Source: Escherichia coli
GTDB lineage: Bacteria > Pseudomonadota > Gammaproteobacteria > Enterobacterales > Enterobacteriaceae
NCBI RefSeq assembly: GCF_050920415.1
Contig: NZ_CP169309.1
Reading direction: 5' to 3' (one strand)
DNA: 64,000 bases
Shown here: in pieces, positions 1 to 64,000 of the stretch
How the letters are laid out: each line of letters opens with the position of its first letter
Position numbering within the stretch: position 1 is the first letter of the stretch
Position numbers and translations under genes: made by a program
The notes under the pieces: model-generated
Told to the model about the DNA's origin: nothing
Database searches by the model: none
What the model saw: only the letters and a program-made list of their open reading frames with translations

Positions 1-168
<168 letters not shown>

Positions 169-199
169 TTAAATTCGTATGTTCAGTGTCGTGCGCGGA

Positions 200-544
<345 letters not shown>

Positions 545-572
545 TTAAGTGGTTTCCCGGCTGGTGACCAGA

Positions 573-606
573 GAAATGGGGGTGAGGCTTCGCCCCTTCA
601 AGGGGG
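573..606 (-). promoter_or_regulatory. groE heat-shock (sigma32) promoter
   Basis: On the groS strand the sequence reads ccccCTTGAAggggcgaagcctcaCCCCATtTc upstream of groS, matching the sigma32 -35 CTTGAA / -10 CCCCATnT pattern recalled for the groE promoter. Confidence 0.6.
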
Positions 607-768
607 AAAATGAAAAAAAATTCTGATCAGCACAAAATCAGGTGAAAACACTGATTCACCTCACATTTCATCGCAATTTATTCATCGCCGTCATAAGCGA
701 ATCTGATTGTGCTACCATCGAAAATCTACGCAGTTGCCCAAGATTTGGGCGCAATCGGACATCAACCC

Positions 769-2025
769 ATGAGTGGACTCAAACAAGAACTGGGGCTGGC
801 CCAGGGCATCGGCCTGCTATCGACGTCATTATTAGGCACTGGCGTGTTTGCCGTTCCTGCGTTAGCTGCACTGGTAGCAGGCAATACCAGCCTGTGGGCG
901 TGGCCCGTTTTGATTATCTTAGTGTTCCCGATTGCAATTGTGTTTGCGATTCTGGGTCGCCACTATCCCAGTGCAGGCGGCGTCGCACACTTCGTCGGTA
1001 TGGCGTTTGGTTCGCGGCTTGAGCGAGTCACCGGCTGGTTATTTTTATCGGTCATTCCCGTGGGTTTGCCTGCCGCGCTACAAATTGCTGCCGGGTTCGG
1101 CCAGGCGATGTTTGGCTGGCATAGCTGGCAACTGTTGTTAGCAGAACTCGGTACGCTGGCGTTGGTGTGGTATATCGGTACTCGCGGTGCCAATTCCAGT
1201 GCTAATCTACAAACAGTTATTGCCGGACTTATCGTCGCGCTGATTGTCGCTATCTGGTGGGCGGGTGATATCCAACCTGCGAATATCCCCTTCCCTGCAC
1301 CTGGTAATATCGAACTTACCGGGTTATTTGCTGCGTTATCAGTGATGTTCTGGTGCTTTGTCGGTCTGGAAGCATTTGCCCATCTTGCCTCGGAATTTAA
1401 AAATCCAGAGCGTGATTTTCCTCGCGCGTTGATGATTGGTCTGCTGCTGGCAGGATTAGTCTACTGGGGCTGTACGGTAGTCGTCTTACACTTCGACGCC
1501 TACGGTGAAAAAATGGCAGCGGCAGCATCGCTTCCAAAAATTGTGGTGCAGCTGTTCGGTGTAGGGGCGTTATGGATTGCCTGCGTGATTGGCTATCTGG
1601 CCTGCTTTGCCAGTCTCAACATTTATATACAGAGTTTCGCCCGCCTGGTCTGGTCACAAGCGCAACATAATCCTGACCACTACCTGGCACGCCTCTCTTC
1701 TCGTCATATTCCGCGTAATGCCCTCAATGCGGTGCTCGGCTGCTGCGTGGTGAGCACGTTGGTGATTCATGCTTTAGAGATCAATCTGGACGCACTTATC
1801 ATCTATGCCAATGGCATCTTTATTATGATTTATCTGTTATGCATGCTGGCAGGCTGTAAATTATTGCAAGGACGTTATCGACTACTGGCGGTGGTTGGCG
1901 GGCTGTTATGCGTTCTGTTACTGGCAATGGTCGGCTGGAAAAGTCTCTATGCGCTGATCATGCTGGCGGGGTTATGGCTGTTTCTGCCAAAACGAAAAAC
2001 GCCGGAAAATGGCATAACCACATAA
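769..2025 (+). CDS. yjeH: Amino-acid exporter of the APC superfamily (YjeH, 418 aa)
   Basis: Polytopic membrane ORF; start taken at ATG 769 (MSGLKQELGLAQ...) inside the longer ORF 709-2025; conserved position between groS and fxsA. Confidence 0.85.
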   Translation: MSGLKQELGLAQGIGLLSTSLLGTGVFAVPALAALVAGNTSLWAWPVLIILVFPIAIVFAILGRHYPSAGGVAHFVGMAFGSRLERVTGWLFLSVIPVGLPAALQIAAGFGQAMFGWHSWQLLLAELGTLALVWYIGTRGANSSANLQTVIAGLIVALIVAIWWAGDIQPANIPFPAPGNIELTGLFAALSVMFWCFVGLEAFAHLASEFKNPERDFPRALMIGLLLAGLVYWGCTVVVLHFDAYGEKMAAAASLPKIVVQLFGVGALWIACVIGYLACFASLNIYIQSFARLVWSQAQHNPDHYLARLSSRHIPRNALNAVLGCCVVSTLVIHALEINLDALIIYANGIFIMIYLLCMLAGCKLLQGRYRLLAVVGGLLCVLLLAMVGWKSLYALIMLAGLWLFLPKRKTPENGITT

Positions 2026-2040
2026 TCCGGCGTTTCGGCA

Positions 2041-2517
2041 TTAATCCTGGCGATCGTCTTTATGATCAAGGCGGTCGCGCTCATCATCCTTTCGCTGGTA
2101 CTCACCATCAAAAGTATTACCGCCACCGGTCCCGGCGCTAAAACCGCCGCCTGGCATGCGAGAAAAGCGCAAATGCGGCATCAACTTCACCGTCAGATGC
2201 TTTTGCACCGGCGGTAATAAAAGCAGAAGGCCGAGGAAGTCGGTGAAAAAGCCCGGTAATAAAAGCAGCAAACCGGCAATGATCAGCGAAACACTTTTAA
2301 TCATCTCCGCCGCTGGGTTTTCACCTGCCGCCATTTTTTGCTGCATCAGCACGAAATTCTTAAAGCCCTGGTTACGTACCAGTGACATACCGATAACTGA
2401 CGTGAATATAACCAGCACGAGGGTCAGCAATACCCCCAATACATGGGCAACCTGAATAAAGATTGAAATCTCAATATAGACATAAAGGAAAATGGCAATA
2501 AAAGGTAACCAGCGCAA
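2041..2517 (-). CDS. fxsA: FxsA inner-membrane protein (158 aa)
   Basis: ORF MRWLPFIAIFLYVYIEISIFIQVAHVLG... with acidic C-terminal tail; position next to aspA. Confidence 0.85.
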   Translation of the reverse strand: MRWLPFIAIFLYVYIEISIFIQVAHVLGVLLTLVLVIFTSVIGMSLVRNQGFKNFVLMQQKMAAGENPAAEMIKSVSLIIAGLLLLLPGFFTDFLGLLLLLPPVQKHLTVKLMPHLRFSRMPGGGFSAGTGGGNTFDGEYQRKDDERDRLDHKDDRQD

Positions 2518-2853
2518 AGGTTTCTCCTGTAATAGCAGCCGGTTAAACCCGGCTACCTGAATGGGTTGCGAATCGCGTTCAGCTTATATTGTGGTCATTA
2601 GCAAAATTTCAAGATGTTTGCGCAACTATTTTTGGTAGTAATCCCAAAGCGGTGATCTATTTCACAAATTAATAATTAAGGGGTAAAAACCGACACTTAA
2701 AGTGATCCAGATTACGGTAGAAATCCTCAAGCAGCATATGATCTCGGGTATTCGGTCGATGCAGGGGATAATCGTCGGTCGAAAAACATTCGAAACCACA
2801 TATATTCTGTGTGTTTAAAGCAAATCATTGGCAGCTTGAAAAAGAAGGTTCAC

Positions 2854-4290
2854 ATGTCAAACAACATTCGTATCGAAGAAGATCTGTTGGGTACCAGGGA
2901 AGTTCCAGCTGATGCCTACTATGGTGTTCACACTCTGAGAGCGATTGAAAACTTCTATATCAGCAACAACAAAATCAGTGATATTCCTGAATTTGTTCGC
3001 GGTATGGTAATGGTTAAAAAAGCCGCAGCTATGGCAAACAAAGAGCTGCAAACCATTCCTAAAAGTGTAGCGAATGCCATCATTGCCGCATGTGATGAAG
3101 TCCTGAACAACGGAAAATGCATGGATCAGTTCCCGGTAGACGTCTACCAGGGCGGCGCAGGTACTTCCGTAAACATGAACACCAACGAAGTGCTGGCCAA
3201 TATCGGTCTGGAACTGATGGGTCACCAGAAAGGTGAATATCAGTACCTGAACCCGAACGACCATGTTAACAAATGTCAGTCCACTAACGACGCCTACCCG
3301 ACCGGTTTCCGTATCGCAGTTTACTCTTCCCTGATTAAGCTGGTAGATGCGATTAACCAACTGCGTGAAGGCTTTGAACGTAAAGCTGTCGAATTCCAGG
3401 ACATCCTGAAAATGGGTCGTACCCAGCTACAGGACGCAGTACCGATGACCCTCGGTCAGGAATTCCGCGCTTTCAGCATCCTGCTGAAAGAAGAAGTGAA
3501 AAATATTCAACGTACCGCTGAGCTGCTGCTGGAAGTTAACCTTGGCGCAACAGCAATCGGTACTGGTCTGAACACGCCGAAAGAGTACTCTCCGCTGGCA
3601 GTGAAAAAACTGGCTGAAGTCACTGGCTTCCCATGCGTACCGGCTGAAGACCTGATCGAAGCGACCTCTGACTGCGGCGCTTATGTTATGGTTCACGGCG
3701 CGCTGAAACGCCTGGCTGTGAAGATGTCCAAAATCTGTAACGACCTGCGCTTGCTCTCTTCTGGTCCACGTGCCGGCCTGAACGAGATCAACCTGCCGGA
3801 ACTGCAGGCGGGCTCTTCCATCATGCCAGCTAAAGTAAACCCGGTTGTTCCGGAAGTGGTTAACCAGGTATGCTTCAAAGTCATCGGTAACGACACCACT
3901 GTTACCATGGCAGCAGAAGCAGGTCAGCTGCAGTTGAACGTTATGGAGCCGGTCATTGGCCAGGCTATGTTCGAATCCGTTCACATTCTGACCAACGCTT
4001 GCTACAACCTGCTGGAAAAATGCATTAACGGCATCACGGCTAACAAAGAAGTGTGCGAAGGTTACGTTTACAACTCTATCGGTATCGTTACTTACCTGAA
4101 CCCGTTCATCGGTCACCACAACGGTGACATCGTGGGTAAAATCTGTGCCGAAACCGGTAAGAGTGTACGTGAAGTCGTTCTGGAACGCGGTCTGTTGACT
4201 GAAGCGGAACTTGACGATATTTTCTCCGTACAGAATCTGATGCACCCGGCTTACAAAGCAAAACGCTATACTGATGAAAGCGAACAGTAA
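2854..4290 (+). CDS. aspA: Aspartate ammonia-lyase (aspartase, 478 aa)
   Basis: [30 protein letters not shown]... fumarase/aspartase family with [10 protein letters not shown] signature; start at ATG 2854 within ORF 2809-4290. Confidence 0.95.
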
Positions 4291-4313
4291 TCGTACAGGG
4301 TAGTACAAATAGA

Positions 4314-4344
4314 GAAGGCACGTCAGATGACGTGCCTTTTTTCT
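4314..4344 (+). terminator. Rho-independent terminator after aspA
   Basis: Inverted repeat aaggcacgtc / gacgtgcctt followed by a T-run. Confidence 0.6.
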
Positions 4345-4407
4345 TGTGAGCAGTAACTTAAAAATAACAATCTAATATCAACTTGTTAAAAAACAAGGAA
4401 GGCTAAT

Positions 4408-5709
4408 ATGCTAGTTGTAGAACTCATCATAGTTTTGCTGGCGATCTTCTTGGGCGCCAGATTGGGGGGAATAGGTATTGGTTTTGCAGGCGGATTGGGG
4501 GTGCTGGTTCTTGCCGCTATTGGCGTTAAACCCGGTAACATCCCGTTCGATGTCATTTCCATTATCATGGCGGTTATCGCCGCTATTTCTGCCATGCAGG
4601 TTGCTGGCGGTCTGGACTATCTGGTTCATCAGACAGAAAAGCTGCTGCGCCGTAACCCGAAATACATCACGATCCTCGCACCGATCGTGACCTATTTCCT
4701 GACAATCTTTGCTGGTACTGGCAACATCTCTCTGGCAACGCTGCCTGTTATCGCTGAAGTTGCGAAGGAACAAGGCGTTAAACCGTGCCGTCCGCTGTCT
4801 ACTGCAGTGGTATCCGCGCAGATTGCGATCACCGCATCGCCAATCTCAGCGGCCGTGGTTTACATGTCTTCCGTAATGGAAGGTCATGGCATCAGCTACC
4901 TCCATCTGCTCTCCGTGGTCATCCCGTCCACCTTGCTGGCGGTTCTGGTGATGTCCTTCCTGGTCACTATGCTGTTCAACTCCAAACTCTCTGACGATCC
5001 GATTTATCGCAAGCGTCTGGAAGAAGGCCTCGTTGAACTGCGCGGTGAAAAGCAGATTGAAATCAAATCCGGTGCAAAAACGTCCGTCTGGCTGTTCCTG
5101 CTGGGCGTAGTTGGCGTGGTTATCTATGCAATCATCAACAGCCCAAGCATGGGTCTGGTTGAAAAACCGCTGATGAACACCACCAACGCAATCCTGATCA
5201 TCATGCTCAGCGTTGCAACTCTGACCACCGTTATCTGTAAAGTCGATACCGACAACATCCTCAACTCCAGCACCTTCAAAGCAGGTATGAGCGCCTGTAT
5301 TTGTATCCTGGGTGTTGCGTGGCTGGGCGATACTTTCGTTTCCAACAACATCGACTGGATCAAAGATACCGCTGGTGAAGTGATTCAGGGTCATCCGTGG
5401 CTGCTGGCCGTCATCTTCTTCTTTGCTTCTGCTCTGCTGTACTCTCAGGCTGCAACCGCAAAAGCACTGATGCCGATGGCTCTGGCACTGAACGTTTCTC
5501 CGCTGACCGCTGTTGCTTCTTTCGCTGCGGTGTCTGGTCTGTTCATTCTGCCGACCTACCCGACGCTGGTTGCTGCGGTACAGATGGATGACACGGGTAC
5601 TACCCGTATCGGTAAATTCGTCTTCAACCATCCGTTCTTCATCCCGGGTACTCTGGGTGTTGCCCTGGCCGTTTGCTTCGGCTTCTTGCTGGGTAGCTTC
5701 ATGCTGTAA
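4408..5709 (+). CDS. dcuA: Anaerobic C4-dicarboxylate transporter DcuA (433 aa)
   Basis: Membrane ORF with DcuA/DcuB family motifs; downstream of aspA as in the aspA-dcuA operon. Confidence 0.93.
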   Translation: MLVVELIIVLLAIFLGARLGGIGIGFAGGLGVLVLAAIGVKPGNIPFDVISIIMAVIAAISAMQVAGGLDYLVHQTEKLLRRNPKYITILAPIVTYFLTIFAGTGNISLATLPVIAEVAKEQGVKPCRPLSTAVVSAQIAITASPISAAVVYMSSVMEGHGISYLHLLSVVIPSTLLAVLVMSFLVTMLFNSKLSDDPIYRKRLEEGLVELRGEKQIEIKSGAKTSVWLFLLGVVGVVIYAIINSPSMGLVEKPLMNTTNAILIIMLSVATLTTVICKVDTDNILNSSTFKAGMSACICILGVAWLGDTFVSNNIDWIKDTAGEVIQGHPWLLAVIFFFASALLYSQAATAKALMPMALALNVSPLTAVASFAAVSGLFILPTYPTLVAAVQMDDTGTTRIGKFVFNHPFFIPGTLGVALAVCFGFLLGSFML

Positions 5710-5823
5710 TGACCAATCGCGGGGCTTCAGGCCCCGCTTTCTTTCCCGCCGACTAACATCCTTCCCCCGTCCGTTGTATAGTGACCTCTCTCTTGCGGTT
5801 CCATCTGTTCTTGCGAGGTGTTT

Positions 5824-6162
5824 ATGCTTGATGAAAAAAGTTCGAATACCGCGTCTGTCGTGGTGCTATGTACGGCACCGGATGAAGCGACAGCCCAGGA
5901 TTTAGCCGCCAAAGTGCTGGCGGAAAAACTGGCGGCCTGCGCGACCTTGATCCCCGGCGCTACCTCTCTCTATTACTGGGAAGGTAAGCTGGAGCAAGAA
6001 TACGAAGTGCAGATGATTTTAAAAACTACCGTATCTCTCCAGCAGGCACTGCTGGAATGCCTGAAGGCTCATCATCCATATCAAACCCCGGAACTTCTGG
6101 TTTTACCTGTTACACACGGAGACACAGATTACCTCTCATGGCTCAACGCATCTTTACGCTGA
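5824..6162 (+). CDS. cutA: Divalent-cation tolerance protein CutA (112 aa)
   Basis: [54 protein letters not shown]...; ORF track begins two codons earlier at 5818. Confidence 0.9.
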
Positions 6163-7835
6163 TCCTGCTACTTTGCAGCACTTCCGTTTTTGCCGGATTA
6201 TTCGACGCGCCGGGACGTTCACAATTTGTCCCCGCAGATCAAGCCTTTGCTTTTGATTTTCAGCAAAACCAACATGACCTGAATCTGACCTGGCAGATCA
6301 AAGACGGTTACTACCTCTACCGTAAACAGGTCCGCATTACGCCGGAACACGCGAAAATTGCCGACGTGCAGCTGCCGCAAGGCGTCTGGCATGAAGATGA
6401 GTTTTACGGCAAAAGCGAGATTTACCGCGATCGGCTGACGCTTCCCGTAACCATCAACCAGGCGAGTGCGGGAGCGACGTTAACTGTCATCTACCAGGGC
6501 TGTGCTGATGCTGGTTTCTGTTATCCGCCAGAAACCAAAACCGTTCCGTTAAGCGAAGTGGTCGCCAACAACGCAGCGTCACAGCTTGTGTCTGTTCCGC
6601 AGCAAGAGCAGCCCACCGCGCAATTGCCCTTTTCCGCGCTCTGGGCGTTGTTGATCGGTATTGGTATCGCCTTTACGCCATGCGTGCTGCCAATGTACCC
6701 ACTGATTTCTGGCATCGTGCTGGGCGGTAAACAGCGGCTCTCCACTGCCAGAGCATTGTTGCTGACCTTTATTTATGTGCAGGGGATGGCGCTGACTTAC
6801 ACTGCACTGGGTCTGGTGGTTGCCGCCGCAGGGTTACAGTTCCAGGCGGCGCTACAGCACCCATACGTGCTCATTGGCCTCGCTATCGTCTTTACCTTGC
6901 TGGCGATGTCAATGTTTGGCTTGTTTACCCTGCAACTCCCCTCTTCGCTGCAAACGCGCCTCACGCTGATGAGCAATCGCCAACAGGGCGGCTCACCTGG
7001 CGGTGTATTTGTTATGGGGGCGATTGCCGGACTGATCTGTTCACCATGCACCACCGCACCGCTTAGCGCGATTCTGCTGTATATCGCCCAAAGCGGGAAC
7101 ATGTGGCTGGGCGGCGGCACGCTTTATCTCTATGCGTTGGGCATGGGCCTGCCGCTGATGCTAATTACCGTCTTTGGTAACCGCTTGCTGCCGAAAAGCG
7201 GCCCGTGGATGGAACAAGTCAAAACCGCGTTTGGTTTTGTGATCCTCGCACTGCCGGTCTTCCTGCTGGAGCGAGTGATTGGTGATATATGGGGATTACG
7301 CTTGTGGTCGGCGCTTGGTGTCGCATTCTTTGGCTGGGCCTTTATCACCAGCCTACAGGCCAAACGCGGCTGGATGAGCGTAGTGCAAATAATTCTGCTG
7401 GCAGCAGCATTGGTTAGCGTGCGCCCACTTCAGGATTGGGCATTTGGTGCGACGCATACCGCGCAAACTCAGACGCATCTCAACTTTACACAAATCAAAA
7501 CGGTAGATGAGTTAAATCAGGCGCTCGTTGAAGCCAAAGGCAAACCAGTGATGTTAGATCTCTATGCCGACTGGTGCGTCGCCTGTAAAGAGTTTGAGAA
7601 ATACACCTTCAGCGACCCGCAGGTGCAAAAAGCGTTAGCAGACACGGTATTACTTCAGGCCAACGTCACTGCCAACGACGCCCAAGATGTGGCGCTGTTA
7701 AAGCATCTTAATGTCCTTGGCCTACCGACAATTCTCTTTTTTGACGGACAAGGCCAGGAGCATCCACAAGCACGCGTCACGGGCTTTATGGATGCTGAAA
7801 CCTTCAGCGCACATTTGCGCGATCGCCAACCGTGA
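6138..7835 (+). CDS. dsbD: Thiol:disulfide interchange protein DsbD (565 aa)
   Basis: Signal peptide [19 protein letters not shown], central membrane domain and C-terminal thioredoxin-like domain with WCVACK motif; overlaps cutA 3' end by 25 bp. Confidence 0.93.
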
Positions 7836-7871
7836 ACGACACTTGCAGTGGGAAAGACGGAGGAAAATAGC

Positions 7872-8447
7872 GTGCAACGTGAAGATGTACTGGGAGAAGC
7901 CCTGAAATTATTAGAATTACAAGGGATTGCCAACACCACGCTGGAGATGGTTGCTGAACGTGTGGATTATCCACTGGACGAGCTACGCCGCTTCTGGCCA
8001 GACAAAGAGGCAATCCTCTATGATGCGCTGCGCTATCTTAGCCAACAGATAGATGTCTGGCGTCGTCAGCTGATGCTGGACGAAACGCAAACCGCCGAAC
8101 AAAAGCTGCTGGCACGTTATCAGGCGTTATCGGAGTGCGTTAAAAACAACCGCTATCCGGGCTGTCTGTTTATCGCTGCCTGTACGTTTTATCCCGATCC
8201 TGGCCACCCTATTCATCAACTGGCCGATCAGCAAAAAAGCGCGGCCTACGATTTCACCCACGAACTGTTAACCACGCTGGAAGTTGACGATCCGGCGATG
8301 GTAGCAAAGCAGATGGAACTGGTGCTGGAAGGCTGTTTAAGCCGAATGCTGGTGAATCGTAGCCACGCGGATGTCGACACCGCACATCGGCTGGCAGAAG
8401 ATATCCTGCGCTTCGCTCGCTGCCGCCAGGGTGGCGCACTGACCTGA
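7872..8447 (+). CDS. yjdC: TetR-family transcriptional regulator YjdC
   Basis: N-terminal HTH region ([22 protein letters not shown]); start is either GTG 7872 or ATG 7848; conserved position. Confidence 0.75.
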
Positions 8448-8553
8448 CAGAAACACAGAAAAGAAGCGATTTGCCGCAATCTTAAGCAGTTGAATCGCTT
8501 TTACTGAAATTAGGTTGACGAGATGTGCAGATTACGGTTTAATGCGCCCCGTT

Positions 8554-8629
8554 GCCCGGATAGCTCAGTCGGTAGAGCAGGGGATTGAAAATCCCCGTGT
8601 CCTTGGTTCGATTCCGAGTCCGGGCACCA
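8554..8629 (+). tRNA. pheU: tRNA-Phe (anticodon GAA)
   Basis: Exact match to E. coli tRNA-Phe: GCCCGGATAGCTCAGTCGGTAGAGCAGGGGATTGAAAATCCCCGTGTCCTTGGTTCGATTCCGAGTCCGGGCACCA. Confidence 0.97.
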
Positions 8630-8638
8630 AATTCATAT

Positions 8639-8667
8639 AAACGGACCTCCACGGAGGTCCGTTTTTC
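8639..8667 (+). terminator. Rho-independent terminator downstream of pheU
   Basis: Perfect hairpin aaacggacctcc / ggaggtccgttt followed by TTTTT. Confidence 0.7.
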
Positions 8668-8670
8668 GTT

Positions 8671-8946
8671 TCAGGACGCCATGTGATTTAAGCGTTCTGC
8701 CTTCAAATCATTTCTAACAATCTCAACCAAATTTTCCCACATCGCCAGCATGTTGCGGGTATACCCCAGCTCTGGGAAATTTATCCCTAAGCTATGAATG
8801 ACTCTCACGAAATGTCGTGCGGCTGCGTGATGCAGTTGAAAATCAAATGATGTCATCAAGAGCTTAACGGTATCGTTGCCGATGACATATATAAAGCACA
8901 ACCTCGGGCAGAACGCCGACTGATGAGATTTTCTGAATGAGAACAA
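8671..8946 (-). pseudogene. Remnant of a P4-family phage integrase (C-terminal fragment) next to the tRNA-Phe 3' end
   Basis: 91-codon ORF whose C-terminus (...RNMLAMWENLVEIVRNDLKAE) resembles the conserved C-terminal tail of P4-like tyrosine integrases; no full-length integrase frame present; location at a tRNA 3' end. Confidence 0.5.
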
Positions 8947-9260
8947 AGAGAAATGTATCAGTCCGCTTGCTCATGCAAAGACTAACAATCCATAAAAATA
9001 GTAAGCGCGCCGGGCAATTTCCCATGGATTATTTTCTGAACATTTTTCTTTGGCAAAGATGATGAATTTTGATGATAAGGAATATTACTTCTGGTTCTCA
9101 GTAAAATCCTTTCGTAATACTATGTAATCAAGAAGTTTATGGCTGGTAAAAATAACGTCTTGCATTCACCAATTATATGTAAATAAAACCATCTATAGAT
9201 GGTAAAAATAGGTTGTGGCAATTATCATTGAACCATTCCCTTTTCGAATGAGTTTCTATT

Positions 9261-10799
9261 ATGCAACAACCTGTAGTTCGCGTTGGCGAATGGCTTGTTA
9301 CTCCGTCCATAAACCAAATTAGTCGCAATGGGCGTCAACTTACCCTTGAGCCGAGATTAATCGATCTTCTGGTTTTCTTTGCTCAACACAGTGGCGAAGT
9401 ACTTAGCAGGGATGAACTTATCGATAATGTCTGGAAGAGAAGTATTGTCACCAATCACGTTGTGACGCAGAGTATCTCAGAACTACGTAAGTCATTAAAA
9501 GATAATGATGAAGATAGTCCTGTCTATATCGCTACTGTACCAAAGCGCGGCTATAAATTAATGGTGCCGGTTATCTGGTACAGCGAAGAAGAGGGAGAGG
9601 AAATAATGCTATCTTCGCCTCCCCCTATACCAGAGGCGGTTCCTGACACAGATTCTCCCTCCCAAAGTCTTAACATTCAAAGCACCGCAACACCACCTGA
9701 ACAATCCCCAGTTAAAAGCAAACGATTCACTACCTTTTGGGTATGGTTTTTTTTCCTGTTGTCGTTAGGTATCTGTGTAGCACTGGTAGCGTTTTCAAGT
9801 CTTGATACACGTCTTCCTATGAGCAAATCGCGTATTTTGCTCAATCCACGCGATATTGACATTAATATGGTAAATAAAAGTTGTAACAGCTGGAGTTCCC
9901 CGTATCAGCTCTCTTACGCGATAGGCGTGGGTGATTTGGTGGCGACATCACTTAACACCTTCTCCACCTTTATGGTGCATGACAAAATCAACTACAACAT
10001 TGATGAACCGAGCAGTTCCGGTAAAACATTATCTATTGCGTTTGTTAATCAGCGCCAATACCGTGCTCAACAATGCTTTATGTCGGTAAAATTGGTAGAC
10101 AATGCAGATGGTTCAACCATGCTGGATAAACGTTATGTCATCACTAACGGTAATCAGCTGGCGATTCAAAATGATTTACTGGAGAGTTTATCAAAAGCGT
10201 TAAACCAACCGTGGCCACAACGAATGCAGGAGATGCTCCAGCAAATTTTGCCGCATCGTGGTGCGTTATTAACTAATTTTTATCAGGCTCATGATTATTT
10301 ACTGCATGGCGATGATAAATCATTGAACCGTGCCAGTGAATTACTAGGTGAGATTGTTCAATCATCCCCCGAATTTACCTACGCGAGAGCAGAAAAAGCA
10401 TTAGTTGATATCGTGCGCCATTCTCAACATCCTTTAGATGAAAAACAATTAGCAGCACTGAATACAGAAATAGATAACATTGTTACACTGCCGGAATTGA
10501 ACAACCTGTCCATTATATATCAAATAAAAGCGGTCAGTGCTCTGGTAAAAGGTAAAACAGATGAGTCTTACCAGGCGATAAATACTGGCATTGATCTTGA
10601 AATGTCCTGGCTAAATTATGTGTTGCTTGGCAAGGTTTATGAAATGAAGGGGATGAACCGGGAAGCAGCTGATGCATATCTCACCGCCTTTAATTTACGC
10701 CCAGGGGCAAACACCCTTTACTGGATTGAAAATGGTATATTCCAGACTTCTGTTCCTTATGTTGTACCTTATCTCGACAAATTTCTCGCCTCAGAATAA
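9261..10799 (+). CDS. cadC: ToxR-like membrane-integrated pH-responsive activator CadC (512 aa)
   Basis: MQQPVVRVGEWLVTPSINQISRNGRQLTLEPRLIDLLVFF... winged-helix N-terminus, single TM segment, periplasmic sensor domain. Confidence 0.95.
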   Translation: MQQPVVRVGEWLVTPSINQISRNGRQLTLEPRLIDLLVFFAQHSGEVLSRDELIDNVWKRSIVTNHVVTQSISELRKSLKDNDEDSPVYIATVPKRGYKLMVPVIWYSEEEGEEIMLSSPPPIPEAVPDTDSPSQSLNIQSTATPPEQSPVKSKRFTTFWVWFFFLLSLGICVALVAFSSLDTRLPMSKSRILLNPRDIDINMVNKSCNSWSSPYQLSYAIGVGDLVATSLNTFSTFMVHDKINYNIDEPSSSGKTLSIAFVNQRQYRAQQCFMSVKLVDNADGSTMLDKRYVITNGNQLAIQNDLLESLSKALNQPWPQRMQEMLQQILPHRGALLTNFYQAHDYLLHGDDKSLNRASELLGEIVQSSPEFTYARAEKALVDIVRHSQHPLDEKQLAALNTEIDNIVTLPELNNLSIIYQIKAVSALVKGKTDESYQAINTGIDLEMSWLNYVLLGKVYEMKGMNREAADAYLTAFNLRPGANTLYWIENGIFQTSVPYVVPYLDKFLASE

Positions 10800-10867
10800 G
10801 TGACTCCCGGGTTGACTCATGCTCGGGAATATTTGTTGTTGATTTTTTGTATGTTATTGTTGATATA

Positions 10868-10902
10868 ATATGTTGCGGCAATTTATTTGCCGCATATTTT
10901 TT
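10868..10902 (+). terminator. Rho-independent terminator after cadC
   Basis: Hairpin atatgttgcggcaa / ttgccgcatat followed by a T-run. Confidence 0.55.
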
Positions 10903-10919
10903 ATAACAGAAATTTAACC

Positions 10920-11130
10920 GAAAAACATCTCTTAATTCATTGTAAATATTGAATGTTTATCTTTTCATGATATCAACTTGCGATCCTGATGTGTTAATAA
11001 AAAACCTCAAGTTCTCACTTACAGAAACTTTTGTGTTATTTCACCTAATCTTTAGGATTAATCTTTTTTTTTGAGTAATCTTGTCGCCAGTTTGGTCTGG
11101 TCAGTAAATAGTTACGCATCATGACCCGGA
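10920..11130 (+). promoter_or_regulatory. Pcad promoter / CadC-binding region upstream of cadBA
   Basis: AT-rich non-coding region upstream of cadB; established position of CadC sites for the cadBA operon; exact site boundaries not resolved from sequence. Confidence 0.45.
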
Positions 11131-11163
11131 CTCCAAATTCAAAAATGAAATTAGGAGAAGAGC

Positions 11164-12498
11164 ATGAGTTCTGCCAAGAAGATCGGGCTATTTGCCTGTA
11201 CCGGTGTTGTTGCCGGTAATATGATGGGGAGCGGCATTGCATTATTGCCTGCGAACCTTGCAAGTATCGGTGGTATTGCTATCTGGGGTTGGATTATCTC
11301 TATTATTGGTGCAATGTCGTTGGCTTATGTATATGCCCGACTGGCAACAAAAAACCCGCAACAAGGTGGCCCAATTGCTTATGCCGGAGAAATTTCTCCT
11401 GCATTTGGTTTTCAGACAGGTGTTCTTTATTACCATGCTAACTGGATTGGTAACCTGGCGATTGGTATTACCGCTGTATCTTATCTTTCCACCTTCTTCC
11501 CTGTATTAAATGATCCTGTTCCGGCGGGTATCGCTTGTATTGCTATCGTCTGGGTATTTACCTTTGTAAATATGCTCGGCGGTACCTGGGTAAGCCGTTT
11601 AACCACTATTGGTCTGGTGCTGGTTCTTATTCCTGTAGTTATGACTGCTATTGTTGGCTGGCATTGGTTTGATGCTGCAACTTATGCTGCTAACTGGAAT
11701 ACCGCAGGTACTACTGATGGTCATGCGATCATTAAAAGTATTCTGCTCTGCCTGTGGGCCTTCGTGGGTGTTGAATCCGCAGCGGTAAGTACTGGTATGG
11801 TTAAAAACCCGAAACGTACCGTTCCGCTGGCAACCATGCTGGGTACTGGTTTAGCAGGTATTGTTTACATCGCTGCGACTCAGGTGCTTTCCGGTATGTA
11901 TCCGTCTTCTGTAATGGCAGGCTCCGGTGCTCCGTTTGCAATCAGTGCTTCTACTATCCTGGGTAACTGGGCTGCGCCGATGGTTTCTGCATTCACCGCT
12001 TTTGCGTGCCTGACTTCTCTGGGTTCCTGGATGATGCTGGTAGGTCAGGCAGGTGTGCGTGCCGCTAACGACGGTAACTTCCCGAAAGTTTATGGTGAAG
12101 TCGACAGCAACGGTATTCCGAAAAAAGGTCTGCTGCTGGCTGCAGTGAAAATGACTGCCCTGATGATCCTCATCACTCTGATGAACTCTGCCGGTGGTAA
12201 AGCATCTGACCTGTTCGGTGAACTGACCGGTATCGCAGTACTGCTGACTATGCTGCCGTACTTCTACTCTTGCGTTGACCTGATTCGTTTTGAAGGCGTT
12301 AACATCCGCAACTTTGTCAGCCTGATCTGCTCTGTACTGGGTTGCGTGTTCTGCTTCATCGCGCTGATGGGCGCAAGCTCCTTCGAGCTGGCAGGTACCT
12401 TCATCGTCAGCCTGATTATCCTGATGTTCTACGCTCGCAAAATGCACGAGCGCCAGAGCCACTCAATGGATAACCACACAGCGTCTAACGCACATTAA
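11164..12498 (+). CDS. cadB: Lysine:cadaverine antiporter CadB (444 aa)
   Basis: APC-family membrane ORF MSSAKKIGLFACTGVVAGNMMGSGIALLPANLA...; immediately upstream of cadA. Confidence 0.95.
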   Translation: MSSAKKIGLFACTGVVAGNMMGSGIALLPANLASIGGIAIWGWIISIIGAMSLAYVYARLATKNPQQGGPIAYAGEISPAFGFQTGVLYYHANWIGNLAIGITAVSYLSTFFPVLNDPVPAGIACIAIVWVFTFVNMLGGTWVSRLTTIGLVLVLIPVVMTAIVGWHWFDAATYAANWNTAGTTDGHAIIKSILLCLWAFVGVESAAVSTGMVKNPKRTVPLATMLGTGLAGIVYIAATQVLSGMYPSSVMAGSGAPFAISASTILGNWAAPMVSAFTAFACLTSLGSWMMLVGQAGVRAANDGNFPKVYGEVDSNGIPKKGLLLAAVKMTALMILITLMNSAGGKASDLFGELTGIAVLLTMLPYFYSCVDLIRFEGVNIRNFVSLICSVLGCVFCFIALMGASSFELAGTFIVSLIILMFYARKMHERQSHSMDNHTASNAH

Positions 12499-12577
12499 TT
12501 AAAAGTATTTTCCGAGGCTCCTCCTTTCATTTTGTCCCATGTGTTGGGAGGGGCCTTTTTTACCTGGAGATATGACT

Positions 12578-14725
12578 ATGAACGTTATTGCAATATTGAA
12601 TCACATGGGGGTTTATTTTAAAGAAGAACCCATCCGTGAACTTCATCGCGCGCTTGAACGTCTGAACTTCCAGATTGTTTACCCGAATGACCGTGACGAC
12701 TTATTAAAACTGATCGAAAACAATGCGCGTCTGTGCGGTGTTATTTTTGACTGGGATAAATATAATCTCGAGCTGTGCGAAGAAATTAGCAAAATGAACG
12801 AGAACCTGCCGTTGTACGCGTTCGCTAATACGTATTCCACTCTCGATGTCAGCCTGAATGACCTGCGTTTACAGATTAGCTTCTTTGAATATGCGCTGGG
12901 TGCTGCTGATGATATTGCTAACAAGATCAAGCAGACCACTGACGAATATATCAACACTATTCTGCCTCCGCTGACCAAAGCACTGTTTAAATATGTTCGT
13001 GAAGGTAAATATACTTTCTGTACTCCTGGTCACATGGGCGGTACTGCATTCCAGAAAAGCCCGGTAGGTAGCCTGTTCTATGATTTCTTTGGTCCGAACA
13101 CCATGAAATCTGATATTTCCATTTCAGTATCTGAATTGGGTTCTCTGCTGGATCACAGCGGTCCGCACAAAGAAGCAGAACAGTATATCGCTCGCGTATT
13201 TAACGCAGACCGCAGCTACATGGTGACCAACGGTACTTCCACTGCGAACAAAATTGTTGGTATGTACTCTGCTCCGGCAGGCAGCACCATTCTGATTGAC
13301 CGTAACTGCCACAAATCGCTGACCCACCTGATGATGATGAGCGATGTTACGCCAATCTATTTCCGCCCGACCCGTAACGCTTACGGTATTCTTGGTGGTA
13401 TCCCACAGAGTGAATTCCAGCACGCTACCATTGCTAAGCGCGTAAAAGAAACACCAAACGCGACCTGGCCGGTACATGCCGTAATTACTAACTCTACCTA
13501 TGATGGCCTGCTGTACAACACCGACTTCATCAAGAAAACACTGGATGTAAAATCCATCCACTTTGACTCCGCGTGGGTGCCTTACACCAACTTCTCACCG
13601 ATTTACGAAGGTAAATGCGGTATGAGCGGTGGCCGTGTAGAAGGGAAAGTGATTTACGAAACCCAGTCTACTCACAAACTGCTGGCGGCGTTCTCTCAGG
13701 CTTCCATGATCCACGTTAAAGGTGATGTAAACGAAGAAACCTTTAACGAAGCCTACATGATGCACACCACCACTTCTCCGCACTACGGTATCGTGGCGTC
13801 CACTGAAACCGCTGCGGCGATGATGAAAGGTAATGCTGGTAAGCGTCTGATCAACGGTTCCATTGAACGTGCGATCAAGTTCCGTAAAGAGATCAAACGC
13901 CTGAGAACGGAATCTGATGGCTGGTTCTTTGATGTATGGCAGCCGGATCATATCGATACCACTGAATGCTGGCCGCTGCGTTCTGACAGCTCCTGGCACG
14001 GCTTCAAGAACATCGACAATGAGCACATGTATCTTGACCCGATCAAAGTCACCCTGCTGACCCCGGGGATGGAAAAAGACGGCACCATGAGCGACTTTGG
14101 TATTCCGGCCAGCATCGTGGCGAAATACCTCGACGAACATGGCATCGTTGTTGAGAAAACCGGCCCGTATAACCTGCTGTTCCTGTTCAGCATCGGTATT
14201 GATAAGACCAAAGCATTGAGCCTGCTGCGTGCTCTGACTGACTTCAAACGTGCGTTCGACCTGAACCTGCGTGTGAAAAACATGCTGCCGTCTCTGTATC
14301 GTGAAGATCCTGAATTCTATGAAGATATGCGTATTCAGGAACTGGCTCAGAATATCCACAAACTGATTGTTCACCACAATCTGCCGGATCTGATGTATCG
14401 CGCATTTGAAGTGCTGCCGACAATGGTAATGACTCCGTATGCTGCGTTCCAGAAAGAGCTGCACGGTATGACCGAAGAAGTTTACCTCGACGAAATGGTA
14501 GGTCGTATTAACGCCAATATGATCCTTCCGTATCCGCCGGGAGTTCCTCTGGTAATGCCGGGTGAAATGATCACCGAAGAAAGCCGTCCGGTGCTGGAGT
14601 TCCTGCAGATGCTGTGTGAAATCGGCGCTCACTATCCGGGCTTTGAAACCGATATTCACGGTGCATACCGTCAGGCTGATGGTCGCTATACCGTTAAGGT
14701 ATTGAAAGAAGAAAGCAAAAAATAA
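12578..14725 (+). CDS. cadA: Inducible lysine decarboxylase CadA (715 aa)
   Basis: MNVIAILNHMGVYFKEEPIRELHRALERLNFQIVYPNDRDD...; Orn/Lys/Arg decarboxylase fold with STHKLL PLP-lysine motif; start at ATG 12578 within ORF 12539-14725. Confidence 0.96.
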   Translation: MNVIAILNHMGVYFKEEPIRELHRALERLNFQIVYPNDRDDLLKLIENNARLCGVIFDWDKYNLELCEEISKMNENLPLYAFANTYSTLDVSLNDLRLQISFFEYALGAADDIANKIKQTTDEYINTILPPLTKALFKYVREGKYTFCTPGHMGGTAFQKSPVGSLFYDFFGPNTMKSDISISVSELGSLLDHSGPHKEAEQYIARVFNADRSYMVTNGTSTANKIVGMYSAPAGSTILIDRNCHKSLTHLMMMSDVTPIYFRPTRNAYGILGGIPQSEFQHATIAKRVKETPNATWPVHAVITNSTYDGLLYNTDFIKKTLDVKSIHFDSAWVPYTNFSPIYEGKCGMSGGRVEGKVIYETQSTHKLLAAFSQASMIHVKGDVNEETFNEAYMMHTTTSPHYGIVASTETAAAMMKGNAGKRLINGSIERAIKFRKEIKRLRTESDGWFFDVWQPDHIDTTECWPLRSDSSWHGFKNIDNEHMYLDPIKVTLLTPGMEKDGTMSDFGIPASIVAKYLDEHGIVVEKTGPYNLLFLFSIGIDKTKALSLLRALTDFKRAFDLNLRVKNMLPSLYREDPEFYEDMRIQELAQNIHKLIVHHNLPDLMYRAFEVLPTMVMTPYAAFQKELHGMTEEVYLDEMVGRINANMILPYPPGVPLVMPGEMITEESRPVLEFLQMLCEIGAHYPGFETDIHGAYRQADGRYTVKVLKEESKK

Positions 14726-14737
14726 TTAGCTCGTACA

Positions 14738-14767
14738 AGGGAAGTGGCTTGCCACTTCCCTTTTTTG
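14738..14767 (+). terminator. Rho-independent terminator after cadA
   Basis: Hairpin gggaagtggc / gccacttccc followed by TTTTTT. Confidence 0.65.
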
Positions 14768-14783
14768 CTCATAAGGAGAACAC

Positions 14784-16241
14784 ATGAAAACACCCTCACA
14801 GCCGCGCGCGATATACTATATCGTGGCGATCCAAATCTGGGAGTACTTCAGTTTTTACGGCATGCGTGCCTTACTCATTCTCTACCTCACCCATCAGCTT
14901 GGTTTTGATGATAACCATGCCATCAGTCTGTTCAGCGCATATGCTTCTCTGGTTTACGTTACCCCTATTCTCGGCGGCTGGCTTGCCGACCGCCTGCTCG
15001 GCAACCGCACTGCAGTGATTGCCGGCGCGCTGTTAATGACCCTTGGCCATGTGGTGCTGGGCATTGATACAAATTCAACCTTTAGCCTGTATCTGGCGCT
15101 GGCAATCATTATTTGTGGCTACGGTTTATTCAAATCGAACATCAGCTGTTTGCTTGGCGAGCTCTATGCCCCTGACGATCATCGACGTGATGGCGGTTTT
15201 TCGCTGCTGTATGCTGCGGGCAATATCGGTTCTATCGCAGCCCCCATCGCCTGCGGTCTGGCTGCTCAGTGGTATGGATGGCATGTTGGCTTTGCCCTTG
15301 CGGGTGGTGGCATGTTTATCGGTTTGTTGATTTTCTTAAGCGGTCATCGTCATTTCCAGTCAACGCGTAGTATGGATAAAAAAGCGCTCACTCGCGTGAA
15401 ATTTGCCTTACCGGTATGGAGCTGGTTAGTGGTGATGCTCTGTTTAGCCCCAGTATTTTTTACCCTACTGCTGGAGAACGACTGGTCCGGATATTTGCTG
15501 GCGATCGTTTGCCTTATTGCTGCACAAATCATTGCCCGCATGATGATCAAATACCCCGAACACCGTCGTGCTCTTTGGCAAATAGTATTGTTGATGCTTG
15601 TCGGAACGTTGTTCTGGGTACTGGCACAACAGGGCGGCAGCACCATCAGCTTGTTTATCGATCGCTTTGTGAATCGTCAGGCATTCAATATTGAAGTGCC
15701 GACTGCGCTATTCCAGTCAGTGAATGCGATTGCAGTGATGCTCGCTGGGGTTGTTCTGGCCTGGCTGGCGTCGCCAGAAAGCCGCGGCAATTCAGCATTG
15801 CGCGTCTGGCTGAAGTTTGCCTTTGGCTTACTGCTGATGGCTTGTGGCTTTATGTTGCTGGCATTTGATGCCCGACATGCAGCGGCTGGCGGTCAAGCGT
15901 CAATGGGCGTGATGATATCCGGGCTGGCGCTAATGGGCTTTGCCGAACTCTTTATTGACCCGGTGGCGATTGCGCAAATCACGCGTCTGAAAATGTCTGG
16001 CGTATTAACCGGTATTTATATGCTGGCAACAGGCGCGGTCGCCAACTGGCTGGCAGGCGTCGTGGCACAGCAGACGACAGAGTCGCAAATTAGCGGAATG
16101 GCAATTGCAGCTTACCAGCGATTCTTTTCTCAGATGGGAGAGTGGACGTTGGCTTGTGTCGCGATCATCGTGGTATTGGCCTTTGCTACCCGTTTTCTGT
16201 TTAGCACGCCGACGAATATGATACAGGAGAGCAACGATTAA
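14784..16241 (+). CDS. dtpC: Proton-dependent dipeptide/tripeptide permease DtpC (POT family, 485 aa)
   Basis: POT/PTR2 family motifs ([19 protein letters not shown]...); conserved position between cadA and lysU. Confidence 0.9.
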
Positions 16242-16477
16242 CTGTCGTAAAAACAATTGGTTATGAATAAATTAACTTTCAGTTTATCACACTAGCAAAT
16301 CGAGATTAATAAGTCATTTAAACCATTTTTATGGTTATTTATTAGTGATATCAACTTGAGGTAAGCGTTAGTTTCGATAAGATAAACTGAGTTATTAATA
16401 GTCGAGGCAGATAATACAGTGTACCGATCTGTCTCTTTATCTACGCTAAATTGAAAGCTGGATTTAGAGGAACCAAA

Positions 16478-17995
16478 ATGTCTGAACGAGAAACACGGGG
16501 AGCCAATGAGGCTATTGATTTTAACGATGAACTGAGAAATCGCCGCGAAAAACTGGCAGCACTGCGTCAGCAAGGTGTGGCGTTTCCTAATGATTTTCGC
16601 CGCGACCATACCTCTGACCAGTTGCACGAAGAGTTTGATGCGAAGGATAACCAGGAACTGGAATCCTTAAACATTGAAGTCTCGGTTGCTGGCCGAATGA
16701 TGACCCGTCGTATCATGGGGAAAGCCTCCTTTGTAACGTTGCAGGATGTCGGTGGCCGTATTCAACTGTACGTTGCACGAGATAGCCTGCCAGAAGGTGT
16801 TTATAACGATCAGTTTAAAAAATGGGACCTCGGCGACATTATCGGTGCCCGCGGTACGCTGTTTAAGACGCAAACGGGTGAACTTTCCATTCACTGTACT
16901 GAGCTGCGCCTGCTGACTAAAGCACTACGTCCTTTACCAGATAAATTCCATGGTCTGCAGGATCAGGAAGTCCGTTATCGTCAACGTTATCTGGACCTCA
17001 TCGCTAACGATAAATCCCGTCAAACGTTTGTTGTCCGTTCAAAAATTCTGGCCGCTATCCGCCAGTTCATGGTCGCGCGCGGCTTTATGGAAGTAGAAAC
17101 CCCGATGATGCAGGTAATTCCAGGTGGGGCATCTGCTCGCCCGTTTATTACCCATCATAATGCTCTGGATTTGGATATGTACCTGCGTATTGCGCCGGAG
17201 CTATATCTGAAACGTCTGGTTGTAGGTGGTTTTGAACGGGTATTCGAAATCAACCGTAACTTCCGTAATGAAGGTATTTCTGTTCGTCATAATCCTGAGT
17301 TCACGATGATGGAACTCTACATGGCGTATGCGGATTACCACGATTTGATTGAACTGACGGAATCACTGTTCCGCACTCTGGCACAAGAGGTACTGGGTAC
17401 CACTAAAGTCACTTATGGCGAGCATGTGTTTGATTTCGGCAAACCGTTTGAAAAACTCACCATGCGCGAAGCAATCAAAAAATATCGTCCAGAAACCGAT
17501 ATGGCGGACCTGGATAATTTTGATGCTGCTAAAGCATTAGCTGAATCTATCGGAATTACGGTAGAGAAAAGCTGGGGGCTGGGACGCATTGTCACGGAGA
17601 TCTTTGATGAAGTGGCAGAAGCACATCTGATTCAGCCAACCTTTATCACGGAATATCCGGCAGAAGTGTCACCGCTGGCGCGCCGTAATGATGTTAACCC
17701 GGAAATCACCGACCGTTTTGAATTCTTCATCGGTGGTCGTGAAATCGGTAATGGTTTTAGCGAATTAAACGACGCAGAAGATCAGGCGGAACGTTTCCAG
17801 GAACAGGTTAACGCTAAAGCTGCAGGTGACGACGAAGCCATGTTCTATGACGAAGATTACGTGACTGCGCTGGAATATGGTCTGCCGCCAACCGCGGGTC
17901 TGGGTATTGGTATCGACCGAATGATTATGCTGTTTACTAACAGTCATACTATTCGCGACGTTATTCTCTTCCCGGCGATGCGTCCACAGAAATAA
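16478..17995 (+). CDS. lysU: Lysyl-tRNA synthetase, heat-inducible isoform LysU (505 aa)
   Basis: Class II aaRS with N-terminal OB-fold anticodon-binding domain; start at ATG 16478 inside ORF 16451-17995; assigned as lysU (not lysS) by gene neighbourhood. Confidence 0.93.
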
Positions 17996-18005
17996 ATTTC
18001 ATTTT

Positions 18006-18040
18006 AACGAACGAAGCAGTCAGACGACTGCTTCGTTCGT
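18006..18040 (+). terminator. Stem-loop downstream of lysU
   Basis: Inverted repeat aacgaacgaagcagtc / gactgcttcgttcgt; weak T-run. Confidence 0.5.
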
Positions 18041-18113
18041 CGTTCCACAAATCCAGTTTCGAGGAGAGACGCTTCGTTTCAAGATAACCAGCGGGTCCAC
18101 TCAACTACAGCTC

Positions 18114-18287
18114 CTAAAAGAGAGAAAAAAGTAATGCCACAGGCAGGCTCATTGGCCAGGTTATTCCGACCAGAAATGCACTAAGTAAACGAATATGTGT
18201 TTTCTCATGTGAGATAAACCAGATAATGACAAAGGATATGTTCACACCAATCACATAAAAAATTAATATTTTAGAGAATAGTGCCAT
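18114..18287 (-). CDS. ghoT: Type V toxin GhoT, small membrane-lytic peptide (57 aa)
   Basis: Reverse-strand ATG at 18285-18287 opens a 57-codon frame MALFSKILIFYVIGVNISFVIIWFISHEKTHIRLLSAFLVGITWPMSLPVALLFSLF ending at TAG (18114-18116); below the 60-aa cut-off of the ORF track; directly downstream of ghoS. Confidence 0.85.
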   Translation of the reverse strand: MALFSKILIFYVIGVNISFVIIWFISHEKTHIRLLSAFLVGITWPMSLPVALLFSLF

Positions 18288-18314
18288 TTTTTATGTTCTT
18301 CTTATCCTTCCTGA

Positions 18315-18611
18315 CTACTTGTAAAACTGACGGAAATAGTCATCAACGGTCATAATGTTGAGGTCAAAATCAATATCCGGTAAGTCTAAGCATTTGAGCC
18401 TGATTAAATCTTCGATTTCACTTGCGGCTAACGATGTCGTTATTGCGAAGGAATTTTCATTCAATTGTCGTGGTATCCCATATTCATCAGCCACGATAGA
18501 GGAGAAATTCATATCATACATCAATGATCTTAACCTTAAGAACACTGAGGAATAAGATGATGGATAATCAAAAGAAACAACATAAGTATTGAACTTGTTT
18601 TTACCTTCCAT
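18315..18611 (-). CDS. ghoS: Type V antitoxin GhoS, sequence-specific endoribonuclease (98 aa)
   Basis: ORF MEGKNKFNTYVVSFDYPSSYSSVFLRLRSLMYDMNFSSIVADEYGIP... matches GhoS (formerly YjdK); upstream of ghoT on the same strand. Confidence 0.85.
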   Translation of the reverse strand: MEGKNKFNTYVVSFDYPSSYSSVFLRLRSLMYDMNFSSIVADEYGIPRQLNENSFAITTSLAASEIEDLIRLKCLDLPDIDFDLNIMTVDDYFRQFYK

Positions 18612-18840
18612 AATATGACTCCTATCAATATTAAAACGATCTGGGGACGCACAACTTATTAACCCCGATCGATGATTCTCATATAGGAGATATTCTTTTT
18701 TTTTTGCTCAGTAAAGGGGATGACTTGGGACAAGAAAACGCTCTCTCTGACCATTCTTTGTGCATCCCCCTACCCTTCAGATTCTCTCCTGCATCACACC
18801 GCGGAGAGCATGAAAAATATCGTGACTCTGTACTCTCCCA

Positions 18841-19113
18841 TCAACTGCGAATATCATCATACTCCCGCGTTTTATCAAATTCGTGTTTCGCAAATGGACA
18901 TAATGGGATAATTTTTCGTTTTTCCCGACGCATTTTTTCCACGACTTTCGCAACCAGCTGTTTACCAATCCCCTGCCCTTTCAGGCTTTCATCGACATCG
19001 GTATGTTCGATAATCGCTAAATTCTTGCCGGTCGGCACAAAGACAATTTCAGCAATTTGCTTGCCCTGTTCGTCATTAATGTAAAATTTATTGTGGCCTT
19101 CGCGTATTTCCAT
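18841..19113 (-). CDS. yjdJ: Small GNAT-like acetyltransferase-fold protein YjdJ (90 aa)
   Basis: ORF with Q/R-x-x-G-x-G/A acetyl-CoA-binding-like motif ([18 protein letters not shown]); conserved neighbourhood. Confidence 0.75.
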
Positions 19114-19124
19114 TTTACCCTCGC

Positions 19125-19355
19125 TTATTTATGACGGTATTTCAGCGCGCCGCTCGGGCACGTATCAATCACTTTAACCACAGTGGCAACGTCGACTTCA
19201 TCCGGCATGATCCACGGCTTTCGTTTGAGATTAAATAACTTGCCGTTGCCACGTACGCAATTGCCAGAATGCTGACATATCGCAGTGTTGAAATAGACAT
19301 CGATCTTTTCGCCGGTATAACAGCGATAACCCCCGTCCAGTAGCGCCTGATCCAT
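19125..19355 (-). CDS. yjdI: Small cysteine-rich protein YjdI (76 aa)
   Basis: ORF with multiple Cys (CYTG...CQHSGNC...CPSG) suggesting a metal-binding fold; 11 bp upstream of yjdJ on the same strand. Confidence 0.7.
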
Positions 19356-19535
19356 GACCTTCCCTCTCTCATCAGTATGGTTTTCACTATAAGCATAGCC
19401 CTGGAATCTTCATACAGCACTGGCAGTTTCCGTTGCCAGAGTCTCTTCCCCTATATAGCCAATCATTCTTACTCCCTTTGAATTACCCGCCTCATCAGAG
19501 ATAATGCTTAAGAAATTTGTCACACAAGGAAGCTG

Positions 19536-21167
19536 ATGAGACATTCATTGCCCTACCGTATGTTACGCAAACGTCCGATGAAATTGAGTACCACTGTGAT
19601 CTTAATGGTCAGCGCGGTACTGTTCTCGGTGCTATTGGTGGTGCATCTGATTTACTTCTCGCAAATCAGTGATATGACGCGAGACGGGCTAGCCAACAAG
19701 GCACTGGCAGTGGCGCGTACTCTCGCCGACTCGCCGGAAATCCGTCAGGGCTTGCAGAAAAAACCGCAGGAGAGCGGCATCCAGGCCATCGCGGAAGCCG
19801 TGCGCAAACGCAACGATCTGCTGTTTATTGTCGTTACCGATATGCAAAGTCTTCGCTACTCGCATCCTGAAGCCCAGCGTATTGGTCAGCCATTTAAAGG
19901 TGATGACATCCTTAAAGCGCTGAATGGCGAAGAAAATGTCGCTATCAATCGCGGTTTTCTGGCGCAGGCTTTACGCGTATTTACCCCCATCTACGATGAA
20001 AATCATAAACAAATTGGCGTGGTGGCGATCGGCCTTGAGTTAAGTCGCGTGACCCAACAGATCAATGACAGTCGCTGGAGCATCATCTGGTCGGTATTAT
20101 TTGGCATGCTGGTCGGGCTGATTGGCACCTGCATTCTGGTTAAGGTACTGAAAAAAATCCTTTTCGGCCTGGAACCCTACGAAATCTCCACGCTGTTTGA
20201 GCAACGCCAGGCCATGTTGCAGTCTATCAAAGAAGGCGTCGTTGCCGTGGACGATCGCGGCGAGGTCACGCTGATCAACGATGCCGCACAAGAATTGCTG
20301 AATTACCGTAAGTCGCAGGACGATGAGAAACTGTCGACGCTAAGCCACGCGTGGTCACAGGTGGTAGATGTCTCGGAAGTGTTACGCGACGGTACCCCGC
20401 GGCGCGACGAAGAGATTACGATTAAAGACCGGCTATTACTGATCAACACCGTTCCGGTGCGCAGTAATGGCGTTATCATCGGTGCCATTTCAACCTTCAG
20501 GGACAAAACTGAAGTACGTAAACTGATGCAGCGACTCGACGGTCTGGTCAACTATGCTGACGCGCTTCGTGAACGATCCCACGAATTTATGAATAAATTG
20601 CATGTGATTCTCGGATTATTGCATCTGAAGAGTTATAAGCAGTTGGAAGATTACATTCTCAAAACAGCCAATAACTATCAGGAAGAGATTGGCTCTCTGC
20701 TGGGTAAGATCAAATCTCCAGTTATCGCTGGTTTTTTAATCAGCAAGATTAACCGCGCGACCGATTTAGGCCATACGCTGATTTTAAACAGCGAAAGCCA
20801 GTTGCCAGACAGCGGCAGTGAAGACCAGGTCGCGACGCTGATTACCACGCTGGGAAATCTGATAGAAAACGCGCTGGAGGCATTAGGGCCGGAACCCGGT
20901 GGCGAAATTAGCGTAACATTGCACTACCGTCACGGCTGGCTGCACTGTGAAGTTAACGATGATGGACCGGGGATCGCACCCGACAAAATCGATCACATTT
21001 TTGACAAAGGTGTCTCGACAAAAGGAAGCGAGCGAGGCGTCGGTTTAGCACTTGTCAAACAACAGGTAGAAAATCTCGGCGGCAGCATCGCCGTGGAATC
21101 GGAACCCGGGATTTTCACACAATTTTTTGTCCAGATACCCTGGGATGGGGAGAGGTCGAACAGATGA
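19536..21167 (+). CDS. dcuS: C4-dicarboxylate sensor histidine kinase DcuS (543 aa)
   Basis: Two TM segments flanking a periplasmic PAS-like domain, cytoplasmic PAS and HATPase domains; overlaps dcuR start by 4 bp. Confidence 0.93.
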   Translation: MRHSLPYRMLRKRPMKLSTTVILMVSAVLFSVLLVVHLIYFSQISDMTRDGLANKALAVARTLADSPEIRQGLQKKPQESGIQAIAEAVRKRNDLLFIVVTDMQSLRYSHPEAQRIGQPFKGDDILKALNGEENVAINRGFLAQALRVFTPIYDENHKQIGVVAIGLELSRVTQQINDSRWSIIWSVLFGMLVGLIGTCILVKVLKKILFGLEPYEISTLFEQRQAMLQSIKEGVVAVDDRGEVTLINDAAQELLNYRKSQDDEKLSTLSHAWSQVVDVSEVLRDGTPRRDEEITIKDRLLLINTVPVRSNGVIIGAISTFRDKTEVRKLMQRLDGLVNYADALRERSHEFMNKLHVILGLLHLKSYKQLEDYILKTANNYQEEIGSLLGKIKSPVIAGFLISKINRATDLGHTLILNSESQLPDSGSEDQVATLITTLGNLIENALEALGPEPGGEISVTLHYRHGWLHCEVNDDGPGIAPDKIDHIFDKGVSTKGSERGVGLALVKQQVENLGGSIAVESEPGIFTQFFVQIPWDGERSNR

Positions 21168-21883
21168 TCAATGTATTAATTATTGATGACGACGCAATGG
21201 TCGCGGAGCTGAATCGTCGATACGTGGCACAAATCCCAGGCTTTCAATGCTGTGGAACGGCCTCGACGCTGGAGAAAGCCAAAGAGATTATCTTCAATAG
21301 CGATACGCCTATCGACCTGATATTGCTCGATATCTATATGCAAAAAGAGAACGGGCTCGATTTACTGCCTGTTCTGCATAATGCGCGTTGCAAAAGTGAT
21401 GTGATTGTTATCTCTTCCGCTGCCGATGCCGCAACCATTAAAGATTCGCTGCATTACGGAGTCGTGGATTACCTGATCAAACCCTTCCAGGCTACCCGCT
21501 TTGAAGAGGCGCTCACCGGCTGGCGGCAAAAGAAAATGGCGCTGGAAAAACATCAGTATTATGACCAGGCCGAGCTTGATCAGCTAATCCACGGCAGCAG
21601 CTCCAACGAGCAGGATCCTCGTCGCTTGCCAAAAGGCTTAACACCACAGACGTTACGCACGCTGTGCCAGTGGATTGACGCGCATCAGGACTATGAGTTT
21701 TCAACCGACGAGCTGGCTAATGAGGTTAACATCTCGCGTGTTTCCTGCCGTAAATATCTCATCTGGCTGGTCAACTGCCACATCTTGTTCACCAGTATCC
21801 ATTATGGCGTCACAGGTCGTCCGGTTTATCGTTATCGTATTCAGGCAGAACATTACTCACTACTTAAACAATATTGCCAATAA
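21164..21883 (+). CDS. dcuR: Response regulator DcuR (239 aa)
   Basis: Receiver domain (MINVLIIDDDAMV...DLILLDIYM) plus C-terminal HTH; translationally coupled to dcuS. Confidence 0.93.
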   Translation: MINVLIIDDDAMVAELNRRYVAQIPGFQCCGTASTLEKAKEIIFNSDTPIDLILLDIYMQKENGLDLLPVLHNARCKSDVIVISSAADAATIKDSLHYGVVDYLIKPFQATRFEEALTGWRQKKMALEKHQYYDQAELDQLIHGSSSNEQDPRRLPKGLTPQTLRTLCQWIDAHQDYEFSTDELANEVNISRVSCRKYLIWLVNCHILFTSIHYGVTGRPVYRYRIQAEHYSLLKQYCQ

Positions 21884-22451
21884 CGATCACGGTTATCTGT
21901 AAGTAATAATTATTACAGTAATGCAAAATACCCCTGGCACAAGTTACATCGTTCATCAGTAAAACTTGTGCCAGATCAAATATAATTCCCCCTCTCTCAC
22001 CGCTGAAAATTAATATCTCTTCGGATGAACGGTGTTTTTAATTTCAAAACGCTAACAAAAGTTAATTAACTATTATGTCGCCCACATTATGTGTATTTTT
22101 ACCCACAAATGGGTAGTTAAGAATAATCTATAAACCTGATGATACCTACCCTGAGAACAAAAATTATACCAATAAGTATCAATAAGATAGCAGCAAACAA
22201 AACATTAACATCTGCGTAGTACAAACTATAAACCCATCGCCAGAGAGTATTTCTCTCTGAAAAAACCGCTTATCACAGTGCATAAATTTGCCGCTGCTTT
22301 AATCAGCCAATATTCACTGTGAGGTATTTACTCAAGCCGGTAACGACCAAACGGATATTTAGTCAAGCTCTGAAAACAGTTCATACAAAACAGAACGTGA
22401 CTGTGATCTATTCAGCAAAAATTTAAATAGGATTATCGCGAGGGTTTACAC
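21884..22451 (+). promoter_or_regulatory. dcuB promoter and long untranslated leader
   Basis: About 570 bp AT-rich non-coding region between dcuR and dcuB; established site of DcuR/FNR control; individual sites not resolved. Confidence 0.4.
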
Positions 22452-23792
22452 ATGTTATTTACTATCCAACTTATCATAATACTGATATGTCTGTTTTATG
22501 GTGCCAGAAAGGGCGGTATCGCGCTGGGTTTATTAGGCGGTATCGGCCTGGTCATTCTGGTCTTTGTCTTCCACCTTCAGCCAGGTAAACCACCGGTTGA
22601 TGTCATGCTGGTTATCATTGCGGTGGTGGCGGCATCGGCGACCTTGCAAGCTTCGGGCGGTCTTGATGTCATGCTGCAAATTGCCGAGAAGCTGCTGCGC
22701 CGCAATCCGAAATATGTCTCCATTGTCGCACCGTTTGTAACCTGCACGCTGACCATTCTTTGCGGTACGGGCCACGTGGTTTACACCATTCTGCCGATCA
22801 TCTACGACGTTGCTATTAAGAACAACATCCGTCCGGAACGTCCGATGGCGGCAAGTTCTATCGGTGCACAGATGGGGATTATCGCAAGCCCAGTGTCGGT
22901 TGCGGTCGTATCTCTGGTTGCGATGCTGGGTAATGTCACCTTTGATGGTCGCCATCTTGAGTTCCTCGACCTGCTGGCAATCACCATTCCATCGACGTTA
23001 ATCGGTATCCTGGCGATCGGTATCTTCAGTTGGTTCCGCGGTAAAGATCTGGATAAAGATGAAGAGTTCCAGAAATTCATCTCCGTACCGGAAAACCGTG
23101 AGTATGTTTACGGTGATACCGCGACGCTGCTGGATAAAAAACTGCCGAAAAGCAACTGGCTGGCAATGTGGATCTTCCTCGGGGCAATCGCTGTAGTTGC
23201 ACTTCTTGGTGCTGATTCGGACCTGCGTCCATCCTTCGGTGGCAAACCGCTGTCGATGGTACTGGTTATTCAGATGTTTATGCTGCTAACCGGAGCGCTG
23301 ATTATTATCCTGACCAAAACCAATCCCGCGTCTATCTCAAAAAACGAAGTCTTCCGTTCCGGTATGATCGCCATCGTGGCGGTGTACGGTATCGCATGGA
23401 TGGCGGAAACCATGTTCGGTGCGCATATGTCTGAAATTCAGGGCGTACTGGGTGAAATGGTGAAAGAGTATCCGTGGGCCTATGCCATTGTTCTGCTGCT
23501 GGTTTCCAAGTTTGTAAACTCTCAGGCCGCGGCGCTAGCGGCGATTGTTCCGGTCGCGCTGGCGATCGGCGTTGACCCGGCATACATCGTGGCTTCAGCA
23601 CCGGCTTGCTATGGTTATTACATCCTGCCGACTTATCCGAGCGACCTGGCAGCGATTCAGTTTGACCGTTCCGGCACCACCCACATCGGTCGCTTCGTCA
23701 TCAACCACAGCTTTATTCTGCCGGGGTTGATTGGTGTGAGCGTATCGTGCGTCTTCGGCTGGATCTTCGCTGCGATGTACGGGTTCTTATAA
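22452..23792 (+). CDS. dcuB: Anaerobic C4-dicarboxylate (fumarate/succinate) antiporter DcuB (446 aa)
   Basis: Paralogue of dcuA in this window (shared motifs [14 protein letters not shown]); upstream of fumB. Confidence 0.93.
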
Positions 23793-23801
23793 ATGCACTT
23801 T

Positions 23802-23836
23802 GCGTGCCGCCCGTGACTGCGCGGCACGCCATTTTC
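23802..23836 (+). terminator. Stem-loop between dcuB and fumB
   Basis: Inverted repeat gcgtgccgc / gcggcacgc followed by aTTTTcg. Confidence 0.5.
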
Positions 23837-23869
23837 GAATAACAAATACAGAGTTACAGGCTGGAAGCT

Positions 23870-25516
23870 ATGTCAAACAAACCCTTTATCTACCAGGCAC
23901 CTTTCCCGATGGGGAAAGACAATACCGAATACTATCTACTCACGTCCGATTACGTTAGCGTTGCCGACTTCGACGGCGAAACAATCCTGAAAGTGGAACC
24001 AGAAGCCCTGACTCTGCTGGCGCAGCAAGCCTTCCACGACGCTTCTTTCATGCTCCGCCCGGCACACCAGAAACAGGTTGCTGCAATTCTTCACGATCCA
24101 GAAGCCAGCGAAAACGACAAGTACGTGGCGCTGCAATTCTTAAGAAACTCAGAAATCGCCGCCAAAGGCGTGCTGCCAACCTGCCAGGATACCGGCACCG
24201 CGATCATCGTCGGTAAAAAAGGTCAGCGCGTGTGGACCGGCGGCGGTGATGAAGAAGCGCTGTCGAAAGGCGTCTATAACACCTATATCGAAGATAACCT
24301 GCGCTATTCACAGAATGCGGCGCTGGACATGTACAAAGAGGTCAACACCGGCACTAACCTGCCTGCGCAAATCGACCTGTACGCGGTAGATGGCGATGAG
24401 TACAAATTCCTCTGCGTCGCCAAAGGCGGTGGCTCTGCCAATAAAACGTATCTCTACCAGGAAACCAAAGCCCTGCTGACTCCCGGCAAACTGAAAAACT
24501 TCCTCGTTGAGAAAATGCGTACCCTCGGTACTGCAGCCTGCCCGCCGTACCATATCGCGTTTGTGATTGGCGGTACGTCTGCGGAAACCAACCTGAAAAC
24601 CGTCAAGTTAGCAAGCGCTCACTATTACGATGAACTGCCGACCGAAGGGAACGAACATGGTCAGGCGTTCCGAGATGTCCTGCTTGAACAGGAACTGCTG
24701 GAAGAGGCCCAGAAACTCGGCCTTGGCGCGCAGTTTGGCGGTAAATACTTCGCGCACGACATCCGCGTGATCCGTCTGCCACGTCACGGCGCATCCTGCC
24801 CGGTAGGTATGGGCGTCTCCTGCTCCGCTGACCGTAACATTAAAGCGAAAATCAACCGCGAAGGTATCTGGATCGAAAAACTGGAACACAATCCAGGCCA
24901 GTACATTCCACAAGAACTGCGTCAGGCTGGTGAAGGCGAAGCGGTGAAAGTCGACCTTAACCGCCCGATGAAAGAGATCCTCGCCCAGCTTTCGCAATAC
25001 CCGGTATCCACCCGTTTGTCGCTCACCGGCACTATTATCGTGGGTCGCGATATTGCACATGCCAAGCTGAAAGAGCTGATTGACGCCGGTAAAGAACTGC
25101 CGCAGTACATCAAAGATCACCCGATCTACTACGCGGGTCCGGCGAAAACGCCTGCCGGTTATCCATCAGGTTCACTTGGCCCAACCACCGCAGGTCGTAT
25201 GGACTCCTACGTGGATCTGCTGCAATCCCACGGCGGCAGCATGATCATGCTGGCGAAAGGTAACCGCAGTCAGCAGGTCACCGACGCGTGTCATAAACAC
25301 GGCGGCTTCTACCTCGGTAGTATCGGCGGTCCGGCGGCGGTACTGGCGCAGCAGAGCATCAAGCATCTGGAATGCGTCGCTTATCCGGAGCTGGGTATGG
25401 AAGCTATCTGGAAAATCGAAGTAGAAGATTTCCCGGCGTTTATCCTGGTCGATGACAAAGGCAACGACTTCTTCCAGCAAATCGTCAACAAACAGTGCGC
25501 GAACTGCACTAAGTAA
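23870..25516 (+). CDS. fumB: Class I (Fe-S) fumarate hydratase FumB (548 aa)
   Basis: [36 protein letters not shown]...; assigned as fumB rather than fumA by linkage to dcuB. Confidence 0.93.
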
Positions 25517-25638
25517 CCTCTTCGGCCCAGCGCCTGGCAGCATGCTGCCAGGTGATCCCCCTGGGCCACCTCTTTTGCGATTGTAATTTCACGCTTGCTG
25601 GTGAATAGTCAGTATTTTCCCTGACTTGCGAACTCACC

Positions 25639-26289
25639 ATGACCCGCACACTCAAGCCGTTAATTCTTAACACCGGCGCACTGGCGCTAACGTTAATCCT
25701 GATTTATACCGGCATTTCGGCCAATGACAAACTCACCTGGCTGATGGAAGTGACACCGGTGATTATTGTCGTGCCGCTACTGCTTGCCACCGCTAAACGT
25801 TATCCGTTAACGCCGCTGCTCTATACGCTCATTTTCTTTCACGCCATCATCCTGATGGTCGGCGGGCAATACACCTACGCGAAAGTCCCCGTTGGTTTTG
25901 AGGTGCAGGAATGGCTGGGGTTGAGCCGTAATCCGTATGACAAGCTGGGGCATTTTTTCCAGGGGCTGGTGCCTGCACTGGTGGCGCGAGAAATTCTCGT
26001 TCGCGGGATGTACGTGCGCGGACGTAAAATGGTGGCGTTTCTGGTCTGCTGCGTGGCGCTGGCGATAAGCGCGATGTATGAATTAATCGAGTGGTGGGCA
26101 GCGCTGGCAATGGGTCAGGGAGCGGATGATTTTCTCGGTACCCAGGGCGACCAATGGGACACACAATCCGATATGTTCTGCGCGCTGCTTGGTGCATTAA
26201 CTACGGTGATATTCCTTGCTCGCTTTCATTGCCGCCAGCTACGGCGCTATGGCTTAATCACCAGAGCGCCGGAAGCGATTACCTCTTAA
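25639..26289 (+). CDS. yjdF: Inner-membrane protein YjdF (DUF2238-like)
   Basis: Multi-TM ORF in the conserved position next to fumB; stop TAA at 26287-26289 overlaps the melA stop. Confidence 0.7.
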   Translation: MTRTLKPLILNTGALALTLILIYTGISANDKLTWLMEVTPVIIVVPLLLATAKRYPLTPLLYTLIFFHAIILMVGGQYTYAKVPVGFEVQEWLGLSRNPYDKLGHFFQGLVPALVAREILVRGMYVRGRKMVAFLVCCVALAISAMYELIEWWAALAMGQGADDFLGTQGDQWDTQSDMFCALLGALTTVIFLARFHCRQLRRYGLITRAPEAITS

Positions 26290-27641
26290 CGGTGTAACCA
26301 GCCTGGCAGCCAGTCGCCGTGGGCGGCAATCAGGTCGTCAATAAGAGCATAGATTTCATCAATGCCCAGCACGGCAGCGGTATGTGGGTCCATCATCGCG
26401 GCATGGTAAACACGGTCGCGATTTTCTGTGAGAATGGCTTCCGTCAGCAGCGTCTGTACGTTGATATTGGTTTGCATCAGGGCGGCCAGATGCGAAGGTA
26501 GCGTACCGACTTTGGTCGGCTGAATGCCATTAGCATCAACTAAACAGGCCACTTCCACGCAACATCCTTGTGGCAGGTTATCAATCAAACCATCGTTACG
26601 GACGTTGCCATAAATCACACTCGGCTCGCCAGTCCAGATAGCGTTCATGATTGTGCTGGCATATTCCCGTGACGGTTTAATATCAATCCGGGAGGCGTTC
26701 TTATACTCCTCCAGCTCTTTATGCCAGTTTGCCAATTGTTCGACGCAGCGTTTCGGGTACTCATCCAGCGGCACTTTATAACGCTCAATCAAATCCTCAC
26801 GACCAGGCTTAATAAACCACGGTGTGTATTCAGCAAAATGTTCTGACGATTCCGTGACGAAGTAGCCCAGCTTTTTGAACATTTCATAACGCACAATATT
26901 CTGGCAGCGAGTATTGCCATGAATATTCGGCTTCGGTGCCTGCCCTGCGTCATACGCTGCCAGCAGTTCTGGGTAGAGATTCACGTAACTGCCGTCGGCG
27001 GTTTTGCGCTCCAGTTCCAGGTAAAACGCCATATGGTTGATACCCGCGCAACGGTAACGCAACGTAGCTGGGTCGATATTGAGATCACGCGCCAGCTCTT
27101 CCGCCGTTCCCTGCACCGAATGGCACAGCCCTACCTGTTTGATATGCGGATAGCGGGCATACATCGCCCAGGTATTCATCGCCATTGGGTTAACATAGTT
27201 GAGCATAGTGGCATCGGGGCAGACTTCCGTCATGTCCTCGCAAATTTGCCACAGGTGCGGAATGGTACGTAGCGCGCGCATAATACCGCCCGGCCCCAAC
27301 GTATCGGCAATGGTTTGTTCCAGACCGTGGCGCTTACAGACCTCAAAATCAGTCACCGTGCAAGGTTCATAACCGCCAATCTGAAATGCCACTACGACAA
27401 AATCGGCATCCTGTAAGGCTTCTTTCTGTTGGGTGTGGCAGGTGATTTTGCCACTGGCCCCCGCTGAATCCATCAGCTTGCGCACCACAATGTGCGACTC
27501 TTCCAGGCGGATGGGATCAATGTCCATCAGGGCAATATGCGCCGTTTTTAGCGCCTCGCGATGGAACACATCACCAAGAATATTTTTAACGAAAATCGTC
27601 GAACCAGCGCCGATAAATGTAATTTTAGGTGCAGACATCAT
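26286..27641 (-). CDS. melA: Alpha-galactosidase MelA (GH4 family, 451 aa)
   Basis: MMSAPKITFIGAGSTIFVKNILGDV... N-terminal Rossmann GAGS motif typical of NAD/Mn-dependent family 4 glycosidases; divergent from melR. Confidence 0.93.
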   Translation of the reverse strand: MMSAPKITFIGAGSTIFVKNILGDVFHREALKTAHIALMDIDPIRLEESHIVVRKLMDSAGASGKITCHTQQKEALQDADFVVVAFQIGGYEPCTVTDFEVCKRHGLEQTIADTLGPGGIMRALRTIPHLWQICEDMTEVCPDATMLNYVNPMAMNTWAMYARYPHIKQVGLCHSVQGTAEELARDLNIDPATLRYRCAGINHMAFYLELERKTADGSYVNLYPELLAAYDAGQAPKPNIHGNTRCQNIVRYEMFKKLGYFVTESSEHFAEYTPWFIKPGREDLIERYKVPLDEYPKRCVEQLANWHKELEEYKNASRIDIKPSREYASTIMNAIWTGEPSVIYGNVRNDGLIDNLPQGCCVEVACLVDANGIQPTKVGTLPSHLAALMQTNINVQTLLTEAILTENRDRVYHAAMMDPHTAAVLGIDEIYALIDDLIAAHGDWLPGWLHR

Positions 27642-27923
27642 GCAGATCTCCTGGCTTGCTTGAATAACTTCATCATGGCAGGCGAATCTGCAGAAAACCT
27701 CCGGCTTCCAGGCTGAGCATTCCCATTAACTCAGATCCTGTGTGAAGCATCAGAAAATCTGAGTTTATGGGAATAAATTAGCTGAAAAGCAGAGTTTTCG
27801 GCCTCATGGTACTCGGATGATCCCTTCGCCCCTCAGGCAAGAGGGCGAAAACCGTGCTCCCACTCGCAGTCATATTCCTACACTCCTGCCATAATTCTGA
27901 TATTCCAGGAAAGAGAGTCATCC
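27642..27923. promoter_or_regulatory. Divergent melR / melA promoter region
   Basis: Intergenic region between divergent melA and melR; established location of MelR and CRP sites; sites not individually resolved. Confidence 0.5.
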
Positions 27924-28832
27924 ATGAATACAGATACTTTTATGTGTAGCAGCGACGAAAAACAGACCCGCAGTCCGCTGTCGCTGTATTCGGAATACCA
28001 GCGGATGGAGATTGAGTTTCGCGCACCGCATATCATGCCCACCAGCCACTGGCATGGTCAGGTCGAAGTGAATGTGCCTTTCGATGGCGATGTGGAATAC
28101 CTGATCAACAATGAAAAAGTGAGTATCAATCAGGGACATATCACGCTGTTCTGGGCCTGTACACCGCACCAACTAACAGATACCGGAACCTGTCAGAGCA
28201 TGGCGATTTTTAATCTGCCGATGCATCTGTTTCTCTCCTGGCCGCTGGATAAAGACCTGATTAACCACGTCACTCACGGCATGGTGATTAAATCACTGGC
28301 GACACAGCAACTTAGCCCGTTTGAAGTGCGCCGCTGGCAGCAGGAATTGAACAGTCCGAACGAGCAAATTCGCCAGCTCGCCATTGATGAAATTGGCCTG
28401 ATGCTCAAGCGATTTAGCCTCTCTGGCTGGGAACCGATTCTGGTCAATAAAACCTCGCGCACACACAAAAACAGCGTCTCGCGCCATGCGCAATTTTATG
28501 TCAGCCAGATGCTGGGCTTTATTGCCGAAAACTATGATCAGGCGCTGACCATCAACGATGTGGCTGAGCACGTCAAACTTAACGCCAACTATGCAATGGG
28601 GATATTCCAGCGGGTCATGCAATTGACGATGAAACAGTACATTACCGCGATGCGCATCAACCACGTTCGCGCGTTACTGAGCGATACCGATAAAAGTATT
28701 CTCGATATTGCCCTGACGGCAGGCTTTCGTTCGAGTAGCCGTTTTTACAGCACGTTCGGCAAATATGTCGGCATGTCACCGCAACAATACCGCAAACTTA
28801 GCCAACAGCGCCGCCAGACGTTTCCCGGCTAA
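27924..28832 (+). CDS. melR: AraC-family melibiose operon activator MelR (302 aa)
   Basis: C-terminal AraC-type double HTH (…DIALTAGFRSSSRFYSTFGKYVGMSPQQYR); divergent from melA. Confidence 0.9.
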   Translation: MNTDTFMCSSDEKQTRSPLSLYSEYQRMEIEFRAPHIMPTSHWHGQVEVNVPFDGDVEYLINNEKVSINQGHITLFWACTPHQLTDTGTCQSMAIFNLPMHLFLSWPLDKDLINHVTHGMVIKSLATQQLSPFEVRRWQQELNSPNEQIRQLAIDEIGLMLKRFSLSGWEPILVNKTSRTHKNSVSRHAQFYVSQMLGFIAENYDQALTINDVAEHVKLNANYAMGIFQRVMQLTMKQYITAMRINHVRALLSDTDKSILDIALTAGFRSSSRFYSTFGKYVGMSPQQYRKLSQQRRQTFPG

Positions 28833-29027
28833 AGACGATATCAGTATCAGCCAAAAAAATAGTTTAGCCGTCGATAATAAGCAGTGAAAATAAATCAAAA
28901 TAATCACATAACATATTGTTTATAAAAATGAATATTTAAAAAATGTTTGTTTTTCATGCGCTTTACAGCCCGAAAAGGCCGGAAGATACTTGCCCGCAAC
29001 GAAGATTCCTTCATAACCGGGTAAGCA

Positions 29028-31298
29028 ATGATGAAAGTATTAATTGTTGAAAGCGAGTTTCTCCATCAGGACACCTGGGTCGGTAACGCCGTTGAGCGTC
29101 TGGCAGGGGCTTTAAGCCAGCAAAATGTTACCGTGATTAAATCCACCTCCTTTGATGATGGCTTTGCCATTCTCTCTTCAAACGAAGCCATTGACTGCCT
29201 GATGTTCAGCTATCAAATGGAACATCCGGACGAACATCAAAACGTCAGACAATTGATCGGTAAGCTTCATGAGCGCCAACAAAACGTGCCGGTCTTCCTG
29301 TTGGGCGATCGGGAAAAAGCCCTCGCCGCAATGGACCGAGATCTGCTGGAGCTTGTCGATGAATTCGCCTGGATTCTGGAAGATACCGCCGACTTTATCG
29401 CCGGACGCGCCGTTGCCGCAATGACCCGCTACCGCCAGCAGCTGTTGCCGCCACTGTTCAGCGCGCTGATGAAATATAGCGACATCCATGAATATTCCTG
29501 GGCAGCGCCAGGCCACCAGGGCGGCGTTGGCTTTACCAAAACACCCGCCGGACGTTTCTACCATGACTACTATGGTGAAAATCTGTTCCGCACCGACATG
29601 GGCATCGAACGGACTTCCCTCGGTTCTTTGCTTGACCATACTGGCGCATTTGGCGAAAGCGAAAAATATGCCGCACGCGTATTTGGTGCCGATCGCTCCT
29701 GGTCGGTAGTCGTCGGTACTTCCGGCTCTAACCGTACCATCATGCAGGCTTGCATGACCGATAACGATGTAGTGGTCGTTGACCGTAACTGCCATAAATC
29801 CATCGAACAAGGCTTGATGCTGACAGGCGCGAAACCGGTCTACATGGTGCCAAGCCGCAACCGCTACGGCATTATCGGGCCAATTTATCCGCAGGAAATG
29901 CAACCTGAAACCTTGCAGAAGAAAATCAGTGAAAGCCCGCTGACCAAAGACAAAGTCGGGCAAAAACCGTCTTACTGCGTGGTGACCAACTGCACCTATG
30001 ACGGCGTGTGTTATAACGCTAAAGAAGCGCAGGATCTGCTGGAAAAAACTTCCGATCGTCTGCACTTTGACGAAGCCTGGTACGGCTATGCACGTTTCAA
30101 CCCGATCTATGCCGATCACTATGCCATGCACGGTGAACCTGGCGATCACAACGGTCCTACCGTTTTCGCCACCCACTCAACCCACAAACTGCTGAATGCG
30201 CTGTCACAGGCCTCTTACATTCATGTGCGTGAAGGTCGTGGGGCGATTAACTTCTCCCGCTTTAATCAGGCATACATGATGCATGCCACCACCTCCCCGC
30301 TGTATGCCATCTGTGCATCTAACGACGTGGCGGTGTCGATGATGGACGGCAACAGTGGCCTGTCACTGACCCAGGAAGTGATCGACGAAGCGGTTGATTT
30401 CCGTCAAGCGATGGCACGGCTGTATAAAGAGTTCACCCATGACGGTAGCTGGTTCTTCAAACCGTGGAACAAAGAAGTGGTCACCGATCCACAAACCGGC
30501 AAAACCTACGACTTTGCTGACGCGCCAACCAAACTGCTGACCACCGTTCAGGATTGCTGGGTAATGCATCCGGGCGAAAGCTGGCACGGCTTCAAAGATA
30601 TTCCGGATAACTGGAGTATGCTCGACCCAATTAAAGTCAGCATTCTCGCACCGGGAATGGGTGAAGATGGTGAACTGGAAGAAACCGGTGTTCCGGCGGC
30701 GCTGGTCACAGCCTGGCTTGGTCGCCACGGCATTGTGCCTACCCGTACCACTGACTTCCAAATTATGTTCCTGTTCTCTATGGGCGTGACCCGTGGGAAA
30801 TGGGGAACTCTGGTTAACACCCTTTGCTCCTTCAAACGCCACTATGATGCCAACACACCGCTGGCGCAGGTGATGCCGGAACTTGTTGAACAATATCCTG
30901 ACACTTACGCGAACATGGGGATTCACGATCTGGGTGACACCATGTTTGCCTGGCTGAAAGAAAACAACCCTGGCGCACGGTTGAACGAAGCCTATTCCGG
31001 CCTGCCGGTGGCGGAAATCACCCCGCGTGAAGCGTACAACGCAATTGTCGATAACAATGTCGAACTGGTATCCATTGAAAATCTGCCTGGACGCATCGCG
31101 GCAAACTCAGTTATCCCGTATCCGCCAGGAATCCCGATGCTACTGTCTGGTGAAAACTTCGGCGATAAAAACAGTCCACAGGTAAGTTATTTACGCTCCC
31201 TGCAATCCTGGGACCATCATTTCCCTGGATTTGAACACGAAACTGAAGGGACTGAAATTATTGACGGTATTTACCACGTCATGTGTGTGAAAGCGTAA
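29028..31298 (+). CDS. adiA: Biodegradative (acid-inducible) arginine decarboxylase AdiA (~756 aa)
   Basis: Paralogue of cadA in this window (shared fold, STHKLL PLP motif); MMKVLIVESEFLHQDTWVGNAVERLA...; linked to adiY-adiC. Confidence 0.95.
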   Translation: MMKVLIVESEFLHQDTWVGNAVERLAGALSQQNVTVIKSTSFDDGFAILSSNEAIDCLMFSYQMEHPDEHQNVRQLIGKLHERQQNVPVFLLGDREKALAAMDRDLLELVDEFAWILEDTADFIAGRAVAAMTRYRQQLLPPLFSALMKYSDIHEYSWAAPGHQGGVGFTKTPAGRFYHDYYGENLFRTDMGIERTSLGSLLDHTGAFGESEKYAARVFGADRSWSVVVGTSGSNRTIMQACMTDNDVVVVDRNCHKSIEQGLMLTGAKPVYMVPSRNRYGIIGPIYPQEMQPETLQKKISESPLTKDKVGQKPSYCVVTNCTYDGVCYNAKEAQDLLEKTSDRLHFDEAWYGYARFNPIYADHYAMHGEPGDHNGPTVFATHSTHKLLNALSQASYIHVREGRGAINFSRFNQAYMMHATTSPLYAICASNDVAVSMMDGNSGLSLTQEVIDEAVDFRQAMARLYKEFTHDGSWFFKPWNKEVVTDPQTGKTYDFADAPTKLLTTVQDCWVMHPGESWHGFKDIPDNWSMLDPIKVSILAPGMGEDGELEETGVPAALVTAWLGRHGIVPTRTTDFQIMFLFSMGVTRGKWGTLVNTLCSFKRHYDANTPLAQVMPELVEQYPDTYANMGIHDLGDTMFAWLKENNPGARLNEAYSGLPVAEITPREAYNAIVDNNVELVSIENLPGRIAANSVIPYPPGIPMLLSGENFGDKNSPQVSYLRSLQSWDHHFPGFEHETEGTEIIDGIYHVMCVKA

Positions 31299-31413
31299 CC
31301 ACTATTCCGCTGAAGGCGTAATTGTTAAATAACATTACGCCGCCTGGCTTGAGGCCCTTTTAGTATGGCAACGTTTTCATAAAAATTGCTGCAAACAAAA
31401 ATGTCATACTTTT

Positions 31414-31441
31414 TGCGCGGTCCCACCCCGCGCTTTTTTTC
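31414..31441 (+). terminator. Terminator-like hairpin downstream of adiA
   Basis: gcgcgg / ccccgcgc stem followed by TTTTTTT. Confidence 0.5.
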
Positions 31442-31621
31442 GCCTGTTATTTATCCTGTAAAAAAATATGTACATGAGAAATTACTATAAAAATTTGTAA
31501 TATTAGTAAAACTCGTTATTTTTATGCATGTTTATATTCATCATACAATTATATAACCATTTCCCGGTATCGCTTTGCTTTAGCGAGAACTGGTCTTTTA
31601 TTCGCACTCAGGAGTACATGT

Positions 31622-32383
31622 ATGAGGATTTGCAGCGACCAACCTTGTATTGTTTTATTGACTGAAAAAGATGTCTGGATAAGGGTGAATGGGAAAGAAC
31701 CTATTAGCCTTAAAGCTAACCATATGGCGTTATTAAATTGTGAAAATAATATTATCGACGTCTCCTCTCTTAATAACACTTTGGTTGCTCATATTAGTCA
31801 CGACATCATCAAAGATTACCTCCGGTTTCTGAATAAAGATCTCTCGCAAATACCAGTATGGCAACGTAGTGCTACGCCCATCCTCACCCTGCCATGCCTG
31901 ACGCCAGACGTCTTTCGCGTTGCCGCGCAACATAGCATGATGCCCGCTGAAACTGAGTCAGAAAAGGAACGAACACGTGCATTATTATTCACTGTGCTAT
32001 CCCGTTTTCTCGACAGTAAAAAATTCCTTTCATTAATGATGTATATGTTACGTAATTGTGTAAGTGACAGCGTTTATCAAATTATTGAAAGCGATATCCA
32101 CAAAGACTGGAATCTTAGTATGGTAGCCAGTTGTTTATGTCTTAGCCCAAGTCTGTTAAAGAAAAAGCTGAAAAGCGAAAACACCAGTTATAGCCAAATA
32201 ATCACCACCTGCCGCATGCGTTATGCCGTCAATGAATTAATGATGGACGGTAAAAATATCTCTCAGGTCTCACAATCGTGTGGCTACAACAGTACGTCGT
32301 ACTTTATTTCTGTCTTTAAAGACTTCTACGGTATGACGCCTCTGCATTATGTTAGTCAGCACAGAGAACGCACTGTCGCCTGA
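31622..32383 (+). CDS. adiY: AraC-family regulator AdiY (253 aa)
   Basis: AraC-type HTH in C-terminal half; located between adiA and adiC. Confidence 0.85.
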   Translation: MRICSDQPCIVLLTEKDVWIRVNGKEPISLKANHMALLNCENNIIDVSSLNNTLVAHISHDIIKDYLRFLNKDLSQIPVWQRSATPILTLPCLTPDVFRVAAQHSMMPAETESEKERTRALLFTVLSRFLDSKKFLSLMMYMLRNCVSDSVYQIIESDIHKDWNLSMVASCLCLSPSLLKKKLKSENTSYSQIITTCRMRYAVNELMMDGKNISQVSQSCGYNSTSYFISVFKDFYGMTPLHYVSQHRERTVA

Positions 32384-32519
32384 TTTTTAACCTTAACGAA
32401 GAGCTATATTAATAACGGCATCAGCGATAACCCGGTCGATAATAATTCAACTATCGAATGCAGGCGTATGATATGACGTAATTTATTGTCACGAAGCTCG
32501 CCTTCGCAGGAGTTTAATT

Positions 32520-33857
32520 ATGTCTTCGGATGCTGATGCTCACAAAGTGGGCTTAATCCCCGTCACCCTGATGGTGTCGGGGAATATTATGGGGTCAGGT
32601 GTTTTTCTGTTACCTGCAAACCTGGCCTCCACTGGCGGGATTGCCATTTATGGATGGTTGGTGACGATTATCGGTGCGCTGGGGCTCTCGATGGTATACG
32701 CCAAAATGTCGTTCCTCGACCCAAGTCCTGGTGGTTCTTACGCTTACGCCCGCCGCTGCTTTGGCCCGTTTCTCGGTTATCAAACCAACGTCCTCTACTG
32801 GCTGGCCTGCTGGATCGGCAATATCGCCATGGTGGTCATTGGCGTTGGATATTTAAGTTACTTCTTCCCGATTCTGAAAGATCCACTGGTATTAACCATC
32901 ACCTGCGTCGTGGTGCTGTGGATCTTCGTCCTGCTGAACATTGTCGGTCCGAAAATGATCACCCGCGTGCAGGCCGTTGCCACCGTGCTGGCGCTGATCC
33001 CCATCGTCGGGATTGCCGTATTTGGCTGGTTCTGGTTCCGTGGTGAAACCTATATGGCGGCATGGAACGTCAGCGGCCTGGGCACCTTCGGCGCGATTCA
33101 AAGTACCCTTAACGTTACGCTGTGGTCGTTCATCGGTGTGGAAAGTGCCTCCGTTGCCGCAGGTGTGGTGAAAAACCCGAAACGCAACGTCCCTATCGCC
33201 ACCATTGGTGGGGTATTGATTGCCGCCGTTTGCTATGTGCTCTCCACCACCGCGATTATGGGGATGATCCCTAATGCCGCACTGCGCGTTTCTGCCTCGC
33301 CATTCGGTGATGCCGCACGGATGGCGTTGGGTGACACCGCCGGGGCCATTGTTTCCTTCTGCGCAGCTGCGGGTTGCTTAGGTTCACTGGGCGGCTGGAC
33401 GTTGCTGGCGGGTCAAACGGCGAAAGCCGCTGCCGATGACGGACTGTTCCCACCGATTTTTGCCCGTGTAAATAAAGCGGGTACGCCAGTGGCAGGGCTG
33501 ATTATCGTCGGTATTTTGATGACCATCTTCCAGCTCAGTAGCATTTCGCCAAACGCGACTAAAGAGTTCGGTCTGGTTTCTTCCGTGTCGGTCATCTTTA
33601 CACTGGTGCCATATCTTTACACCTGTGCGGCGTTACTGCTGCTCGGCCACGGCCACTTTGGTAAAGCACGCCCTGCATATCTGGCTGTTACTACCATTGC
33701 CTTCCTCTACTGCATCTGGGCCGTAGTAGGGTCCGGCGCGAAAGAGGTTATGTGGTCATTTGTCACCCTGATGGTCATCACCGCCATGTATGCGCTGAAT
33801 TACAACCGGCTGCATAAAAACCCGTATCCCTTAGATGCACCAATAAGCAAAGATTAA
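32520..33857 (+). CDS. adiC: Arginine:agmatine antiporter AdiC (445 aa)
   Basis: APC-family transporter, paralogue of cadB in this window (shared motif [13 protein letters not shown]). Confidence 0.93.
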
Positions 33858-33881
33858 TTCCCCTTAGTCAAGCAAACATAA

Positions 33882-33920
33882 AAGCCAACCTTAAGAACTT
33901 AAGGTTGGCTTAATTTTGCT
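33882..33920 (+). terminator. Rho-independent terminator after adiC
   Basis: Hairpin aagccaacctt / aaggttggctt followed by aaTTTTg. Confidence 0.5.
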
Positions 33921-33960
33921 TTGCGAGCATATGCGCACTTTGTTCGATGGAAACACCGTG

Positions 33961-35604
33961 ATGTTGAAGCGCCTACTAAAAAGACCCTCTTTGAATTTAC
34001 TCGCCTGGCTATTGCTGGCCGCTTTTTATATCGCTATCTGCCTGAATATTGCCTTTTTTAAACAGGTATTGCAGGCGTTGCCGCTGGACTCGCTGCATAA
34101 CGTACTTGTTTTCTTGTCGATGCCGGTCGTCGCTTTCAGCGTGATTAATATTGTCCTGACACTAAGCTCTTTCTTATGGCTTAATCGACCGCTGGCCTGC
34201 CTGTTTATTCTGGTTGGCGCGGCTGCACAATATTTCATAATGACTTACGGCATCGTCATCGACCGCTCGATGATTGCCAATATTATTGATACCACCCCAG
34301 CAGAAAGTTATGCGCTGATGACACCGCAAATGTTATTAACGCTGGGACTCAGCGGCGTACTTGCTGCGCTAATTGCCTGCTGGATTAAAATCAAACCTGC
34401 CACCTCGCATCTGCGCAGTGTTCTTTTCCGTGGTGCCAATATTCTGGTTTCTGTACTGCTGATTTTGCTGGTCGCCGCACTGTTTTATAAAGACTACGCC
34501 TCGTTGTTCCGCAACAACAAAGAGCTGGTGAAGTCCTTAAGCCCCTCTAACAGCATTGTTGCCAGCTGGTCATGGTACTCCCATCAGCGACTAGCAAATC
34601 TGCCACTGGTGCGAATTGGTGAAGACGCGCACCGCAACCCGTTAATGCAGAACGAGAAACGTAAAAATTTGACCATCCTGATTGTCGGCGAAACCTCGCG
34701 GGCGGAGAACTTCTCCCTCAACGGCTACCCGCGTGAAACGAACCCGCGGCTGGCGAAAGATAACGTGGTCTATTTCCCCAATACTGCGTCTTGCGGCACG
34801 GCAACGGCAGTTTCAGTACCGTGCATGTTCTCGGATATGCCGCGTGAGCATTACAAAGAAGAACTGGCACAGCACCAGGAAGGCGTGCTGGATATCATTC
34901 AGCGAGCGGGCATCAACGTGCTGTGGAATGACAACGATGGTGGCTGCAAAGGTGCCTGCGATCGCGTGCCTCACCAGAACGTCACTGCGCTGAACCTGCC
35001 TGGTCAGTGTATCAACGGCGAATGTTATGACGAAGTGCTTTTCCACGGGCTGGAAGAGTACATCACTAACCTGCAAGGTGATGGCGTAATTGTCTTACAC
35101 ACCATCGGCAGTCACGGCCCGACCTATTACAATCGCTATCCGCCACAGTTCAGGAAATTTACCCCTACCTGCGACACCAACGAGATCCAGACCTGTACCC
35201 AAGAGCAACTGGTAAACACTTACGACAATACGCTGGTCTACGTCGACTATATTGTTGATAAAGCAATTAATCTACTGAAAGAACATCAGGATAAATTTAC
35301 CACCAGCCTGGTTTATCTTTCTGACCACGGTGAATCGTTAGGTGAAAATGGCATCTATCTGCACGGTTTGCCTTATGCCATCGCCCCGGATAGCCAAAAA
35401 CAGGTGCCGATGCTGCTGTGGCTGTCTGAGGATTATCAAAAACGGTATCAGGTTGACCAAAGTTGCCTACAGAAACAGGCGCAAACGCAACACTATTCAC
35501 AAGACAATTTATTCTCCACGCTATTGGGATTAACTGGCGTTGAGACGAAGTATTACCAGGCTGCGGATGATATTCTGCAAACTTGCAGGAGAGTGAGTGA
35601 ATGA
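33961..35604 (+). CDS. eptA: Lipid A phosphoethanolamine transferase EptA (547 aa)
   Basis: N-terminal multi-TM domain plus periplasmic sulfatase-like domain; start at ATG 33961 within ORF 33916-35604; overlaps basR start by 4 bp. Confidence 0.9.
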
Positions 35605-36269
35605 AAATTCTGATTGTTGAAGACGATACGCTGTTATTGCAGGGATTGATTCTGGCGGCGCAAACCGAAGGCTACGCGTGCGATGGCGTGACAACCGCGC
35701 GGATGGCGGAACAAAGCCTTGAGGCAGGTCATTACAGCCTGGTGGTACTGGATTTAGGGTTACCCGACGAAGATGGGCTGCATTTTCTCGCCCGAATCCG
35801 GCAGAAAAAATACACCCTGCCGGTACTGATCCTCACCGCTCGCGATACGCTGACTGACAAAATCGCCGGACTGGATGTCGGGGCTGACGATTATCTGGTG
35901 AAGCCTTTTGCGCTGGAAGAGTTACACGCCCGTATCCGCGCCCTGCTACGACGCCATAATAATCAGGGCGAAAGTGAGTTGATTGTTGGCAATCTGACGC
36001 TGAATATGGGTCGCCGTCAGGTATGGATGGACGGTGAAGAGTTGATTCTGACGCCCAAAGAATATGCTCTGCTATCACGGTTAATGCTTAAAGCAGGTAG
36101 TCCGGTGCATCGGGAAATTCTCTACAACGACATCTATAACTGGGACAATGAACCCTCGACCAACACCCTGGAAGTGCATATCCACAATCTGCGCGACAAA
36201 GTGGGCAAAGCCCGTATCCGCACCGTGCGCGGCTTTGGCTATATGCTGGTCGCGAATGAGGAAAACTAA
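35601..36269 (+). CDS. basR: Response regulator BasR/PmrA (222 aa)
   Basis: OmpR-family receiver plus winged-helix ([19 protein letters not shown]...); between eptA and basS. Confidence 0.93.
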
Positions 36270-36278
36270 TTGAATCTG

Positions 36279-37370
36279 ATGCGTTTTCTGCGCCGACCAA
36301 TATCGCTGCGCCAACGGCTGATATTGACCATTGGGGCCATTTTGTTGGTGTTTGAGTTGATCAGCGTCTTCTGGCTATGGCATGAAAGTACCGAGCAGAT
36401 TCAGCTGTTTGAGCAGGCGCTACGCGACAATCGTAACAACGATCGCCACATCATGCGTGAGATCCGCGAGGCGGTCGCCAGCCTGATTGTCCCTGGCGTC
36501 TTTATGGTCAGCCTGACGCTATTTATCTGCTATCAGGCGGTACGCCGCATCACCCGCCCGCTGGCGGAGCTGCAAAAAGAGCTGGAAGCGCGCACCGCCG
36601 ACAACTTAACGCCCATTGCCATTCACAGCGCCACCCTCGAAATCGAAGCGGTGGTTTCAGCGTTAAACGATCTGGTCAGTCGCCTGACCAACACGCTGGA
36701 TAACGAAAGGTTGTTTACCGCTGACGTCGCGCACGAACTGCGAACGCCACTGGCGGGGGTGCGTTTGCATCTGGAACTGCTGGCGAAAACGCATCACATT
36801 GATGTAGCACCGTTAGTGGCACGACTTGATCAGATGATGGAGAGTGTCTCCCAGCTACTGCAACTGGCGCGTGCCGGACAGTCATTTTCTTCCGGTAATT
36901 ATCAACATGTAAAACTGCTGGAAGATGTCATTCTCCCCTCGTATGACGAACTCAGTACCATGCTCGACCAGCGCCAGCAAACCCTGCTATTGCCAGAGAG
37001 CGCCGCCGACATCATCGTTCAGGGTGATGCAACCCTGCTGCGGATGTTATTGCGAAACCTGGTAGAAAATGCCCATCGTTACAGCCCGCAAGGCAGCAAC
37101 ATTATGATTAAGCTGCAAGACGATGGCGGAGCGGTCATGGCCGTTGAAGATGAAGGACCGGGTATTGATGAGAGTAAATGCGGGGAGTTGAGTAAAGCGT
37201 TTGTACGAATGGACAGCCGTTATGGCGGGATTGGTCTGGGGTTAAGTATTGTCAGCCGCATTACACAGTTGCATCACGGGCAGTTTTTCCTGCAAAACCG
37301 GCAAGAGACTTCCGGCACGCGGGCCTGGGTACGGCTGAAGAAAGATCAGTACGTGGCAAACCAGATATAA
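36279..37370 (+). CDS. basS: Sensor histidine kinase BasS/PmrB (363 aa)
   Basis: HisKA (DVAHELRTPLAG) and HATPase domains; ATG at 36279; ORF track begins three codons earlier (36270). Confidence 0.9.
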   Translation: MRFLRRPISLRQRLILTIGAILLVFELISVFWLWHESTEQIQLFEQALRDNRNNDRHIMREIREAVASLIVPGVFMVSLTLFICYQAVRRITRPLAELQKELEARTADNLTPIAIHSATLEIEAVVSALNDLVSRLTNTLDNERLFTADVAHELRTPLAGVRLHLELLAKTHHIDVAPLVARLDQMMESVSQLLQLARAGQSFSSGNYQHVKLLEDVILPSYDELSTMLDQRQQTLLLPESAADIIVQGDATLLRMLLRNLVENAHRYSPQGSNIMIKLQDDGGAVMAVEDEGPGIDESKCGELSKAFVRMDSRYGGIGLGLSIVSRITQLHHGQFFLQNRQETSGTRAWVRLKKDQYVANQI

Positions 37371-37439
37371 AGAAAGCTGCTGACCACCAGCACGCTGAAC
37401 ACGGTAGTTAAACTTTCATAAACACGGTTTTTCATTGCA

Positions 37440-37465
37440 CTCTCCTCCGTTAACCTGGAGGAGAG
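37440..37465. terminator. Stem-loop between convergent basS and proP
   Basis: Inverted repeat ctcctcc / ggaggag between convergent 3' ends. Confidence 0.45.
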
Positions 37466-37548
37466 TATGCGTGTCAGAGATTAAGTGAACCTTAAGAGTC
37501 AATTGTTGGCCTGATGAGACAGCATCCCATCAGGCAATTCGTTTCAGC

Positions 37549-39051
37549 TTACTCATCAATTCGCGGATGCTGCTGCACCAGGCGGGTACGTTTCTCCTGC
37601 AAATCGGCAATCTCGTGGTCAATATCATCGATTTTTTGCTCGATATTATCGTAATGCTCGACGAGAATTTCCTTCGCTTCCTGTATATCTGACGCCGCCG
37701 GTGTCGCACCTTTCAACGGACGATTCGCCGTCTCTTTCATGGTTACGCCGGTGATTAAACCAACCACCGCCACTACCATCAGGTAATAGGCAGGCATCAT
37801 CAGATTCTGCGAGCTTTCGACCAGCCAGGCCGCCAACGTTGGCGTCAGACCGGCAACCAGCACCGAAATATTAAATGCCGCCGCCAGCGCGCTGTAACGG
37901 ATATGCGTCGGGAACATCGCTGGCAAGGTAGAAGCCATAACGCCCGTAAAGCAGTTAAGGATCACCGCCAGCATCAGTAACCCGGCAAAAATCAGGCCGA
38001 TGACGTTACTGTTAATCAGAATAAACGCCGGGATCGCCAACACAAACAGTGCAACACTACCAAGTAGCACAAACGGACGACGGCCAAAACGGTCACTCAG
38101 CAAGCCCATCACCGGCTGGACAAACAGCATACCGATCATAATGGCGATAATAATCAGCACCCCGTGGTCTTCGGAGTAATGCAGGTTATGCGACAAATAA
38201 CTCGGCATATAGGTCAGCAACATGTAGTAAGTCACGTTGGTGGCAATTACCAGACCAATACATGTCAACAGGCTGCGCCAGTATTTAGTGGCAATCTCTT
38301 TAAACGAGACTTTCGGGCCATCCTGCAAACCTTCGCGGTCGCCCTGTTCCAGTTTATCAACATGCTGCTGGAACGCCGGAGTTTCTTCCAGCGCATGGCG
38401 CAGGTAAAGCCCGATAATCCCTAACGGCAGAGCAATAAAGAACGGAATACGCCAGCCCCAGTCGAGGAAGTTCGCTTCGCCGACAATGGTCGAAATTAAC
38501 ACCACCACGCCCGCACCCAGCACAAACCCGGCAATAGAACCGAAGTCCAGCCAGCTGCCCATAAAGCCACGTTTACGGTCAGGGGAGTATTCCGCAACAA
38601 ATATCGACGCCCCGGTATATTCACCGCCGACCGAGAAACCTTGTGCCATCTTACAGATCAACAGCAGAATCGGTGCCCAAATACCAATCGTGTCGTAGGA
38701 CGGTATTAAGCCAATACAGAACGTACTGATCGACATAATCACAATAGTGATAGCGAGGATCTTCTGGCGACCATATTTATCGCCCAACATACCAAAGAAG
38801 AGTCCGCCAAGCGGTCGAATCAGAAAGGGAACGGAGAAAGTGGCAAGTGCAGCAACCATCTGCACGCTGGGGTCAGCCCCCGGGAAAAAAACTTTACCTA
38901 ATGCGTAAGCAACAAAACCATAAACACCAAAATCGAACCATTCCATTGCATTACCCAGTGATGCTGCGGTAATGGCTTTACGCAGTTTACCGTCATCAAT
39001 AATAGTGACATCACGAAGGGTAATCGGTTTTACTTTTTTCCTTTTCAGCAT
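37549..39051 (-). CDS. proP: Proline/glycine-betaine osmosensory MFS transporter ProP (500 aa)
   Basis: MLKRKKVKPITLRDVTIIDDGKLRKAITAASLGNAMEWFDFGVYG... with C-terminal coiled-coil tail (IDDIDHEIADLQ); start at 39051 within ORF 37549-39084. Confidence 0.95.
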   Translation of the reverse strand: MLKRKKVKPITLRDVTIIDDGKLRKAITAASLGNAMEWFDFGVYGFVAYALGKVFFPGADPSVQMVAALATFSVPFLIRPLGGLFFGMLGDKYGRQKILAITIVIMSISTFCIGLIPSYDTIGIWAPILLLICKMAQGFSVGGEYTGASIFVAEYSPDRKRGFMGSWLDFGSIAGFVLGAGVVVLISTIVGEANFLDWGWRIPFFIALPLGIIGLYLRHALEETPAFQQHVDKLEQGDREGLQDGPKVSFKEIATKYWRSLLTCIGLVIATNVTYYMLLTYMPSYLSHNLHYSEDHGVLIIIAIMIGMLFVQPVMGLLSDRFGRRPFVLLGSVALFVLAIPAFILINSNVIGLIFAGLLMLAVILNCFTGVMASTLPAMFPTHIRYSALAAAFNISVLVAGLTPTLAAWLVESSQNLMMPAYYLMVVAVVGLITGVTMKETANRPLKGATPAASDIQEAKEILVEHYDNIEQKIDDIDHEIADLQEKRTRLVQQHPRIDE

Positions 39052-39314
39052 AGCTTTCCTCGCAGAGTTGGCCCATTTCCGCAAACGCCAGAAAAATCAG
39101 CGCGACGGCCGCAAAAGGGGAGCGGGAATTGCAGGATGCAATCTCTGTAACAAGCGTAGCGGGTTTGCTTACACCCTCCGGTTAAGGAATGTACAATCAA
39201 ACCAGTTGACGCCTGAATTGGGCAGTTAATGACCTTTTTACCCTACCAGTGTTTAAATTTGTGATCAACTTCACACATGGATTTCGTTTAGGACTCATTG
39301 ATGTAACTGATTAT

Positions 39315-40193
39315 TTACGCCAAATTTACAGAGAAGATTTCCTCGACCATTGCCCCCACCAAACGCTGCGCTGAACAGAGTCGTGGCATCCCCAGCGCGA
39401 CAGTTTGCCAGCGTTGGGTCACTGACCAGCAAACGGGTTGTTTATCTGCCGTGGACCACTTTCCCAGCCAACTTAAAAAATCAGCATGATCCCCACCCGT
39501 CGGGGCGGTTGAAGAGGTAAACCACTGATGGTAATAGTGACGCGTGGTCGTTGCCGCATTAATACTCTCTGCCAGATGTTGTGTCGCTTTCTCGCGCAAA
39601 TCACCCAGCAACAACGCCACCGCTTGCGGGCTTCCTAGACGGCAGGCATCGCCAAATGCCCCCCAGCGCAGTTCCTCCAGAACGATAAAACAGCGCCCAG
39701 GCAACGACCAGGCGTTATACGCACCAGCACGCCAGCGGGTAAAAATTTGCTCACTCTGATCACCGGCCTGTACCAGTAATCCTCGTTGCGTTAACGCCTT
39801 TTCCTTCCAGCGACAACGGGCTGAAAACAACTCATACAAGGCGGCAATTTGCTGGGGGAGCTCCGGGAAAGCAGAGTGCTGGCGGTGATCCATTTTTTGC
39901 AGCAGCGCCAGATGCTGCGCGATCTGCGTCAGCGCCAGATGACCGGGATCCAGCATCGACGCCAGTTTTTCCACCAATGTCAGACGCAGGCTAAGCGGCG
40001 CATTTAACATGCCGCCGTTCGTCCATGCCTGAAGCTGCACGCGCGCAAGAAGTTCCTGCATCAGTCGTTCACGAAACTGCTGCTGATGGGCTTGTGGATG
40101 GCGGGCATCATCGCCCTGCGCCAGATCCACTAAAAAGCGGGAATGAATCGACTCCAGCACGCGACCGGGGCCGTCCAGTAACGTCTTGGTCAA
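39315..40193 (-). CDS. yjcZ: YjcZ, protein of unknown function co-transcribed with crfC (292 aa)
   Basis: ORF directly downstream of and overlapping crfC by 4 bp; conserved neighbourhood. Confidence 0.75.
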   Translation of the reverse strand: MTKTLLDGPGRVLESIHSRFLVDLAQGDDARHPQAHQQQFRERLMQELLARVQLQAWTNGGMLNAPLSLRLTLVEKLASMLDPGHLALTQIAQHLALLQKMDHRQHSAFPELPQQIAALYELFSARCRWKEKALTQRGLLVQAGDQSEQIFTRWRAGAYNAWSLPGRCFIVLEELRWGAFGDACRLGSPQAVALLLGDLREKATQHLAESINAATTTRHYYHQWFTSSTAPTGGDHADFLSWLGKWSTADKQPVCWSVTQRWQTVALGMPRLCSAQRLVGAMVEEIFSVNLA

Positions 40194-42418
40194 TATCGTT
40201 CTGCCGTGAAAAGTGTTTGAATATCATCGCGTAACAGCTGAGCGTCGGTGTAAATCCAGCCATGAGTCATCACAGTCTGCTGCAATTGCTGCTGCATCAG
40301 CCTGACCACCGATTCATTTTGTTGACGCAGAGCCAGACTTTCGCATAAACGCGTCTGTAATTCCGTCAAACATGAAGCGAACTCAGCGAAAAAAGTATTC
40401 ATGCCTGCCGTAACAGATTCATCGACCTGCTCTGCCAGAACTTTAGCCATTTGTTGGCAATAAAGATCGACTTCTGCGCTTAATGCTCGTTGCAACGCAC
40501 TGTAATCAACCGTCTCTATCGGGGATTTCTCATTTCCCCGTCCCCAGTCGGGCTGATTCAACCAGCGCGAAAAAGTCTCACGCACAACGCCTAAACGCGT
40601 GCTCTGCTCGTCCATTGCGTCCTGGCGCGAAATGACTTCACTGAACAGCTGGCGAGTGTTGAAGTGGGGAACTGCGCCGTGAAAAACAGGAAAATGAAAC
40701 CCAGGACGAAACCCTGACTCGCTCAATTCCATTTTGACTTGTTGCTCAATGGGCCGAATAACATCGGTTAACACCCGGCAAAGAGTGGATTCAAGCTCGG
40801 CAAAACGCAGCGTAAAGTCGCGACTGATGGTGTTCTGCGCCGTCTGTAACAGTGTCTCACAGCAGGTACGAATCTCGCTTAATGACCCCGAATCATCCTG
40901 AAACAACGCGGCTAACTGGGCATTCACCGCATCTTGCTGTTGACGCAGAAAGAGGTTGGCGGAGGTCAGGGCCAGCTCGATTTCATGTTTAATCTCGCCG
41001 CTCACCTGAGCCTGATTGAGTTGAAATAGCTGCAAACTTTCTTCGATCTGGTGGATATTTTGCCGCAATTGTTCACAAGCGACGTTTAACCCGTGCGCAC
41101 GAAAATCCAGGTATTCCCGCGCCTGCTGCGCGTAATTCAACAGTTTATGCGCGGCAGATCGCAGAGCATACAACGAGGCGTTAGCGTAAGCGGCATGAAG
41201 CAACGCCTGAATTGGCTGGGCGAACAGCGAATCTTCCCACAACTGATCGGCAGCATGACGAATATGTTCGAGGTCCGCCAGGTCGGCATGACGCCAGCGC
41301 CTGCCGAGCGCGGCATGGGCAAAATCTTCCACCCAGCGTTGTTGCTCTGGCGCGGGTAACTTACCGTTGTTGGCTAACTCATTACGCGCCCGATTCGCCA
41401 GGTAGCCCCACATCGACGACACTGGAAATATCTGCTGTGGCGTAATACAGCCTTTCATCAGCGTCCCGGAAATCAGTGCCCGCACCTGGTCGGCGTCGTC
41501 ACTGTTACGATCCTGTTGATCGAACTTATTGACCAGCACATACAGCGGCACCGATTGCCCCACCGCCAAAATCGCCTCACGGACCTCTTCATCGGAGATC
41601 GATTTCAGTTGCGTATAATCCAGCACCGCCAGTACCGCCGAGGCGCGAGCCAGCTGCTGGTTAAGCATTTTTTGCAGATGCGGTTGCCCGGCTTCATTTG
41701 GCCCAGGGGTATCCAGTAACGTCAACTGACCGGGATAACTCTCCAGCCCCGCCAGATGGACAAACTCCACTTCAATCACGGGAATATGCTCAATGGCGGC
41801 GTAAGCAGAAAAAGGAAAATCGACGTCCAGCGCCTTCGCCAGTCGCACCAAATCATTCAAACTTTTCAGACAATGAAAAATAGGCTGGGCACCCAGATAA
41901 TATTTTTCGAAAGCGACGCCATTTTCGATCCGCTGCATAAGCGCACGCATATCTTTATCTATTTCCAGCACATCGGTCAGATGCTTAATATCGCAGTCAC
42001 GCAGGCGCTGTTGTAATTGTTGAATTAAACAGTCGATTGGCGCGACATGTGAAAAATGCAGTACCGGTTCTTTTTGCCCGGGCGTATGGCGAATAAGCGT
42101 CGGCAGCGCAGTCATTGGGCGATTGCGATTAGGCAGAACCTCCGTACCAACAATGGCATTAATGGTGGTTGATTTCCCTGCTTTCATAGTACCGACAATT
42201 GCCAGCACCATTTCCAGTCGGGAAATTTTACGCAACTCATTATTCAGCATCGCGTGACGTTCGGCGATATTAGGCTGACTCCAGGGTAAAGCCAGTTGTG
42301 GCGCATCGTCTCCGGGTACAGAGAGAGGCATTTTTTCTAGTAACTGCAACTGTTGGCGAGAAAGCTGTAACAGGCGTTCAGCCTCCTGACTTAACTCATA
42401 CAGGGTCTGTGTGTACAT
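40190..42418 (-). CDS. crfC: Bacterial dynamin-like GTPase CrfC/YjdA (742 aa)
   Basis: N-terminal P-loop (GTMKAGKSTTINAIVG) and dynamin-type GTPase motifs followed by long helical region. Confidence 0.8.
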   Translation of the reverse strand: MYTQTLYELSQEAERLLQLSRQQLQLLEKMPLSVPGDDAPQLALPWSQPNIAERHAMLNNELRKISRLEMVLAIVGTMKAGKSTTINAIVGTEVLPNRNRPMTALPTLIRHTPGQKEPVLHFSHVAPIDCLIQQLQQRLRDCDIKHLTDVLEIDKDMRALMQRIENGVAFEKYYLGAQPIFHCLKSLNDLVRLAKALDVDFPFSAYAAIEHIPVIEVEFVHLAGLESYPGQLTLLDTPGPNEAGQPHLQKMLNQQLARASAVLAVLDYTQLKSISDEEVREAILAVGQSVPLYVLVNKFDQQDRNSDDADQVRALISGTLMKGCITPQQIFPVSSMWGYLANRARNELANNGKLPAPEQQRWVEDFAHAALGRRWRHADLADLEHIRHAADQLWEDSLFAQPIQALLHAAYANASLYALRSAAHKLLNYAQQAREYLDFRAHGLNVACEQLRQNIHQIEESLQLFQLNQAQVSGEIKHEIELALTSANLFLRQQQDAVNAQLAALFQDDSGSLSEIRTCCETLLQTAQNTISRDFTLRFAELESTLCRVLTDVIRPIEQQVKMELSESGFRPGFHFPVFHGAVPHFNTRQLFSEVISRQDAMDEQSTRLGVVRETFSRWLNQPDWGRGNEKSPIETVDYSALQRALSAEVDLYCQQMAKVLAEQVDESVTAGMNTFFAEFASCLTELQTRLCESLALRQQNESVVRLMQQQLQQTVMTHGWIYTDAQLLRDDIQTLFTAERY

Positions 42419-42819
42419 AGAAAATTTTTCCTTAAAGCAAATTTTATTACTTTTATTTAGCCAGATTGTTTTTGAGTTCTGTTTTCGGCTTTTATAATTA
42501 CTGCAAGAAATAATTTTATATTTAGAGTGTTGTTTTTTATTAGAATAAATAACGTCTTCCGATACGTTTAAAACGTCAGAAAGATAAAAATATCATTTGA
42601 ATTAAAAAAAGAACAAGTAGAGCATTAACCTTATCTTAAATAATAAATGGAGGCAAAAAGATTATTTTCTTTTTGCGTTTCCTTTCAAATGAAAACGATC
42701 GTCGTCTAAAATCAGCAGTACCCCCGACAAACTCAGGGATTTTGTGTATAATTGCGGCCTTTTTCGGCAATCTGCCGTTTTTTGGCGCTTTTGCCCTGCT
42801 GACTTTTGAGGAAATCCAC

Positions 42820-43155
42820 ATGTCATTACCACACTGCCCAAAATGCAACTCCGAATACACCTACGAAGATAACGGCATGTACATCTGCCCGGAATGTGCC
42901 TACGAATGGAACGACGCAGAACCTGCACAGGAAAGCGACGAGCTGATCGTTAAAGATGCTAACGGCAATCTGCTGGCTGACGGCGACAGCGTTACCATCA
43001 TTAAAGATCTGAAGGTGAAAGGTAGCTCTTCGATGCTGAAGATCGGTACCAAAGTGAAAAACATTCGCCTGGTTGAAGGCGACCACAACATCGATTGCAA
43101 AATCGACGGTTTTGGTCCGATGAAACTGAAATCTGAGTTTGTGAAAAAGAACTGA
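42820..43155 (+). CDS. phnA: PhnA-family zinc-ribbon protein (YjdM, 111 aa)
   Basis: [32 protein letters not shown]... CxxC-x-CxxC zinc ribbon; start at ATG 42820 within ORF 42673-43155. Confidence 0.85.
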
Positions 43156-43187
43156 TTGTATTGCTCAATGTAATATTGGCACATGAT

Positions 43188-43335
43188 CGGTAGGCCGGAT
43201 AAGGCGCTCGCGCCGCATCCGGCTACGGTGCCGACTGCCTGATGCGACGCTCGCGCGTCTTATCAGGCCTACAAATTCTCGCACCATCCGGCAACGGTGC
43301 CTAATGCGACGCTTACCGAGTCTTATCAGCCCCCG
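43188..43335. repeat. REP / BIME cluster (about three REP units in alternating orientation)
   Basis: Units gtaggccggataaggcgctcgcgccgcatccggc, gcctgatgcgacgctcgcgcgtcttatcaggcctac and a third partial unit match the E. coli REP consensus. Confidence 0.75.
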
Positions 43336-43394
43336 CTCATCTGTATAATTTTCGAACTACACTTAACTGGCTTCTCTTAACTGAGGTCACCATC

Positions 43395-43838
43395 ATGCCG
43401 TTAAGTCCCTACCTCTCTTTTGCTGGTAACTGTTCCGATGCGATTGCCTATTATCAACGCACGTTGGGCGCGGAACTGCTTTATAAAATCAGCTTCGGCG
43501 AAATGCCGAAATCAGCGCAGGACAGCGCCGAGAACTGCCCTTCCGGTATGCAATTTCCCGATACCGCTATCGCCCATGCTAACGTGCGTATTGCCGGAAG
43601 CGATATCATGATGAGCGATGCCATACCGTCAGGAAAAGCCAGCTACTCCGGTTTTACACTGGTACTCGATTCGCAACAGGTCGAAGAAGGAAAACGCTGG
43701 TTTGATAACCTTGCTGCTAACGGAAAAATCGAAATGGCCTGGCAGGAAACTTTCTGGGCGCATGGCTTCGGCAAAGTCACCGATAAATTTGGCGTGCCGT
43801 GGATGATTAATGTCGTCAAACAACAACCAACGCACTAA
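43395..43838 (+). CDS. yjdN: Glyoxalase/VOC-fold protein YjdN (PhnB, 147 aa)
   Basis: Small soluble ORF in the conserved position between phnA and phnC. Confidence 0.75.
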   Translation: MPLSPYLSFAGNCSDAIAYYQRTLGAELLYKISFGEMPKSAQDSAENCPSGMQFPDTAIAHANVRIAGSDIMMSDAIPSGKASYSGFTLVLDSQQVEEGKRWFDNLAANGKIEMAWQETFWAHGFGKVTDKFGVPWMINVVKQQPTH

Positions 43839-43970
43839 CCCGCCGGGAGGCCCGCCCTCCCGCACTGTCATCGAATTCCCGTTAACTCTTCATCTGTTAG
43901 TCACTTTTAGTTAACAAAATCGTCACGATAATCCGCCACGATGGAGCCACTTTTTTAGGGAGGCTGCATC

Positions 43971-44759
43971 ATGCAAACGATTATCCGTGTCGAGAAGCTC
44001 GCCAAAACCTTCAATCAGCATCAGGCGCTGCATGCGGTTGATCTGAACATTCATCACGGTGAAATGGTGGCTCTGCTTGGGCCGTCCGGTTCCGGCAAAT
44101 CCACCCTTTTACGTCATTTAAGCGGTTTGATTACCGGCGATAAATCTGCCGGTAGCCATATCGAGCTGCTGGGCCGCACAGTCCAACGCGAAGGCCGCCT
44201 GGCCCGCGATATCCGCAAAAGCCGCGCCAACACCGGCTACATCTTCCAACAATTCAACCTGGTGAATCGCCTGAGCGTACTGGAGAACGTGCTGATTGGC
44301 GCGCTCGGCAGCACGCCATTCTGGCGCACCTGTTTTAGCTACTTCACCCGCGAGCAGAAACAGCGCGCGTTACAGGCGCTGACCCGCGTTGGCATGGTGC
44401 ACTTTGCCCATCAGCGCGTTTCCACCCTCTCCGGCGGACAGCAGCAGCGTGTGGCGATTGCCCGTGCGCTGATGCAGCAGGCGAAGGTGATTCTGGCCGA
44501 TGAACCCATCGCCTCGCTGGACCCGGAATCGGCGCGCATCGTGATGGACACCCTGCGCGACATTAACCAGAACGACGGCATTACCGTGGTCGTCACGCTG
44601 CATCAGGTGGATTACGCCCTGCGCTACTGCGAACGCATCGTCGCCCTGCGCCAGGGGCACGTCTTCTACGACGGCAGCAGCCAACAGTTTGATAACGAAC
44701 GTTTTGACCATCTCTACCGCAGCATTAACCGCGTCGAAGAGAACGCGAAAGCTGCCTGA
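43971..44759 (+). CDS. phnC: Phosphonate ABC transporter ATP-binding protein PhnC
   Basis: Walker [13 protein letters not shown] signature LSGGQQQR, Walker B ILADEP. Confidence 0.93.
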
Positions 44760-44783
44760 CATCCCCATCATTGAGGAAAACGA

Positions 44784-45800
44784 ATGAACGCTAAGATAAT
44801 TGCCTCGCTGGCCTTCACCAGCATGTTCAGCCTCAGCACCCTGTTCAGCCCGGCGCACGCCGAAGAGCAGGAAAAGGCGCTGAATTTCGGCATTATTTCA
44901 ACGGAATCACAGCAAAACCTGAAACCGCAATGGACGCCTTTCCTGCAAGATATGGAGAAGAAACTGGGCGTAAAGGTCAACGCCTTCTTTGCTCCGGACT
45001 ACGCGGGCATTATCCAGGGGATGCGCTTCAACAAAGTGGATATCGCCTGGTACGGCAACCTGTCGGCGATGGAAGCGGTGGATCGCGCCAACGGTCAGGT
45101 CTTCGCCCAGACGGTCGCGGCGGATGGATCGCCGGGTTACTGGAGCGTGTTGATCGTCAACAAAGATAGCCCGATCAACAACCTGAACGATCTGCTGGCC
45201 AAGCGTAAAGATCTCACCTTCGGCAATGGCGATCCTAACTCCACCTCTGGCTTCCTCGTCCCCGGCTACTACGTCTTCGCCAAAAACAATATCTCCGCCA
45301 GCGACTTCAAGCGCACCGTCAACGCCGGGCATGAAACCAACGCCCTCGCCGTCGCCAACAAGCAGGTGGATGTCGCCACCAACAACACTGAAAACCTCGA
45401 CAAGCTGAAAACCTCCGCGCCGGAGAAGCTGAAAGAACTGAAGGTGATCTGGAAATCGCCGCTGATCCCAGGCGATCCGATCGTCTGGCGCAAAAATCTG
45501 TCCGAAACCACCAAAGACAAGATCTACGACTTCTTTATGAACTACGGCAAAACGCCGGAAGAGAAAGCGGTGCTGGAACGCCTGGGCTGGGCGCCGTTCC
45601 GCGCCTCCAGCGACCTGCAACTGGTGCCAATTCGCCAGCTCGCACTGTTTAAAGAGATGCAAAGCGTGAAGGACAACAAAGGGCTGAACGAACAGGACAA
45701 GCTCGCGAAAACCACCGAGATACAGGCGCAACTGGATGACCTGGATCGCCTGAACAACGCGTTAAGCGCGATGAGTTCGGTGAGTAAAGCGGTGCAGTAA
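44784..45800 (+). CDS. phnD: Phosphonate ABC transporter periplasmic binding protein PhnD
   Basis: Signal peptide plus substrate-binding-protein fold; between phnC and phnE. Confidence 0.93.
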   Translation: MNAKIIASLAFTSMFSLSTLFSPAHAEEQEKALNFGIISTESQQNLKPQWTPFLQDMEKKLGVKVNAFFAPDYAGIIQGMRFNKVDIAWYGNLSAMEAVDRANGQVFAQTVAADGSPGYWSVLIVNKDSPINNLNDLLAKRKDLTFGNGDPNSTSGFLVPGYYVFAKNNISASDFKRTVNAGHETNALAVANKQVDVATNNTENLDKLKTSAPEKLKELKVIWKSPLIPGDPIVWRKNLSETTKDKIYDFFMNYGKTPEEKAVLERLGWAPFRASSDLQLVPIRQLALFKEMQSVKDNKGLNEQDKLAKTTEIQAQLDDLDRLNNALSAMSSVSKAVQ

Positions 45801-45813
45801 TGTGCTCGATCGG

Positions 45814-45905
45814 TCCCCTCTCCCTTGAGGGAGAGGGTTAGGGTGAGGGGGGAAATACGCACGCTGATGCCCTCACCCCGGCCCTCTCCCACAGGGAGAG
45901 GGAGA
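45814..45905. repeat. Pair of inverted GC-rich palindromic intergenic elements (boxC-like) between phnD and phnE
   Basis: gtcccctctcccttgagggagagggttagggtgagggg and, in opposite orientation, gccctcaccccggccctctcccacagggagagggag. Confidence 0.7.
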
Positions 45906-45926
45906 AAACATTAAACGGAGCCAAAC

Positions 45927-46706
45927 ATGCAAACCATCACCATCGCCCCACCCAAGCGCAGCTGGTTCTCGCTTCTGAGCTGGGCCATTGTTCTCGCCGT
46001 GCTGGTCGTCTCGTGGCAGGGCGCGGAAATGGCCCCGCTCACGCTGATTAAAGACGGCGGCAACATGGCGACGTTCGCCGCCGACTTCTTCCCGCCCGAT
46101 TTCAGCCAGTGGCAGGATTACCTCACCGAAATGGCCGTCACGCTGCAAATCGCCGTCTGGGGCACTGCGCTGGCAGTCGTTCTCTCCATCCCCTTCGGCC
46201 TGATGAGCGCCGAAAACCTGGTGCCGTGGTGGGTTTACCAGCCCGTTCGCCGCCTGATGGACGCCTGCCGCGCCATTAACGAGATGGTCTTCGCCATGCT
46301 GTTCGTGGTCGCCGTCGGTCTCGGTCCGTTCGCTGGCGTACTGGCGCTGTTTATCCACACCACCGGCGTGCTCTCCAAACTGCTTTCCGAAGCGGTGGAA
46401 GCGATTGAACCCGGCCCGGTGGAAGGCATTCGCGCCACCGGTGCCAATAAGCTCGAAGAGATCCTCTACGGCGTGCTGCCGCAGGTCATGCCGCTACTGA
46501 TTTCCTACTCACTCTATCGTTTCGAATCCAACGTGCGTTCCGCCACCGTTGTTGGCATGGTCGGCGCTGGCGGAATTGGCGTCACGCTGTGGGAAGCGAT
46601 TCGCGGTTTCCAGTTCCAGCAAACCTGCGCCCTGATGGTGCTGATTATCGTCACGGTCAGCCTGCTGGATTTCCTCTCTCAACGGTTGCGTAAGCACTTT
46701 ATCTGA
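45927..46706 (+). CDS. phnE: Phosphonate ABC transporter permease PhnE, uninterrupted frame (259 aa)
   Basis: Single continuous ORF with ABC permease EAA-like loop; no frameshift within the window. Confidence 0.9.
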
Positions 46707-46726
46707 TAAGCGAGGCATTGATATCT

Positions 46727-47452
46727 ATGCACTTGTCTACACCTCCGACCAGCTACCCAACACGCTATCAGGAGATAGCCGCAAAACTTGAGCAGGAGCT
46801 TCGTCAACACTACCGCTGCGGCGACTATCTTCCCGCCGAGCAGCAACTGGCAGCGCGCTTTGAGGTGAATCGCCACACCCTGCGCCGTGCCATCGACCAA
46901 CTGGTGGAAAAAGGCTGGGTACAGCGCCGTCAGGGCATCGGCGTACTGGTGCTGATGCGCCCGTTCGATTACCCGCTCAACGCCCAGGCGCGTTTTAGCC
47001 AGAACCTGCTGGATCAGGGTAGCCATCCCACCAGCGAAAAACTGCTGTCCGTGCTGCGCCCGGCCTCCGGTCACGTCGCTGACGCGCTGGGGATAACCGA
47101 GGGCGAGAACGTTATCCACCTGCGCACCCTGCGCCGGGTCAACGGCGTCGCGCTCTGTTTAATCGACCACTACTTTGCGGACCTCACTCTCTGGCCGACG
47201 CTGCAACGCTTCGACAGCGGCTCGCTGCACGATTTTTTGCACGAGCAAACGGGAATTGCGCTGCGCCGCAGCCAGACGCGGATCAGCGCCCGCCGCGCCC
47301 AGGCCAAAGAGTGCCAGCGTCTTGAAATTCCGAATATGTCGCCGCTGCTGTGCGTGCGCACCCTTAACCACCGTGACGGTGAAAGCAGCCCGGCGGAGTA
47401 CTCCGTCAGCCTGACGCGCGCCGACATGATTGAATTCACCATGGAGCACTGA
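46727..47452 (+). CDS. phnF: GntR-family repressor PhnF
   Basis: N-terminal GntR HTH (YLPAEQQLAARFEVNRHTLRRAIDQL) plus UTRA-like domain; start at ATG 46727. Confidence 0.92.
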   Translation: MHLSTPPTSYPTRYQEIAAKLEQELRQHYRCGDYLPAEQQLAARFEVNRHTLRRAIDQLVEKGWVQRRQGIGVLVLMRPFDYPLNAQARFSQNLLDQGSHPTSEKLLSVLRPASGHVADALGITEGENVIHLRTLRRVNGVALCLIDHYFADLTLWPTLQRFDSGSLHDFLHEQTGIALRRSQTRISARRAQAKECQRLEIPNMSPLLCVRTLNHRDGESSPAEYSVSLTRADMIEFTMEH

Positions 47453-47905
47453 ATGCACGCAGATACCGCGACCCGCCAGCACTGGATGTCCGTGCTGGCG
47501 CACAGCCAACCGGCTGAACTGGCTAACCGCCTTAAAGCGCTAAACATCACCACCGACTATGACATTATCCGCGCCGCCGAAACCGGCCTGGTACAGATTC
47601 AGGCGCGAATGGGTGGCACCGGCGAACGCTTTTTTGCTGGCGACGCTACGCTCACCCGCGCCGCTGTACGCCTTACTGACGGCACGCTCGGCTACAGCTG
47701 GGTGCTGGGGCGCGACAAACAGCACGCCGAACGCTGCGCGCTGATTGACGCGCTGATGCAGCAATCTCGCCACTTTCAAAACTTATCAGAAACCCTTATT
47801 GCCCCGCTGGACGCTGACCGTATGGCACGCATTGCCGCACGCCAGGCCGAAGTGAACGCCAGTCGGGTCGACTTCTTTACGATGGTTCGCGGAGACAACG
47901 CATGA
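47453..47905 (+). CDS. phnG: C-P lyase core complex subunit PhnG
   Basis: Order and size in the phn operon; overlaps phnH start. Confidence 0.9.
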
Positions 47906-48486
47906 CCCTGGAAACCGCTTTTATGCTTCCCGTGCAGGATGCCCAGCACAGTTTTCGTCGCCTGTTAAAGGCAATGAGCGAGCCGGGCGTGATTGTCGCC
48001 CTGCATCAGCTCAAACGCGGCTGGCAGCCGCTGAATATCGCCACCACCAGCGTGCTGCTGACGCTGGCCGATAACGACACGCCGGTGTGGCTTTCCGCGC
48101 CATTAAGTAACGATATCGTCAGCCAGAGCCTGCGTTTTCATACCAACGCCCCGCTGGTCAATCAGCCGGAACAGGCGACCTTCGCAGTGACGGATGAGGC
48201 GATTGCCAGCGAGCAGCTCAACGCCCTTTCCACCGGCACCGCCGTTGCGCCGGAAGCCGGTGCGACGTTGATTTTACAGGTCACCAGCCTGAGCGGCGGA
48301 CGCATGCTGCGCCTCACCGGCGCGGGTATTGCCGAAGAACGGATGATCGCCCCGCAACTGCCGGAGTGCATTCTGCACGAACTCACCGAGCGCCCGCACC
48401 CGTTCCCGCTCGGCATCGACCTGATCCTGACCTGCGGCGAGCGCCTGCTGGCTATTCCGCGAACCACTCATGTGGAGGTGTGCTGA
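47902..48486 (+). CDS. phnH: C-P lyase core complex subunit PhnH
   Basis: Order and size in the phn operon; stop overlaps phnI ATG. Confidence 0.9.
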
Positions 48487-49550
48487 TGTACGTTGCCGTG
48501 AAAGGGGGCGAGAAGGCGATCGACGCCGCCCACGCCCTGCAAGAGAGCCGACGCCGGGTCGATACCGATTTGCCTGAACTGAGCGTCGCCCAGATTGAAC
48601 AGCAGCTTAATCTCGCGGTGGATCGCGTGATGACCGAAGGCGGCATTGCCGACCGCGAACTGGCCGCACTGGCGCTGAAACAGGCCAGTGGCGATAACGT
48701 TGAAGCAATTTTCCTGCTGCGCGCCTACCGCACGACGCTGGCAAAACTGGCGGTAAGCGAGCCGCTCGACACCACCGAGATGCGTCTCGAACGCCGTATC
48801 TCCGCCGTTTATAAAGACATTCCTGGCGGCCAGCTGCTTGGCCCGACCTACGACTACACCCATCGCCTGCTCGATTTCACCCTGCTGGCGAATGGCGAAG
48901 CGCCGACGCTGACCACCACCGACAGCGAGCAAGCCCCATCGCCGCACGTTTTCAGCCTGCTGGCGCGTCAGGGGCTGGCGAAGTTTGAAGAGGATAGCGG
49001 CGCACAGCCGGATGACATCACCCGTACACCGCCGGTTTACCCTTGCTCTCGCGCCTCCCGCCTGCAACAGCTCATGCGCGGCGACGAAGGCTACTTGCTG
49101 GCGCTGGCCTACTCCACCCAGCGTGGTTACGGACGCAATCACCCGTTCGCAGGCGAAATCCGCAGTGGCTATATCGACGTGTCTATTGTGCCGGAAGAGC
49201 TGGGATTTGCGGTGAACGTCGGTGAACTGCTGATGACCGAGTGTGAAATGGTTAACGGTTTTATCGACCAGCCGGATGAGCCGCCGCACTTCACGCGCGG
49301 CTACGGGCTGGTGTTTGGCATGAGCGAGCGCAAAGCGATGGCAATGGCGCTGGTTGACCGCGCTCTACAAGCCCCGGAGTACGGCGAGCACGCGACAGGC
49401 CCGGCGCAGGATGAAGAGTTCGTGCTGGCGCATGCCGACAACGTCGAAGCCGCAGGCTTTGTCTCGCACCTCAAACTCCCGCACTACGTCGATTTCCAGG
49501 CCGAGCTGGAGCTACTCAAACGTCTGCAACAGGAGCAGAACCATGGCTAA
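48486..49550 (+). CDS. phnI: C-P lyase subunit PhnI (ribosyl-triphosphate-forming nucleosidase, 354 aa)
   Basis: Start at ATG 48486 ([13 protein letters not shown]...) inside the longer ORF 48366-49550. Confidence 0.92.
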   Translation: MYVAVKGGEKAIDAAHALQESRRRVDTDLPELSVAQIEQQLNLAVDRVMTEGGIADRELAALALKQASGDNVEAIFLLRAYRTTLAKLAVSEPLDTTEMRLERRISAVYKDIPGGQLLGPTYDYTHRLLDFTLLANGEAPTLTTTDSEQAPSPHVFSLLARQGLAKFEEDSGAQPDDITRTPPVYPCSRASRLQQLMRGDEGYLLALAYSTQRGYGRNHPFAGEIRSGYIDVSIVPEELGFAVNVGELLMTECEMVNGFIDQPDEPPHFTRGYGLVFGMSERKAMAMALVDRALQAPEYGEHATGPAQDEEFVLAHADNVEAAGFVSHLKLPHYVDFQAELELLKRLQQEQNHG

Positions 49551-50388
49551 TCTGAGCGGCTACAACTTTGCGTACCTCGACGAGCAGACCAAACGTATGA
49601 TCCGCCGCGCCATCTTAAAAGCGGTGGCGATCCCCGGTTATCAGGTGCCGTTTGGCGGGCGCGAGATGCCGATGCCATACGGCTGGGGAACCGGCGGCAT
49701 ACAGCTTACCGCCAGTGTGATTGGCGAAAGCGACGTGTTGAAGGTGATTGACCAGGGCGCGGATGACACCACCAACGCCGTATCAATTCGCAACTTTTTC
49801 AAGCGCGTGACCGGGGTAAACACCACTGAACGTACGGATGATGCGACGCTTATCCAGACGCGCCACCGCATCCCCGAAACGCCGCTGACCGAAGATCAGA
49901 TCATTATCTTCCAGGTGCCGATCCCGGAACCGCTGCGCTTTATCGAGCCGCGCGAAACGGAGACCCGCACCATGCACGCGCTGGAGGAGTACGGCGTGAT
50001 GCAGGTGAAACTGTATGAAGATATCGCCCGCTTCGGTCATATCGCCACCACCTACGCCTATCCGGTGAAGGTGAACGGACGCTACGTCATGGACCCATCG
50101 CCGATCCCGAAATTTGATAACCCGAAAATGGACATGATGCCCGCCCTGCAACTGTTCGGCGCGGGGCGTGAGAAGCGTATTTATGCGGTGCCGCCGTTTA
50201 CCCGCGTGGAAAGCCTCGATTTCGACGATCATCCGTTCACCGTTCAGCAGTGGGATGAACCCTGCGCCATCTGCGGATCGACCCACAGCTATCTCGATGA
50301 AGTGGTGCTGGATGACGCCGGAAACCGCATGTTTGTCTGCTCCGATACCGATTATTGCCGCCAACAGAGCGAGGCGAGAAGCCAATGA
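49543..50388 (+). CDS. phnJ: C-P lyase catalytic subunit PhnJ (radical SAM-dependent, 281 aa)
   Basis: MANLSGYNFAYLDEQTKRMIRRAILKAVAIPGYQVPFGG... with C-terminal Cys cluster CAICGSTHSYLDEVVLDDAGNRMFVCSDTDYC. Confidence 0.93.
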   Translation: MANLSGYNFAYLDEQTKRMIRRAILKAVAIPGYQVPFGGREMPMPYGWGTGGIQLTASVIGESDVLKVIDQGADDTTNAVSIRNFFKRVTGVNTTERTDDATLIQTRHRIPETPLTEDQIIIFQVPIPEPLRFIEPRETETRTMHALEEYGVMQVKLYEDIARFGHIATTYAYPVKVNGRYVMDPSPIPKFDNPKMDMMPALQLFGAGREKRIYAVPPFTRVESLDFDDHPFTVQQWDEPCAICGSTHSYLDEVVLDDAGNRMFVCSDTDYCRQQSEARSQ

Positions 50389-51143
50389 ATCAACCGTTAC
50401 TTTCGGTCAATAACCTGACCCACCTTTACGCGCCGGGCAAAGGCTTCAGCGATGTCTCTTTTGATTTATGGCCGGGGGAAGTGCTGGGCATTGTCGGGGA
50501 ATCCGGTTCCGGGAAGACCACGCTGCTGAAATCAATCTCCGCCCGTCTGACACCGCAACAGGGGGAGATTCACTATGAAAACCGTTCCCTCTATGGCATG
50601 AGCGAGGCCGACCGCCGTCGCCTGCTGCGCACCGAATGGGGCGTGGTGCATCAGCATCCGCTCGACGGCCTGCGCCGTCAGGTGTCAGCAGGCGGCAATA
50701 TCGGCGAACGGCTGATGGCGACCGGGGCGCGTCATTACGGCGATATTCGCGCCACCGCGCAGAAGTGGCTGGAGGAGGTGGAGATTCCCTCCAACCGTAT
50801 CGACGACCTGCCGACCACTTTTTCCGGCGGTATGCAGCAGCGTTTGCAGATTGCCCGCAACCTGGTGACGCATCCGAAGCTGGTGTTTATGGATGAACCG
50901 ACCGGCGGGCTGGATGTATCGGTACAGGCGCGCCTGCTCGATCTGCTGCGCGGTCTGGTGGTGGAGCTGAATCTGGCGGTGGTGATTGTCACCCATGATT
51001 TAGGCGTCGCCCGCCTGCTGGCGGACCGTTTGCTGGTGATGAAGCAGGGGCAGGTGGTGGAGAGTGGGTTAACCGACCGCGTACTCGACGACCCGCATCA
51101 TCCGTATACCCAGTTGCTGGTGTCATCGGTTTTGCAGAATTGA
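50385..51143 (+). CDS. phnK: ABC-type ATPase-like C-P lyase accessory protein PhnK
   Basis: Walker A GESGSGKTT; start at ATG 50385. Confidence 0.92.
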   Translation: MNQPLLSVNNLTHLYAPGKGFSDVSFDLWPGEVLGIVGESGSGKTTLLKSISARLTPQQGEIHYENRSLYGMSEADRRRLLRTEWGVVHQHPLDGLRRQVSAGGNIGERLMATGARHYGDIRATAQKWLEEVEIPSNRIDDLPTTFSGGMQQRLQIARNLVTHPKLVFMDEPTGGLDVSVQARLLDLLRGLVVELNLAVVIVTHDLGVARLLADRLLVMKQGQVVESGLTDRVLDDPHHPYTQLLVSSVLQN

Positions 51144-51165
51144 GTTGCAACACTTTGCGCACTGA

Positions 51166-51275
51166 TCCCCTCACCCCGGCCCTCTCCCGGAGGGAGAGGG
51201 AGAAAACCGGCGCAATATTCAACACCGTGCACAAGCGGTCCCCTCGCCCCTTTGGGGAGAGGGTTAGGGTGAGGG
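51166..51275. repeat. Second pair of the same inverted GC-rich palindromic elements, between phnK and phnL
   Basis: tcccctcaccccggccctctcccggagggagagggag and gtcccctcgcccctttggggagagggttagggtgagggg; same family as 45814-45905. Confidence 0.7.
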
Positions 51276-51320
51276 GCAATGTGCGCACCGCTCCCAAACA
51301 TGCGAACCACGAGGCGAAAA

Positions 51321-52001
51321 ATGATTAACGTACAAAACGTCAGTAAAACCTTCATCCTGCACCAGCAAAACGGCGTGCGCCTGCCCGTCTTACAACGCGC
51401 CTCGCTCACCGTCAACGCGGGCGAATGCGTGGTGCTCCACGGTCACTCCGGCAGCGGCAAATCAACTCTGCTACGCTCGCTGTACGCCAACTATCTGCCC
51501 GACGAAGGGCAAATCCAGATCAAACACGGTGACGAATGGGTAGACCTGGTCACCGCGCCAACGCGCAAAGTGGTGGAAATCCGCAAAACCACTGTCGGCT
51601 GGGTAAGCCAGTTTCTGCGCGTCATCCCGCGTATTTCGGCACTGGAAGTGGTGATGCAGCCGCTGCTCGATACCGGCGTTTCGCGTGATGCCTGCGCCGC
51701 TAAAGCCGCGCGTCTGCTCACCCGCCTGAACGTGCCGGAACGTCTGTGGCACCTGGCGCCATCGACCTTCTCCGGCGGCGAACAGCAGCGCGTCAACATC
51801 GCGCGCGGCTTTATCATCGATTACCCCATTCTGCTGCTCGACGAACCTACTGCCTCGCTGGACGCCAAAAACAGCGCCGCGGTGGTGGAACTGATCCGCG
51901 AAGCTAAAACCCGCGGCGCAGCCATCGTCGGCATCTTCCACGACGAAGCCGTACGCAATGACGTCGCCGACCGCCTGCACCCAATGGGAGCCTCTGCATG
52001 A
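51321..52001 (+). CDS. phnL: ABC-type ATPase-like C-P lyase protein PhnL
   Basis: Walker [10 protein letters not shown]; start at ATG 51321 ([11 protein letters not shown]...). Confidence 0.92.
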
Positions 52002-53134
52002 TTATCAATAACGTCAAACTGGTGCTGGAAAACGAAGTGGTACACGGTTCGCTGGAGGTGCAGGACGGCGAAATTCGCGCCTTTGCCGAAAGCCAGAGCC
52101 GCCTGCCAGAAGCGATGGACGGCGAAGGTGGCTGGCTGCTGCCGGGACTGATTGAGCTGCATACCGATAATCTGGATAAATTCTTCACCCCGCGCCCGAA
52201 AGTGGACTGGCCCGCCCACTCGGCGATGAGCAGCCACGATGCGCTGATGGTGGCGAGCGGCATCACCACCGTGCTGGACGCCGTGGCGATTGGCGACGTG
52301 CGCGACGGCGGCGATCGGCTGGAGAATCTGGAAAAGATGATCAACGCCATCGAAGAGACGCAGAAACGCGGCGTCAACCGCGCCGAGCACCGCCTGCACC
52401 TGCGCTGCGAACTGCCGCATCACACTACGCTGCCGCTGTTTGAAAAACTGGTGCAGCGCGAGCCGGTCACGCTGGTGTCGCTAATGGACCACTCACCGGG
52501 CCAGCGCCAGTTCGCCAATCGCGAGAAGTATCGCGAATATTACCAGGGCAAATACTCGCTCACCGATGCGCAGATGCAGCAGTACGAAGAGGAACAACTG
52601 GCGCTTGCCGCACGCTGGTCGCAGCCGAATCGCGAAACCATCGCCGCAATGTGCCGCGCGCGACAAATTGCCCTCGCCAGCCACGATGACGCCACGCACG
52701 CGCACGTTGCCGAATCCCACCAGCTTGGCAGCGTAATCGCCGAATTTCCCACCACGTTCGAAGCGGCGGAAGCTTCGCGCAAGCATGGCATGAATGTATT
52801 GATGGGCGCGCCGAATATTGTGCGCGGCGGTTCGCACTCCGGCAACGTGGCGGCCAGTGAACTGGCACAGCTTGGTCTGCTGGATATCCTCTCTTCCGAC
52901 TACTACCCCGCCAGCCTGCTCGATGCGGCATTCCGCGTCGCCGATGACGAGAGCAACCGCTTTACGCTGCCGCAGGCGGTGAAGCTGGTGACTAAAAATC
53001 CGGCGCAGGCGCTTAATCTTCAGGATCGCGGGGTGATTGGCGAGGGCAAACGCGCCGACCTGGTGCTGGCGCATCGCAAGGGCAACCACATTCATATCGA
53101 TCACGTCTGGCGTCAGGGTAAAAGGGTGTTCTGA
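51998..53134 (+). CDS. phnM: Amidohydrolase-family ribosyl-triphosphate diphosphatase PhnM
   Basis: Metal-dependent amidohydrolase motifs; operon position. Confidence 0.92.
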
Positions 53135-53691
53135 TGACGGGAAAACTGATTTGGTTAATGGGGGCCTCTGGCTCCGGAAAAGACAGTCTGTTGACGGAAC
53201 TCCGCCAGCGGGAACAAACTCAGCTACTGGTAGCGCATCGCTACATCACGCGCGCCGCCAGCGCCGGAAGTGAAAACCATATCGCCCTGAGCGAGCAGGA
53301 GTTTTTTACCCGCGCGGGGCAGAACCTTCTGGCCTTAAGCTGGCACGCCAACGGCCTGTATTATGGCATCGGCGTCGAGATTGACCTCTGGCTGCACGCT
53401 GGATTTGACGTGGTGGTCAACGGCTCACGCGCCCATCTACCGCAGGCGCGGGCGCGCTATCAATCGGCGCTGCTGCCCGTTTGTTTACAGGTTTCGCCAG
53501 AGATCCTGCGCCAGCGCCTGGAAAACCGTGGTCGTGAAAATGCCAGTGAAATTAACGCCCGGCTGGCGCGCGCTGCCCGCTATACTCCTCAGGATTGTCT
53601 TACGCTCAATAATGACGGCAGCCTGCGCCAGTCGGTCGACAAGCTGCTGACGCTGATTGATCTGAAGGAGAAACACCATGCCTGCTTGTGA
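53134..53691 (+). CDS. phnN: Ribose 1,5-bisphosphate phosphokinase PhnN
   Basis: P-loop [10 protein letters not shown]; operon position. Confidence 0.92.
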
Positions 53692-54112
53692 GCTTCGCCC
53701 GGCTACGCAGTACGACACCGACGCAGTTTACGCGCTGATTTGTGAGCTAAAACAGGCGGAGTTTGACCACCACGCGTTTCGCGTGGGCTTTAACGCCAAT
53801 CTGCGCGACCCGAACATGCGCTACCATCTGGCGCTGCTGGATGGCGAAGTTGTCGGCATGATCGGCCTGCATTTGCAGTTTCATCTGCATCATGTCAACT
53901 GGATCGGCGAAATTCAGGAACTGGTGGTGATGCCGCAGGCGCGCGGTCTGAACGTCGGCAGTAAATTACTGGCATGGGCCGAAGAAGAAGCCCGCCAGGC
54001 CGGGGCCGAAATGACCGAGCTTTCCACCAACGTCAAGCGCCACGACGCGCACCGTTTCTATCTGCGCGAAGGCTACGAGCAGAGCCACTTCCGCTTCACC
54101 AAGGCGCTGTAA
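53678..54112 (+). CDS. phnO: GNAT aminoalkylphosphonate N-acetyltransferase PhnO
   Basis: GNAT motif ([26 protein letters not shown]); operon position. Confidence 0.92.
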
Positions 54113-54113
54113 C

Positions 54114-54872
54114 ATGAGCCTGACCCTCACACTTACTGGCACTGGCGGCGCACAGGGTGTTCCCGCATGGGGCTGTGAGTGCGCGGCCTGCGCCAGAGCG
54201 CGGCGCTCACCGCAGTATCGCCGCCAGCCATGCAGCGGCGTCGTGAAGTTTAACGACGCGATCACCCTGATCGACGCCGGGCTGCACGATCTCGCCGATC
54301 GCTGGTCGCCCGGATCGTTCCAGCAGTTTTTGCTGACGCACTACCATATGGATCACGTGCAGGGGCTGTTTCCGCTGCGCTGGGGCGTGGGCGATTCGAT
54401 CCCGGTCTACGGCCCGCCGGATGAACAGGGCTGCGACGATCTGTTTAAACATCCGGGCCTGCTTGATTTCAGCCACACGGTGGAGCCATTTGTGGTGTTT
54501 GATTTGCAGGGATTGCAGGTGACGCCGCTACCGCTTAACCATTCGAAACTCACTTTCGGCTATTTACTGGAAACGGCGCACAATCGGGTGGCGTGGCTGT
54601 CTGACACCGCGGGCCTGCCAGAAAACACGCTGAAATTTTTACTCAATAATCATCCGCAGGTGATGGTGATTGATTGCAGCCATCCGCCGCGCGAGGATGT
54701 GCCGCGTAATCACTGCGATTTAAACACCGTGCTGGCGCTGAATGAGATTATCCGTTCACCGCGCGTGATTCTGACGCACATCAGCCACCAGTTTGATGCG
54801 TGGCTGATGGAAAATACGCTGCCATCGGGGGTTGAGGCGGGGTTTGATGGGATGGAGATTGGGGTGGAGTGA
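54114..54872 (+). CDS. phnP: Metallo-beta-lactamase-fold phosphodiesterase PhnP
   Basis: HxHxDH motif ([10 protein letters not shown]); last gene of the operon. Confidence 0.92.
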
Positions 54873-54906
54873 TGGGTGAGGGGCGATGCCTGCTCTAGAC
54901 TCAACA

Positions 54907-55236
54907 TCACCGCCCATACTCATCTTCCATTCTCCGCTCTTCATCTTCTAGCTGCCGACGCTCCTGATCCAGCTGGCGCTGGCGATCGTCCAGCTGCTTG
55001 CGGCGATCTTCAAACTGGCGGCGGCGATCGTCATATTGTCTGCGCCGATCGTCGTTCACTTCACGCTGCCAGCCGTCGTCGCGCGAATCTTCATAGTCTC
55101 GCCCACGGTCAGGGTTATAAGCATCGTTAATCGCCTGCTGAATATTGCCAATGGTGTCGTCGATAATATCGGCCTGGGCCGGAACGGTGGACAGCGTGAG
55201 CAGGGTGAATAAAATAAATAGCGGAAAACGTTTCAT
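54907..55236 (-). CDS. yjdP: Secreted protein with highly charged D/R/Q/E-rich repetitive C-terminus (YjdP-like, 109 aa)
   Basis: Signal peptide MKRFPLFILFTLLTLSTVPAQA followed by repeats DDRRRQYDDRRRQFEDRRKQLDDRQRQLDQERRQLEDEERR. Confidence 0.7.
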   Translation of the reverse strand: MKRFPLFILFTLLTLSTVPAQADIIDDTIGNIQQAINDAYNPDRGRDYEDSRDDGWQREVNDDRRRQYDDRRRQFEDRRKQLDDRQRQLDQERRQLEDEERRMEDEYGR

Positions 55237-55304
55237 TAGCCAACCTCAAAAAGAAACTCTATCCACATTAGTCATTACTCATCCATGCAAGTAGTGGATG
55301 AATC

Positions 55305-55517
55305 TCAATTTTTCCGCTGCTCTATTGCCGTAATCGCCTCCACGCGTTGTTGATGACGACCGCCTTCGTACTGCGCGCCCAGCCACGCATCCACAATCAT
55401 TTTTGCCAGTTCGAGGCCAACCACTCGTGAACCAAAAGCCAGTGCAACTTCACTGGCGTAATGCGGATAATCAGTGCGCTCTGACGACCTGGTTTCTTTA
55501 TCAATCCCCTCACTCAT
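55305..55517 (-). pseudogene. rpiB: Decayed remnant of ribose-5-phosphate isomerase B / allose-6-phosphate isomerase (rpiB)
   Basis: 70-codon frame MSEGIDKETRSSERTDYPHYASEVALAFGSRVVGLELAKMIVDAWLGAQYEGGRHQQRVEAITAIEQRKN retains the RpiB/LacAB SxxRTDYP and C-terminal GGRHQQR segments but lacks the N-terminal MKIAxGxDHxG segment and the central GILICGTGxGxSIAANK active-site segment. Confidence 0.55.
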
Positions 55518-55874
55518 TGACTATGAATAAAAGGCTGGCACAGCAACGCAGAATCCTGCGGTGCCAGCGACATGACCGCCCATTGCTCCGGTACGTTTTT
55601 TAATAAGAAACACCGGTTGCATTGATTAATTGTGCTCAGTATTTGCCGAAGTACAATATATATAATAAATATATAAAACACCTCATATTATTTACAGAGA
55701 TAATGAATTCGCGTACTTTTCCCTCTTCAGCACAAATGCCTAATAAAATGGCTCGTTCCGCTCACACTTCCACTTATTAAAGTCGCAAATTCCCAATTAT
55801 GATAACGCCAGCTTTAAATGACGTATTTTGCATGGATTACATATTTACGACATAAATGATAAATGGAGATTTAT

Positions 55875-57860
55875 ATGAATAACTCTCGGTTATTCCGTTT
55901 GAGCAGGATTGTTATTGCGTTAACTGCCGCCAGCGGCATGATGGTAAATACCGCTCACGCAACAGATGAAGCGAAAGCCGCGACTCAATATACCCAGCAG
56001 GTTAATCAGCATTACGCAAAATCATTACCGTTTAGCGATCGTCAGGACTTTGACGATGCCCAGCGCGGATTTATCGCCCCGCTGCTGGATGAAGGTATTC
56101 TGCGCGATGCGAATGGCAAAGTTTACTACCGCGCGGATGATTACAAATTTGATATTAATGCCGCTGCGCCGGAAACCGTAAACCCCAGCCTGTGGCGTCA
56201 GTCGCAGATCAACGGCATTTCTGGCCTGTTCAAAGTCACCGATAAAATGTATCAGGTACGCGGCCAGGATATCTCTAACATTACATTCGTTGAGGGCGAG
56301 AAAGGCATTATTGTTATCGACCCACTGGTAACGCCGCCTGCCGCAAAAGCCGCACTTGACCTTTACTTCCAGCATCGTCCGCAAAAACCGATTGTTGCTG
56401 TGATTTACACCCACAGCCACGCCGACCATTATGGCGGTGTGAAAGGCATTATCTCTGAAGCGGATGTTAAATCTGGCAAAGTGCAAGTGATCGCTCCGGC
56501 AGGCTTTATGGACGAAGCCATCAGCGAAAACGTGCTGGCGGGTAACATCATGAGCCGCCGTGCGCTCTACTCTTACGGTCTGTTACTGCCGCATAACGCG
56601 CAAGGCAACGTGGGCAACGGCCTGGGCGTGACGCTGGCAACGGGCGACCCGAGCATTATTGCGCCAACCAAAACGATTGTCAGAACTGGCGAGAAGATGA
56701 TTATCGACGGCCTGGAATTTGACTTCCTGATGACTCCGGGTAGCGAAGCGCCAGCCGAAATGCACTTCTATATTCCGGCCCTGAAAGCCCTGTGTACCGC
56801 CGAAAACGCCACGCATACCCTGCACAACTTCTACACCCTGCGCGGCGCGAAAACCCGCGATACCAGCAAGTGGACAGAGTATCTGAACGAAACGCTGGAT
56901 ATGTGGGGTAACGACGCGGAAGTACTGTTTATGCCACACACCTGGCCGGTCTGGGGCAATAAGCATATCAATGATTATATTGGTAAATATCGCGATACTA
57001 TCAAATACATTCACGACCAGACCCTGCACCTGGCGAACCAGGGTTACACCATGAATGAAATTGGCGACATGATTAAGCTGCCACCTGCGCTTGCCAATAA
57101 CTGGGCCAGCCGCGGCTATTACGGTTCTGTCAGCCACAACGCCCGCGCGGTGTATAACTTCTATCTTGGCTATTACGACGGTAACCCGGCTAACCTGCAT
57201 CCGTATGGTCAGGTGGAGATGGGTAAACGTTACGTGCAAGCTCTGGGCGGTTCTGCCCGCGTTATTAACCTGGCGAAAGAAGCGAACAAGCAAGGTGATT
57301 ATCGCTGGTCGGCAGAACTGCTGAAACAGGTGATTGCCGCCAACCCGGGTGACCAGGTCGCGAAGAATCTGCAAGCGAATAACTTTGAACAGCTGGGCTA
57401 TCAGGCCGAGTCCGCCACCTGGCGCGGTTTCTACCTGACCGGCGCAAAAGAGCTGCGCGAAGGGGTGCATAAGTTCAGCCACGGCACCACCGGTTCTCCG
57501 GACACCATTCGCGGGATGTCGGTCGAAATGCTGTTCGACTTTATGGCCGTTCGCCTCGATAGCGCGAAAGCCGCAGGTAAGAATATCAGCCTGAACTTCA
57601 ATATGAGCAACGGCGATAACCTCAACCTGACGCTGAACGATAGCGTGCTTAACTACCGTAAAACGCTGCAACCTGAAGCCAACGCCTCTTTCTACATCAG
57701 CCGTGAAGATCTTCACGCCGTGCTGACCGGACAAGCCAAAATGGCGGATCTGGTAAAAGCGAAGAAAGCCAAAATTATTGGCAATGGCGCGAAACTGGAA
57801 GAAATTATTGCCTGTCTGGATAATTTCGATTTGTGGGTGAATATCGTAACCCCAAATTAA
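55875..57860 (+). CDS. yjcS: Alkyl/aryl-sulfatase of the metallo-beta-lactamase fold (YjcS, ~661 aa)
   Basis: Signal peptide, HxHxDH motif ([10 protein letters not shown]) and C-terminal SCP2-like domain; start at ATG 55875 within ORF 55863-57860. Confidence 0.85.
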
Positions 57861-57868
57861 TGCCACTC

Positions 57869-57910
57869 ACTTTTGGGGGCGCTTAAGCCCCCAAAAGTAT
57901 TTATTTTAAA
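57869..57910 (+). terminator. Rho-independent terminator after yjcS
   Basis: Palindrome ttttgggggcgcttaagcccccaaaa followed by T-rich tract. Confidence 0.6.
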
Positions 57911-58068
57911 AATACATACAACCAATTAATACATAAAATATATAAGTTATGAATGCGGTGGCTGAATAAAGCTATTTTTATTCATCGAGAAAATAGCCAT
58001 ACTGACGCCTTCAATGGATATTGATATTCACTACAGATATTGTTCGCAGCAGACAGGATGTATTTAAT

Positions 58069-58344
58069 ATGCCAACAGTTCTCTCTCGCATGGCGATGCA
58101 ACTCAAAAACACAGCCTGGATAATTCCCGTCTCCATGGTTTCGGGATGCTCATTATCTCCGGCAATCCCGGTGATCGGCGCTTATTATCCCAGCTGGTTT
58201 TTCTGCGCCATTGCCAGCCTTATTTTGACGCTCATCACGAGGCGAATTATTCAGCGGGCAAATATCAATCTGGCATTTGTCGGAATTATTTATACCGCCC
58301 TTTTTGCTCTCTACGCCATGCTGTTCTGGCTGGCATTTTTCTAA
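58069..58344 (+). CDS. ytcA: Small lipoprotein/membrane protein YtcA (91 aa)
   Basis: MPTVLSRMAMQLKNTAWIIPVSMVSGCSL... lipobox-like SGC; immediately upstream of mdtN; start at ATG 58069 within ORF 58021-58344. Confidence 0.7.
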   Translation: MPTVLSRMAMQLKNTAWIIPVSMVSGCSLSPAIPVIGAYYPSWFFCAIASLILTLITRRIIQRANINLAFVGIIYTALFALYAMLFWLAFF

Positions 58345-58362
58345 TCTATTTGAGACGCGCTC

Positions 58363-59394
58363 ATGGAAAGTACGCCGAAAAAAGCTCCTCGCAGTAAATT
58401 CCCTGCTCTGTTAGTGGTTGCGTTGGCGCTGGTTGCCCTTGTTTTCGTTATCTGGCGCGTAGACAGTGCGCCATCAACTAATGACGCCTACGCGTCAGCA
58501 GATACCATTGATGTGGTGCCGGAAGTCAGCGGTCGCATTGTAGAACTGGCGGTCACCGACAACCAGGCGGTGAAACAGGGCGATTTGCTGTTCCGCATCG
58601 ACCCGCGCCCGTACGAAGCCAATCTGGCGAAAGCCGAAGCCTCCCTCGCGGCGCTGGATAAGCAAATTATGCTCACCCAGCGTAGCGTTGACGCACAACA
58701 GTTTGGTGCCGACTCGGTTAATGCCACGGTAGAAAAAGCCCGTGCCGCCGCGAAACAGGCCAGTGATACATTACGCCGCACCGAGCCATTACTGAAAGAA
58801 GGTTTCGTCTCAGCGGAAGACGTTGACCGTGCAAGAACGGCGCAGCGCGCCGCAGAAGCCGATCTTAACGCCGTATTGTTGCAGGCGCAGTCAGCCGCCA
58901 GCGCCGTCAGCGGCGTGGATGCGCTGGTGGCGCAACGTGCGGCAGTGGAAGCGGATATTGCGTTGACGAAACTGCATCTGGAAATGGCGACCGTTCGCGC
59001 GCCGTTTGATGGCCGGGTCATTTCCCTCAAAACCTCCGTCGGGCAATTTGCTTCTGCCATGCGCCCTATTTTCACCCTAATCGACACCCGTCACTGGTAC
59101 GTGATCGCCAACTTCCGCGAAACCGATCTGAAAAATATTCGCTCGGGTACACCCGCAACGATTCGCCTGATGAGCGACAGCGGCAAAACCTTCGCAGGTA
59201 AAGTGGATTCGATTGGCTACGGCGTGCTACCGGATGACGGCGGCCTGGTGCTGGGCGGCCTGCCGAAAGTGTCTCGTTCTATTAACTGGGTCCGCGTTGC
59301 CCAGCGTTTTCCGGTCAAAATCATGGTTGAAAAACCTGACCCGGAAATGTTCCGCATCGGCGCTTCGGCAGTCGCTAATCTTGAGCCGCAATAA
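58363..59394 (+). CDS. mdtN: Membrane-fusion (periplasmic adaptor) protein MdtN (343 aa)
   Basis: N-terminal TM anchor, coiled-coil and beta-barrel adaptor domains; first gene of mdtNOP. Confidence 0.88.
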   Translation: MESTPKKAPRSKFPALLVVALALVALVFVIWRVDSAPSTNDAYASADTIDVVPEVSGRIVELAVTDNQAVKQGDLLFRIDPRPYEANLAKAEASLAALDKQIMLTQRSVDAQQFGADSVNATVEKARAAAKQASDTLRRTEPLLKEGFVSAEDVDRARTAQRAAEADLNAVLLQAQSAASAVSGVDALVAQRAAVEADIALTKLHLEMATVRAPFDGRVISLKTSVGQFASAMRPIFTLIDTRHWYVIANFRETDLKNIRSGTPATIRLMSDSGKTFAGKVDSIGYGVLPDDGGLVLGGLPKVSRSINWVRVAQRFPVKIMVEKPDPEMFRIGASAVANLEPQ

Positions 59395-61445
59395 TGAGCG
59401 CGCTCAACTCCCTGCCATTACCGGTGGTCAGGCTGCTGGCGTTCTTTCATGAAGAGTTAAGCGAGCGGCGACCAGGCCGCGTGCCGCAGACTATGCAACT
59501 CTGGGTAGGCTGCTTGCTGGTGATTCTGATCTCGATGACTTTTGAGATCCCTTTTGTGGCGTTATCACTGGCAGTGCTGTTTTACGGTATTCAGTCGAAC
59601 GCGTTTTACACCAAATTTGTCGCGATCTTGTTTGTGGTCGCCACGATGCTGGAAATCGCCAGCCTGTTTTTGATCTACAAATGGTCATATGGCGAACCGT
59701 TGATCCGATTGATCATTGCCGGACCGATCCTGATGGGCTGTATGTTTTTGATGCGCACCCATCGGTTGGGGCTGGTTTTTTTCGCCGTCGCCATTGTCGC
59801 CATTTACGGGCAAACATTCCCCGCCATGCTCGACTATCCGGAAGTGGTCGTGCGCTTAACGCTGTGGTGTATCGTTGTCGGCCTCTACCCGACGTTATTG
59901 ATGACGTTAATCGGCGTGCTGTGGTTTCCCAGCCGCGCTATCACGCAGATGCATCAGGTGCTTAATGATCGGCTTGATGATGCCATTAGCCACCTGACGG
60001 ACAGCCTCGCACCGCTACCCGAAACGCGGATTGAAAGAGAGGCGCTGGCGCTGCAAAAACTCAATGTCTTTTGCCTCGCGGACGATGCCAACTGGCGAAC
60101 TCAGAGCGCATGGTGGCAAAGCTGCGTGGCAACGGTAACCTACATTTACTCGACGCTGAATCGCTACGATCCCACCTCTTTTGCTGATTCTCAGGCAATT
60201 ATTGAATTTCGGCAAAAATTAGCCTCAGAAATCAACAAACTGCAGCATGCCATTGCCGAAGGTCAGTGCTGGCAAAGCGACTGGCGGATCACTGAAAGTG
60301 AAGCGATGGCGGCACGGGAATGTAACCTGGAGAATATCTGCCAGACATTGTTGCAACTGGGTCAGATGGACCCGAATACACCGCCAACGCCCGCCGCCAA
60401 ACCGCCATCAATGGTCGCCGATGCTTTTACCAATCCAGACTATATGCGCTACGCGGTAAAAACGCTGCTCGCCTGTTTGATCTGTTACACCTTCTACAGC
60501 GGCGTGGACTGGGAAGGCATTCACACCTGTATGCTGACCTGCGTGATCGTCGCTAACCCCAATGTCGGTTCGTCGTACCAGAAGATGGTGTTGCGTTTTG
60601 GCGGGGCTTTTTGCGGCGCAATTCTGGCGCTGTTATTCACGCTACTGGTCATGCCCTGGCTGGACAATATTGTCGAATTGCTATTTGTGCTGGCACCGAT
60701 TTTCCTGTTGGGCGCATGGATTGCCACCAGCTCTGAACGCTCTTCTTATATCGGCACACAGATGGTGGTCACCTTCGCGCTCGCCACGCTCGAAAACGTT
60801 TTTGGCCCGGTGTACGACCTGGTGGAAATTCGCGATCGCGCCCTGGGTATCATCATTGGTACCGTGGTGTCCGCGGTGATTTACACCTTTGTCTGGCCTG
60901 AAAGTGAAGCGCGCACACTGCCGCAAAAACTGGCTGGCGCGCTGGGTATGTTGAGTAAAGTAATGCGGATCCCACGCCAGCAGGAAGTCACGGCTCTGCG
61001 CACTTATCTGCAAATTCGTATAGGTCTGCATGCGGCGTTTAATGCCTGTGAACAGATGTGCCAACGCGTGGCGCTGGAGCGTCAACTGGACAGCGAAGAA
61101 CGCGCTTTACTGATTGAACGTTCGCAAACGGTTATTCGTCAGGGCCGCGATATTCTTCACGCCTGGGATGCAACCTGGAACTCGGCGCAGGCGCTGGATA
61201 ACGCACTACAGCCGGACAGAGCAGGCCTGTTTGCCGACGCACTGGAGAAATACGCCGCCGGCCTGGCAAGCGCACTCAGCCGTTCTCCTCAAATTACACT
61301 TGAAGAGACACCCGCCTCGCAGGCCATCCTGCCGACCTTATTAAAACAGGAGCAATACGTCTGCCAGCTTTTTGCCCGCTTGCCAGACTGGACTGCCCCG
61401 GCATTAACGCCCGCCACGGAACAGGCACAAGGAGCCACGCAATGA
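59394..61445 (+). CDS. mdtO: Aromatic-acid-exporter-family inner-membrane efflux protein MdtO (683 aa)
   Basis: Two membrane domains separated by soluble regions (FUSC/AaeB-like); start overlaps mdtN stop (TAATG). Confidence 0.88.
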   Translation: MSALNSLPLPVVRLLAFFHEELSERRPGRVPQTMQLWVGCLLVILISMTFEIPFVALSLAVLFYGIQSNAFYTKFVAILFVVATMLEIASLFLIYKWSYGEPLIRLIIAGPILMGCMFLMRTHRLGLVFFAVAIVAIYGQTFPAMLDYPEVVVRLTLWCIVVGLYPTLLMTLIGVLWFPSRAITQMHQVLNDRLDDAISHLTDSLAPLPETRIEREALALQKLNVFCLADDANWRTQSAWWQSCVATVTYIYSTLNRYDPTSFADSQAIIEFRQKLASEINKLQHAIAEGQCWQSDWRITESEAMAARECNLENICQTLLQLGQMDPNTPPTPAAKPPSMVADAFTNPDYMRYAVKTLLACLICYTFYSGVDWEGIHTCMLTCVIVANPNVGSSYQKMVLRFGGAFCGAILALLFTLLVMPWLDNIVELLFVLAPIFLLGAWIATSSERSSYIGTQMVVTFALATLENVFGPVYDLVEIRDRALGIIIGTVVSAVIYTFVWPESEARTLPQKLAGALGMLSKVMRIPRQQEVTALRTYLQIRIGLHAAFNACEQMCQRVALERQLDSEERALLIERSQTVIRQGRDILHAWDATWNSAQALDNALQPDRAGLFADALEKYAAGLASALSRSPQITLEETPASQAILPTLLKQEQYVCQLFARLPDWTAPALTPATEQAQGATQ

Positions 61446-62908
61446 TCAATCGTCAACTTTCACGCCTGCTGTTATGCAGCATTCTCGGCAGCACGACGCT
61501 GATTTCGGGCTGTGCCCTGGTACGTAAGGATTCTGCCCCGCATCAACAGCTCAAACCGGAACAAATCAAACTGGCCGATGATTTTCATCTCGCCAGCTCC
61601 GGCTGGCCACAGGCGCAGTGGTGGAAACAACTCAATGATCCGCAGTTGGATGCGCTGATCCAACGGACGCTAAGTGGTTCACATACCCTCGCCGAAGCGA
61701 AACTGCGGGAAGAAAAAGCGCAGTCGCAGGCGGATTTGTTAGATGCCGGTTCACAATTACAGGTGGCAGCGTTAGGGATGCTAAACCGCCAACGTGTCTC
61801 GACGAACGGCTTTTTAAGCCCTTATGCTATGGATGCGCCAGCACTGGGTATGGACGGGCCGTACTATACGGAAGCCACAGTCGGTTTGTTTGCCGGACTG
61901 GATCTTGATTTGTGGGGTGTGCATCGCTCAGCGGTTGCCGCCGCCATTGGCGCGCATAATGCAGCGCTGGCAGAAACCGCAGCAGTAGAGCTATCGCTGA
62001 CCACGGGCGTAGCGCAGCTTTATTACAGTATGCAGGCCAGCTATCAGATGCTCGATCTGTTAGAACAAACACGCGATGTGATTGATTACGCGGTGAAAGC
62101 GCACCAGAGTAAAGTGGCGCACGGTCTGGAAGCGCAAGTGCCTTTCCACGGCGCGCGGGCACAGATTCTGGCGGTCGATAAACAAATTGCTGCCGTTAAA
62201 GGGCAAATCACCGAAACGCGAGAATCTCTGCGTGCATTGATTGGCGCAGGAGCCAGCGATATGCCGGAGATCAAACCGGTGGCATTACCGCAAGTCCAGA
62301 CCGGCATTCCAGCGACACTCTCTTATGAGTTGCTCGCCAGACGCCCGGATCTGCAAGCCATGCGCTGGTATGTTCAGGCGTCATTAGATCAGGTGGATTC
62401 CGCGCGGGCGCTGTTCTATCCGAGCTTTGATATCAAAGCGTTTTTCGGCCTGGATTCTATCCACCTGGATACCTTATTCAAAAAAACCAGTCGCCAGTTC
62501 AACTTTATCCCAGGTCTGAAATTGCCGCTGTTTGACGGTGGACGGTTGAATGCCAATCTCGAAGGCACTCGCGCCGCCAGCAACATGATGATTGAACGTT
62601 ACAACCAGTCAGTGCTAAATGCGGTGCGCGACGTTGCAGTCAACGGCACGCGTCTGCAAACGCTCAACGACGAGCGGGAGATGCAGGCAGAACGCGTAGA
62701 AGCAACGCGCTTCACCCAGCGCGCTGCCGACGCCGCCTACCAACGCGGCTTAACCAGTCGCTTACAGGCCACCGAAGCCCAGTTGCCGGTGCTTGCCGAA
62801 GAGATGTCATTACTGATGCTGGACAGCCGCCGGGTGATCCAAAGCATTCAGTTGATGAAATCGCTGGGTGGCGGGTATCAGGCGGCTCCCGTCGTCGAGA
62901 AAAAATAA
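61442..62908 (+). CDS. mdtP: Outer-membrane efflux factor MdtP (TolC-like, 488 aa)
   Basis: Lipoprotein signal (LISGCAL) plus OEP repeats; overlaps mdtO stop by 4 bp. Confidence 0.88.
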   Translation: MINRQLSRLLLCSILGSTTLISGCALVRKDSAPHQQLKPEQIKLADDFHLASSGWPQAQWWKQLNDPQLDALIQRTLSGSHTLAEAKLREEKAQSQADLLDAGSQLQVAALGMLNRQRVSTNGFLSPYAMDAPALGMDGPYYTEATVGLFAGLDLDLWGVHRSAVAAAIGAHNAALAETAAVELSLTTGVAQLYYSMQASYQMLDLLEQTRDVIDYAVKAHQSKVAHGLEAQVPFHGARAQILAVDKQIAAVKGQITETRESLRALIGAGASDMPEIKPVALPQVQTGIPATLSYELLARRPDLQAMRWYVQASLDQVDSARALFYPSFDIKAFFGLDSIHLDTLFKKTSRQFNFIPGLKLPLFDGGRLNANLEGTRAASNMMIERYNQSVLNAVRDVAVNGTRLQTLNDEREMQAERVEATRFTQRAADAAYQRGLTSRLQATEAQLPVLAEEMSLLMLDSRRVIQSIQLMKSLGGGYQAAPVVEKK

Positions 62909-63037
62909 AATGTCAGCCGCGTGATGGCTGTCACGCGGTATTTCGTTTCGTCACGTCAAAACTGACGACAGCCTGTTTTTCGTCAGAGTTTTGAATAAAT
63001 AGTGCCCGTAATATCAGGGAATGCCCCCAAATAAAAT

Positions 63038-63054
63038 GTGGCATAAAAGATGCA
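63038..63054 (+). promoter_or_regulatory. Sigma54-type promoter upstream of fdhF
   Basis: TGGCAT-N5-ATGCA with GG and GC spaced as in the -24/-12 sigma54 consensus, about 55 bp upstream of the fdhF ATG. Confidence 0.55.
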
Positions 63055-63105
63055 TACTGTAGTCGAGAGCGCGTATGCGTGATTTGATTAACTGGAGCGA
63101 GACCG

Positions 63106-64000
63106 ATGAAAAAAGTCGTCACGGTTTGCCCCTATTGCGCATCAGGTTGCAAAATCAACCTGGTCGTCGATAACGGCAAAATCGTCCGGGCGGAGGCAGC
63201 GCAGGGGAAAACCAACCAGGGTACCCTGTGTCTGAAGGGTTATTATGGCTGGGACTTCATTAACGATACCCAGATCCTGACCCCGCGCCTGAAAACCCCC
63301 ATGATCCGTCGCCAGCGTGGCGGCAAACTCGAACCTGTTTCCTGGGATGAGGCACTGAATTACGTTGCCGAGCGCCTGAGCGCCATCAAAGAGAAGTACG
63401 GTCCGGATGCCATCCAGACGACCGGCTCCTCGCGTGGTACGGGTAACGAAACCAACTATGTAATGCAAAAATTTGCGCGCGCCGTTATTGGTACCAATAA
63501 CGTTGACTGCTGCGCTCGTGTCTGACACGGCCCATCGGTTGCAGGTCTGCACCAATCGGTCGGTAATGGCGCAATGAGCAATGCTATTAACGAAATTGAT
63601 AATACCGATTTAGTGTTCGTTTTCGGGTACAACCCGGCGGATTCCCACCCTATCGTGGCGAATCACGTAATTAACGCTAAACGTAACGGGGCGAAAATTA
63701 TCGTCTGCGATCCGCGCAAAATTGAAACCGCGCGCATTGCTGACATGCACATTGCACTGAAAAACGGCTCGAATATCGCGCTGTTGAATGCGATGGGCCA
63801 TGTCATTATTGAAGAAAATCTGTACGACAAAGCGTTCGTCGCTTCCCGTACAGAAGGCTTTGAAGAGTATCGTAAAATCGTTGAAGGCTACACGCCGGAG
63901 TCGGTTGAAGATATCACCGGCGTTAGCGCCAGTGAGATTCGTCAGGCAGCGCGGATGTATGCCCAGGCGGAAAGCGCAGCCATTCTGTGGGGCATGGGTG
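63106..64000 (+). CDS. fdhF: Formate dehydrogenase H selenoprotein FdhF, 5' portion (truncated by window end); codon 140 is an in-frame TGA read as selenocysteine
   Basis: MKKVVTVCPYCASGCKINLVVDNGKIVRAEAAQGKTNQGTLCLKGYYGWDF... molybdopterin oxidoreductase N-terminus; frame continues unbroken after TGA at 63523-63525 to the window end (HGPSVAGLHQSVGNGAMSNAINEIDNTDLVFVFGYNPADSHPIV...). Confidence 0.93.
63526..63570 (+). other. SECIS stem-loop directing selenocysteine insertion at the fdhF UGA
   Basis: Immediately 3' of the TGA: cacggcccatcggttgcaggtctgcaccaatcggtcggtaatggc, matching the recalled fdhF SECIS hairpin. Confidence 0.8.

Follow-up and report, generated by a model that had tools for sequence, protein, structure and literature searches.

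The rdcA-rdcB operon of Escherichia coli: a core dynamin-like GTPase pair with mobile three-gene relatives

The closest described system is the rdcA-rdcB pair of Escherichia coli itself. Pfiffer et al. (2019) reported that RdcA and RdcB jointly activate DgcE, a diguanylate cyclase that governs biofilm formation; by genetics and two-hybrid assays both proteins are required for this activation, knockouts of rdcA, rdcB and dgcE are phenocopies of one another, and RdcA binds RdcB as well as the MASE1 domain of DgcE (PMC6510439). In the same study, an RdcA variant carrying T103D was non-functional and one carrying K82A remained active. In an independent transposon screen of 2026, rdcA and rdcB were among the genes hit in mutants with low c-di-GMP (PMC13031359). 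The support for the DgcE mechanism comes mainly from the genetics and two-hybrid data of one laboratory, plus one screen. GTP hydrolysis and self-assembly of RdcA were reported by Ozaki (2013), as relayed in PMC6510439 and PMC6374313, and the protein is described as soluble and devoid of a membrane-binding paddle, unlike bacterial dynamin-like proteins (PMC6510439, PMC6374313). The interactions, phenotypes and GTP model of RdcA and RdcB discussed here are taken from these papers.

We analysed a window of 64,000 nucleotides (the whole stretch of DNA studied), whose DNA is 100% identical to that of an E. coli chromosome. A sequence-only reading had described in it a dynamin-like GTPase of 742 residues and a partner of 292 residues, named them crfC-yjcZ, and considered the second gene to be translationally coupled to the first. 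Both open reading frames lie exactly where that reading had placed them, on the minus strand, and a RefSeq record 100% identical to the window DNA annotates both coding sequences with identical ends. The features of the locus are the following.

39315..40193, minus strand: rdcB (yjcZ), predicted all-helical partner protein of 292 residues with a TTG start (open reading frame; RefSeq CDS; PF13990)
40190..40193, minus strand: stop/start overlap TTGA of 4 nt, joining the TGA stop of rdcA and the TTG start of rdcB (sequence)
40190..42418, minus strand: rdcA (crfC, yjdA), dynamin-like GTPase of 742 residues with an ATG start (open reading frame; RefSeq CDS; NF007368, Dynamin_N)
40418..40445, minus strand: intragenic FliA (sigma-28) promoter driving rdcB, TAAAGTTC-N11-GTCGATGA (exact 28/28 match to Table 2 of PMC4183435)
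41519..41530, minus strand: G4 motif NKFD, residues 297-300 of RdcA (aligns to NAWD of 2j68)
41702..41713, minus strand: G3 motif DTPG, residues 236-239 (aligns to DSPG of 2j68)
42110..42112, minus strand: G2 catalytic threonine T103, in RPMTALP (aligns to PCTAV of 2j68)
42170..42193, minus strand: G1 motif or P-loop GTMKAGKS, residues 76-83, including K82 (aligns to GDMKRGKS of the bacterial dynamin-like protein BDLP, 2j68)
42284..42298, minus strand: beta-clamp-binding motif QLALP, residues 41-45 (motif located here; described in PMC6374313)
42419..42819, no strand: AT-rich divergent control region between rdcA and yjdM, 401 bp (31.2% GC; H-NS reported)
42820..43155, plus strand: yjdM (old name phnA), zinc-ribbon protein, a neighbour outside the system (PF03831, PF08274, TIGR00686)

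The identity of the pair is not due to chance: RdcA scores 66.6 bits on Pfam Dynamin_N, where the cut-off is 27 (E=3.6e-18), and 1583 bits on the NCBIfam CrfC equivalog NF007368, where it is 1146, residues 1-742 of 742 being covered, while RdcB matches Pfam PF13990 (YjcZ) over residues 21-287 with 468.7 bits against a gathering score of 27 (E=7.4e-141). Both the dynamin-like call and the gene names proposed from the sequence are thereby confirmed. The names crfC/rdcA and rdcB are those of the pair in RefSeq and in the K-12 annotation; RefSeq gives the YjcZ product as “diguanylate cyclase regulator RdcB”. The divergent neighbour, read as phnA, is indeed YjdM under its former name, and proP lies downstream of rdcB after a spacer of 263 bp. 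Of 5426 complete E. coli genomes, 5419 (99.9%) carry the rdcA-rdcB locus. The analysis itself shows which genes these are, their motifs and junction, the sequence of the promoter, and the conservation and synteny of the locus, which is very probably the core-genome rdcA-rdcB operon, in which the dynamin-like GTPase RdcA and its partner RdcB activate DgcE. The pair consists of ordinary, previously studied E. coli genes, and the initial observation was correct but already known.

Motifs G2 to G4, whose lack would have spoken against a dynamin-like GTPase, are all there (T103, DTPG and NKFD) in alignment with 2j68, and the four motifs G1-G4 are invariant among 21 RdcA orthologues. The AlphaFold model of RdcA built from the 21-sequence alignment leaves the G domain unfolded and is poor overall (pLDDT 55.6, pTM 0.34), with long helices predicted at residues 402-568 and 639-739 (pLDDT about 75-89).

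For RdcB, the AlphaFold model is all-alpha (pLDDT 75.9); no solved relative was found for this fold, and a PDB sequence search with RdcB returned no match (best E 0.66). Genomes were scanned for YjcZ relatives with a 16-sequence subclade, the 59-sequence family alignment being too diverse for this purpose. The block 246-275 is the most conserved part of the protein and, at the same time, a low-confidence part of the model. As P253 and P270 are invariant family-wide, even in members with a different third gene, this block would serve to bind a partner, the dynamin being the likeliest one, and the failure of AlphaFold to place it is what would be expected of a segment that folds on its partner. 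The function of the partner had been called poorly defined from the sequence; this is accurate for the molecular mechanism only, where RdcB may be a GAP, a nucleotide release factor or an adaptor, since the role of RdcB in DgcE activation is published (PMC6510439, PMC13031359).

Several layers of control converge on the pair. The junction between the genes reads ...GAA CGA TAT TGA CC..., and the same -4 overlap occurs in 64 of 79 related loci (41 of 49 with two genes and 23 of 30 with three), where the start codon at the overlap is usually ATG. The translational coupling proposed from the sequence is therefore plausible, but that proposal missed the FliA promoter. The latter lies inside rdcA, and the operon therefore has more than a single promoter: some of the rdcB mRNA is barred from coupling, and rdcB expression does not depend solely on rdcA translation. 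FliA-dependent reporter activity of the yjcZ promoter has been reported (bioRxiv 10.1101/188474), and TAAAGCTTT..GTCGAT is retained in most enterobacterial orthologues, a TTR leucine codon within it being consistently kept. The possibility of a further FliA promoter, upstream of rdcA, was dropped from consideration, the earlier prediction being stated to be incorrect in PMC4183435. The divergent spacer (42419-42819), read as an AT-rich region of roughly 400 bp, measures 401 bp and has a GC content of 31.2%, which falls to 24.5% in 200-bp windows, whereas the window as a whole has 51.4%; H-NS binding and repression of crfC have been reported (PMC6374313). Between 39000 and 42900, scans gave seven sigma-70 promoter candidates (4.3±2.2 in shuffled sequence) and six terminators (5.1±2.2), and because neither count exceeds that of shuffled sequence, no rdcA promoter or rdcB terminator was assigned.

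According to the model that emerges mostly from the literature, RdcA is a soluble dynamin-like GTPase forming dimers or oligomers, and the small, all-helical RdcB binds it. By the published genetics, the complex docks on the membrane-embedded MASE1 domain of DgcE and renders the enzyme active, whereupon c-di-GMP rises and, through PdeR-DgcM-MlrA, csgD, curli and cellulose are switched on. Nucleotide-free RdcA is the active form and GTP-locked RdcA is inactive, hence the proposal that the input signal is the drop of the GTP pool at stationary-phase entry. In a second reported activity, RdcA, as CrfC, binds the beta clamp through QLALP and aids nucleoid partitioning. Expression of rdcAB is set at three levels, by H-NS repression of the AT-rich upstream region, by an extra rdcB transcript from the FliA promoter inside rdcA, and by the conserved 4-nt stop/start overlap that would couple rdcB translation to that of rdcA.

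Other explanations deserve to be weighed against this one. The role of CrfC might be primary, i.e., a clamp-binding dynamin-like protein would tether sister replication forks and position nucleoids, YjcZ being an accessory and c-di-GMP control secondary. QLALP is found at residues 41-45 of RdcA, the curated NCBI name of the large protein is “clamp-binding protein CrfC”, and the protein has been described as binding the clamp and as localising to nucleoid poles in a manner that needs HU and SlmA, while delta-crfC and Q41A mutants give anucleate cells (PMC6374313). However, the glutamine of the clamp motif is not conserved, other enterobacterial genera having VLPLHF, with only an L-x-L-x-[FW] core retained; crfC deletion leaves the growth rate unaffected, clamp binding is independent of GTP, and plasmid expression lies behind much of the in vivo work on CrfC (PMC6510439). 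Furthermore, the CrfC papers give YjcZ no role (it has 0 mentions in PMC6374313), and PMC6510439 itself argues that the replication role of RdcA is secondary. We consider the primacy of clamp binding doubtful, the two roles not being mutually exclusive. As for expression, rdcB could be effectively independent, with its own FliA promoter and its own translation, the 4-nt overlap being incidental: the intragenic promoter is experimentally supported and present in the window, and its TAAAGCTTT and GTCGAT elements persist in most orthologues. Nevertheless, the -4 overlap recurs in the 64 of 79 loci mentioned above, which are very divergent and most of which would not be expected to share the FliA promoter. 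In Escherichia, rdcB has a weak TTG start, in front of which no clear Shine-Dalgarno sequence was evident, favouring reliance on upstream ribosomes, and the fact that RdcA and RdcB bind each other and are needed together fits stoichiometric co-translation (PMC6510439). Independence of rdcB is thus unlikely, and coupling and the FliA promoter are probably both operating routes to RdcB.

A different set of considerations stems from the family as a whole. A CrfC-like dynamin gene stands immediately upstream of the YjcZ relative in 80 of 80 genome loci, and the dynamin-YjcZ pairing is ancient. Within Enterobacteriaceae the two-gene pair is syntenic with yjdM and proP, and outside this family it is always accompanied by a third gene encoding a patatin phospholipase; at each of the 31 non-core loci this gene is intact and overlaps the yjcZ homologue. 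The three-gene cassette of E. coli and E. albertii sits on CP4-like integrative islands, beside DNA methylase, antirestriction and toxin-antitoxin genes. A tblastn search of the whole window for a patatin homologue found none, and the pair in the window is not the three-gene cassette. This context raises the idea that rdcAB is what is left of a mobile module for membrane attack or phage defence and still acts mainly in a stress or phage response, with DgcE activation as a side effect. The intact patatin gene, the island neighbours and the occurrence of the cassette on 44 plasmids speak in its favour, together with the description of the cassette as a putative defence operon induced in lysogens (PMC12922286) and weak matches of CrfC to LeoBC and LeoA from the Eleos defence system. 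On the other hand, the defence role of the cassette is itself putative, the window pair has no patatin gene, and reports of rdcAB mention no phage phenotype; the PADLOC matches (24 bits) are far below a meaningful score, and the PADLOC defence library gave no match for RdcB/YjcZ. Searching the literature for a dynamin-patatin defence system yielded descriptive mentions but nothing specific. The rdcAB pair is fixed at one syntenic chromosomal site across Enterobacteriaceae and nearly universal in E. coli, which is the behaviour of a housekeeping regulator and not of a defence island. A defence function of rdcAB is therefore very improbable. Another reading is that core rdcAB is a domesticated derivative of a mobile three-gene module in which the effector was exchanged, the RdcB-family proteins being adaptors that let a membrane-directed effector respond to the nucleotide state of the GTPase. 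The mobile version may use the phospholipase as this effector, and the core version of the enterobacteria the MASE1 domain of DgcE. In a midpoint-rooted neighbour-joining tree of dynamin N-terminal regions, the two-gene loci (a single clade, 50 of 50) are nested within the three-gene diversity, and their sister is the three-gene locus of Budvicia; in the YjcZ tree, the direction between the two- and three-gene forms is not resolved. The conserved RdcB block 246-275, which AlphaFold fails to place, also fits this reading. Domestication is accordingly a tentative reading, to which we would lend somewhat less than even weight.

As originally worded, little was at stake in the observation, for it concerned a named, experimentally studied operon whose partner gene has had a physiological role since 2019. 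What is added here is the RdcB fold without a solved relative, its conserved block of low model confidence, the family-conserved junction overlap and the third, patatin gene; the three-gene cassette had received an earlier mention in a 2026 paper. A strictly two-gene, syntenic core version thus stands next to a mobile one that has three genes and an intact phospholipase, the latter in about half of E. coli genomes. Their comparison offers a concrete handle on the role of RdcB and on the possible origin of a signalling module in mobile cargo.

Compared with the known systems, the window pair is closest to RdcA/RdcB of E. coli K-12 (b4109-b4110), with which it shares the neighbours (yjdM upstream and proP downstream), the gene lengths and the TTGA junction. 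RdcA is identical at 726 of 742 residues, its 16 substitutions falling between residues 346 and 692 and 12 of them in the C-terminal half, predicted to be helical (465-692); RdcB is identical at 277 of 292 residues, with 15 substitutions scattered over the protein. These are strain-level substitutions only: G1-G4, the clamp motif and the family-invariant RdcB residues are untouched, and the functional motifs and the FliA promoter are identical.

The island and plasmid cassette [quoted passage not shown] (e.g., E. coli O121 RM8352 I3S_RS16200-16210 and E. albertii L029) resembles rdcAB in its first two genes, which are homologous, in identical order and with overlapping junctions. Its dynamin is 41-47% identical to RdcA across the N-terminal 470-560 residues, the C-terminal half not being alignable by BLAST, and its YjcZ protein is 21-33% identical to RdcB, with the common signature ELRWGxFGD. 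It differs by its overlapping third gene, whose patatin phospholipase keeps an intact GGGxxG / GxSxG / DG[AG] triad, and by being mobile and patchy: it is found in 2606 of 5426 E. coli genomes (48%), in up to five places per genome, and unlike rdcAB it is located outside the yjdM-proP site. The LeoABC/Eleos (“Dynamins”) anti-phage system likewise comprises dynamin-family GTPases in multi-gene island cassettes, but the PADLOC scores are marginal (LeoBC 24.1 bits, LeoA 21 bits) and its GTPases have other partner proteins.

Finally, with the bacterial dynamin-like proteins (Nostoc BDLP, 2j68; Campylobacter DLP1/2, 5owv) RdcA shares a dynamin-type G domain with aligned G1-G4 motifs; in RdcA, a long helical region is predicted to follow it. 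Only within the G domain is there sequence similarity to BDLP (about 55 residues, E=1.7e-6), and the outputs of RdcA described so far are protein partners, namely the MASE1 domain of DgcE and the beta clamp, rather than membrane remodelling.

The locus comprises two overlapping genes on the minus strand, divergent from a third one:

39315-40193, minus strand: rdcB (yjcZ), 292 aa, TTG start
40190-42418, minus strand: rdcA (crfC, yjdA), 742 aa, ATG start
42419-42819: rdcA-yjdM spacer, 401 bp, upstream of rdcA
42820-43155, plus strand: yjdM, a zinc-ribbon gene beyond the spacer, 111 aa

A minus-strand ORF check returned both ORFs exactly where a sequence-only reading had placed them, and the ORFs, the RefSeq and K-12 annotation and the profile matches confirm its gene identification; the gene it called phnA is yjdM under an old name (Pfam "PhnA domain", TIGR00686). 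RefSeq names the genes crfC, rdcB and yjdM, and the K-12 record calls the pair rdcA and rdcB. The 4.1-kb stretch carrying the pair matches an E. coli chromosome at 100% identity, and 5419 of 5426 complete E. coli genomes have it. The spacer, already described as AT-rich, has 31% GC against 51% across the window, with 200-bp windows as low as 24.5%, which fits the published repression of crfC transcription by H-NS (PMC6374313).

By every sequence test available, the large protein is a dynamin-like GTPase. It matches Pfam Dynamin_N (66.6 bits, cut-off 27) and, end to end, the curated CrfC equivalog NF007368 (1583 bits, cut-off 1146). Its motifs G1 (GTMKAGKS, residues 76-83, including K82), G2 (T103), G3 (DTPG, 236-239) and G4 (NKFD, 297-300) line up with their counterparts in Nostoc 2j68, a bacterial dynamin-like protein of solved structure, and are invariant in an alignment of 21 RdcA orthologues drawn from various enterobacterial genera. 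G2, G3 and G4, whose lack had been named beforehand as telling against a GTPase, are all present, so that the claim stands. Further along, where a putative helical stalk would lie, residues 402-568 and 639-739 are predicted to form long helices; the AlphaFold model is poor (shallow alignment, pLDDT 55.6). Escherichia RdcA lacks an 8-residue segment after residue 34 and a 32-residue segment after residue 519, the latter within the helical C-terminal half, both of which are found in the aligned orthologues (779-785 aa) from every other enterobacterial genus.

A second role has been published for this protein, as CrfC, in clamp binding and nucleoid partitioning (PMC6374313). The clamp-binding motif QLALP occupies residues 41-45; as published, QLALP(W) (residues 41-46; 42281-42298, minus strand), it aligns with VLPLHF in other genera. 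In this region conservation is limited to L-x-L-x-[FW], the glutamine occurring in Escherichia alone, which bears on the generality of the clamp function.

The small protein is YjcZ (Pfam PF13990, 468.7 bits), renamed RdcB, and the description of it as a partner of unknown function no longer applies, since its physiological role has been published (PMC6510439). Deleting rdcA, rdcB or dgcE gives the same phenotype, without additive effects, in macrocolony matrix, CsgD level, csgB::lacZ and c-di-GMP (Pfiffer et al., 2019, PMC6510439). RdcA self-associates and binds both RdcB and the MASE1 domain of the diguanylate cyclase DgcE; the GTPase-dead T103D variant is inactive and loses DgcE binding while keeping RdcB binding, and K82A, which does not bind GTP, is fully active (PMC6510439). 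In the model proposed there, nucleotide-free RdcA/RdcB would activate DgcE and GTP would be inhibitory, so that the drop in GTP on entering stationary phase would lead to DgcE activation; the authors suggested RdcB as a GTPase-activating or nucleotide-release factor (PMC6510439). Both genes also appear among the low-c-di-GMP mutants of an independent 2026 genome-wide sensor screen (PMC13031359).

The gene junction reads GAA CGA TAT TGA CC, and therefore the rdcB TTG start (40191-40193, minus strand) overlaps the rdcA TGA stop by 4 nt. The same overlap occurs in 41 of 49 two-gene (dynamin-YjcZ) loci and 23 of 30 three-gene (dynamin, YjcZ-like, patatin) loci, a conservation by which translational coupling appears well supported. 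Escherichia stands out by its TTG start codon; almost every other family member has ATG within the same ATGA overlap. Inspection of the sequence before the TTG start revealed no clear Shine-Dalgarno sequence. A single promoter plus coupling does not fully describe the pair. A FliA binding site within yjdA drives yjcZ, and the same paper calls a FliA promoter previously predicted upstream of yjdA incorrect (Fitzgerald et al., 2014, PMC4183435); the FliA dependence of the intragenic site was confirmed by reporter fusions (bioRxiv 10.1101/188474). In the window it precedes the rdcB start by about 225 nt:

40418-40445, minus strand: intragenic FliA site, TAAAGTTCTGGCAGAGCAGGTCGATGAA, 28 nt, zero mismatches to the site in PMC4183435

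TAAAGCTTT and GTCGAT recur at this offset in the majority of enterobacterial orthologues, with a spacer that varies at synonymous sites.

Several other elements lie in the window:

8554-8626, plus strand: one tRNA gene
37339-37504, minus strand: STnc630 sRNA match (Rfam, 181.6 bits), covering pmrR, a small annotated ORF that lies between pmrB and proP
43193-43269, plus strand: naRNA4 (CssrE, REP325), one copy just downstream of yjdM (Rfam RF02564, 99 bits)
45927-46706, plus strand: phnE, 780 bp, intact in the identical RefSeq record, whereas in K-12 it is a pseudogene (phnE1)
63518-63572, plus strand: bacterial SECIS element (RF01988, 87 bits), indicating a selenoprotein gene

The tRNA gene and the SECIS element are both far from rdcA-rdcB. 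K-12 has about 445 bp extra at the naRNA4 spot and the naRNA4 stretch matches there a second time, which suggests a longer repeat array. Between rdcB and proP the spacer is 263 bp in E. coli, whereas in Citrobacter (locus L066:6868-7878, minus strand, and equivalent loci) a 336-aa membrane-protein ORF stands there on the opposite strand. In most of the remaining genera outside Escherichia, too, proP begins 0.7-2.1 kb after rdcB, typically at about 1.7 kb.

The RdcB family is small: it makes up 230 of the 90%-identity clusters in a set of 5.8 billion proteins, an exhaustive HMMER search of 1.84 billion proteins yields 202 representatives at 50% identity, and 130 of 100,044 species genomes have a member. 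Its most conserved block is the following:

39369-39458, minus strand: RdcB residues 246-275, PVCWSVTQRWQTVALGMPRLCSA

Since this block is the most conserved, residues 246-269 are modelled with pLDDT below 50, and P253 and P270 are invariant family-wide, it is a candidate partner-binding segment.

Metagenome contigs also contain distant relatives of YjcZ (21-33% identity), encoded after a 780-840-aa Dynamin_N protein and followed by an overlapping patatin gene. A scan with one genome per species gave 80 loci that split cleanly into two clades. The Enterobacteriaceae clade has 49 loci, every one of them dynamin-YjcZ only and syntenic with yjdM and, where the locus is long enough, with proP; all 31 of the distant clade are dynamin-YjcZ-patatin, in Pseudomonas, Allochromatium, Aquaspirillum, Macromonas, Gallionella, Pantoea, Budvicia, Escherichia albertii and others. 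The patatin genes keep GGGxxG, GxSxG and DG[AG] in 31/31, and the cassette dynamin is 41-47% identical to RdcA across the first 470-560 residues and not alignable further on.

The cassette has overlapping junctions and is paralogous to rdcAB. Absent from the 64-kb window, it was located in loci of other genomes, at L029:3578-7943 (E. albertii), L089:9001-13366 (E. coli O121), L009-L038 and L054. In E. albertii and O121 it sits in CP4-like integrative islands, with a YeeP-like GTPase on one side and DUF932, antirestriction and YeeU/CbtA genes on the other, adjoining DNA methylase or tellurite-resistance genes. Of 5426 complete E. coli genomes, 2606 carry it, in up to five places per genome; it also occurs on 44 plasmids, and none was found on phage records. 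PADLOC has no models for it. The literature lists its genes on an O118 island (PMC13182975) and goes no further than describing it as a putative defence operon induced in lysogens, about 30% identical to core RdcAB and suggested to act in phage defence (PMC12922286).

In midpoint-rooted neighbour-joining trees of the dynamin and YjcZ proteins, the two-gene loci form one clade (50/50). This clade is nested within the three-gene diversity in the dynamin tree, with a three-gene Budvicia locus as sister, and the root of the YjcZ tree falls between the two groups; the trees therefore only suggest that the core rdcAB pair arose with loss of the patatin gene. The comparison of two-gene and three-gene loci suggests that RdcB could act as a general adaptor linking a dynamin-like GTPase to a membrane-directed effector. 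The remaining novelty is modest, concerning the mechanism of RdcB and these comparative data; rdcA-rdcB is an already known and already named system, whose partner protein has a defined physiological role.

Follow-up and report, generated by a model that had tools for sequence, protein, structure and literature searches.

REP elements of Escherichia coli are imperfect palindromes of 30-40 nt that fit a Y, Z1 or Z2 consensus. They are defined by a GTAG/CTAC tetranucleotide at the foot of a stem that carries a mismatch bulge, and they are assembled into composite elements, of which BIME-1 joins a Y unit to a Z1 unit through a long L linker with an IHF site and BIME-2 joins a Y unit to a Z2 unit in inverse orientation through a short linker, in tandem copies that vary in number between strains (PMC3333891). 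The closest described relative of the cluster analysed here lies between yjdM and yjdN of Escherichia coli K-12, where an intergenic region of 657 bp holds six Y-linker-Z2 units of approximately 100 nt each, that is 12 palindromic units, and is named REP325 by Qian et al. 2015 (PMC4550694) and by Harris et al. 2026 (preprint). The preprint is the main functional source for this element and the following results are taken from it. In K-12, yjdM and yjdN belong to a single operon, and deletion of REP325 alters growth and the expression of both neighbouring genes, with yjdM RNA going down, yjdN RNA going up and the ratio of the two falling from approximately 35 to approximately 1. When plasmids with and without REP325 were compared, yjdM RNA was more than 160-fold higher and yjdN RNA approximately 8-fold lower in its presence, and transcript ends formed a ladder at the REP325 hairpins. 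Sensitivity to the Rho inhibitor bicyclomycin (BCM) was confined to the full array of 12 hairpins, and in constructs with 2-4 hairpins Rho dependence was not seen and 3' ends formed only in part (Harris et al. 2026).

The window, meaning the whole 64-kb stretch of E. coli DNA that was analysed, is collinear, in the reverse orientation, with the groES-mdtN segment of K-12, with 94-97.6% identity, and a 100% identical E. coli chromosome is annotated with the same genes. The REP/BIME stretch (43188-43335) sits inside a 239-bp intergenic region between yjdM, also called phnA (42820..43155, + strand), an open reading frame annotated as zinc-ribbon protein YjdM in the identical genome, the 3' UTR of which contains the repeats, and yjdN (43395..43838, + strand), an open reading frame with the same annotation support and the downstream gene of the operon described for K-12, reached only by read-through of the repeats; phnC follows yjdN in the window. 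The repeats are thus extragenic, as they follow the yjdM stop (43155) and precede the yjdN start (43395), and a 40-residue open reading frame on the - strand (43165-43287) was treated as a non-gene, being made of REP sequence.

Unit 1 (43190..43226, + strand) is a Y-type REP, GTAG-first on the mRNA strand, with its palindrome core at 43194-43223. It is followed by an inner linker of 13 nt between the Y and Z2 cores (TACGGTGCCGACT, 43224..43236, + strand), the first three bases of which overlap the end of unit 1, and by unit 2 (43237..43272, + strand), a Z2-type REP in inverse orientation. The tetranucleotides expected at the stem foot are present in both units, as GTAG at 43190-43193 and the complementary CTAC at 43269-43272. 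The Y pattern matched 43194-43223 on the - strand and the Z2 pattern matched 43237-43268 on the + strand, each with 0 mismatches, and neither pattern gave a match in 100 shuffles of the window; the consensus patterns themselves were cross-checked by the Rfam match and by identity to the published K-12 units. Units 1 and 2, together with the degenerate unit 3 described below, are the only REPs of Y/Z type within the 64-kb window. A scan with Rfam assigned 43193..43269 (+, the transcribed strand) to the naRNA4 family RF02564 over model positions 1-77 of 77, with 99.2 bits against a gathering score of 59.5 and E = 7e-17 for the whole window, so that Y unit, linker and Z2 unit make up a single complete BIME-2/naRNA4 unit. 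The cluster is real, far beyond chance, and the preliminary description was right to place a REP/BIME cluster downstream of phnA at 43188-43335, although its unit count and orientation need revision.

That description had counted three REP-like units in alternating orientation. Two intact inverted units are present, but the third (43299..43331, + strand) is a Z2-type REP that has decayed and lacks a CTAC foot; since units 2 and 3 share one orientation, the three units do not alternate. The comparison with the REP consensus classes (Y, Z1, Z2), proposed as a check, was passed by units 1 and 2 without a mismatch, whereas unit 3 carries 3 mismatches to the Z2 pattern and remained below thresholds in both Rfam scans. 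Relative to its closest intact relative, the terminal Z2 unit of locus L026, it has three stem-disrupting substitutions on our reading of both sequences. Neither CTAC nor a significant hairpin is found in unit 3, and it is probably a non-functional remnant. Between units 2 and 3 lies a segment (43273..43298, + strand) in which the inter-unit linker, or 'U motif' (AAATTCTCGCACCATCC), is fused to what is left of the next inner linker (GGCAACGGT). The history of the allele was derived from alignment with the 4-unit alleles of O157:H7 and Escherichia sp. E1V33 in combination with unit-by-unit decomposition, and this segment proved to be the meeting point of two deletions, one of 31 nt that eliminated the second Y unit completely and is bounded by copies of the microhomology CATCCG, and one of 7 nt (GACTGCC) from the next inner linker. 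The sequence CACCATCCGGCAACGGTGCC, which is the inter-unit linker joined to the final bases of the deleted Y unit and not a palindromic unit, was probably mistaken for an inverted unit in the preliminary description. The locus is present as a rare short allele, in which a decayed half unit follows a single intact Y-linker-Z2 unit.

The cluster is the E. coli REP325/naRNA4 BIME-2 element in the yjdM 3' UTR, which has already been published and studied; the preliminary description, which identified the repeats by type, had not recognised this named element. The K-12 RefSeq annotation contains no REP features at yjdM-yjdN and orthology was therefore established from sequence and literature. Genomic position and flanking genes are shared with K-12 REP325, as are the order of units along transcription (Y, then Z2), the 13-nt inner linker and the 'U' linker, and the Y core of the window equals that of the first K-12 unit, while its Z2 core equals that of the last. 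The differences are that the window has one intact unit and a decayed half unit in place of six units, that it has 20 extra nt from the stop codon to the first REP, that the foot of unit 1 is GTAG in the window and GTAA in K-12, and that the flanking coding DNA is 96-97% identical. Matches to naRNA4 in the yjdM-yjdN intergenic region number six in K-12, two in O157 and one in O102:H6. The naRNA4 (CssrE) family RF02564 is matched by the window over its full length, on the transcribed strand and with a score above the gathering threshold, but in a single copy, and the HU/nucleoid function proposed for the family is contested.

The composition of the pair, with Y on the - strand (43194-43223), Z2 on the + strand (43237-43268) and a 13-nt linker, is that of BIME-2, and so is the variation in copy number, since other E. 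coli genomes carry 1, 2, 4, 5 or 6 Y-Z2 units at this locus. Identity with BIME-1 (the IHF-binding RIP/RIB) was considered and rejected. Both combine a Y unit with a second unit in inverted orientation, but here the partner is Z2 and not Z1, and the linker is 13 nt long and not the long conserved L motif. The IHF consensus WATCAANNNNTTR had no match in 43156-43394, the nearest one lying at 44682. Binding of IHF, attributed to the repeats beforehand, is thus not upheld for this locus, as IHF sites are a feature of the BIME-1 L linker and the yjdM-yjdN region has no IHF consensus.

Folding of the units as RNA gave -24.1 kcal/mol (z -2.9) for the hairpin of unit 1 and -21.4 kcal/mol (z -5.6) for that of unit 2, both predicted with the internal loops typical of REPs, and an alternative fold in which units 1 and 2 pair as a single long Y:Z2 hairpin reached -51.2 kcal/mol. 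Unit 3 folded at only -6.8 kcal/mol (z +0.42), and 127 of 200 shuffles folded at least as well, so that the expected folding held for units 1 and 2 but not for unit 3, which is no better than shuffled sequence. Both hairpins resemble those of intrinsic (Rho-independent) terminators in being GC-rich and on the 3' side of a gene, but they differ in having no U-run; the sequence 3' of unit 2 is CCTACAAATTCTC and that 3' of unit 3 is CCCCCGCTCATC. An intrinsic terminator was rejected as a reading of the cluster, as a scan of the + strand from yjdM to yjdN (43156-43394) found none. The proposal that the repeats account for the missing terminator after phnA is accordingly sound in so far as an intrinsic terminator is indeed absent from this strand. 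However, yjdM and yjdN are one operon in K-12, and the element is therefore an attenuator within an operon and not a stand-in for a terminator at its end.

Variation of the locus within the species was surveyed using a query that consisted of the two coding flanks only; of the 5,426 complete genomes of E. coli, 5,417 contained a match. The similarity ranking was sampled at regular intervals to give 60 records, a sample that is not random, and 59 of them span both flanks. Two units in 157-159 bp were found in 39 of these 59 genomes, four units in 257-258 bp in five, eight units in 457-459 bp in three, ten units in 557 bp in four and 12 units in 657 bp in seven, several of the last being laboratory derivatives of K-12; the window allele, with two units and a remnant in 239 bp, was met in one. 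The length of the locus thus changes among E. coli in steps of approximately 100 nt, from 2 to 12 units, and approximately two thirds of the sampled genomes have only 2 units. Unit counts were confirmed for five alleles by unit-by-unit decomposition. All examined alleles retain the first Y-Z2 pair intact, with arms that are exact in the window and in five E. coli genomes and with at most 1 mismatch per unit in Escherichia sp. E1V33, and the inner linker is constant in length and near-identical in sequence across these alleles. The range of 2-12 units and the one decayed unit argue for weak constraint beyond the first Y-Z2 pair.

Among the 5,426 complete genomes, 17 records, representing approximately 15 genomes, contain the exact allele of the window with an identity of at least 99%. 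Its 20 extra nt (CTCAATGTAATATTGGCACA, 43164..43183, + strand), which the intergenic comparison placed between the yjdM stop and unit 1 as specific to the lineage, gave nothing when searched, with flank and as an exact sequence, against species-representative genomes. The yjdM/yjdN coding flanks (42756-43794) are at least 99% identical in 14 records only and 95-99% identical in 5,395; the best flank match outside the lineage of the window, among the sampled rows, is 97.3%. Identity to K-12 is 94-96% in the phn operon and approximately 97.5% in the initial 43 kb of the window. The divergence of flanks and phn operon therefore indicates that the window either belongs to a lineage of E. coli that has been sparsely sampled or has a divergent haplotype in this region.

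Across the Enterobacteriaceae, 43 species representatives with yjdM followed by yjdN were compared, including members of Escherichia, Salmonella, Citrobacter, Enterobacter, Klebsiella, Kluyvera, Leclercia and Kosakonia. Their intergenic regions measure 80-260 nt, with one outlier of 696 nt, and all 43 contain a GC-rich hairpin of -17 to -36 kcal/mol, which mostly starts no more than approximately 45 nt past the yjdM stop. The hairpin is usually formed by the REP type of the genus itself; in several Citrobacter species a true terminator, hairpin plus T-run, occupies the position, and the Y+Z2 form of BIME-2 was seen in Escherichia only. As a hairpin is present in all 43 representatives and its type varies, it follows that a hairpin has long been a feature of this site and that its sequence family can be replaced.

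Several further features of the window were recorded in the course of the analysis. Directly 5' of the yjdN start, a stretch of approximately 40 nt (43355-43394, aaCTACACTTAAcgGGcTtcTcTTACcTGAGGTaA.gATt) is conserved in many enterobacterial genera, which is not true of the remaining intergenic region; RNAalifold gave no consensus structure for this leader, a perfect TATAAT (43344-43349) lies just upstream of it, and the stretch may serve as promoter, operator or leader. In front of the yjdM start codon, 42724-42787 contains a promoter-like CCGACA-17-TATAAT with 10/12 matches, and a terminator-like hairpin with a T-run (CGGCAATCTGCCG TTTTTTGG, 42765-42787) is located between the promoter-like site and the start codon; the two together may be a candidate leader attenuator. 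The other GC-rich repeats of the window are inverted BoxC/intrastrand-triplex (TMECO) pairs, CCCTCTCCC..GGGAGAGGGTTAGGGTGAGGGG, at 45801-45915 (phnD-phnE) and 51145-51302 (phnK-phnL). TRIP1 (PMC10888264) was tried as an identity for them without a match, and it was the BoxC/TMECO paper (PMC4666352) that matched. K-12 has REP-like units at both sites instead, and none of the 23 K-12 TMECOs of PMC4666352 is at phnD-phnE or phnK-phnL; K-12 TMECO no. 22 (4,314,285-4,314,320, near phnP) falls inside a stretch of approximately 112 nt that is absent from the window at approximately 54874. Also absent, at 55442-55651, is the alsRBACEK block with part of rpiB (approximately 6.8 kb; K-12 4,306,822-4,313,662). 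The phnE gene (45927-46706) appears as one intact open reading frame of 259 residues; the annotations of K-12 and of some other strains list it as a pseudogene with a frameshift. Rfam matches above the gathering score were further obtained for the sRNA STnc630 (37339-37504, - strand, 181.6 bits), a SECIS_2 selenocysteine insertion element (63518-63572, + strand, 87.1 bits) and a tRNA (8554-8626, + strand).

With respect to function, the role of mRNA stabiliser or terminator suggested for the repeats agrees with what has been demonstrated experimentally for the K-12 ortholog REP325, as stabiliser and attenuator (Harris et al. 2026 preprint). By analogy, the short allele of the window probably works as a stabiliser and attenuator by the same mechanism, using two hairpins, and from the experiments on the K-12 allele we infer that it does what REP325 does, more weakly. 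The repeats would be transcribed from the yjdM promoter, and two stable hairpins, or one long Y:Z2 hairpin, would form on the 3' side of the yjdM message. These structures would stop 3'->5' exonucleases, thereby protecting yjdM mRNA, and would end some transcripts before yjdN, thereby lowering yjdN relative to yjdM. With two working hairpins against twelve, attenuation is expected to be weaker and not detectably Rho-dependent; given that the 2-4 hairpin constructs displayed no Rho dependence and formed 3' ends only in part, attenuation by the short allele may be slight. The two intact hairpins most likely act as a barrier to 3'-exonucleases for yjdM mRNA and, ahead of yjdN, as an attenuator that is leaky and largely independent of Rho. 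As DNA, the Y unit of the window is a plausible candidate for a preferred gyrase site.

The other readings of the locus differ in the level at which the repeats would act, or deny that they act. If the Y-Z2 unit were transcribed as naRNA4 and, together with HU, bridged cruciform REP DNA so as to condense the chromosome, the full-length Rfam match would be explained, and Qian et al. 2015 (PMC4550694) reported HU binding, decondensed nucleoids after deletion of REP325 and rescue by naRNA4. Harris et al. 2026, however, obtained no stable ternary complex of HU, cruciform DNA and naRNA4 (HU alone bound naRNA4), observed nucleoids of unchanged size upon deletion or overexpression, found no REP-REP contacts in Hi-C data and estimated approximately 1-2 copies of REP325 RNA per cell. 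Most sampled E. coli genomes moreover have a single unit, and the array of the window lineage is partly decayed. A nucleoid-organising RNA is considered highly improbable here. An element acting as DNA, either as a strong gyrase site or as a topological insulator absorbing supercoiling between yjdM and the phn operon, fares no better and is regarded as very unlikely. The locus has the Y+Z2 composition of the BIME-2 elements in which gyrase cleavage sites are enriched, mostly at Y units, with a signal that persists and even rises under rifampicin (PMC6379681), but gyrase cleaves only a subset of BIME-2 elements (PMC6379681) and the window allele has only one Y unit. The Topo-seq paper and its supplements (PMC6379681) do not name yjdM, yjdN, phnA or REP325.

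An absence of any selected function at this site in the window lineage, with the repeats a neutral passenger of REP/RAYT-type proliferation and repeat slippage, would fit the range of 2 to 12 units at one locus, the decay of one unit, the two deletions at microhomologies and the general property of BIME-2 elements to differ in copy number between strains (PMC3333891). Set against this are the first Y-Z2 pair, which no examined allele has lost, the hairpin between yjdM and yjdN in 43/43 species representatives of many genera, and the effect of the K-12 deletion on growth and on the expression of both neighbours, and we consider neutrality unlikely. Returning to the stabiliser and attenuator, the natural allelic series (2, 4, 8, 10 and 12 units and the decayed '2.5-unit' allele) may be a strain-specific dial of yjdM/yjdN expression, and in the window lineage the 20-nt insertion and the loss of the second Y unit could have shifted yjdM translation and yjdN read-through relative to other E. 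coli; this extension is tentative and is judged less likely than not. The distance from the yjdM stop to the foot of unit 1 is 14 nt in K-12-type alleles and 34 nt in the window. Liang et al. 2015 (cited through PMC12306157) reported that terminating ribosomes are stalled by REPs less than 16 nt from a stop codon, and the 34-nt spacing puts the first REP outside that range, the relevance of which is speculation.

As the element, its family and the function of the K-12 ortholog have all been published, the locus has little value as a discovery, and its value is that of a natural variant in which a Y unit is deleted, a Z2 unit decayed and the first REP displaced. The 12-unit REP325 of K-12 serves as a model for REP function, yet most of the sampled E. 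coli genomes carry 2 units, and the set of alleles described here could help to show how far stabilisation, read-through and Rho dependence are governed by the number of hairpins and their spacing from the stop codon.

Follow-up and report, generated by a model that had tools for sequence, protein, structure and literature searches.

The phnCDEFGHIJKLMNOP operon lies on the + strand of the E. coli window (i.e. the whole 64,000-nt stretch of contig NZ_CP169309.1 analysed here), which shows 100% identity with strain MFDS1022581. Its phnD gene, encoding the periplasmic phosphonate-binding protein, runs from 44784 to 45800 with a TAA stop at 45798-45800, according to both the open reading frame list and the PGAP annotation of the identical record. 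The gap to phnE spans 45801-45926 (126 nt), and the phnE start signals occupy 45917-45929 (+), with a Shine-Dalgarno GGAG at 45917-45920 and the ATG at 45927, as read from the sequence. Most of this gap is taken up by a composite repeat that consists, from left to right, of a conserved left flank beginning TGTGCTCGATCGGT (45801-45815, +), unit A (45816-45849, +; CCCTCTCCC-TTGA-GGGAGAGGG-TTA-GGGTGAGGG), a 20-nt linker GGGAAATACGCACGCTGATG (45850-45869) that by sequence and fold is the loop of a long predicted hairpin, unit B in inverted orientation (45870-45902, -; CCCTCTCCC-TGT-GGGAGAGGG-CCG-GGGTGAGGG) and a conserved right flank AGAAAAC (45903-45909, +). The sequence-only reading had placed two inverted GC-rich units in 45814-45905 and had them fill most of the gap; both units are read directly at these coordinates, at ~34 nt each, and the pair covers 92 nt of the gap, or 109 nt (45801-45909) with the conserved flanks. 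A repeat search resolves units A and B into 27-nt inverted arms that are 81% complementary, together with two internal perfect palindromes of 9-10 nt. The composite of flanks, units and linker (~107 nt) behaves as one unit, and a near-identical copy (93.6% identity) lies in the mrcB-hrpB spacer of other E. coli, where it is bordered by the same left flank; the right flank is common to that paralogous copy and to the collapsed alleles discussed below.

What lies between phnD and phnE is BoxC, a repeat already known from enterobacteria, present here as two full-length units in inverted orientation, one of type A and one of type B. The pattern 5'-CCCTCNCCC N3-6 GGGNGAGGG N3 GGGNGAGGG-3', which defines the family under the name TM_ECO (Holder et al. 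2015, PMC4666352), has four exact matches in the window, at 45816 (unit A), 45870 (unit B), 51168 and 51241, against an expectation by chance of 0.00 from 100 dinucleotide shuffles. The second loop of TM_ECO reads TTA in type A and CCG in type B, and close inverted pairs always join A with B, as in each of the five inverted pairs among the 23 copies of MG1655 (PMC4666352). Both window pairs obey this rule, with TTA(+)/CCG(-) at phnD-phnE and CCG(-)/TTA(+) at phnK-phnL, and all four window units lie in spacers, as befits an intergenic, multi-copy and strain-variable element. The window sequences moreover match HPG1 and HPG2 letter for letter (Kaplan et al. 2016, PMC5100583), and unit A shares its 21-nt GGGAGAGGGTTAGGGTGAGGG with those K-12 copies that are commonest (HPG1/type A). 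These last 21 nt of unit A match the canonical G-quadruplex motif G3N3G3N3G3N3G3 on the mRNA-sense strand, at 45829-45849 and again at 51255-51275; judged by its sequence, the third GGGTGAGGG arm makes BoxC a triplex or G-quadruplex motif.

BoxC has been published under four names: BoxC (1990s), PIT, TM_ECO (PMC4666352) and HPG1/HPG2, the last as a putative quadruplex-hairpin-duplex switch (Kaplan et al. 2016, PMC5100583). As later papers trace them, the name BoxC goes back to Bergler 1992 and to Bachellier in the 1990s, and PIT, for potential intrastrand triplex element, to Hoyne and Maher 2000. The phn copies agree with the published ones in sequence pattern, in the TTA/CCG loop variants, in the pairing of A with B in inverted orientation, in lying strictly between genes, in being multi-copy in E. 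coli and Enterobacter, in presence or absence according to strain, and in collapse to one hairpin. Some Enterobacter genomes have more than 300 copies. Since the literature already describes the family, the A+B pairs, the variation between strains and the collapse into single hairpins, the finding itself is already known. The element shows no difference; only its setting does, in that the phn pairs lie inside an operon whereas most K-12 copies lie between operons. K-12 has one copy between pstA and pstB and none in the two phn slots, its only phn-associated copies being those after phnP; these, between yjdP and phnP, are recorded in PMC5100583 and also in the K-12 loci named by PMC4666352. The table of Kaplan et al. 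adds copies at hrpB-mrcB, at fabI-ycjD and at pstA-pstB inside the pst operon (PMC5100583), and the K-12 locations of TM_ECO show no bias toward operon position (PMC4666352). The unit is not confined to one site: in addition to the four window units, E. coli genomes hold a median of ~15 blast-detectable places (range 1-29), and the window strain holds 5 to 8. An Rfam search of 43000-56000 at E ≤ 1 gave no RNA family covering the element, the sole match on it, mir-1228, being due to chance (27 bits versus a gathering score of 88).

A second composite fills the phnK-phnL spacer (51156-51288, +), between the phnK stop codon at 51141-51143 and the phnL start given by PGAP at 51321. Here the order of types is reversed, with type B at 51168-51200 (-) and type A at 51241-51275 (+), the triplex arms face outward, and the flanks GCGCAC...GTGCGC close the stem; recurrence of the family between phnK and phnL, as claimed earlier, is thus borne out. 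For annotation, BoxC explains spurious starts in open reading frame calls, namely ATG 51279 and, on the reverse strand, GTG 45892. The mechanically called phnL frame begins at ATG 51279, and the real start is at 51321 by PGAP and by alignment to K-12; as ATG 51279 lies inside the flank of the BoxC composite, it gives phnL a false N-terminal extension of 14 codons. The reverse-strand frame at 45542-45892, which had been put down to the repeat as a whole, owes to it only the start and ~30 codons, and the remainder is antisense to phnD.

Sequence GGGTGAGGG occurs five times in the window (0.22 expected), the fifth occurrence being a lone remnant at 54874, just after phnP. There a single GGGTGAGGGG (54874-54883, +) directly follows the phnP stop and is a remnant of the BoxC cluster that K-12 has between phnP and yjdP. 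The phnP-yjdP gap is a 146-nt BoxC cluster in K-12 and 34 nt in the window (54873-54906, beginning TGGGTGAGGGG); O157:H7 is intermediate at 76 nt, and the 27 nt of strain O18 are unrelated. The 34-nt form has the shape expected if a deletion had joined two partial direct repeats (GGTGAGGG/GAGAGGG).

Transcription of phnCDEFGHIJKLMNOP runs through the BoxC pair and so copies it into RNA. The strand at 45814-45905 (+) is predicted to fold into a single long hairpin of ~40 bp with few bulges, in which the two units pair with each other; 13 nt separate the stem from the phnD stop codon and ~12 nt separate it from the phnE ribosome-binding site. The strong hairpin proposed earlier is accordingly what folding predicts for both spacers, far below shuffled sequences in energy: -70.2 kcal/mol (minimum free energy; z = -5.8) at phnD-phnE, where 0 of 200 shuffles fold as well, and -87.6 kcal/mol (z = -5.6) at phnK-phnL, where no shuffle does. 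Purine-motif triplexes do not form in RNA (PMC4666352), so the realistic alternatives at the RNA level are the hairpin or a G-quadruplex in unit A. The predicted fold also has GCUC of the left flank (45800-45807) pairing weakly with GAGC of the phnE Shine-Dalgarno region (45918-45928); this pairing is predicted in the collapsed allele as well and not in the K-12 REP allele, and may be due to chance. An intrinsic (Rho-independent) terminator, i.e. a GC-rich stem with a U-rich tract behind it, is rejected, since no U-tract follows either stem (the phnD-phnE stem is followed by AGAAAACAUUAAAC with the tail AGAAAACAUU) and a consensus scan finds no terminator-like site on the + strand at 45814-45905 or 51156-51288.

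In K-12 both phn slots hold canonical REP/BIME pairs, and K-12 and about 75% of E. coli have these unrelated pairs in both. In the comparison with K-12 the exchange of REP for BoxC is exact between stop codon and ribosome-binding site, and the flanks align. Comparison of phn operons across strains, which the sequence-only reading had called for, shows the BoxC pair to be variably present. Among 5426 complete E. coli genomes the full pair occupies phnD-phnE in 356, and 1337 have a BoxC-derived sequence when collapsed forms are included, BoxC having collapsed to a single hairpin in about 980; the K-12-type REP allele is found there at ≥90% identity in about 4230. At phnK-phnL 545 of the 5426 have a BoxC pair and the remainder, judged from evenly spaced samples, have REP. 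The phnD-phnE alleles comprise the full pair, a collapsed hairpin, a collapsed hairpin of opposite orientation, a REP pair, and a REP pair whose first REP has collapsed. The collapsed BoxC allele is a deletion between two GGGAGAGGG direct repeats that leaves one perfect hairpin, the "palindrome effect" of Holder et al. (PMC4666352), and E. coli deletion derivatives always retain one intact hairpin. Every sampled allele folds, with energies of -23 to -70 kcal/mol and, weak outer pairs aside, a main stem that starts no more than 14 nt past the stop codon, and no empty phnD-phnE allele was met in 20 records spaced evenly through 5442 matching E. coli records. The three phn repeat slots assort independently in eight E. 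coli haplotypes, in which most combinations are seen, so that linkage of the slots is rejected.

A PhnD scan of species-representative genomes gave 80 loci, and the phnD-phnE junction was recovered in 79. It holds a BoxC element in 39 of these, comprising 27 loci with at least one full TM motif (Enterobacter, Leclercia, Lelliottia, Kluyvera, Huaxiibacter, Silvania, Pseudocitrobacter and some Buttiauxella) and 12 with a BoxC-type simple hairpin. A further 28 have REP (Citrobacter, Salmonella arizonae and diarizonae, Cedecea, Dryocola, and isolated Enterobacter and Kluyvera species), and seven have a unique hairpin (Atlantibacter, Enterobacillus, strain B14 and two Buttiauxella); those of Atlantibacter, Enterobacillus and strain B14 show no repeat elsewhere in their own 17-kb loci, a weak test that covers the loci only. 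The last five comprise three non-folding spacers (Vibrio and Oceanisphaera) and two Enterobacteriaceae with no spacer. A hairpin is thus predicted at 74 of 76 enterobacterial junctions, the other two being those without a spacer; median z-scores by hairpin class range from -4.0 to -8.5, and hairpin strength from -19 to -143 kcal/mol. The phnK-phnL junction differs: most genera have a gap of just 9 nt there (TAA-GAGGCCAAC-ATG), REP clusters occur in many lineages and BoxC rarely, and even within Citrobacter it may be empty or occupied, REP being present in some and not all. Some loci are more elaborate. Pseudocitrobacter faecalis has two tandem whole composites at phnD-phnE (locus 9015-9265) and four hairpin units at phnK-phnL (about 14500-14800), while in Pseudenterobacter, Leclercia adecarboxylata and Buttiauxella izardii the two outer TM units at phnD-phnE enclose minisatellite-like arrays, built either from partial units or from a ~47-nt unit that is unrelated.

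BoxC and REP/BIME have much in common, both being GC-rich imperfect palindromes that usually occur as inverted pairs in the gap from a stop codon to the ribosome-binding site that follows. In sequence, however, they show no similarity. The REP consensus is absent from BoxC, as is the GTAG/CTAC head that the REP-associated transposase recognises, and REP lacks the third purine arm that gives BoxC its triplex or quadruplex potential. The window elements do not carry the REP consensus arms (GCCGGATG / CATCCGGC, GTCGGAT / ATCCGAC, flanking GTAG/CTAC), and the phnD-phnE and phnK-phnL spacers of the window have 0 REP half-sites versus 3 in each K-12 spacer. REP/BIME hairpins are established stabilisers of mRNA 3' ends after binding-protein genes and, within 15 nt of a stop codon, brakes on translation.

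The identification as BoxC is secure; its function we infer, and to our knowledge none has been shown for BoxC. Newbury et al. are said to have described in 1987 a REP stabiliser at malE-malF, and the classical REP role after malE and hisJ reportedly rests on that work and on Higgins et al. 1988. By analogy with these cases, and on the predicted fold, there is about an even chance that the BoxC pair is a REP-equivalent hairpin placed after a binding-protein gene and acting on the mRNA. In phn mRNA its stem would then do what REP/BIME hairpins do behind other genes for binding proteins: with 3'-to-5' exonucleases blocked, phnC-phnD would outlive the phnE-to-phnP segment, giving more binding protein than permease. 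The ~40-bp duplex could plausibly be an RNase III substrate too, and because it lies within 15 nt of the stop codon the stem may slow the terminating ribosome; ribosomes are stalled by REPs within that distance of a stop codon, according to Liang et al. 2015 as cited in PMC12306157. Stem-loops after 5' binding-protein genes set the stoichiometry of ABC importers, and at least 15 are predicted in E. coli (PMC9045158). The earlier suggestion of an effect on differential mRNA stability or stoichiometry is plausible in that it fits a position directly after the binding-protein gene; the K-12 REP pairs in the same slots and the hairpin in 74 of 76 enterobacterial loci also fit it. As a divide between transporter and lyase genes the hairpin was misplaced, for the actual split sets phnC and phnD apart from phnE and everything downstream. 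A literature search on phnD/phnE with REP or hairpin returned nothing specific to the phnD-phnE spacer.

These comparisons lead to a more general proposal, that of a conserved "hairpin slot" after phnD whose occupant would have been replaced many times in enterobacterial evolution by unrelated elements because any strong stem serves; we advance it tentatively, as somewhat short of an even chance. The main reading itself already takes the slot as conserved and its occupant as interchangeable, whether this is BoxC as a pair or collapsed to a hairpin, a pair of REPs, or a hairpin of unique sequence. At phnK-phnL the copy is more probably an insertion that is tolerated than one that is needed. If the slot reading is true, it would supply the first function for BoxC after 30 years without one. 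Three modest points appear to be new: that within one operon two unrelated families, BoxC and REP, stand in for each other at exactly the same positions; that the phnD-phnE hairpin slot is nearly universal in the Enterobacteriaceae examined, with repeated turnover of its occupant; and that E. coli offers a natural allelic series of graded hairpin strength, from -23 to -70 kcal/mol. Together they make testable the old question of whether BoxC does anything.

Several observations speak against a selected function, namely the negative tests of PIT, the lack of an orientation bias, the wide range of hairpin strengths and the dispensable phnK-phnL slot, and these fit the main rival, in which BoxC is a selfish or neutral element in permissive stop-to-RBS gaps. 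BoxC composites would, like REPs, accumulate in gaps where they do no harm and have no selected effect on phn, and the hairpin would belong to the way in which the element itself propagates or persists, not to the operon; this too may be the case, although we think it rather more probably wrong than right. In tests of BoxC/PIT, as PMC4666352 cites them from Hoyne and Maher, there was neither promoter or terminator activity nor any effect on RNA polymerase, and no regulatory effect of the family figures in the literature as that paper summarises it. The hairpin strengths of -19 to -143 kcal/mol argue against tight tuning. All four orientations of the BoxC pair relative to phn transcription occur. 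RNA-level selection was looked for by strand asymmetry, the sense RNA being expected to have G-U pairs where the antisense has A-C mismatches, and this test was uninformative or negative: given the four orientations, and a sense RNA of greater stability than the antisense in only 6 of 28 species, a strand-specific signature is absent among those 28. Neutral filling also accommodates a phnK-phnL slot that is empty (9 nt) in most genera and variable within Citrobacter, the independent assortment of the three slots among the eight E. coli haplotypes, the near-identical 107-nt composite in the unrelated mrcB-hrpB spacer, and the presence of 1 to 29 blast-detectable places per E. coli genome. It accounts poorly, however, for a hairpin at phnD-phnE in 74 of 76 enterobacterial loci, seven of them unique and not found repeated in their own loci, for the intact hairpin that E. 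coli deletion derivatives always keep, and for the lack of an empty phnD-phnE allele among the 20 records sampled evenly from 5442.

As a dispersed element, the BoxC pair resembles the REPINs (Bertels and Rainey 2011, PMC3116915): both consist of two inverted short repeats and a spacer that together make one ~100-nt unit, both form a long hairpin, and both are dispersed intergenically without target-site duplications (PMC3116915). Over the ~18 kb that surround the phn operon (window ~36.7-55.0 kb), PGAP annotates no transposase gene. We know of no mobilising gene for BoxC, whereas REPINs are tied to a RAYT transposase gene.

A second rival moves the effect to DNA, where the purine-rich strand would form an intrastrand triplex or G-quadruplex during replication or transcription, with instability or polymerase pausing as the outcome. 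In vitro a TM_ECO oligonucleotide does form a stable triplex, and E. coli strains differ by rearrangement more at TM loci than at control loci, but in vivo DMS footprinting revealed no triplex and the duplex dominated in vitro once the complementary strand was present (PMC4666352). Circular dichroism of HPG1 and HPG2 gave hairpin and quadruplex signatures (PMC5100583). The deletion between GGGAGAGGG direct repeats, the inverted derivative and the replacement by REP that are seen at phnD-phnE would suit such a structure; instability nevertheless explains the allelic series and not the retention of a hairpin at phnD-phnE across genera, and REP alleles at the same slot have deletions too. A role for non-B DNA is on balance improbable.

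Transcription of phnE to phnP reportedly depends on the promoter upstream of phnC, as Makino et al. are said to have found in 1991, and this counts against an internal terminator or attenuator that would pass only a fraction of polymerases from phnD into phnE. Such a device, although it would match in position the internal terminators after binding-protein genes in Clostridia (PMC9045158) and the role suggested by Kaplan et al. for copies within operons (PMC5100583), is very improbable in view of the AGAAAACAUUAAAC that stands in place of a U-rich tract behind the phnD-phnE stem, the lack of such a tract at phnK-phnL, the absence of a consensus call at either, and the inactivity of PIT elements as terminators in the published tests, as PMC4666352 cites them from Hoyne and Maher. 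The internal stem-loops of ABC importers share with the phn hairpin the site after a 5' binding-protein gene and the proposed excess of binding protein, but they are partial intrinsic terminators with U-rich tails and energies of -10 to -38 kcal/mol (PMC9045158), whereas the phn hairpin has no U-tract and is far more stable.

The surroundings of the operon show some further features. A canonical REP/BIME pair lies between yjdM and yjdN at 43193-43269, where Rfam matches naRNA4, the nucleoid-associated REP325-type RNA, at 99 bits (E = 1e-17) and more weakly on the other strand; this is the only REP-type Rfam match in the region, and it places both repeat families within 3 kb. From phnE to phnO (45882-53862) the window is 98.2% identical to the type strain of Pseudocitrobacter vendiensis (locus 9033-17014). 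Against nearly all other E. coli the phn operon of the window has 93-95.4% identity, reaching at least 99% in just 2 of 5426 genomes, and the flanking proP region is 81% identical between Escherichia and Pseudocitrobacter. These identities suggest that the two genera have recently exchanged the phn operon horizontally, at one and the same location on the chromosome. The adi-eptA region (window 30000-34000) is about 97.6% identical to typical E. coli and at least 99% identical in 17 genomes only, and from these identities the strain appears to belong to a sparsely sampled E. coli lineage.

Follow-up and report, generated by a model that had tools for sequence, protein, structure and literature searches.

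An intact two-unit phnE allele in a complete phn operon of Escherichia coli

Our analysis showed that phnE in the window (by which we mean the whole stretch of E. coli DNA analysed, 64,000 nt in length) is an open reading frame without interruption, and that it is intact by virtue of carrying two copies of an 8-bp repeat, as opposed to three in K-12. It is very probably the ordinary in-frame, ON two-unit allele, coding for the membrane subunit of PhnCDE within a complete 14-gene operon of a non-K-12 E. coli. The positions of the features discussed below are collected in Table 1.

Table 1. Features of the window and the basis of their assignment (Rfam matches were taken at gathering score)
Feature	Position	Strand	Basis and remarks
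tRNA-Phe	8554-8626	+	Rfam
sRNA STnc630	37339-37504	-	Rfam; between pmrB and proP
naRNA4, REP-derived nucleoid-associated RNA	43193-43269	+	Rfam; upstream of yjdN
PhoB box, phnC promoter, CTGTTAGTCAC TTTTAGTTAAC	43894-43915	+	Sequence read
phnC, ABC transporter ATPase, 262 aa	43971-44759	+	NF007438, 606 bits vs cut-off 365; 258/262 aa as in K-12
phnD, periplasmic phosphonate-binding protein, 338 aa	44784-45800	+	TIGR03431, 376 bits vs cut-off 261; 335/338 aa as in K-12
BoxC/PIT/TMECO motif, type A	45816-45849	+	Regex match; phnD-phnE spacer
BoxC/PIT/TMECO motif, type B	45870-45902	-	Regex match; phnD-phnE spacer
phnE, ABC transporter permease, 259 aa, intact	45927-46706	+	TIGR01097, PF00528
Two-unit 8-bp tract, GCTGGCGT ACTGGCGC	46332-46347	+	ORF nt 406-421, codons 136-141; K-12 has its extra unit here
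phnF, GntR-family regulator, 241 aa	46727-47452	+	NF007486, 515 bits vs cut-off 363; 238/241 aa as in K-12
phnG (C-P lyase core)	47453-47905	+	
phnH (C-P lyase core)	47902-48486	+	
phnI (C-P lyase core)	48486-49550	+	
phnJ (C-P lyase core)	49543-50388	+	
phnK, ATP-binding protein	50385-51143	+	TIGR02323, 411 bits vs cut-off 303
BoxC/PIT/TMECO motif, type B	51168-51200	-	Regex match; phnK-phnL spacer
BoxC/PIT/TMECO motif, type A mm	51241-51275	+	Regex match; phnK-phnL spacer
phnL, ATP-binding protein	51321-52001	+	TIGR02324, 368 bits vs cut-off 256
phnM	51998-53134	+	K-12 length
phnN	53134-53691	+	K-12 length
phnO	53678-54112	+	K-12 length
phnP	54114-54872	+	K-12 length
fdhF SECIS element	63518-63572	+	Rfam

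An in-frame phnE encoding a full-length permease

The phnE frame runs unbroken from 45927 to 46706 on the plus strand (780 nt, 259 aa), from an ATG start to a TGA stop. This ATG is the first start codon past the upstream in-frame stop, with none lying farther 5' in frame, and the sequence GGAG is found 7 nt 5' of it. Moreover, in the pairwise alignment with MG1655 an unrelated spacer precedes the gene and homology restarts exactly at CGGAGCCAAACATG, which supports the ATG as the start.

Alignment of the segment 45780-46730 with the MG1655 pseudogene region contains a single 8-bp gap within the ORF, located at the repeat tract, and no further indel anywhere in the 780 nt of phnE. When six strains were placed side by side, the tract in the window was seen to consist of two units, GCTGGCGT at 46332-46339 and ACTGGCGC at 46340-46347, while that of MG1655 consists of three, GCTGGCGT GCTGGCGT GCTGGCGC. 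C41(DE3) (an E. coli B strain), STEC307 and the stool isolate S1-THA-01-A share the tract GCTGGCGT GCTGGCGC, and O157:H7 has GCTGGTGT GCTGGCGC. The second unit opens with A in the window (46340) and with G in C41(DE3), a synonymous change from GTG to GTA. The third GCTGGCGT unit shifts the K-12 frame after residue 140: translated from the shared ATG, MG1655 departs after ...PFAGVLA and reaches a stop about 50 codons on. The K-12 product thereby lacks both the EAA loop (E166-P185) and the membrane segments at the C terminus. The lesion is where it had been described: K-12 phnE has an 8-bp insertion, GCTGGCGT, at ORF positions 407-414, and transport is regained once slippage removes it (PMC6469041). 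Here and below, our statements on slippage rest on that paper and the work it cites.

An open phnE frame could also be due to compensating indels that restore it, or to reversion of a K-12 chromosome to phnE+. The first is ruled out by the ORF alignment, where the 8-bp gap stands alone; at the protein level, four other E. coli PhnE sequences are collinear with that of the window and differ from it by no more than two substitutions. The second is ruled out by divergence, the locus being 94-97.6% identical to MG1655 and not close to 100%, while the spacers of the operon hold different repeat elements (see more below). We regard both explanations as vanishingly improbable, and return to the reading of phnE as an ordinary two-unit allele.

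In the profile search, the window PhnE scored 311.3 bits against TIGR01097, the NCBIfam equivalog for PhnE (cut-off 216.7), with residues 16-258 corresponding to model positions 8-251/252, that is, coverage over the full length of the model. The membrane domain PF00528 (BPD_transp_1) matched residues 88-258 with 91.8 bits. An EAA-type loop, EGIRATG...LP, can be read in the translation at residues 166-185 and fits E-x5-G-x11-LP, the EAA consensus being well established for ABC importers. Immediately 5' of phnE lie phnC (ATPase) and phnD (binding protein), both of which exceed their equivalog cut-offs; model score and coverage, the EAA loop and these adjoining genes together place the product in the PhnE family. 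Kyte-Doolittle hydropathy, scanned crudely over 19 aa at a threshold of 1.6, gave only four strongly hydrophobic stretches and is too blunt an instrument for a count of membrane segments; completeness was judged by the full-length TIGR01097 coverage together with near-identity to the PhnE of E. coli B. At the nucleotide level, phnE is 100% identical in E. coli MFDS1022581 (NZ_CP169399.1), where it is annotated as phnE (WP_001193496.1), and the next best phnE among the 5,394 matching genomes is 97.7% identical.

An earlier note on this DNA, made without database searches, had described phnE as coding for a continuous 259-aa ABC permease, had referred to the 8-bp duplication and frameshift of K-12, and had concluded that the chromosome is not standard MG1655 at this locus. 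These points hold up. The frame is unbroken and its product matches TIGR01097 end to end, with no essential part of the permease found missing over model positions 8-251/252; the duplication is present in MG1655, by alignment as well as in the literature; and in the window the K-12 lesion is absent and the surrounding sequence diverged. Three tandem units accompanied by a frameshift, the marks of the K-12-type cryptic allele, were not found in this phnE.

Distribution of the two alleles and possible phase variation

Among complete E. coli genomes, the 8-bp indel was scored indirectly, through BLAST identity bands. A 90-nt query with the three K-12 units found 1,009 genomes at 95% identity or more and 3,858 at 80-95%, and the lower-band matches listed span 82 nt of the record, which amounts to an 8-bp gap. 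The reciprocal 82-nt query from the window found 3,397 genomes at 90% or more and 994 at 80-90%, the lower-band matches listed spanning 88 nt for 80 query bases. The two-unit allele is thus present in at least 3,400-3,860 of 5,426 complete genomes and the three-unit, K-12-type allele in 994-1,009 of them (about 18%, a figure inflated by K-12 derivatives), with the two queries agreeing on 994 three-unit genomes and with some 560 to 1,040 genomes left unscored because megablast needs an exact word of 28 nt. These reciprocal counts make the two-unit, in-frame arrangement the majority state, and most E. coli have been reported to have a functional phnE (PMC6469041). An intact phnE is therefore the ordinary state of the species, one already known, and not a distinguishing trait of this chromosome. 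The exact 82-nt allele of the window, GTA included, is carried by 394 genomes. At the same time, laboratory strains are not the sole carriers of the K-12-type frameshifted allele: the three-unit set includes wild isolates, for example PigCaeca_1 from pig faeces (NZ_CP039298.1), the phnE of which is annotated as frameshifted in RefSeq.

Perhaps we are looking at a contingency (phase-variable) locus in its ON state, which could go OFF if slipped-strand mispairing added a unit, just as K-12 goes ON when one is lost. In K-12, such spontaneous slippage to two units is documented (PMC6469041 and citations therein), and some 1,000 complete genomes, the frameshift-annotated pig isolate among them, have the three-unit OFF allele. 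However, the two units of the window, GCTGGCGT and ACTGGCGC, differ at two of eight positions, which leaves CTGGCG as the only perfect repeat, and two imperfect copies should give rise to a third far less often than three copies lose one. The change at 46340, by shortening the perfect repeat, may lower the slippage rate. Moreover, one clade together with laboratory derivatives of K-12 could account for most of the 994 three-unit genomes, in place of repeated switching. We therefore consider phase variation unlikely, though deserving of some weight, and keep to the simpler view of an ordinary in-frame allele. For annotation this means that phnE in the window is to be called intact, with the K-12 pseudogene as the exception; the allele counts are a small refinement, and the overall importance of the result is very small.

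The operon from phnC to phnP

All 14 genes from phnC to phnP are present in order, at their K-12 lengths and with no internal stops, and their products are 94-100% identical in amino acid sequence to those of K-12. Twelve of the 14 products pass NCBIfam equivalog cut-offs. At E <= 1e-20, the NCBIfam search gave no match for PhnI and PhnJ; both match Pfam families end to end (PF05861 with 514 bits and PF06007 with 502 bits, respectively), and PhnJ keeps G32, C241, C244, C266 and C272, its catalytic glycine and cysteine residues. Within the C-P lyase core, phnG-phnJ, the models TIGR03293 and TIGR03292 are matched above cut-off and the products are 96-99% identical to K-12. The four products from PhnM to PhnP likewise exceed their cut-offs (NF011981, 811 bits; NF007485, 350; NF007530, 315; TIGR03307, 426), with PhnN (174/185 residues as in K-12) and PhnP (238/252) carrying more substitutions than the other phn products. 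Order, length and freedom from stops are those of a complete C-P lyase operon phnCDEFGHIJKLMNOP.

Neighbouring genes overlap by ATGA at G/H, J/K and L/M and by TGATG at H/I and M/N; I and J overlap by 8 nt, N and O by 14 nt, and F and G abut as TGAATG. The earlier note had described all 14 genes as uninterrupted, which is borne out by gene lengths, the lack of internal stops and the family thresholds passed, and had described them as translationally coupled through ATGA and TAATG overlaps. On this second point the ATGA overlaps are as stated, while the one-base overlaps are TGATG and not TAATG.

Not every strain with an in-frame phnE keeps all 14 genes whole, as is seen in O157:H7 strain Z885: its phnO carries a frameshift according to the annotation, and its phnM, at 1128 nt, falls 9 nt short of the 1137 nt in the window.

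A rare haplotype at the phnC promoter

The 22 nt at 43894-43915 are what we take, from knowledge of the K-12 promoter, to be the phnC Pho box. Three rare substitutions are found in and next to it: A to G at 43910, in the second repeat of the box, where it corresponds to the final base of the TGTCA tract; C to A at 43916, just past the box; and A to G at 43927, at or beside the -10. MG1655, C41(DE3), O157:H7, STEC307 and S1-THA-01-A are identical to one another here, and over the 114 nt 5' of phnC the window haplotype is matched at 99% or more in 27 of 5,397 genomes, with 5,359 at about 97.4%. A scan for generic sigma-70 promoters gave no hit at phnC, as expected of a PhoB-dependent promoter that has no -35, and the -10 could therefore not be placed by the scan. 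A Pho box has been defined as 22 bp made up of two 11-bp repeats (PMC4447250). Of the Pho promoters tested in that study, phnC had the lowest affinity, the latest induction and the highest off-rate; PhoB affinity set the time of onset, and levels at full induction did not track affinity (PMC4447250).

It could be argued from this that the coding sequences are intact but that the operon is induced weakly or late through the rare haplotype, leaving the pathway weak or otherwise cryptic. Three changes in a promoter that is nearly invariant over 114 nt, and the same in five reference strains of different lineages, do lend themselves to such a reading, as does their placement (one in the second repeat of the Pho box, one next to or within the -10) at a promoter with the highest off-rate tested and with an onset set by affinity. 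On the other hand, the first repeat of the box is unchanged, full-induction expression did not track affinity, the haplotype persists in 27 genomes, and the 14 genes have not decayed, as would be expected under selection. Judging from the sequence, a real regulatory defect caused by the haplotype would be very unlikely, and we continue to see the operon as probably coding for the usual PhoB-induced pathway.

BoxC/TMECO pairs in the operon spacers

The phnD-phnE spacer and the 177-nt phnK-phnL spacer each hold an inverted pair of BoxC/PIT/TMECO motifs, one of type A and one of type B (four consensus matches in all). Such motifs follow an intrastrand-triplex consensus, CCCTCNCCC-N3-6-GGGNGAGGG-N3-GGGNGAGGG, and are intergenic, often occurring as an inverted type A and type B pair (PMC4666352). 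At both spacer sites, MG1655, C41(DE3), O157:H7 and S1-THA-01-A have REP-type palindromes. STEC307 has a TMECO pair between phnK and phnL, and between phnD and phnE it retains a 61-nt remnant that looks like such a pair after deletion of its inner portion, with a simple hairpin left over; an inner deletion of this kind has been termed the 'palindromic effect' (PMC4666352). Sequence variability is raised around TMECO sites (PMC4666352).

Divergence and lineage

The phn operon (43187-54874) is 94.0-95.2% identical to MG1655, as compared with 97.4-97.6% for the upstream flank and about 96.6% for the downstream flank. With the nearest other genomes, leaving aside MFDS1022581, identity is 99.2% in the proP-crfC flank and 97.2-97.3% in phn, and the operon is thus two- to three-fold more divergent than its surroundings. 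These comparisons place the window in a sparsely sampled, non-K-12 lineage of E. coli with a faster-diverging phn region, to which the variability linked with TMECO sites may be related. Moreover, one could imagine a rare lineage in which the phn operon is intact and its non-coding parts have been remodelled, with Pho-box and -10 changes as well as TMECO pairs in place of REP elements, and in which such remodelling might shift when or how strongly the operon is induced, change the relative abundance of its segments, and add to phn divergence; we find this idea distinctly unlikely.

The window differs from MFDS1022581 at two positions in 20.8 kb (48559 and 53062). An IS2 is annotated between dcuR and dcuB in that record; the corresponding stretch of the window (about 20.6-22.4 kb) follows MG1655 collinearly. 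Identity of the two was rejected on the grounds of the two mismatches and of the IS2.

Elsewhere in the window, two segments of the MG1655 chromosome have no equivalent. The melB gene is absent, with the junction at 26265/26286 and melA abutting yjdF, so that about 1.67 kb of MG1655 (4343267-4344931) are without counterpart and loss of the melibiose permease is predicted. The D-allose locus alsRBACEK is missing as well, and rpiB is incomplete: at the junction 55442/55651, about 208 nt stand in place of some 6.8 kb of MG1655. The annotation of the near-identical MFDS1022581 record includes a remnant of the rpiB family interrupted by a stop codon.

Predicted function and comparison with known systems

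MG1655 regains PhnCDE transport once it is given the phnE+ allele of BL21, an E. coli B strain (PMC6469041). The window PhnE differs from that of C41(DE3), likewise E. coli B, in a single residue, I21V, and on these two grounds we take it to be functional. By analogy, it would be expected to serve phosphonate (and phosphate) transport in vivo, and the coding capacity of the operon as a whole predicts a functional pathway of phosphonate uptake and C-P lyase. Under phosphate starvation, PhoB would induce the operon, PhnCDE would import phosphonates and the C-P lyase pathway would release phosphate from them, for a predicted phenotype that is the usual Phn+.

Compared with phosphonate ABC importers of the PhnCDE type (TIGR01097, PF00528), the window PhnE has no notable difference, sharing with them the full-length equivalog match, the EAA-type loop and neighbours coding for an ATPase and a binding protein. 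The cryptic phnE of K-12 (b4583, a pseudogene) is the same gene, in the same position and between the same flanking genes, and is set apart from that of the window by its three 8-bp units and frameshift, as against two units in frame. The functional reference, phnE+ of E. coli B (BL21 and C41(DE3)), is the closer parallel in its coding sequence: here, too, phnE has 780 nt, 259 codons' worth of protein and a two-unit tract, and the order and lengths of the operon genes are equal. At the same time, nucleotide identity with E. coli B across the phn operon is about 95%, and the window departs from it outside the genes, with three substitutions at the phnC promoter and with BoxC/TMECO pairs, not REP elements, in the phnD-phnE and phnK-phnL spacers.

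What the first reader, a model, noticed from the sequence alone, without database searches (positions are those of the whole stretch)
51166..51275. Second copy of the same palindromic element pair, between phnK and phnL
The 177-bp phnK-phnL gap contains tcccctcaccccggccctctcccggagggagagggag and gtcccctcgcccctttggggagagggttagggtgagggg, near-identical to the phnD-phnE elements but with a longer spacer between them. Two insertions of the same repeat family in one operon suggest a small dispersed repeat with insertion activity or a selected structural role.
Basis: seen in the sequence. Interest (0 to 1): 0.35.

Follow-up and report, generated by a model that had tools for sequence, protein, structure and literature searches.

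The report
BoxC palindromic repeats in phn operon
The two GC-rich palindromes between phnK and phnL are copies of BoxC, a long-known dispersed repeat of E. coli, so the finding is real but ordinary; the one mildly interesting point is that other strains carry the unrelated REP repeat in exactly the same two gaps of the operon.

Summary
The quoted strings lie at 51166-51202 and 51238-51276 in the 177-nt phnK-phnL gap. Together with the two phnD-phnE units they give four hits to a 21-nt family pattern, against 0 expected.

They are BoxC elements (also called PIT or TMECO): C-block, loop, G-block, TTA or CCG, G-block. One unit is 100% identical to three K-12 copies. Each gap holds one type A (TTA) and one type B (CCG) unit in inverted orientation, as published for K-12 pairs.

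The phnK-L pair is not simply the phnD-E pair with a longer spacer. It is head-to-head with a ~40-nt linker; the phnD-E pair is tail-to-tail with an 18-nt linker.

Among 5,426 complete E. coli genomes:
- 542 carry the phnK-L pair.
- 352 carry the full phnD-E pair.
- About 986 carry a collapsed single-hairpin phnD-E allele.
- The rest, including K-12, carry REP/BIME elements in the same slots.

Other genera show empty, REP-filled or BoxC-filled slots.

Best reading: a non-autonomous palindromic repeat sitting in a permissive slot between a stop codon and the next Shine-Dalgarno sequence. It folds into a long mRNA hairpin, and a REP-like effect on the mRNA is possible but untested. The family is already known. 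Interest is low.

The parts
50385..51143 (+). phnK coding sequence; stop TGA at 51141-51143
   Evidence: Annotation of the 100% identical record NZ_CP169399.1; ORF list; stop codon read directly.
51144..51166 (-). Left outer flank of the composite. It is the conserved 3' extension of the type B unit (read on the - strand: ATCAGTGCGCAAAGTGTTGCAAC) and begins directly after the phnK stop codon.
   Evidence: Alignment of 14 type B units gives a 3' flank consensus cAtcaGcgcGCaC. This flank forms part of inverted-repeat arm I1, 51156-51188.
51167..51200 (-). BoxC/TMECO unit, type B (CCG second loop). On the - strand it reads CCCTCTCCCTCCGGGAGAGGGCCGGGGTGAGGGG.
   Evidence: Pattern hit. 91-92% identical to K-12 TMECO #18, #1 and #4. 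Regex unit call.
51201..51240 (.). Head-to-head linker ('L2'), 40 nt: AGAAAACCGGCGCAATATTCAACACCGTGCACAAGCGGTC. It is made of the conserved 5' extensions of the B and A units.
   Evidence: The same linker lies between head-to-head units at an unrelated locus in strain ws5-3 (L088), at phnK-L in Z1322HEC0010 (L090), and between tandem composites in Pseudocitrobacter (L008).
51241..51276 (+). BoxC/TMECO unit, type A with one mismatched triplet ('A mm', TTA second loop): CCCTCGCCCCTTTGGGGAGAGGGTTAGGGTGAGGGG.
   Evidence: 100% identical to K-12 TMECO #7, #11 and #15 (Table 1 of PMC4666352). Pattern hit.
51277..51302 (+). Right outer flank of the composite: the 3' extension of the A unit, CAATGTGCGCACCGCTCCCAAACATG.
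   Evidence: Type A 3' flank consensus ...GcgcgCaC. Part of inverted-repeat arm I1, 51255-51287. This stretch is absent from the K-12 REP allele.
51303..51320 (+). Native spacer and Shine-Dalgarno sequence of phnL (CGAACCACGAGGCGAAAA). It is shared by the BoxC and REP alleles and is unpaired in the predicted mRNA fold.
   Evidence: Allele comparison; centroid folds.
51321..52001 (+). phnL coding sequence
   Evidence: Annotation; ATG read directly.
45801..45815 (+). 5' extension of the phnD-E type A unit (TGTGCTCGATCGGTC). It starts directly after the phnD stop codon TAA.
   Evidence: The same end is seen in the K-12 hrpB-mrcB composite and in L008.
45816..45850 (+). BoxC unit, type A, in the phnD-phnE gap
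45851..45868 (.). Tail-to-tail linker ('L1'), 18 nt: GGAAATACGCACGCTGAT
   Evidence: Homologous linker in K-12 hrpB-mrcB, Pseudocitrobacter, Leclercia and Kluyvera.
45869..45902 (-). BoxC unit, type B, in the phnD-phnE gap. On the - strand it reads CCCTCTCCCTGTGGGAGAGGGCCGGGGTGAGGGC, identical to K-12 TMECO #1 and #4.
   Evidence: One search gives the exact string position. Comparison with Table 1 of PMC4666352. In one search a one-base offset in my coordinates produced 97%.
45903..45909 (-). 5' extension of the B unit (AGAAAAC on the + strand), which is the end of the phnD-E composite
54873..54890 (+). Footprint (TGGGTGAGGGGCGATGCC) of a third BoxC site directly after the phnP stop codon. A full inverted pair sits here in other strains.
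   Evidence: Comparison with L090. K-12 TMECO #22 lies between yjdP and phnP.

Best explanation
The phnK-phnL gap holds a composite of two BoxC elements (also called PIT or TMECO). One type B unit lies on the minus strand and one type A unit on the plus strand. They are arranged head-to-head around a conserved ~40-nt linker, with conserved outer flanks, giving about 159 bp in total (51144-51302). The composite fills the whole space between the phnK stop codon and the native spacer and Shine-Dalgarno sequence of phnL.

BoxC is a known, non-coding, non-autonomous palindromic repeat family of Enterobacteriaceae.

Shown here:
- Family identity.
- The A+B inverted-pair rule holds in both gaps.
- The units, linkers and flanks recur at unrelated loci.
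- The composite is one of several alternative alleles of this slot. Other E. coli carry REP/BIME there, and other genera have an empty 7-20-nt gap, their own REPs, or BoxC arrays.
- The phnD-E pair decays by deletion between its two direct CCCTCTCCC repeats, leaving a single hairpin.

Inferred: the element spreads and turns over like other bacterial intergenic palindromes, by an unknown copy or recombination mechanism, and persists wherever a structured insert is tolerated. In practice this means between a stop codon and the next ribosome-binding site. On the phn mRNA the pair folds into one long, imperfect hairpin and leaves the phnL Shine-Dalgarno sequence free. Any phenotypic effect is therefore most likely REP-like: a barrier to 3'-to-5' decay that favours the upstream message segment. 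It is unlikely to act as a terminator or promoter.

My probabilities: identity as BoxC >0.95; essentially neutral or selfish passenger about 0.55; a real REP-like effect on the mRNA about 0.3.
For: Motif and statistics: four perfect hits against 0 expected.

Family identity:
- KL_A is identical to K-12 TMECO #7, #11 and #15. The other units are 91-97% identical to listed copies (Table 1 of PMC4666352).
- A+B inverted pairing in both gaps matches the published rule.
- The reverse complement of the phnD-E composite matches the K-12 hrpB-mrcB pair across units and both outer ends; the tail-to-tail linker is only partly alike.
- The phnK-L composite is about 87-89% identical over 125-133 nt to non-phn loci in other strains (H49-H52; L088).
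- Conserved unit flanks and linkers appear in the alignment of 31 units.

Population:
- 542 of 5,426 genomes carry the phnK-L pair.
- 352 carry the full phnD-E pair.
- 1,338 carry a full or collapsed phnD-E allele.
- K-12 carries REP/BIME in both gaps.
- Alleles at the two gaps occur in all four combinations among the four haplotypes read.

Other genera: empty phnK-L sites have the stop codon directly followed by the Shine-Dalgarno sequence. Filled sites hold REP or BoxC.

RNA folds:
- phnK-L: -90.5 kcal/mol, z = -5.5, Shine-Dalgarno unpaired.
- phnD-E: -76 kcal/mol, z = -6.3.
- K-12 REP allele: -63.6 kcal/mol, z = -7.4.

No terminator-like or promoter-like site lies on the sense strand at the elements. 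No Rfam family matches. Published tests found no promoter or terminator activity and no triplex in vivo (PMC4666352).
Against: - No mechanism of BoxC mobility is known. I saw no target-site duplication or terminal signature at either phn site, so 'insertion' is inferred only from presence/absence.
- The slot preference could reflect selection for a structured spacer rather than mere tolerance. Expanded gaps (>=50 nt) occur in 13 of 16 phnD-E and 12 of 32 phnK-L junctions, but in only 0-2 loci at each of the other junctions.
- No expression data were available for any BoxC-bearing strain.
- Population counts come from BLAST coverage classes, not from reading every allele.
Confidence: 0.85

Rival explanations
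1. The BoxC pairs, and the REP pairs that replace them in other strains, are selected and interchangeable RNA modules. A long hairpin placed between a stop codon and the next Shine-Dalgarno sequence would protect the upstream mRNA segment from 3'-to-5' exonucleases, or be cut by RNase III. That would set phnCD above phnE-onward and phnG-K above phnL-P, as REPs do at malE-malF.
For: - Expanded gaps are confined to phnD-E (13 of 16 are >=50 nt) and phnK-L (12 of 32). The other junctions show 0-2 loci each.
- phnD encodes the periplasmic binding protein, the classical position of REP stabilisers. This rests on established knowledge of malE-malF and hisJ-hisQ, not on a test here.
- Two unrelated repeat families fill exactly the same slot and both leave the Shine-Dalgarno sequence free.
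- Every allele folds far better than shuffles, with z from -3.8 to -7.4.
- The collapsed phnD-E allele still keeps a perfect 9-bp hairpin.
Against: - Many genera have an empty phnK-L junction of 7-20 nt.
- The phnD-E composite is in the opposite orientation in Leclercia and E. asburiae.
- PIT/BoxC elements showed no terminator or promoter activity and no effect on RNA polymerase in published tests (summarised in PMC4666352).
- The slot preference is equally explained by these being the only junctions where genes do not overlap or abut.
Confidence: 0.3
2. The elements act at the DNA level. The G-rich strand folds into an intrastrand triplex when single-stranded, stalls replication, and makes these gaps hotspots of rearrangement. 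On this reading the polymorphism is a consequence of the structure.
For: - The three-block motif is intact in all four units.
- A stable triplex of the isolated strand was shown in vitro, and TMECO loci are more variable than control loci (PMC4666352).
- The phn gaps show several alleles, including a slippage-type 66-bp deletion between direct CCCTCTCCC repeats and a deleted third site after phnP.
Against: - No triplex was detected in duplex DNA or by in vivo DMS footprinting (PMC4666352).
- The collapse is explained by ordinary slippage between 9-bp direct repeats inside a palindrome.
- REP-bearing alleles of the same gaps are equally replaceable.
- The whole phn operon is unusually diverse, not only the gaps.
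Confidence: 0.15
3. BoxC A+B doublets are REPIN-like units: two inverted repeats forming one long hairpin, mobilised in trans by a Y1 (RAYT-type) or other transposase that has not been identified.
For: - Doublet architecture with a long imperfect hairpin.
- Defined unit flanks and two linker types in an alternating, BIME-like mosaic.
- Whole composites recur at unrelated loci.
- Tandem amplification in Pseudocitrobacter.
Against: - No GTAG or CGTC tag at the unit ends (read directly from the alignment).
- No target-site duplication.
- No associated transposase is known, and none was searched for here.
- Copy number is low, about 20-30 per genome.
Confidence: 0.1
4. The resemblance among the four units is chance similarity between GC-rich stretches, or the hairpins are ordinary intrinsic terminators or internal promoters.
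For: Single units fold no better than composition-matched shuffles, with z from -0.6 to -1.75.
Against: - Four perfect 21-nt pattern hits against 0 in 100 shuffles.
- One unit is identical to published K-12 copies.
- No T-run follows the hairpins on the sense strand, and no promoter-like site was found there.
Confidence: 0.01

Closest known systems
BoxC / PIT (potential intrastrand triplex) / TMECO elements of E. coli (Bachellier et al. 1990s; Hoyne et al. 2000; Holder et al. 2015, PMC4666352)
   Same: - The same three-block motif, with TTA (type A) or CCG (type B) as the second loop.
- One unit is 100% identical to three K-12 copies.
- Strictly intergenic.
- Inverted pairs always combine A with B.
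- Both tail-to-tail and head-to-head arrangements exist in K-12.
- Pairs collapse to a single hairpin in some strains, the published 'palindrome effect'.
   Different: Nothing essential differs. These two loci are not BoxC sites in K-12, which has REP/BIME there. I found no mention of phnD, phnE, phnK or phnL in the held text or supplements of the 2015 paper; one supplement was truncated. The conserved unit flanks and the two linker types extend the element beyond the 34-37-nt TMECO core, consistent with the older 56-bp BoxC definition.
REP / BIME elements (repetitive extragenic palindromes; bacterial interspersed mosaic elements)
   Same: - They occupy exactly the same two slots in K-12 and most E. 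coli.
- They come as inverted pairs that fold into one long hairpin.
- They show an alternating-orientation mosaic with specific linkers.
- They are polymorphic among strains.
   Different: The sequence is unrelated: there is no GCCGGATGCGGCG / GTAGGTCGGATAAG consensus and no GTAG tag. REPs have a cognate RAYT transposase and documented roles in mRNA stability, gyrase and IHF binding. BoxC has neither.
REPINs (REP doublets forming hairpins; Bertels & Rainey 2011, PMC3116915, which I found in a search but did not read)
   Same: An inverted doublet forming a long imperfect hairpin, dispersed in intergenic DNA.
   Different: No associated RAYT is known, and copy number is much lower.
MITEs
   Same: Small, non-coding, palindromic, and present or absent among strains.
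   Different: No terminal inverted repeats bounded by a target-site duplication were seen at either phn site.

Membership tests
BoxC / PIT / TMECO | Three-block motif: CCCTC(T/G)CCC(C), 3-5-nt loop, GGG(G)AGAGGG, 3-nt loop, GGGTGAGGG(G) | tested here: met
   Four perfect pattern hits. Full-unit regex hits. 91-100% identity to K-12 units in Table 1 of PMC4666352.
BoxC / PIT / TMECO | The second loop defines type A (TTA) or type B (CCG), and inverted pairs always combine one A with one B | tested here: met
   phnD-E is A(+)/B(-) and phnK-L is B(-)/A(+). The rule is stated in PMC4666352.
BoxC / PIT / TMECO | Strictly intergenic location | tested here: met
   Both pairs lie between a stop codon and the next gene's Shine-Dalgarno sequence.
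BoxC / PIT / TMECO | Dispersed, multi-copy in the genome | tested here: met
   The gap query finds a median of 5 and up to 13 places per E. coli genome. There are 23 listed K-12 copies. Five K-12 pairs were fetched and read.
BoxC / PIT / TMECO | Full element of about 56 bp, with conserved sequence beyond the core | tested here: inconclusive
   Conserved 5' and 3' flanks are seen in 17 type A and 14 type B units. The original BoxC consensus (Bachellier) could not be read. The 56-bp figure comes only from PMC2267715.
BoxC / PIT / TMECO | The G-rich strand folds into an intrastrand purine-motif triplex | not testable with these tools
   ViennaRNA does not model triplexes. Folds show only that the C-block can pair with either G-block. 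In vitro evidence is published for near-identical sequences (PMC4666352).
REP / BIME | REP consensus (GCCGGATGCGGCG... / GTAGGTCGGATAAG...) with a GTAG tag | tested here: not met
   Neither window gap contains a REP motif, by direct reading; the REP regex was applied only to the fetched loci, not the window. The K-12 alleles of the same gaps do contain it.
REP / BIME | Alternating orientation of units joined by specific linker motifs (mosaic) | tested here: met
   Two linker classes, L1 (tail-to-tail) and L2 (head-to-head), recur across loci and alternate in Pseudocitrobacter arrays. This is a resemblance in architecture only.
REPIN | Cognate RAYT transposase in the genome | not tested
   No search for a BoxC-associated transposase was made, and none is reported in the papers read.
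Intrinsic terminator | GC-rich hairpin followed by a T-run on the transcribed strand | tested here: not met
   No sense-strand terminator-like site lies at either gap. The only nearby hit is on the - strand at 51227-51208.
MITE | Terminal inverted repeats flanked by a target-site duplication | tested here: not met
   Comparison of filled, REP-filled and empty junctions shows no duplicated flank.
Any Rfam RNA family | Covariance-model match at or above the gathering score | tested here: not met
   No match at the gathering threshold. At E<=1 there are only spurious miRNA-hairpin matches, all far below gathering score.

The most novel reading that the evidence does not exclude
BoxC doublets and REP/BIME doublets are functionally interchangeable hairpin cassettes. 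On this reading they are recurrently recruited, and retained by selection, at the same two intercistronic slots of the phn operon (after the binding-protein gene phnD and between phnK and phnL) across Enterobacteriaceae. They would set segmental mRNA stability or processing. The REP/BoxC polymorphism within E. coli would then be allelic replacement of one solution by another, and would give BoxC its first function.
Probability: 0.15. Interest if true: 0.5.

Novelty: already known. Interest (0 to 1): 0.2.

Why it matters
In itself it matters little. It is another pair of copies of a repeat family described in the 1990s and characterised again in 2000-2002 and 2015.

Its modest value is as a clean natural experiment. 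In one operon, two stop-to-Shine-Dalgarno slots exist in E. coli as a REP allele, a BoxC-pair allele or a collapsed-hairpin allele, in all combinations among the strains read. Related genera add empty junctions. This offers ready-made near-isogenic material to ask whether BoxC does anything to an mRNA, whether it is equivalent to REP, and how such palindromes are gained, replaced and lost.

Tried and rejected
- **Rfam.** At gathering threshold over the whole window, and at E<=1 over 45700-51400, there is nothing at the elements except spurious miRNA-hairpin matches.
- **Terminator or promoter.** The scan found no sense-strand site at either gap.
- **Single-unit folds.** They are no better than composition-matched shuffles. 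Only the pairs are exceptional.
- **Target-site duplications or transposon-like ends.** I compared BoxC, REP and empty junctions and found none.
- **Literature.**
  - No paper in the held library mentions REP or BoxC at phnK-phnL.
  - The 2015 TMECO paper and its held supplements mention only the phnP-yjdP site.
  - The Bachellier 1997 paper, which I recalled might describe REP-to-BoxC replacement, is not held. I could therefore not check whether such replacement was already reported.
  - A citable open copy of the REP/stop-codon/tmRNA work (Liang, Rudd & Deutscher 2015, from my own memory) was not found.
- **Single imported haplotype.** I considered whether the BoxC alleles mark one imported haplotype. 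I rejected this because the window, L089, L090 and K-12 differ by 3-6% from each other everywhere in the operon, and the gap alleles assort independently.
- **Outgroups.** The ancestral state within Escherichia is therefore not resolved.

Full report
**1. What is in the sequence**

The window is E. coli. Positions 51000-51450 are 100% identical to strain MFDS1022581, NZ_CP169399.1. The phn operon (phnC to phnP) lies on the + strand.

phnK ends with TGA at 51141-51143 and phnL starts with ATG at 51321, so the gap is 177 nt.

A 21-nt pattern taken from them, GGGAGAGGGNNNGGGTGAGGG, hits four times in the 64-kb window with no mismatch. Two hits are in the phnD-phnE gap and two in the phnK-phnL gap. 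None appeared in any of 100 dinucleotide-preserving shuffles. Core units are 78-91% identical to each other.

**2. What the units are**

A full-text search for the core GGGAGAGGG led to Holder et al. 2015 (PMC4666352). That paper lists 23 'TMECO' elements in E. coli K-12 MG1655 and equates them with BoxC (1990s) and with the PIT elements of Hoyne and Maher. An independent survey lists BoxC as a known E. coli family of 56 bp and 32 copies (PMC2267715).

The motif is a C-block, a loop, a G-block, a 3-nt second loop and a second G-block. The second loop is TTA in type A and CCG in type B.

| Unit | Window position | Strand | Type | Match to K-12 copies |
|---|---|---|---|---|
| phnK-L A | 51241-51276 | + | A mm | 100% to #7, #11, #15 |
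| phnK-L B | 51167-51200 | - | B | 91-92% to #18, #1, #4 |
| phnD-E A | 45816-45850 | + | A | matches #2 except at its last base |
| phnD-E B | 45869-45902 | - | B | identical string to #1, #4 |

Holder et al. report that K-12 has five inverted pairs and that each combines one A unit with one B unit. Both phn pairs obey that rule.

**3.

The two pairs are arranged differently.
- phnD-E is A(+) then B(-). The G-rich tails face each other across an 18-nt linker.
- phnK-L is B(-) then A(+). The C-rich heads face each other across a 40-nt linker.

Both arrangements occur in K-12. Four pairs are tail-to-tail (hrpB-mrcB, fepB-entC, ygfF-gcvP, alx-sstT) and one is head-to-head (lldD-trmL).

The elements are larger than the 34-37-nt core.
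- The reverse complement of the phnD-E composite matches the K-12 hrpB-mrcB composite through both units and both outer ends, from TGTGCTCGATCGGTC... to ...AGAAAAC; the tail-to-tail linker between the units is only partly alike.
- The phnK-L composite matches non-phn loci in other strains at about 87-89% over 125-133 nt (H49-H52). One example lies between a glycosyltransferase gene and a lysine-N-methylase gene near flgN in strain ws5-3.

I aligned 17 type A and 14 type B units with their flanks. Both types have conserved 5' and 3' extensions. These extensions make up two linker classes:
- L1 (tail-to-tail): ...GCGCAC..CTGATG.
- L2 (head-to-head): AGAAAACCGGCGC.ATATTCAACACCG.GCACAATCGGTC.

In Pseudocitrobacter faecalis the phnD-E gap holds A-L1-B-L2-A-L1-B. 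BoxC clusters therefore form an alternating mosaic built like BIMEs. The phnK-L element is the B-L2-A register of this mosaic and the phnD-E element is the A-L1-B register.

**4. The same slots hold other things in other strains**

In K-12 the phnK-L gap is 110 nt and holds a classical inverted REP pair (GCCGGATGCGGCGTAAACGCCTTATCCGGCCTAC ... GTAGGTCGGATAAGACGCGTCAGCGTCGCATCCGAC). The phnD-E gap also holds a REP pair. Homology between the REP and BoxC alleles stops at the stop codon on the left and resumes at CGAACCACGAGGCGAAAAATG on the right.

Counts among 5,426 complete E. coli genomes:

| Allele | Genomes | Source |
|---|---|---|
| phnK-L BoxC composite | 542 | |
| Full phnD-E BoxC composite | 352 | |
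| Collapsed 60-nt phnD-E allele | about 986 (1,338 minus 352) | |

In the collapsed allele, the 66 nt between the two direct CCCTCTCCC repeats are deleted. This leaves a single hairpin, CCCTCTCCC-ACA-GGGAGAGGG, with both outer flanks intact (L089). This is the 'palindrome effect' described by Holder et al..

The alleles at the two gaps assort independently among the four haplotypes I read:

| Strain | phnD-E | phnK-L |
|---|---|---|
| Window | BoxC | BoxC |
| Z1322HEC0010 (L090) | REP | BoxC |
| 32A22CPO009 (L089) | collapsed BoxC | REP |
| K-12 | REP | REP |

A third BoxC site lies directly after phnP. It is full in K-12 (#22) and in L090, but in the window it is reduced to the footprint TGGGTGAGGGGCGATGCC at 54873-54890.

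**5. Other genera**

I fetched 80 loci encoding PhnK relatives and measured the intercistronic gaps.

Across the 80 fetched loci the phnK-L gap is typically about 7-35 nt. In several enterobacterial loci with the shortest gaps the stop codon is followed directly by the Shine-Dalgarno sequence. Examples are Citrobacter sp. FP75 (CTAAGAGGCCAACATG) and Leclercia (CTAAGAGGCGAACATG).

Expanded phnK-L gaps hold one of two things:
- The genus's own REPs, in Enterobacter, Pluralibacter, Citrobacter werkmanii and Cedecea.
- BoxC, in Pseudocitrobacter faecalis, where the gap is 298 nt with four hairpins.

The phnD-E gap holds:
- BoxC pairs in Kluyvera, in the same orientation as here.
- BoxC pairs in Leclercia and Enterobacter asburiae, in the opposite orientation.
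- REPs in Citrobacter and Cedecea.

Among 32 Enterobacterales loci, gaps of at least 50 nt occur as follows:

| Junction | Loci with gap >=50 nt |
|---|---|
| phnD-E | 13 of 16 |
| phnK-L | 12 of 32 |
| phnC-D | 1 of 15 |
| phnE-F | 2 of 10 |
| phnJ-K | 0 of 32 |
| phnL-M | 0 of 32 |

**6. How it most likely works**

On the phn mRNA each pair is predicted to fold into one long imperfect hairpin.

| Allele | Energy (kcal/mol) | z-score | Source |
|---|---|---|---|
| phnK-L BoxC pair | -90.5 | -5.5 | |
| phnD-E BoxC pair | -76 | -6.3 | |
| K-12 REP allele, phnK-L | -63.6 | -7.4 | |
| Collapsed phnD-E allele | -30.1 | -3.8 | |

The phnL Shine-Dalgarno sequence is unpaired in both phnK-L folds.

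Single units reach -18 to -21.5 kcal/mol but are not better than composition-matched shuffles. No T-run follows the hairpins on the sense strand, and no promoter-like site is present there. No Rfam family matches.

Published work on near-identical units reports the following (PMC4666352):
- A stable intrastrand triplex forms on the isolated G-rich strand in vitro.
- No triplex signal is seen in duplex DNA or by in vivo DMS footprinting.
- There is no promoter or terminator activity.
- Local sequence variability is elevated.

My reading is that this is a non-autonomous palindromic repeat. It persists where a structured insert is tolerated, between a stop codon and the next ribosome-binding site. 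It is replaced or lost by recombination and by slippage. If it has any effect, the most likely one is REP-like protection of the upstream message segment. That step is inference. The position of phnD, a binding-protein gene, parallels malE-malF, which I take from established knowledge and did not test here.

Three observations argue against an obligatory function: empty junctions exist in other genera, the composite occurs in both orientations, and the collapsed allele is common.

**7. Comparison with known families, and verdict**

Every testable defining feature of BoxC/PIT/TMECO is met. The triplex itself cannot be tested with these tools.

The elements are not REPs, because the consensus is absent. 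They do share the REP slot, doublet hairpin and mosaic architecture. They lack the target-site duplication of MITEs, and no transposase is known for them.

The family, the A+B pairing rule, both arrangements and the collapse phenomenon are all published. The finding is therefore already known in kind.

I did not find three points in the literature I could access:
- REP and BoxC alternate at the same two phn slots.
- Expansion in Enterobacterales phn operons is restricted to those slots.
- BoxC clusters have a BIME-like linker mosaic.

The older Bachellier papers, which may cover these points, could not be read.

Interest is low (0.2).

Noticed in passing
window 43187-43290 (Rfam hit at 43193-43269, +): A single REP325/naRNA4 unit (RF02564, 99 bits) lies between yjdM and yjdN. 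K-12 has about five tandem ~100-bp copies at the same place, so this array varies in copy number between strains.
   Followed up: partly
window 54873-54890: TGGGTGAGGGGCGATGCC, directly after the phnP stop codon, is the footprint of a third BoxC site. A full inverted pair sits here in strain Z1322HEC0010 (L090 9873-10018), and K-12 has TMECO #22 here. In the window the phnP-yjdP gap is only 34 nt.
   Followed up: yes
window about 43900-54900 (phn operon), compared with L001, L089, L090 and L008: The phn operon is unusually diverse. Four E. coli haplotypes differ by 3-6% pairwise over 5-9 kb. The Pseudocitrobacter faecalis operon is 92-94% identical to the window operon (about 90-94% to the other E. 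coli haplotypes), while its flanking DNA is only 74-80% identical. This suggests deep haplotypes and transfer of the operon between genera.
   Followed up: partly
L008-L039 (Enterobacterales phn loci): Expanded intercistronic gaps are confined to phnD-E and phnK-L and are filled by genus-specific REPs or by BoxC. phnJ-K and phnL-M are never expanded, and phnC-D and phnE-F rarely.
   Followed up: yes
L008 1791-2043 and 7259-7558 (Pseudocitrobacter faecalis): BoxC is tandemly amplified in both phn gaps. The phnD-E gap holds two complete A-B composites. The phnK-L gap holds four hairpins, of which the two internal ones have lost the third G-block.
   Followed up: partly
E. coli plasmid records, e.g. 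NZ_CP074792.1 1625-1664 (H20): A few BoxC-unit matches lie on plasmids: 12-16 of 13,771-28,421 places, depending on the query. The 2015 paper stated that the motif was not found on plasmids.
   Followed up: no
L013 about 658-723 (Enterobacter asburiae phnD-E gap): The BoxC pair is interrupted by NN in the draft assembly. This suggests that these palindromes break or collapse short-read assemblies, which would bias presence/absence counts from draft genomes.
   Followed up: no
L001 11282 (K-12 phnE1 annotated start), compared with window 45927: The K-12 annotation starts the phnE1 pseudogene at an ATG inside the REP pair (ATGCCGGATGCGG...). The start conserved in other strains and genera is the ATG after ACGGAGCCAAAC. 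The K-12 phnD-E gap is therefore about 105 nt, not the 54 nt implied by the annotation.
   Followed up: partly
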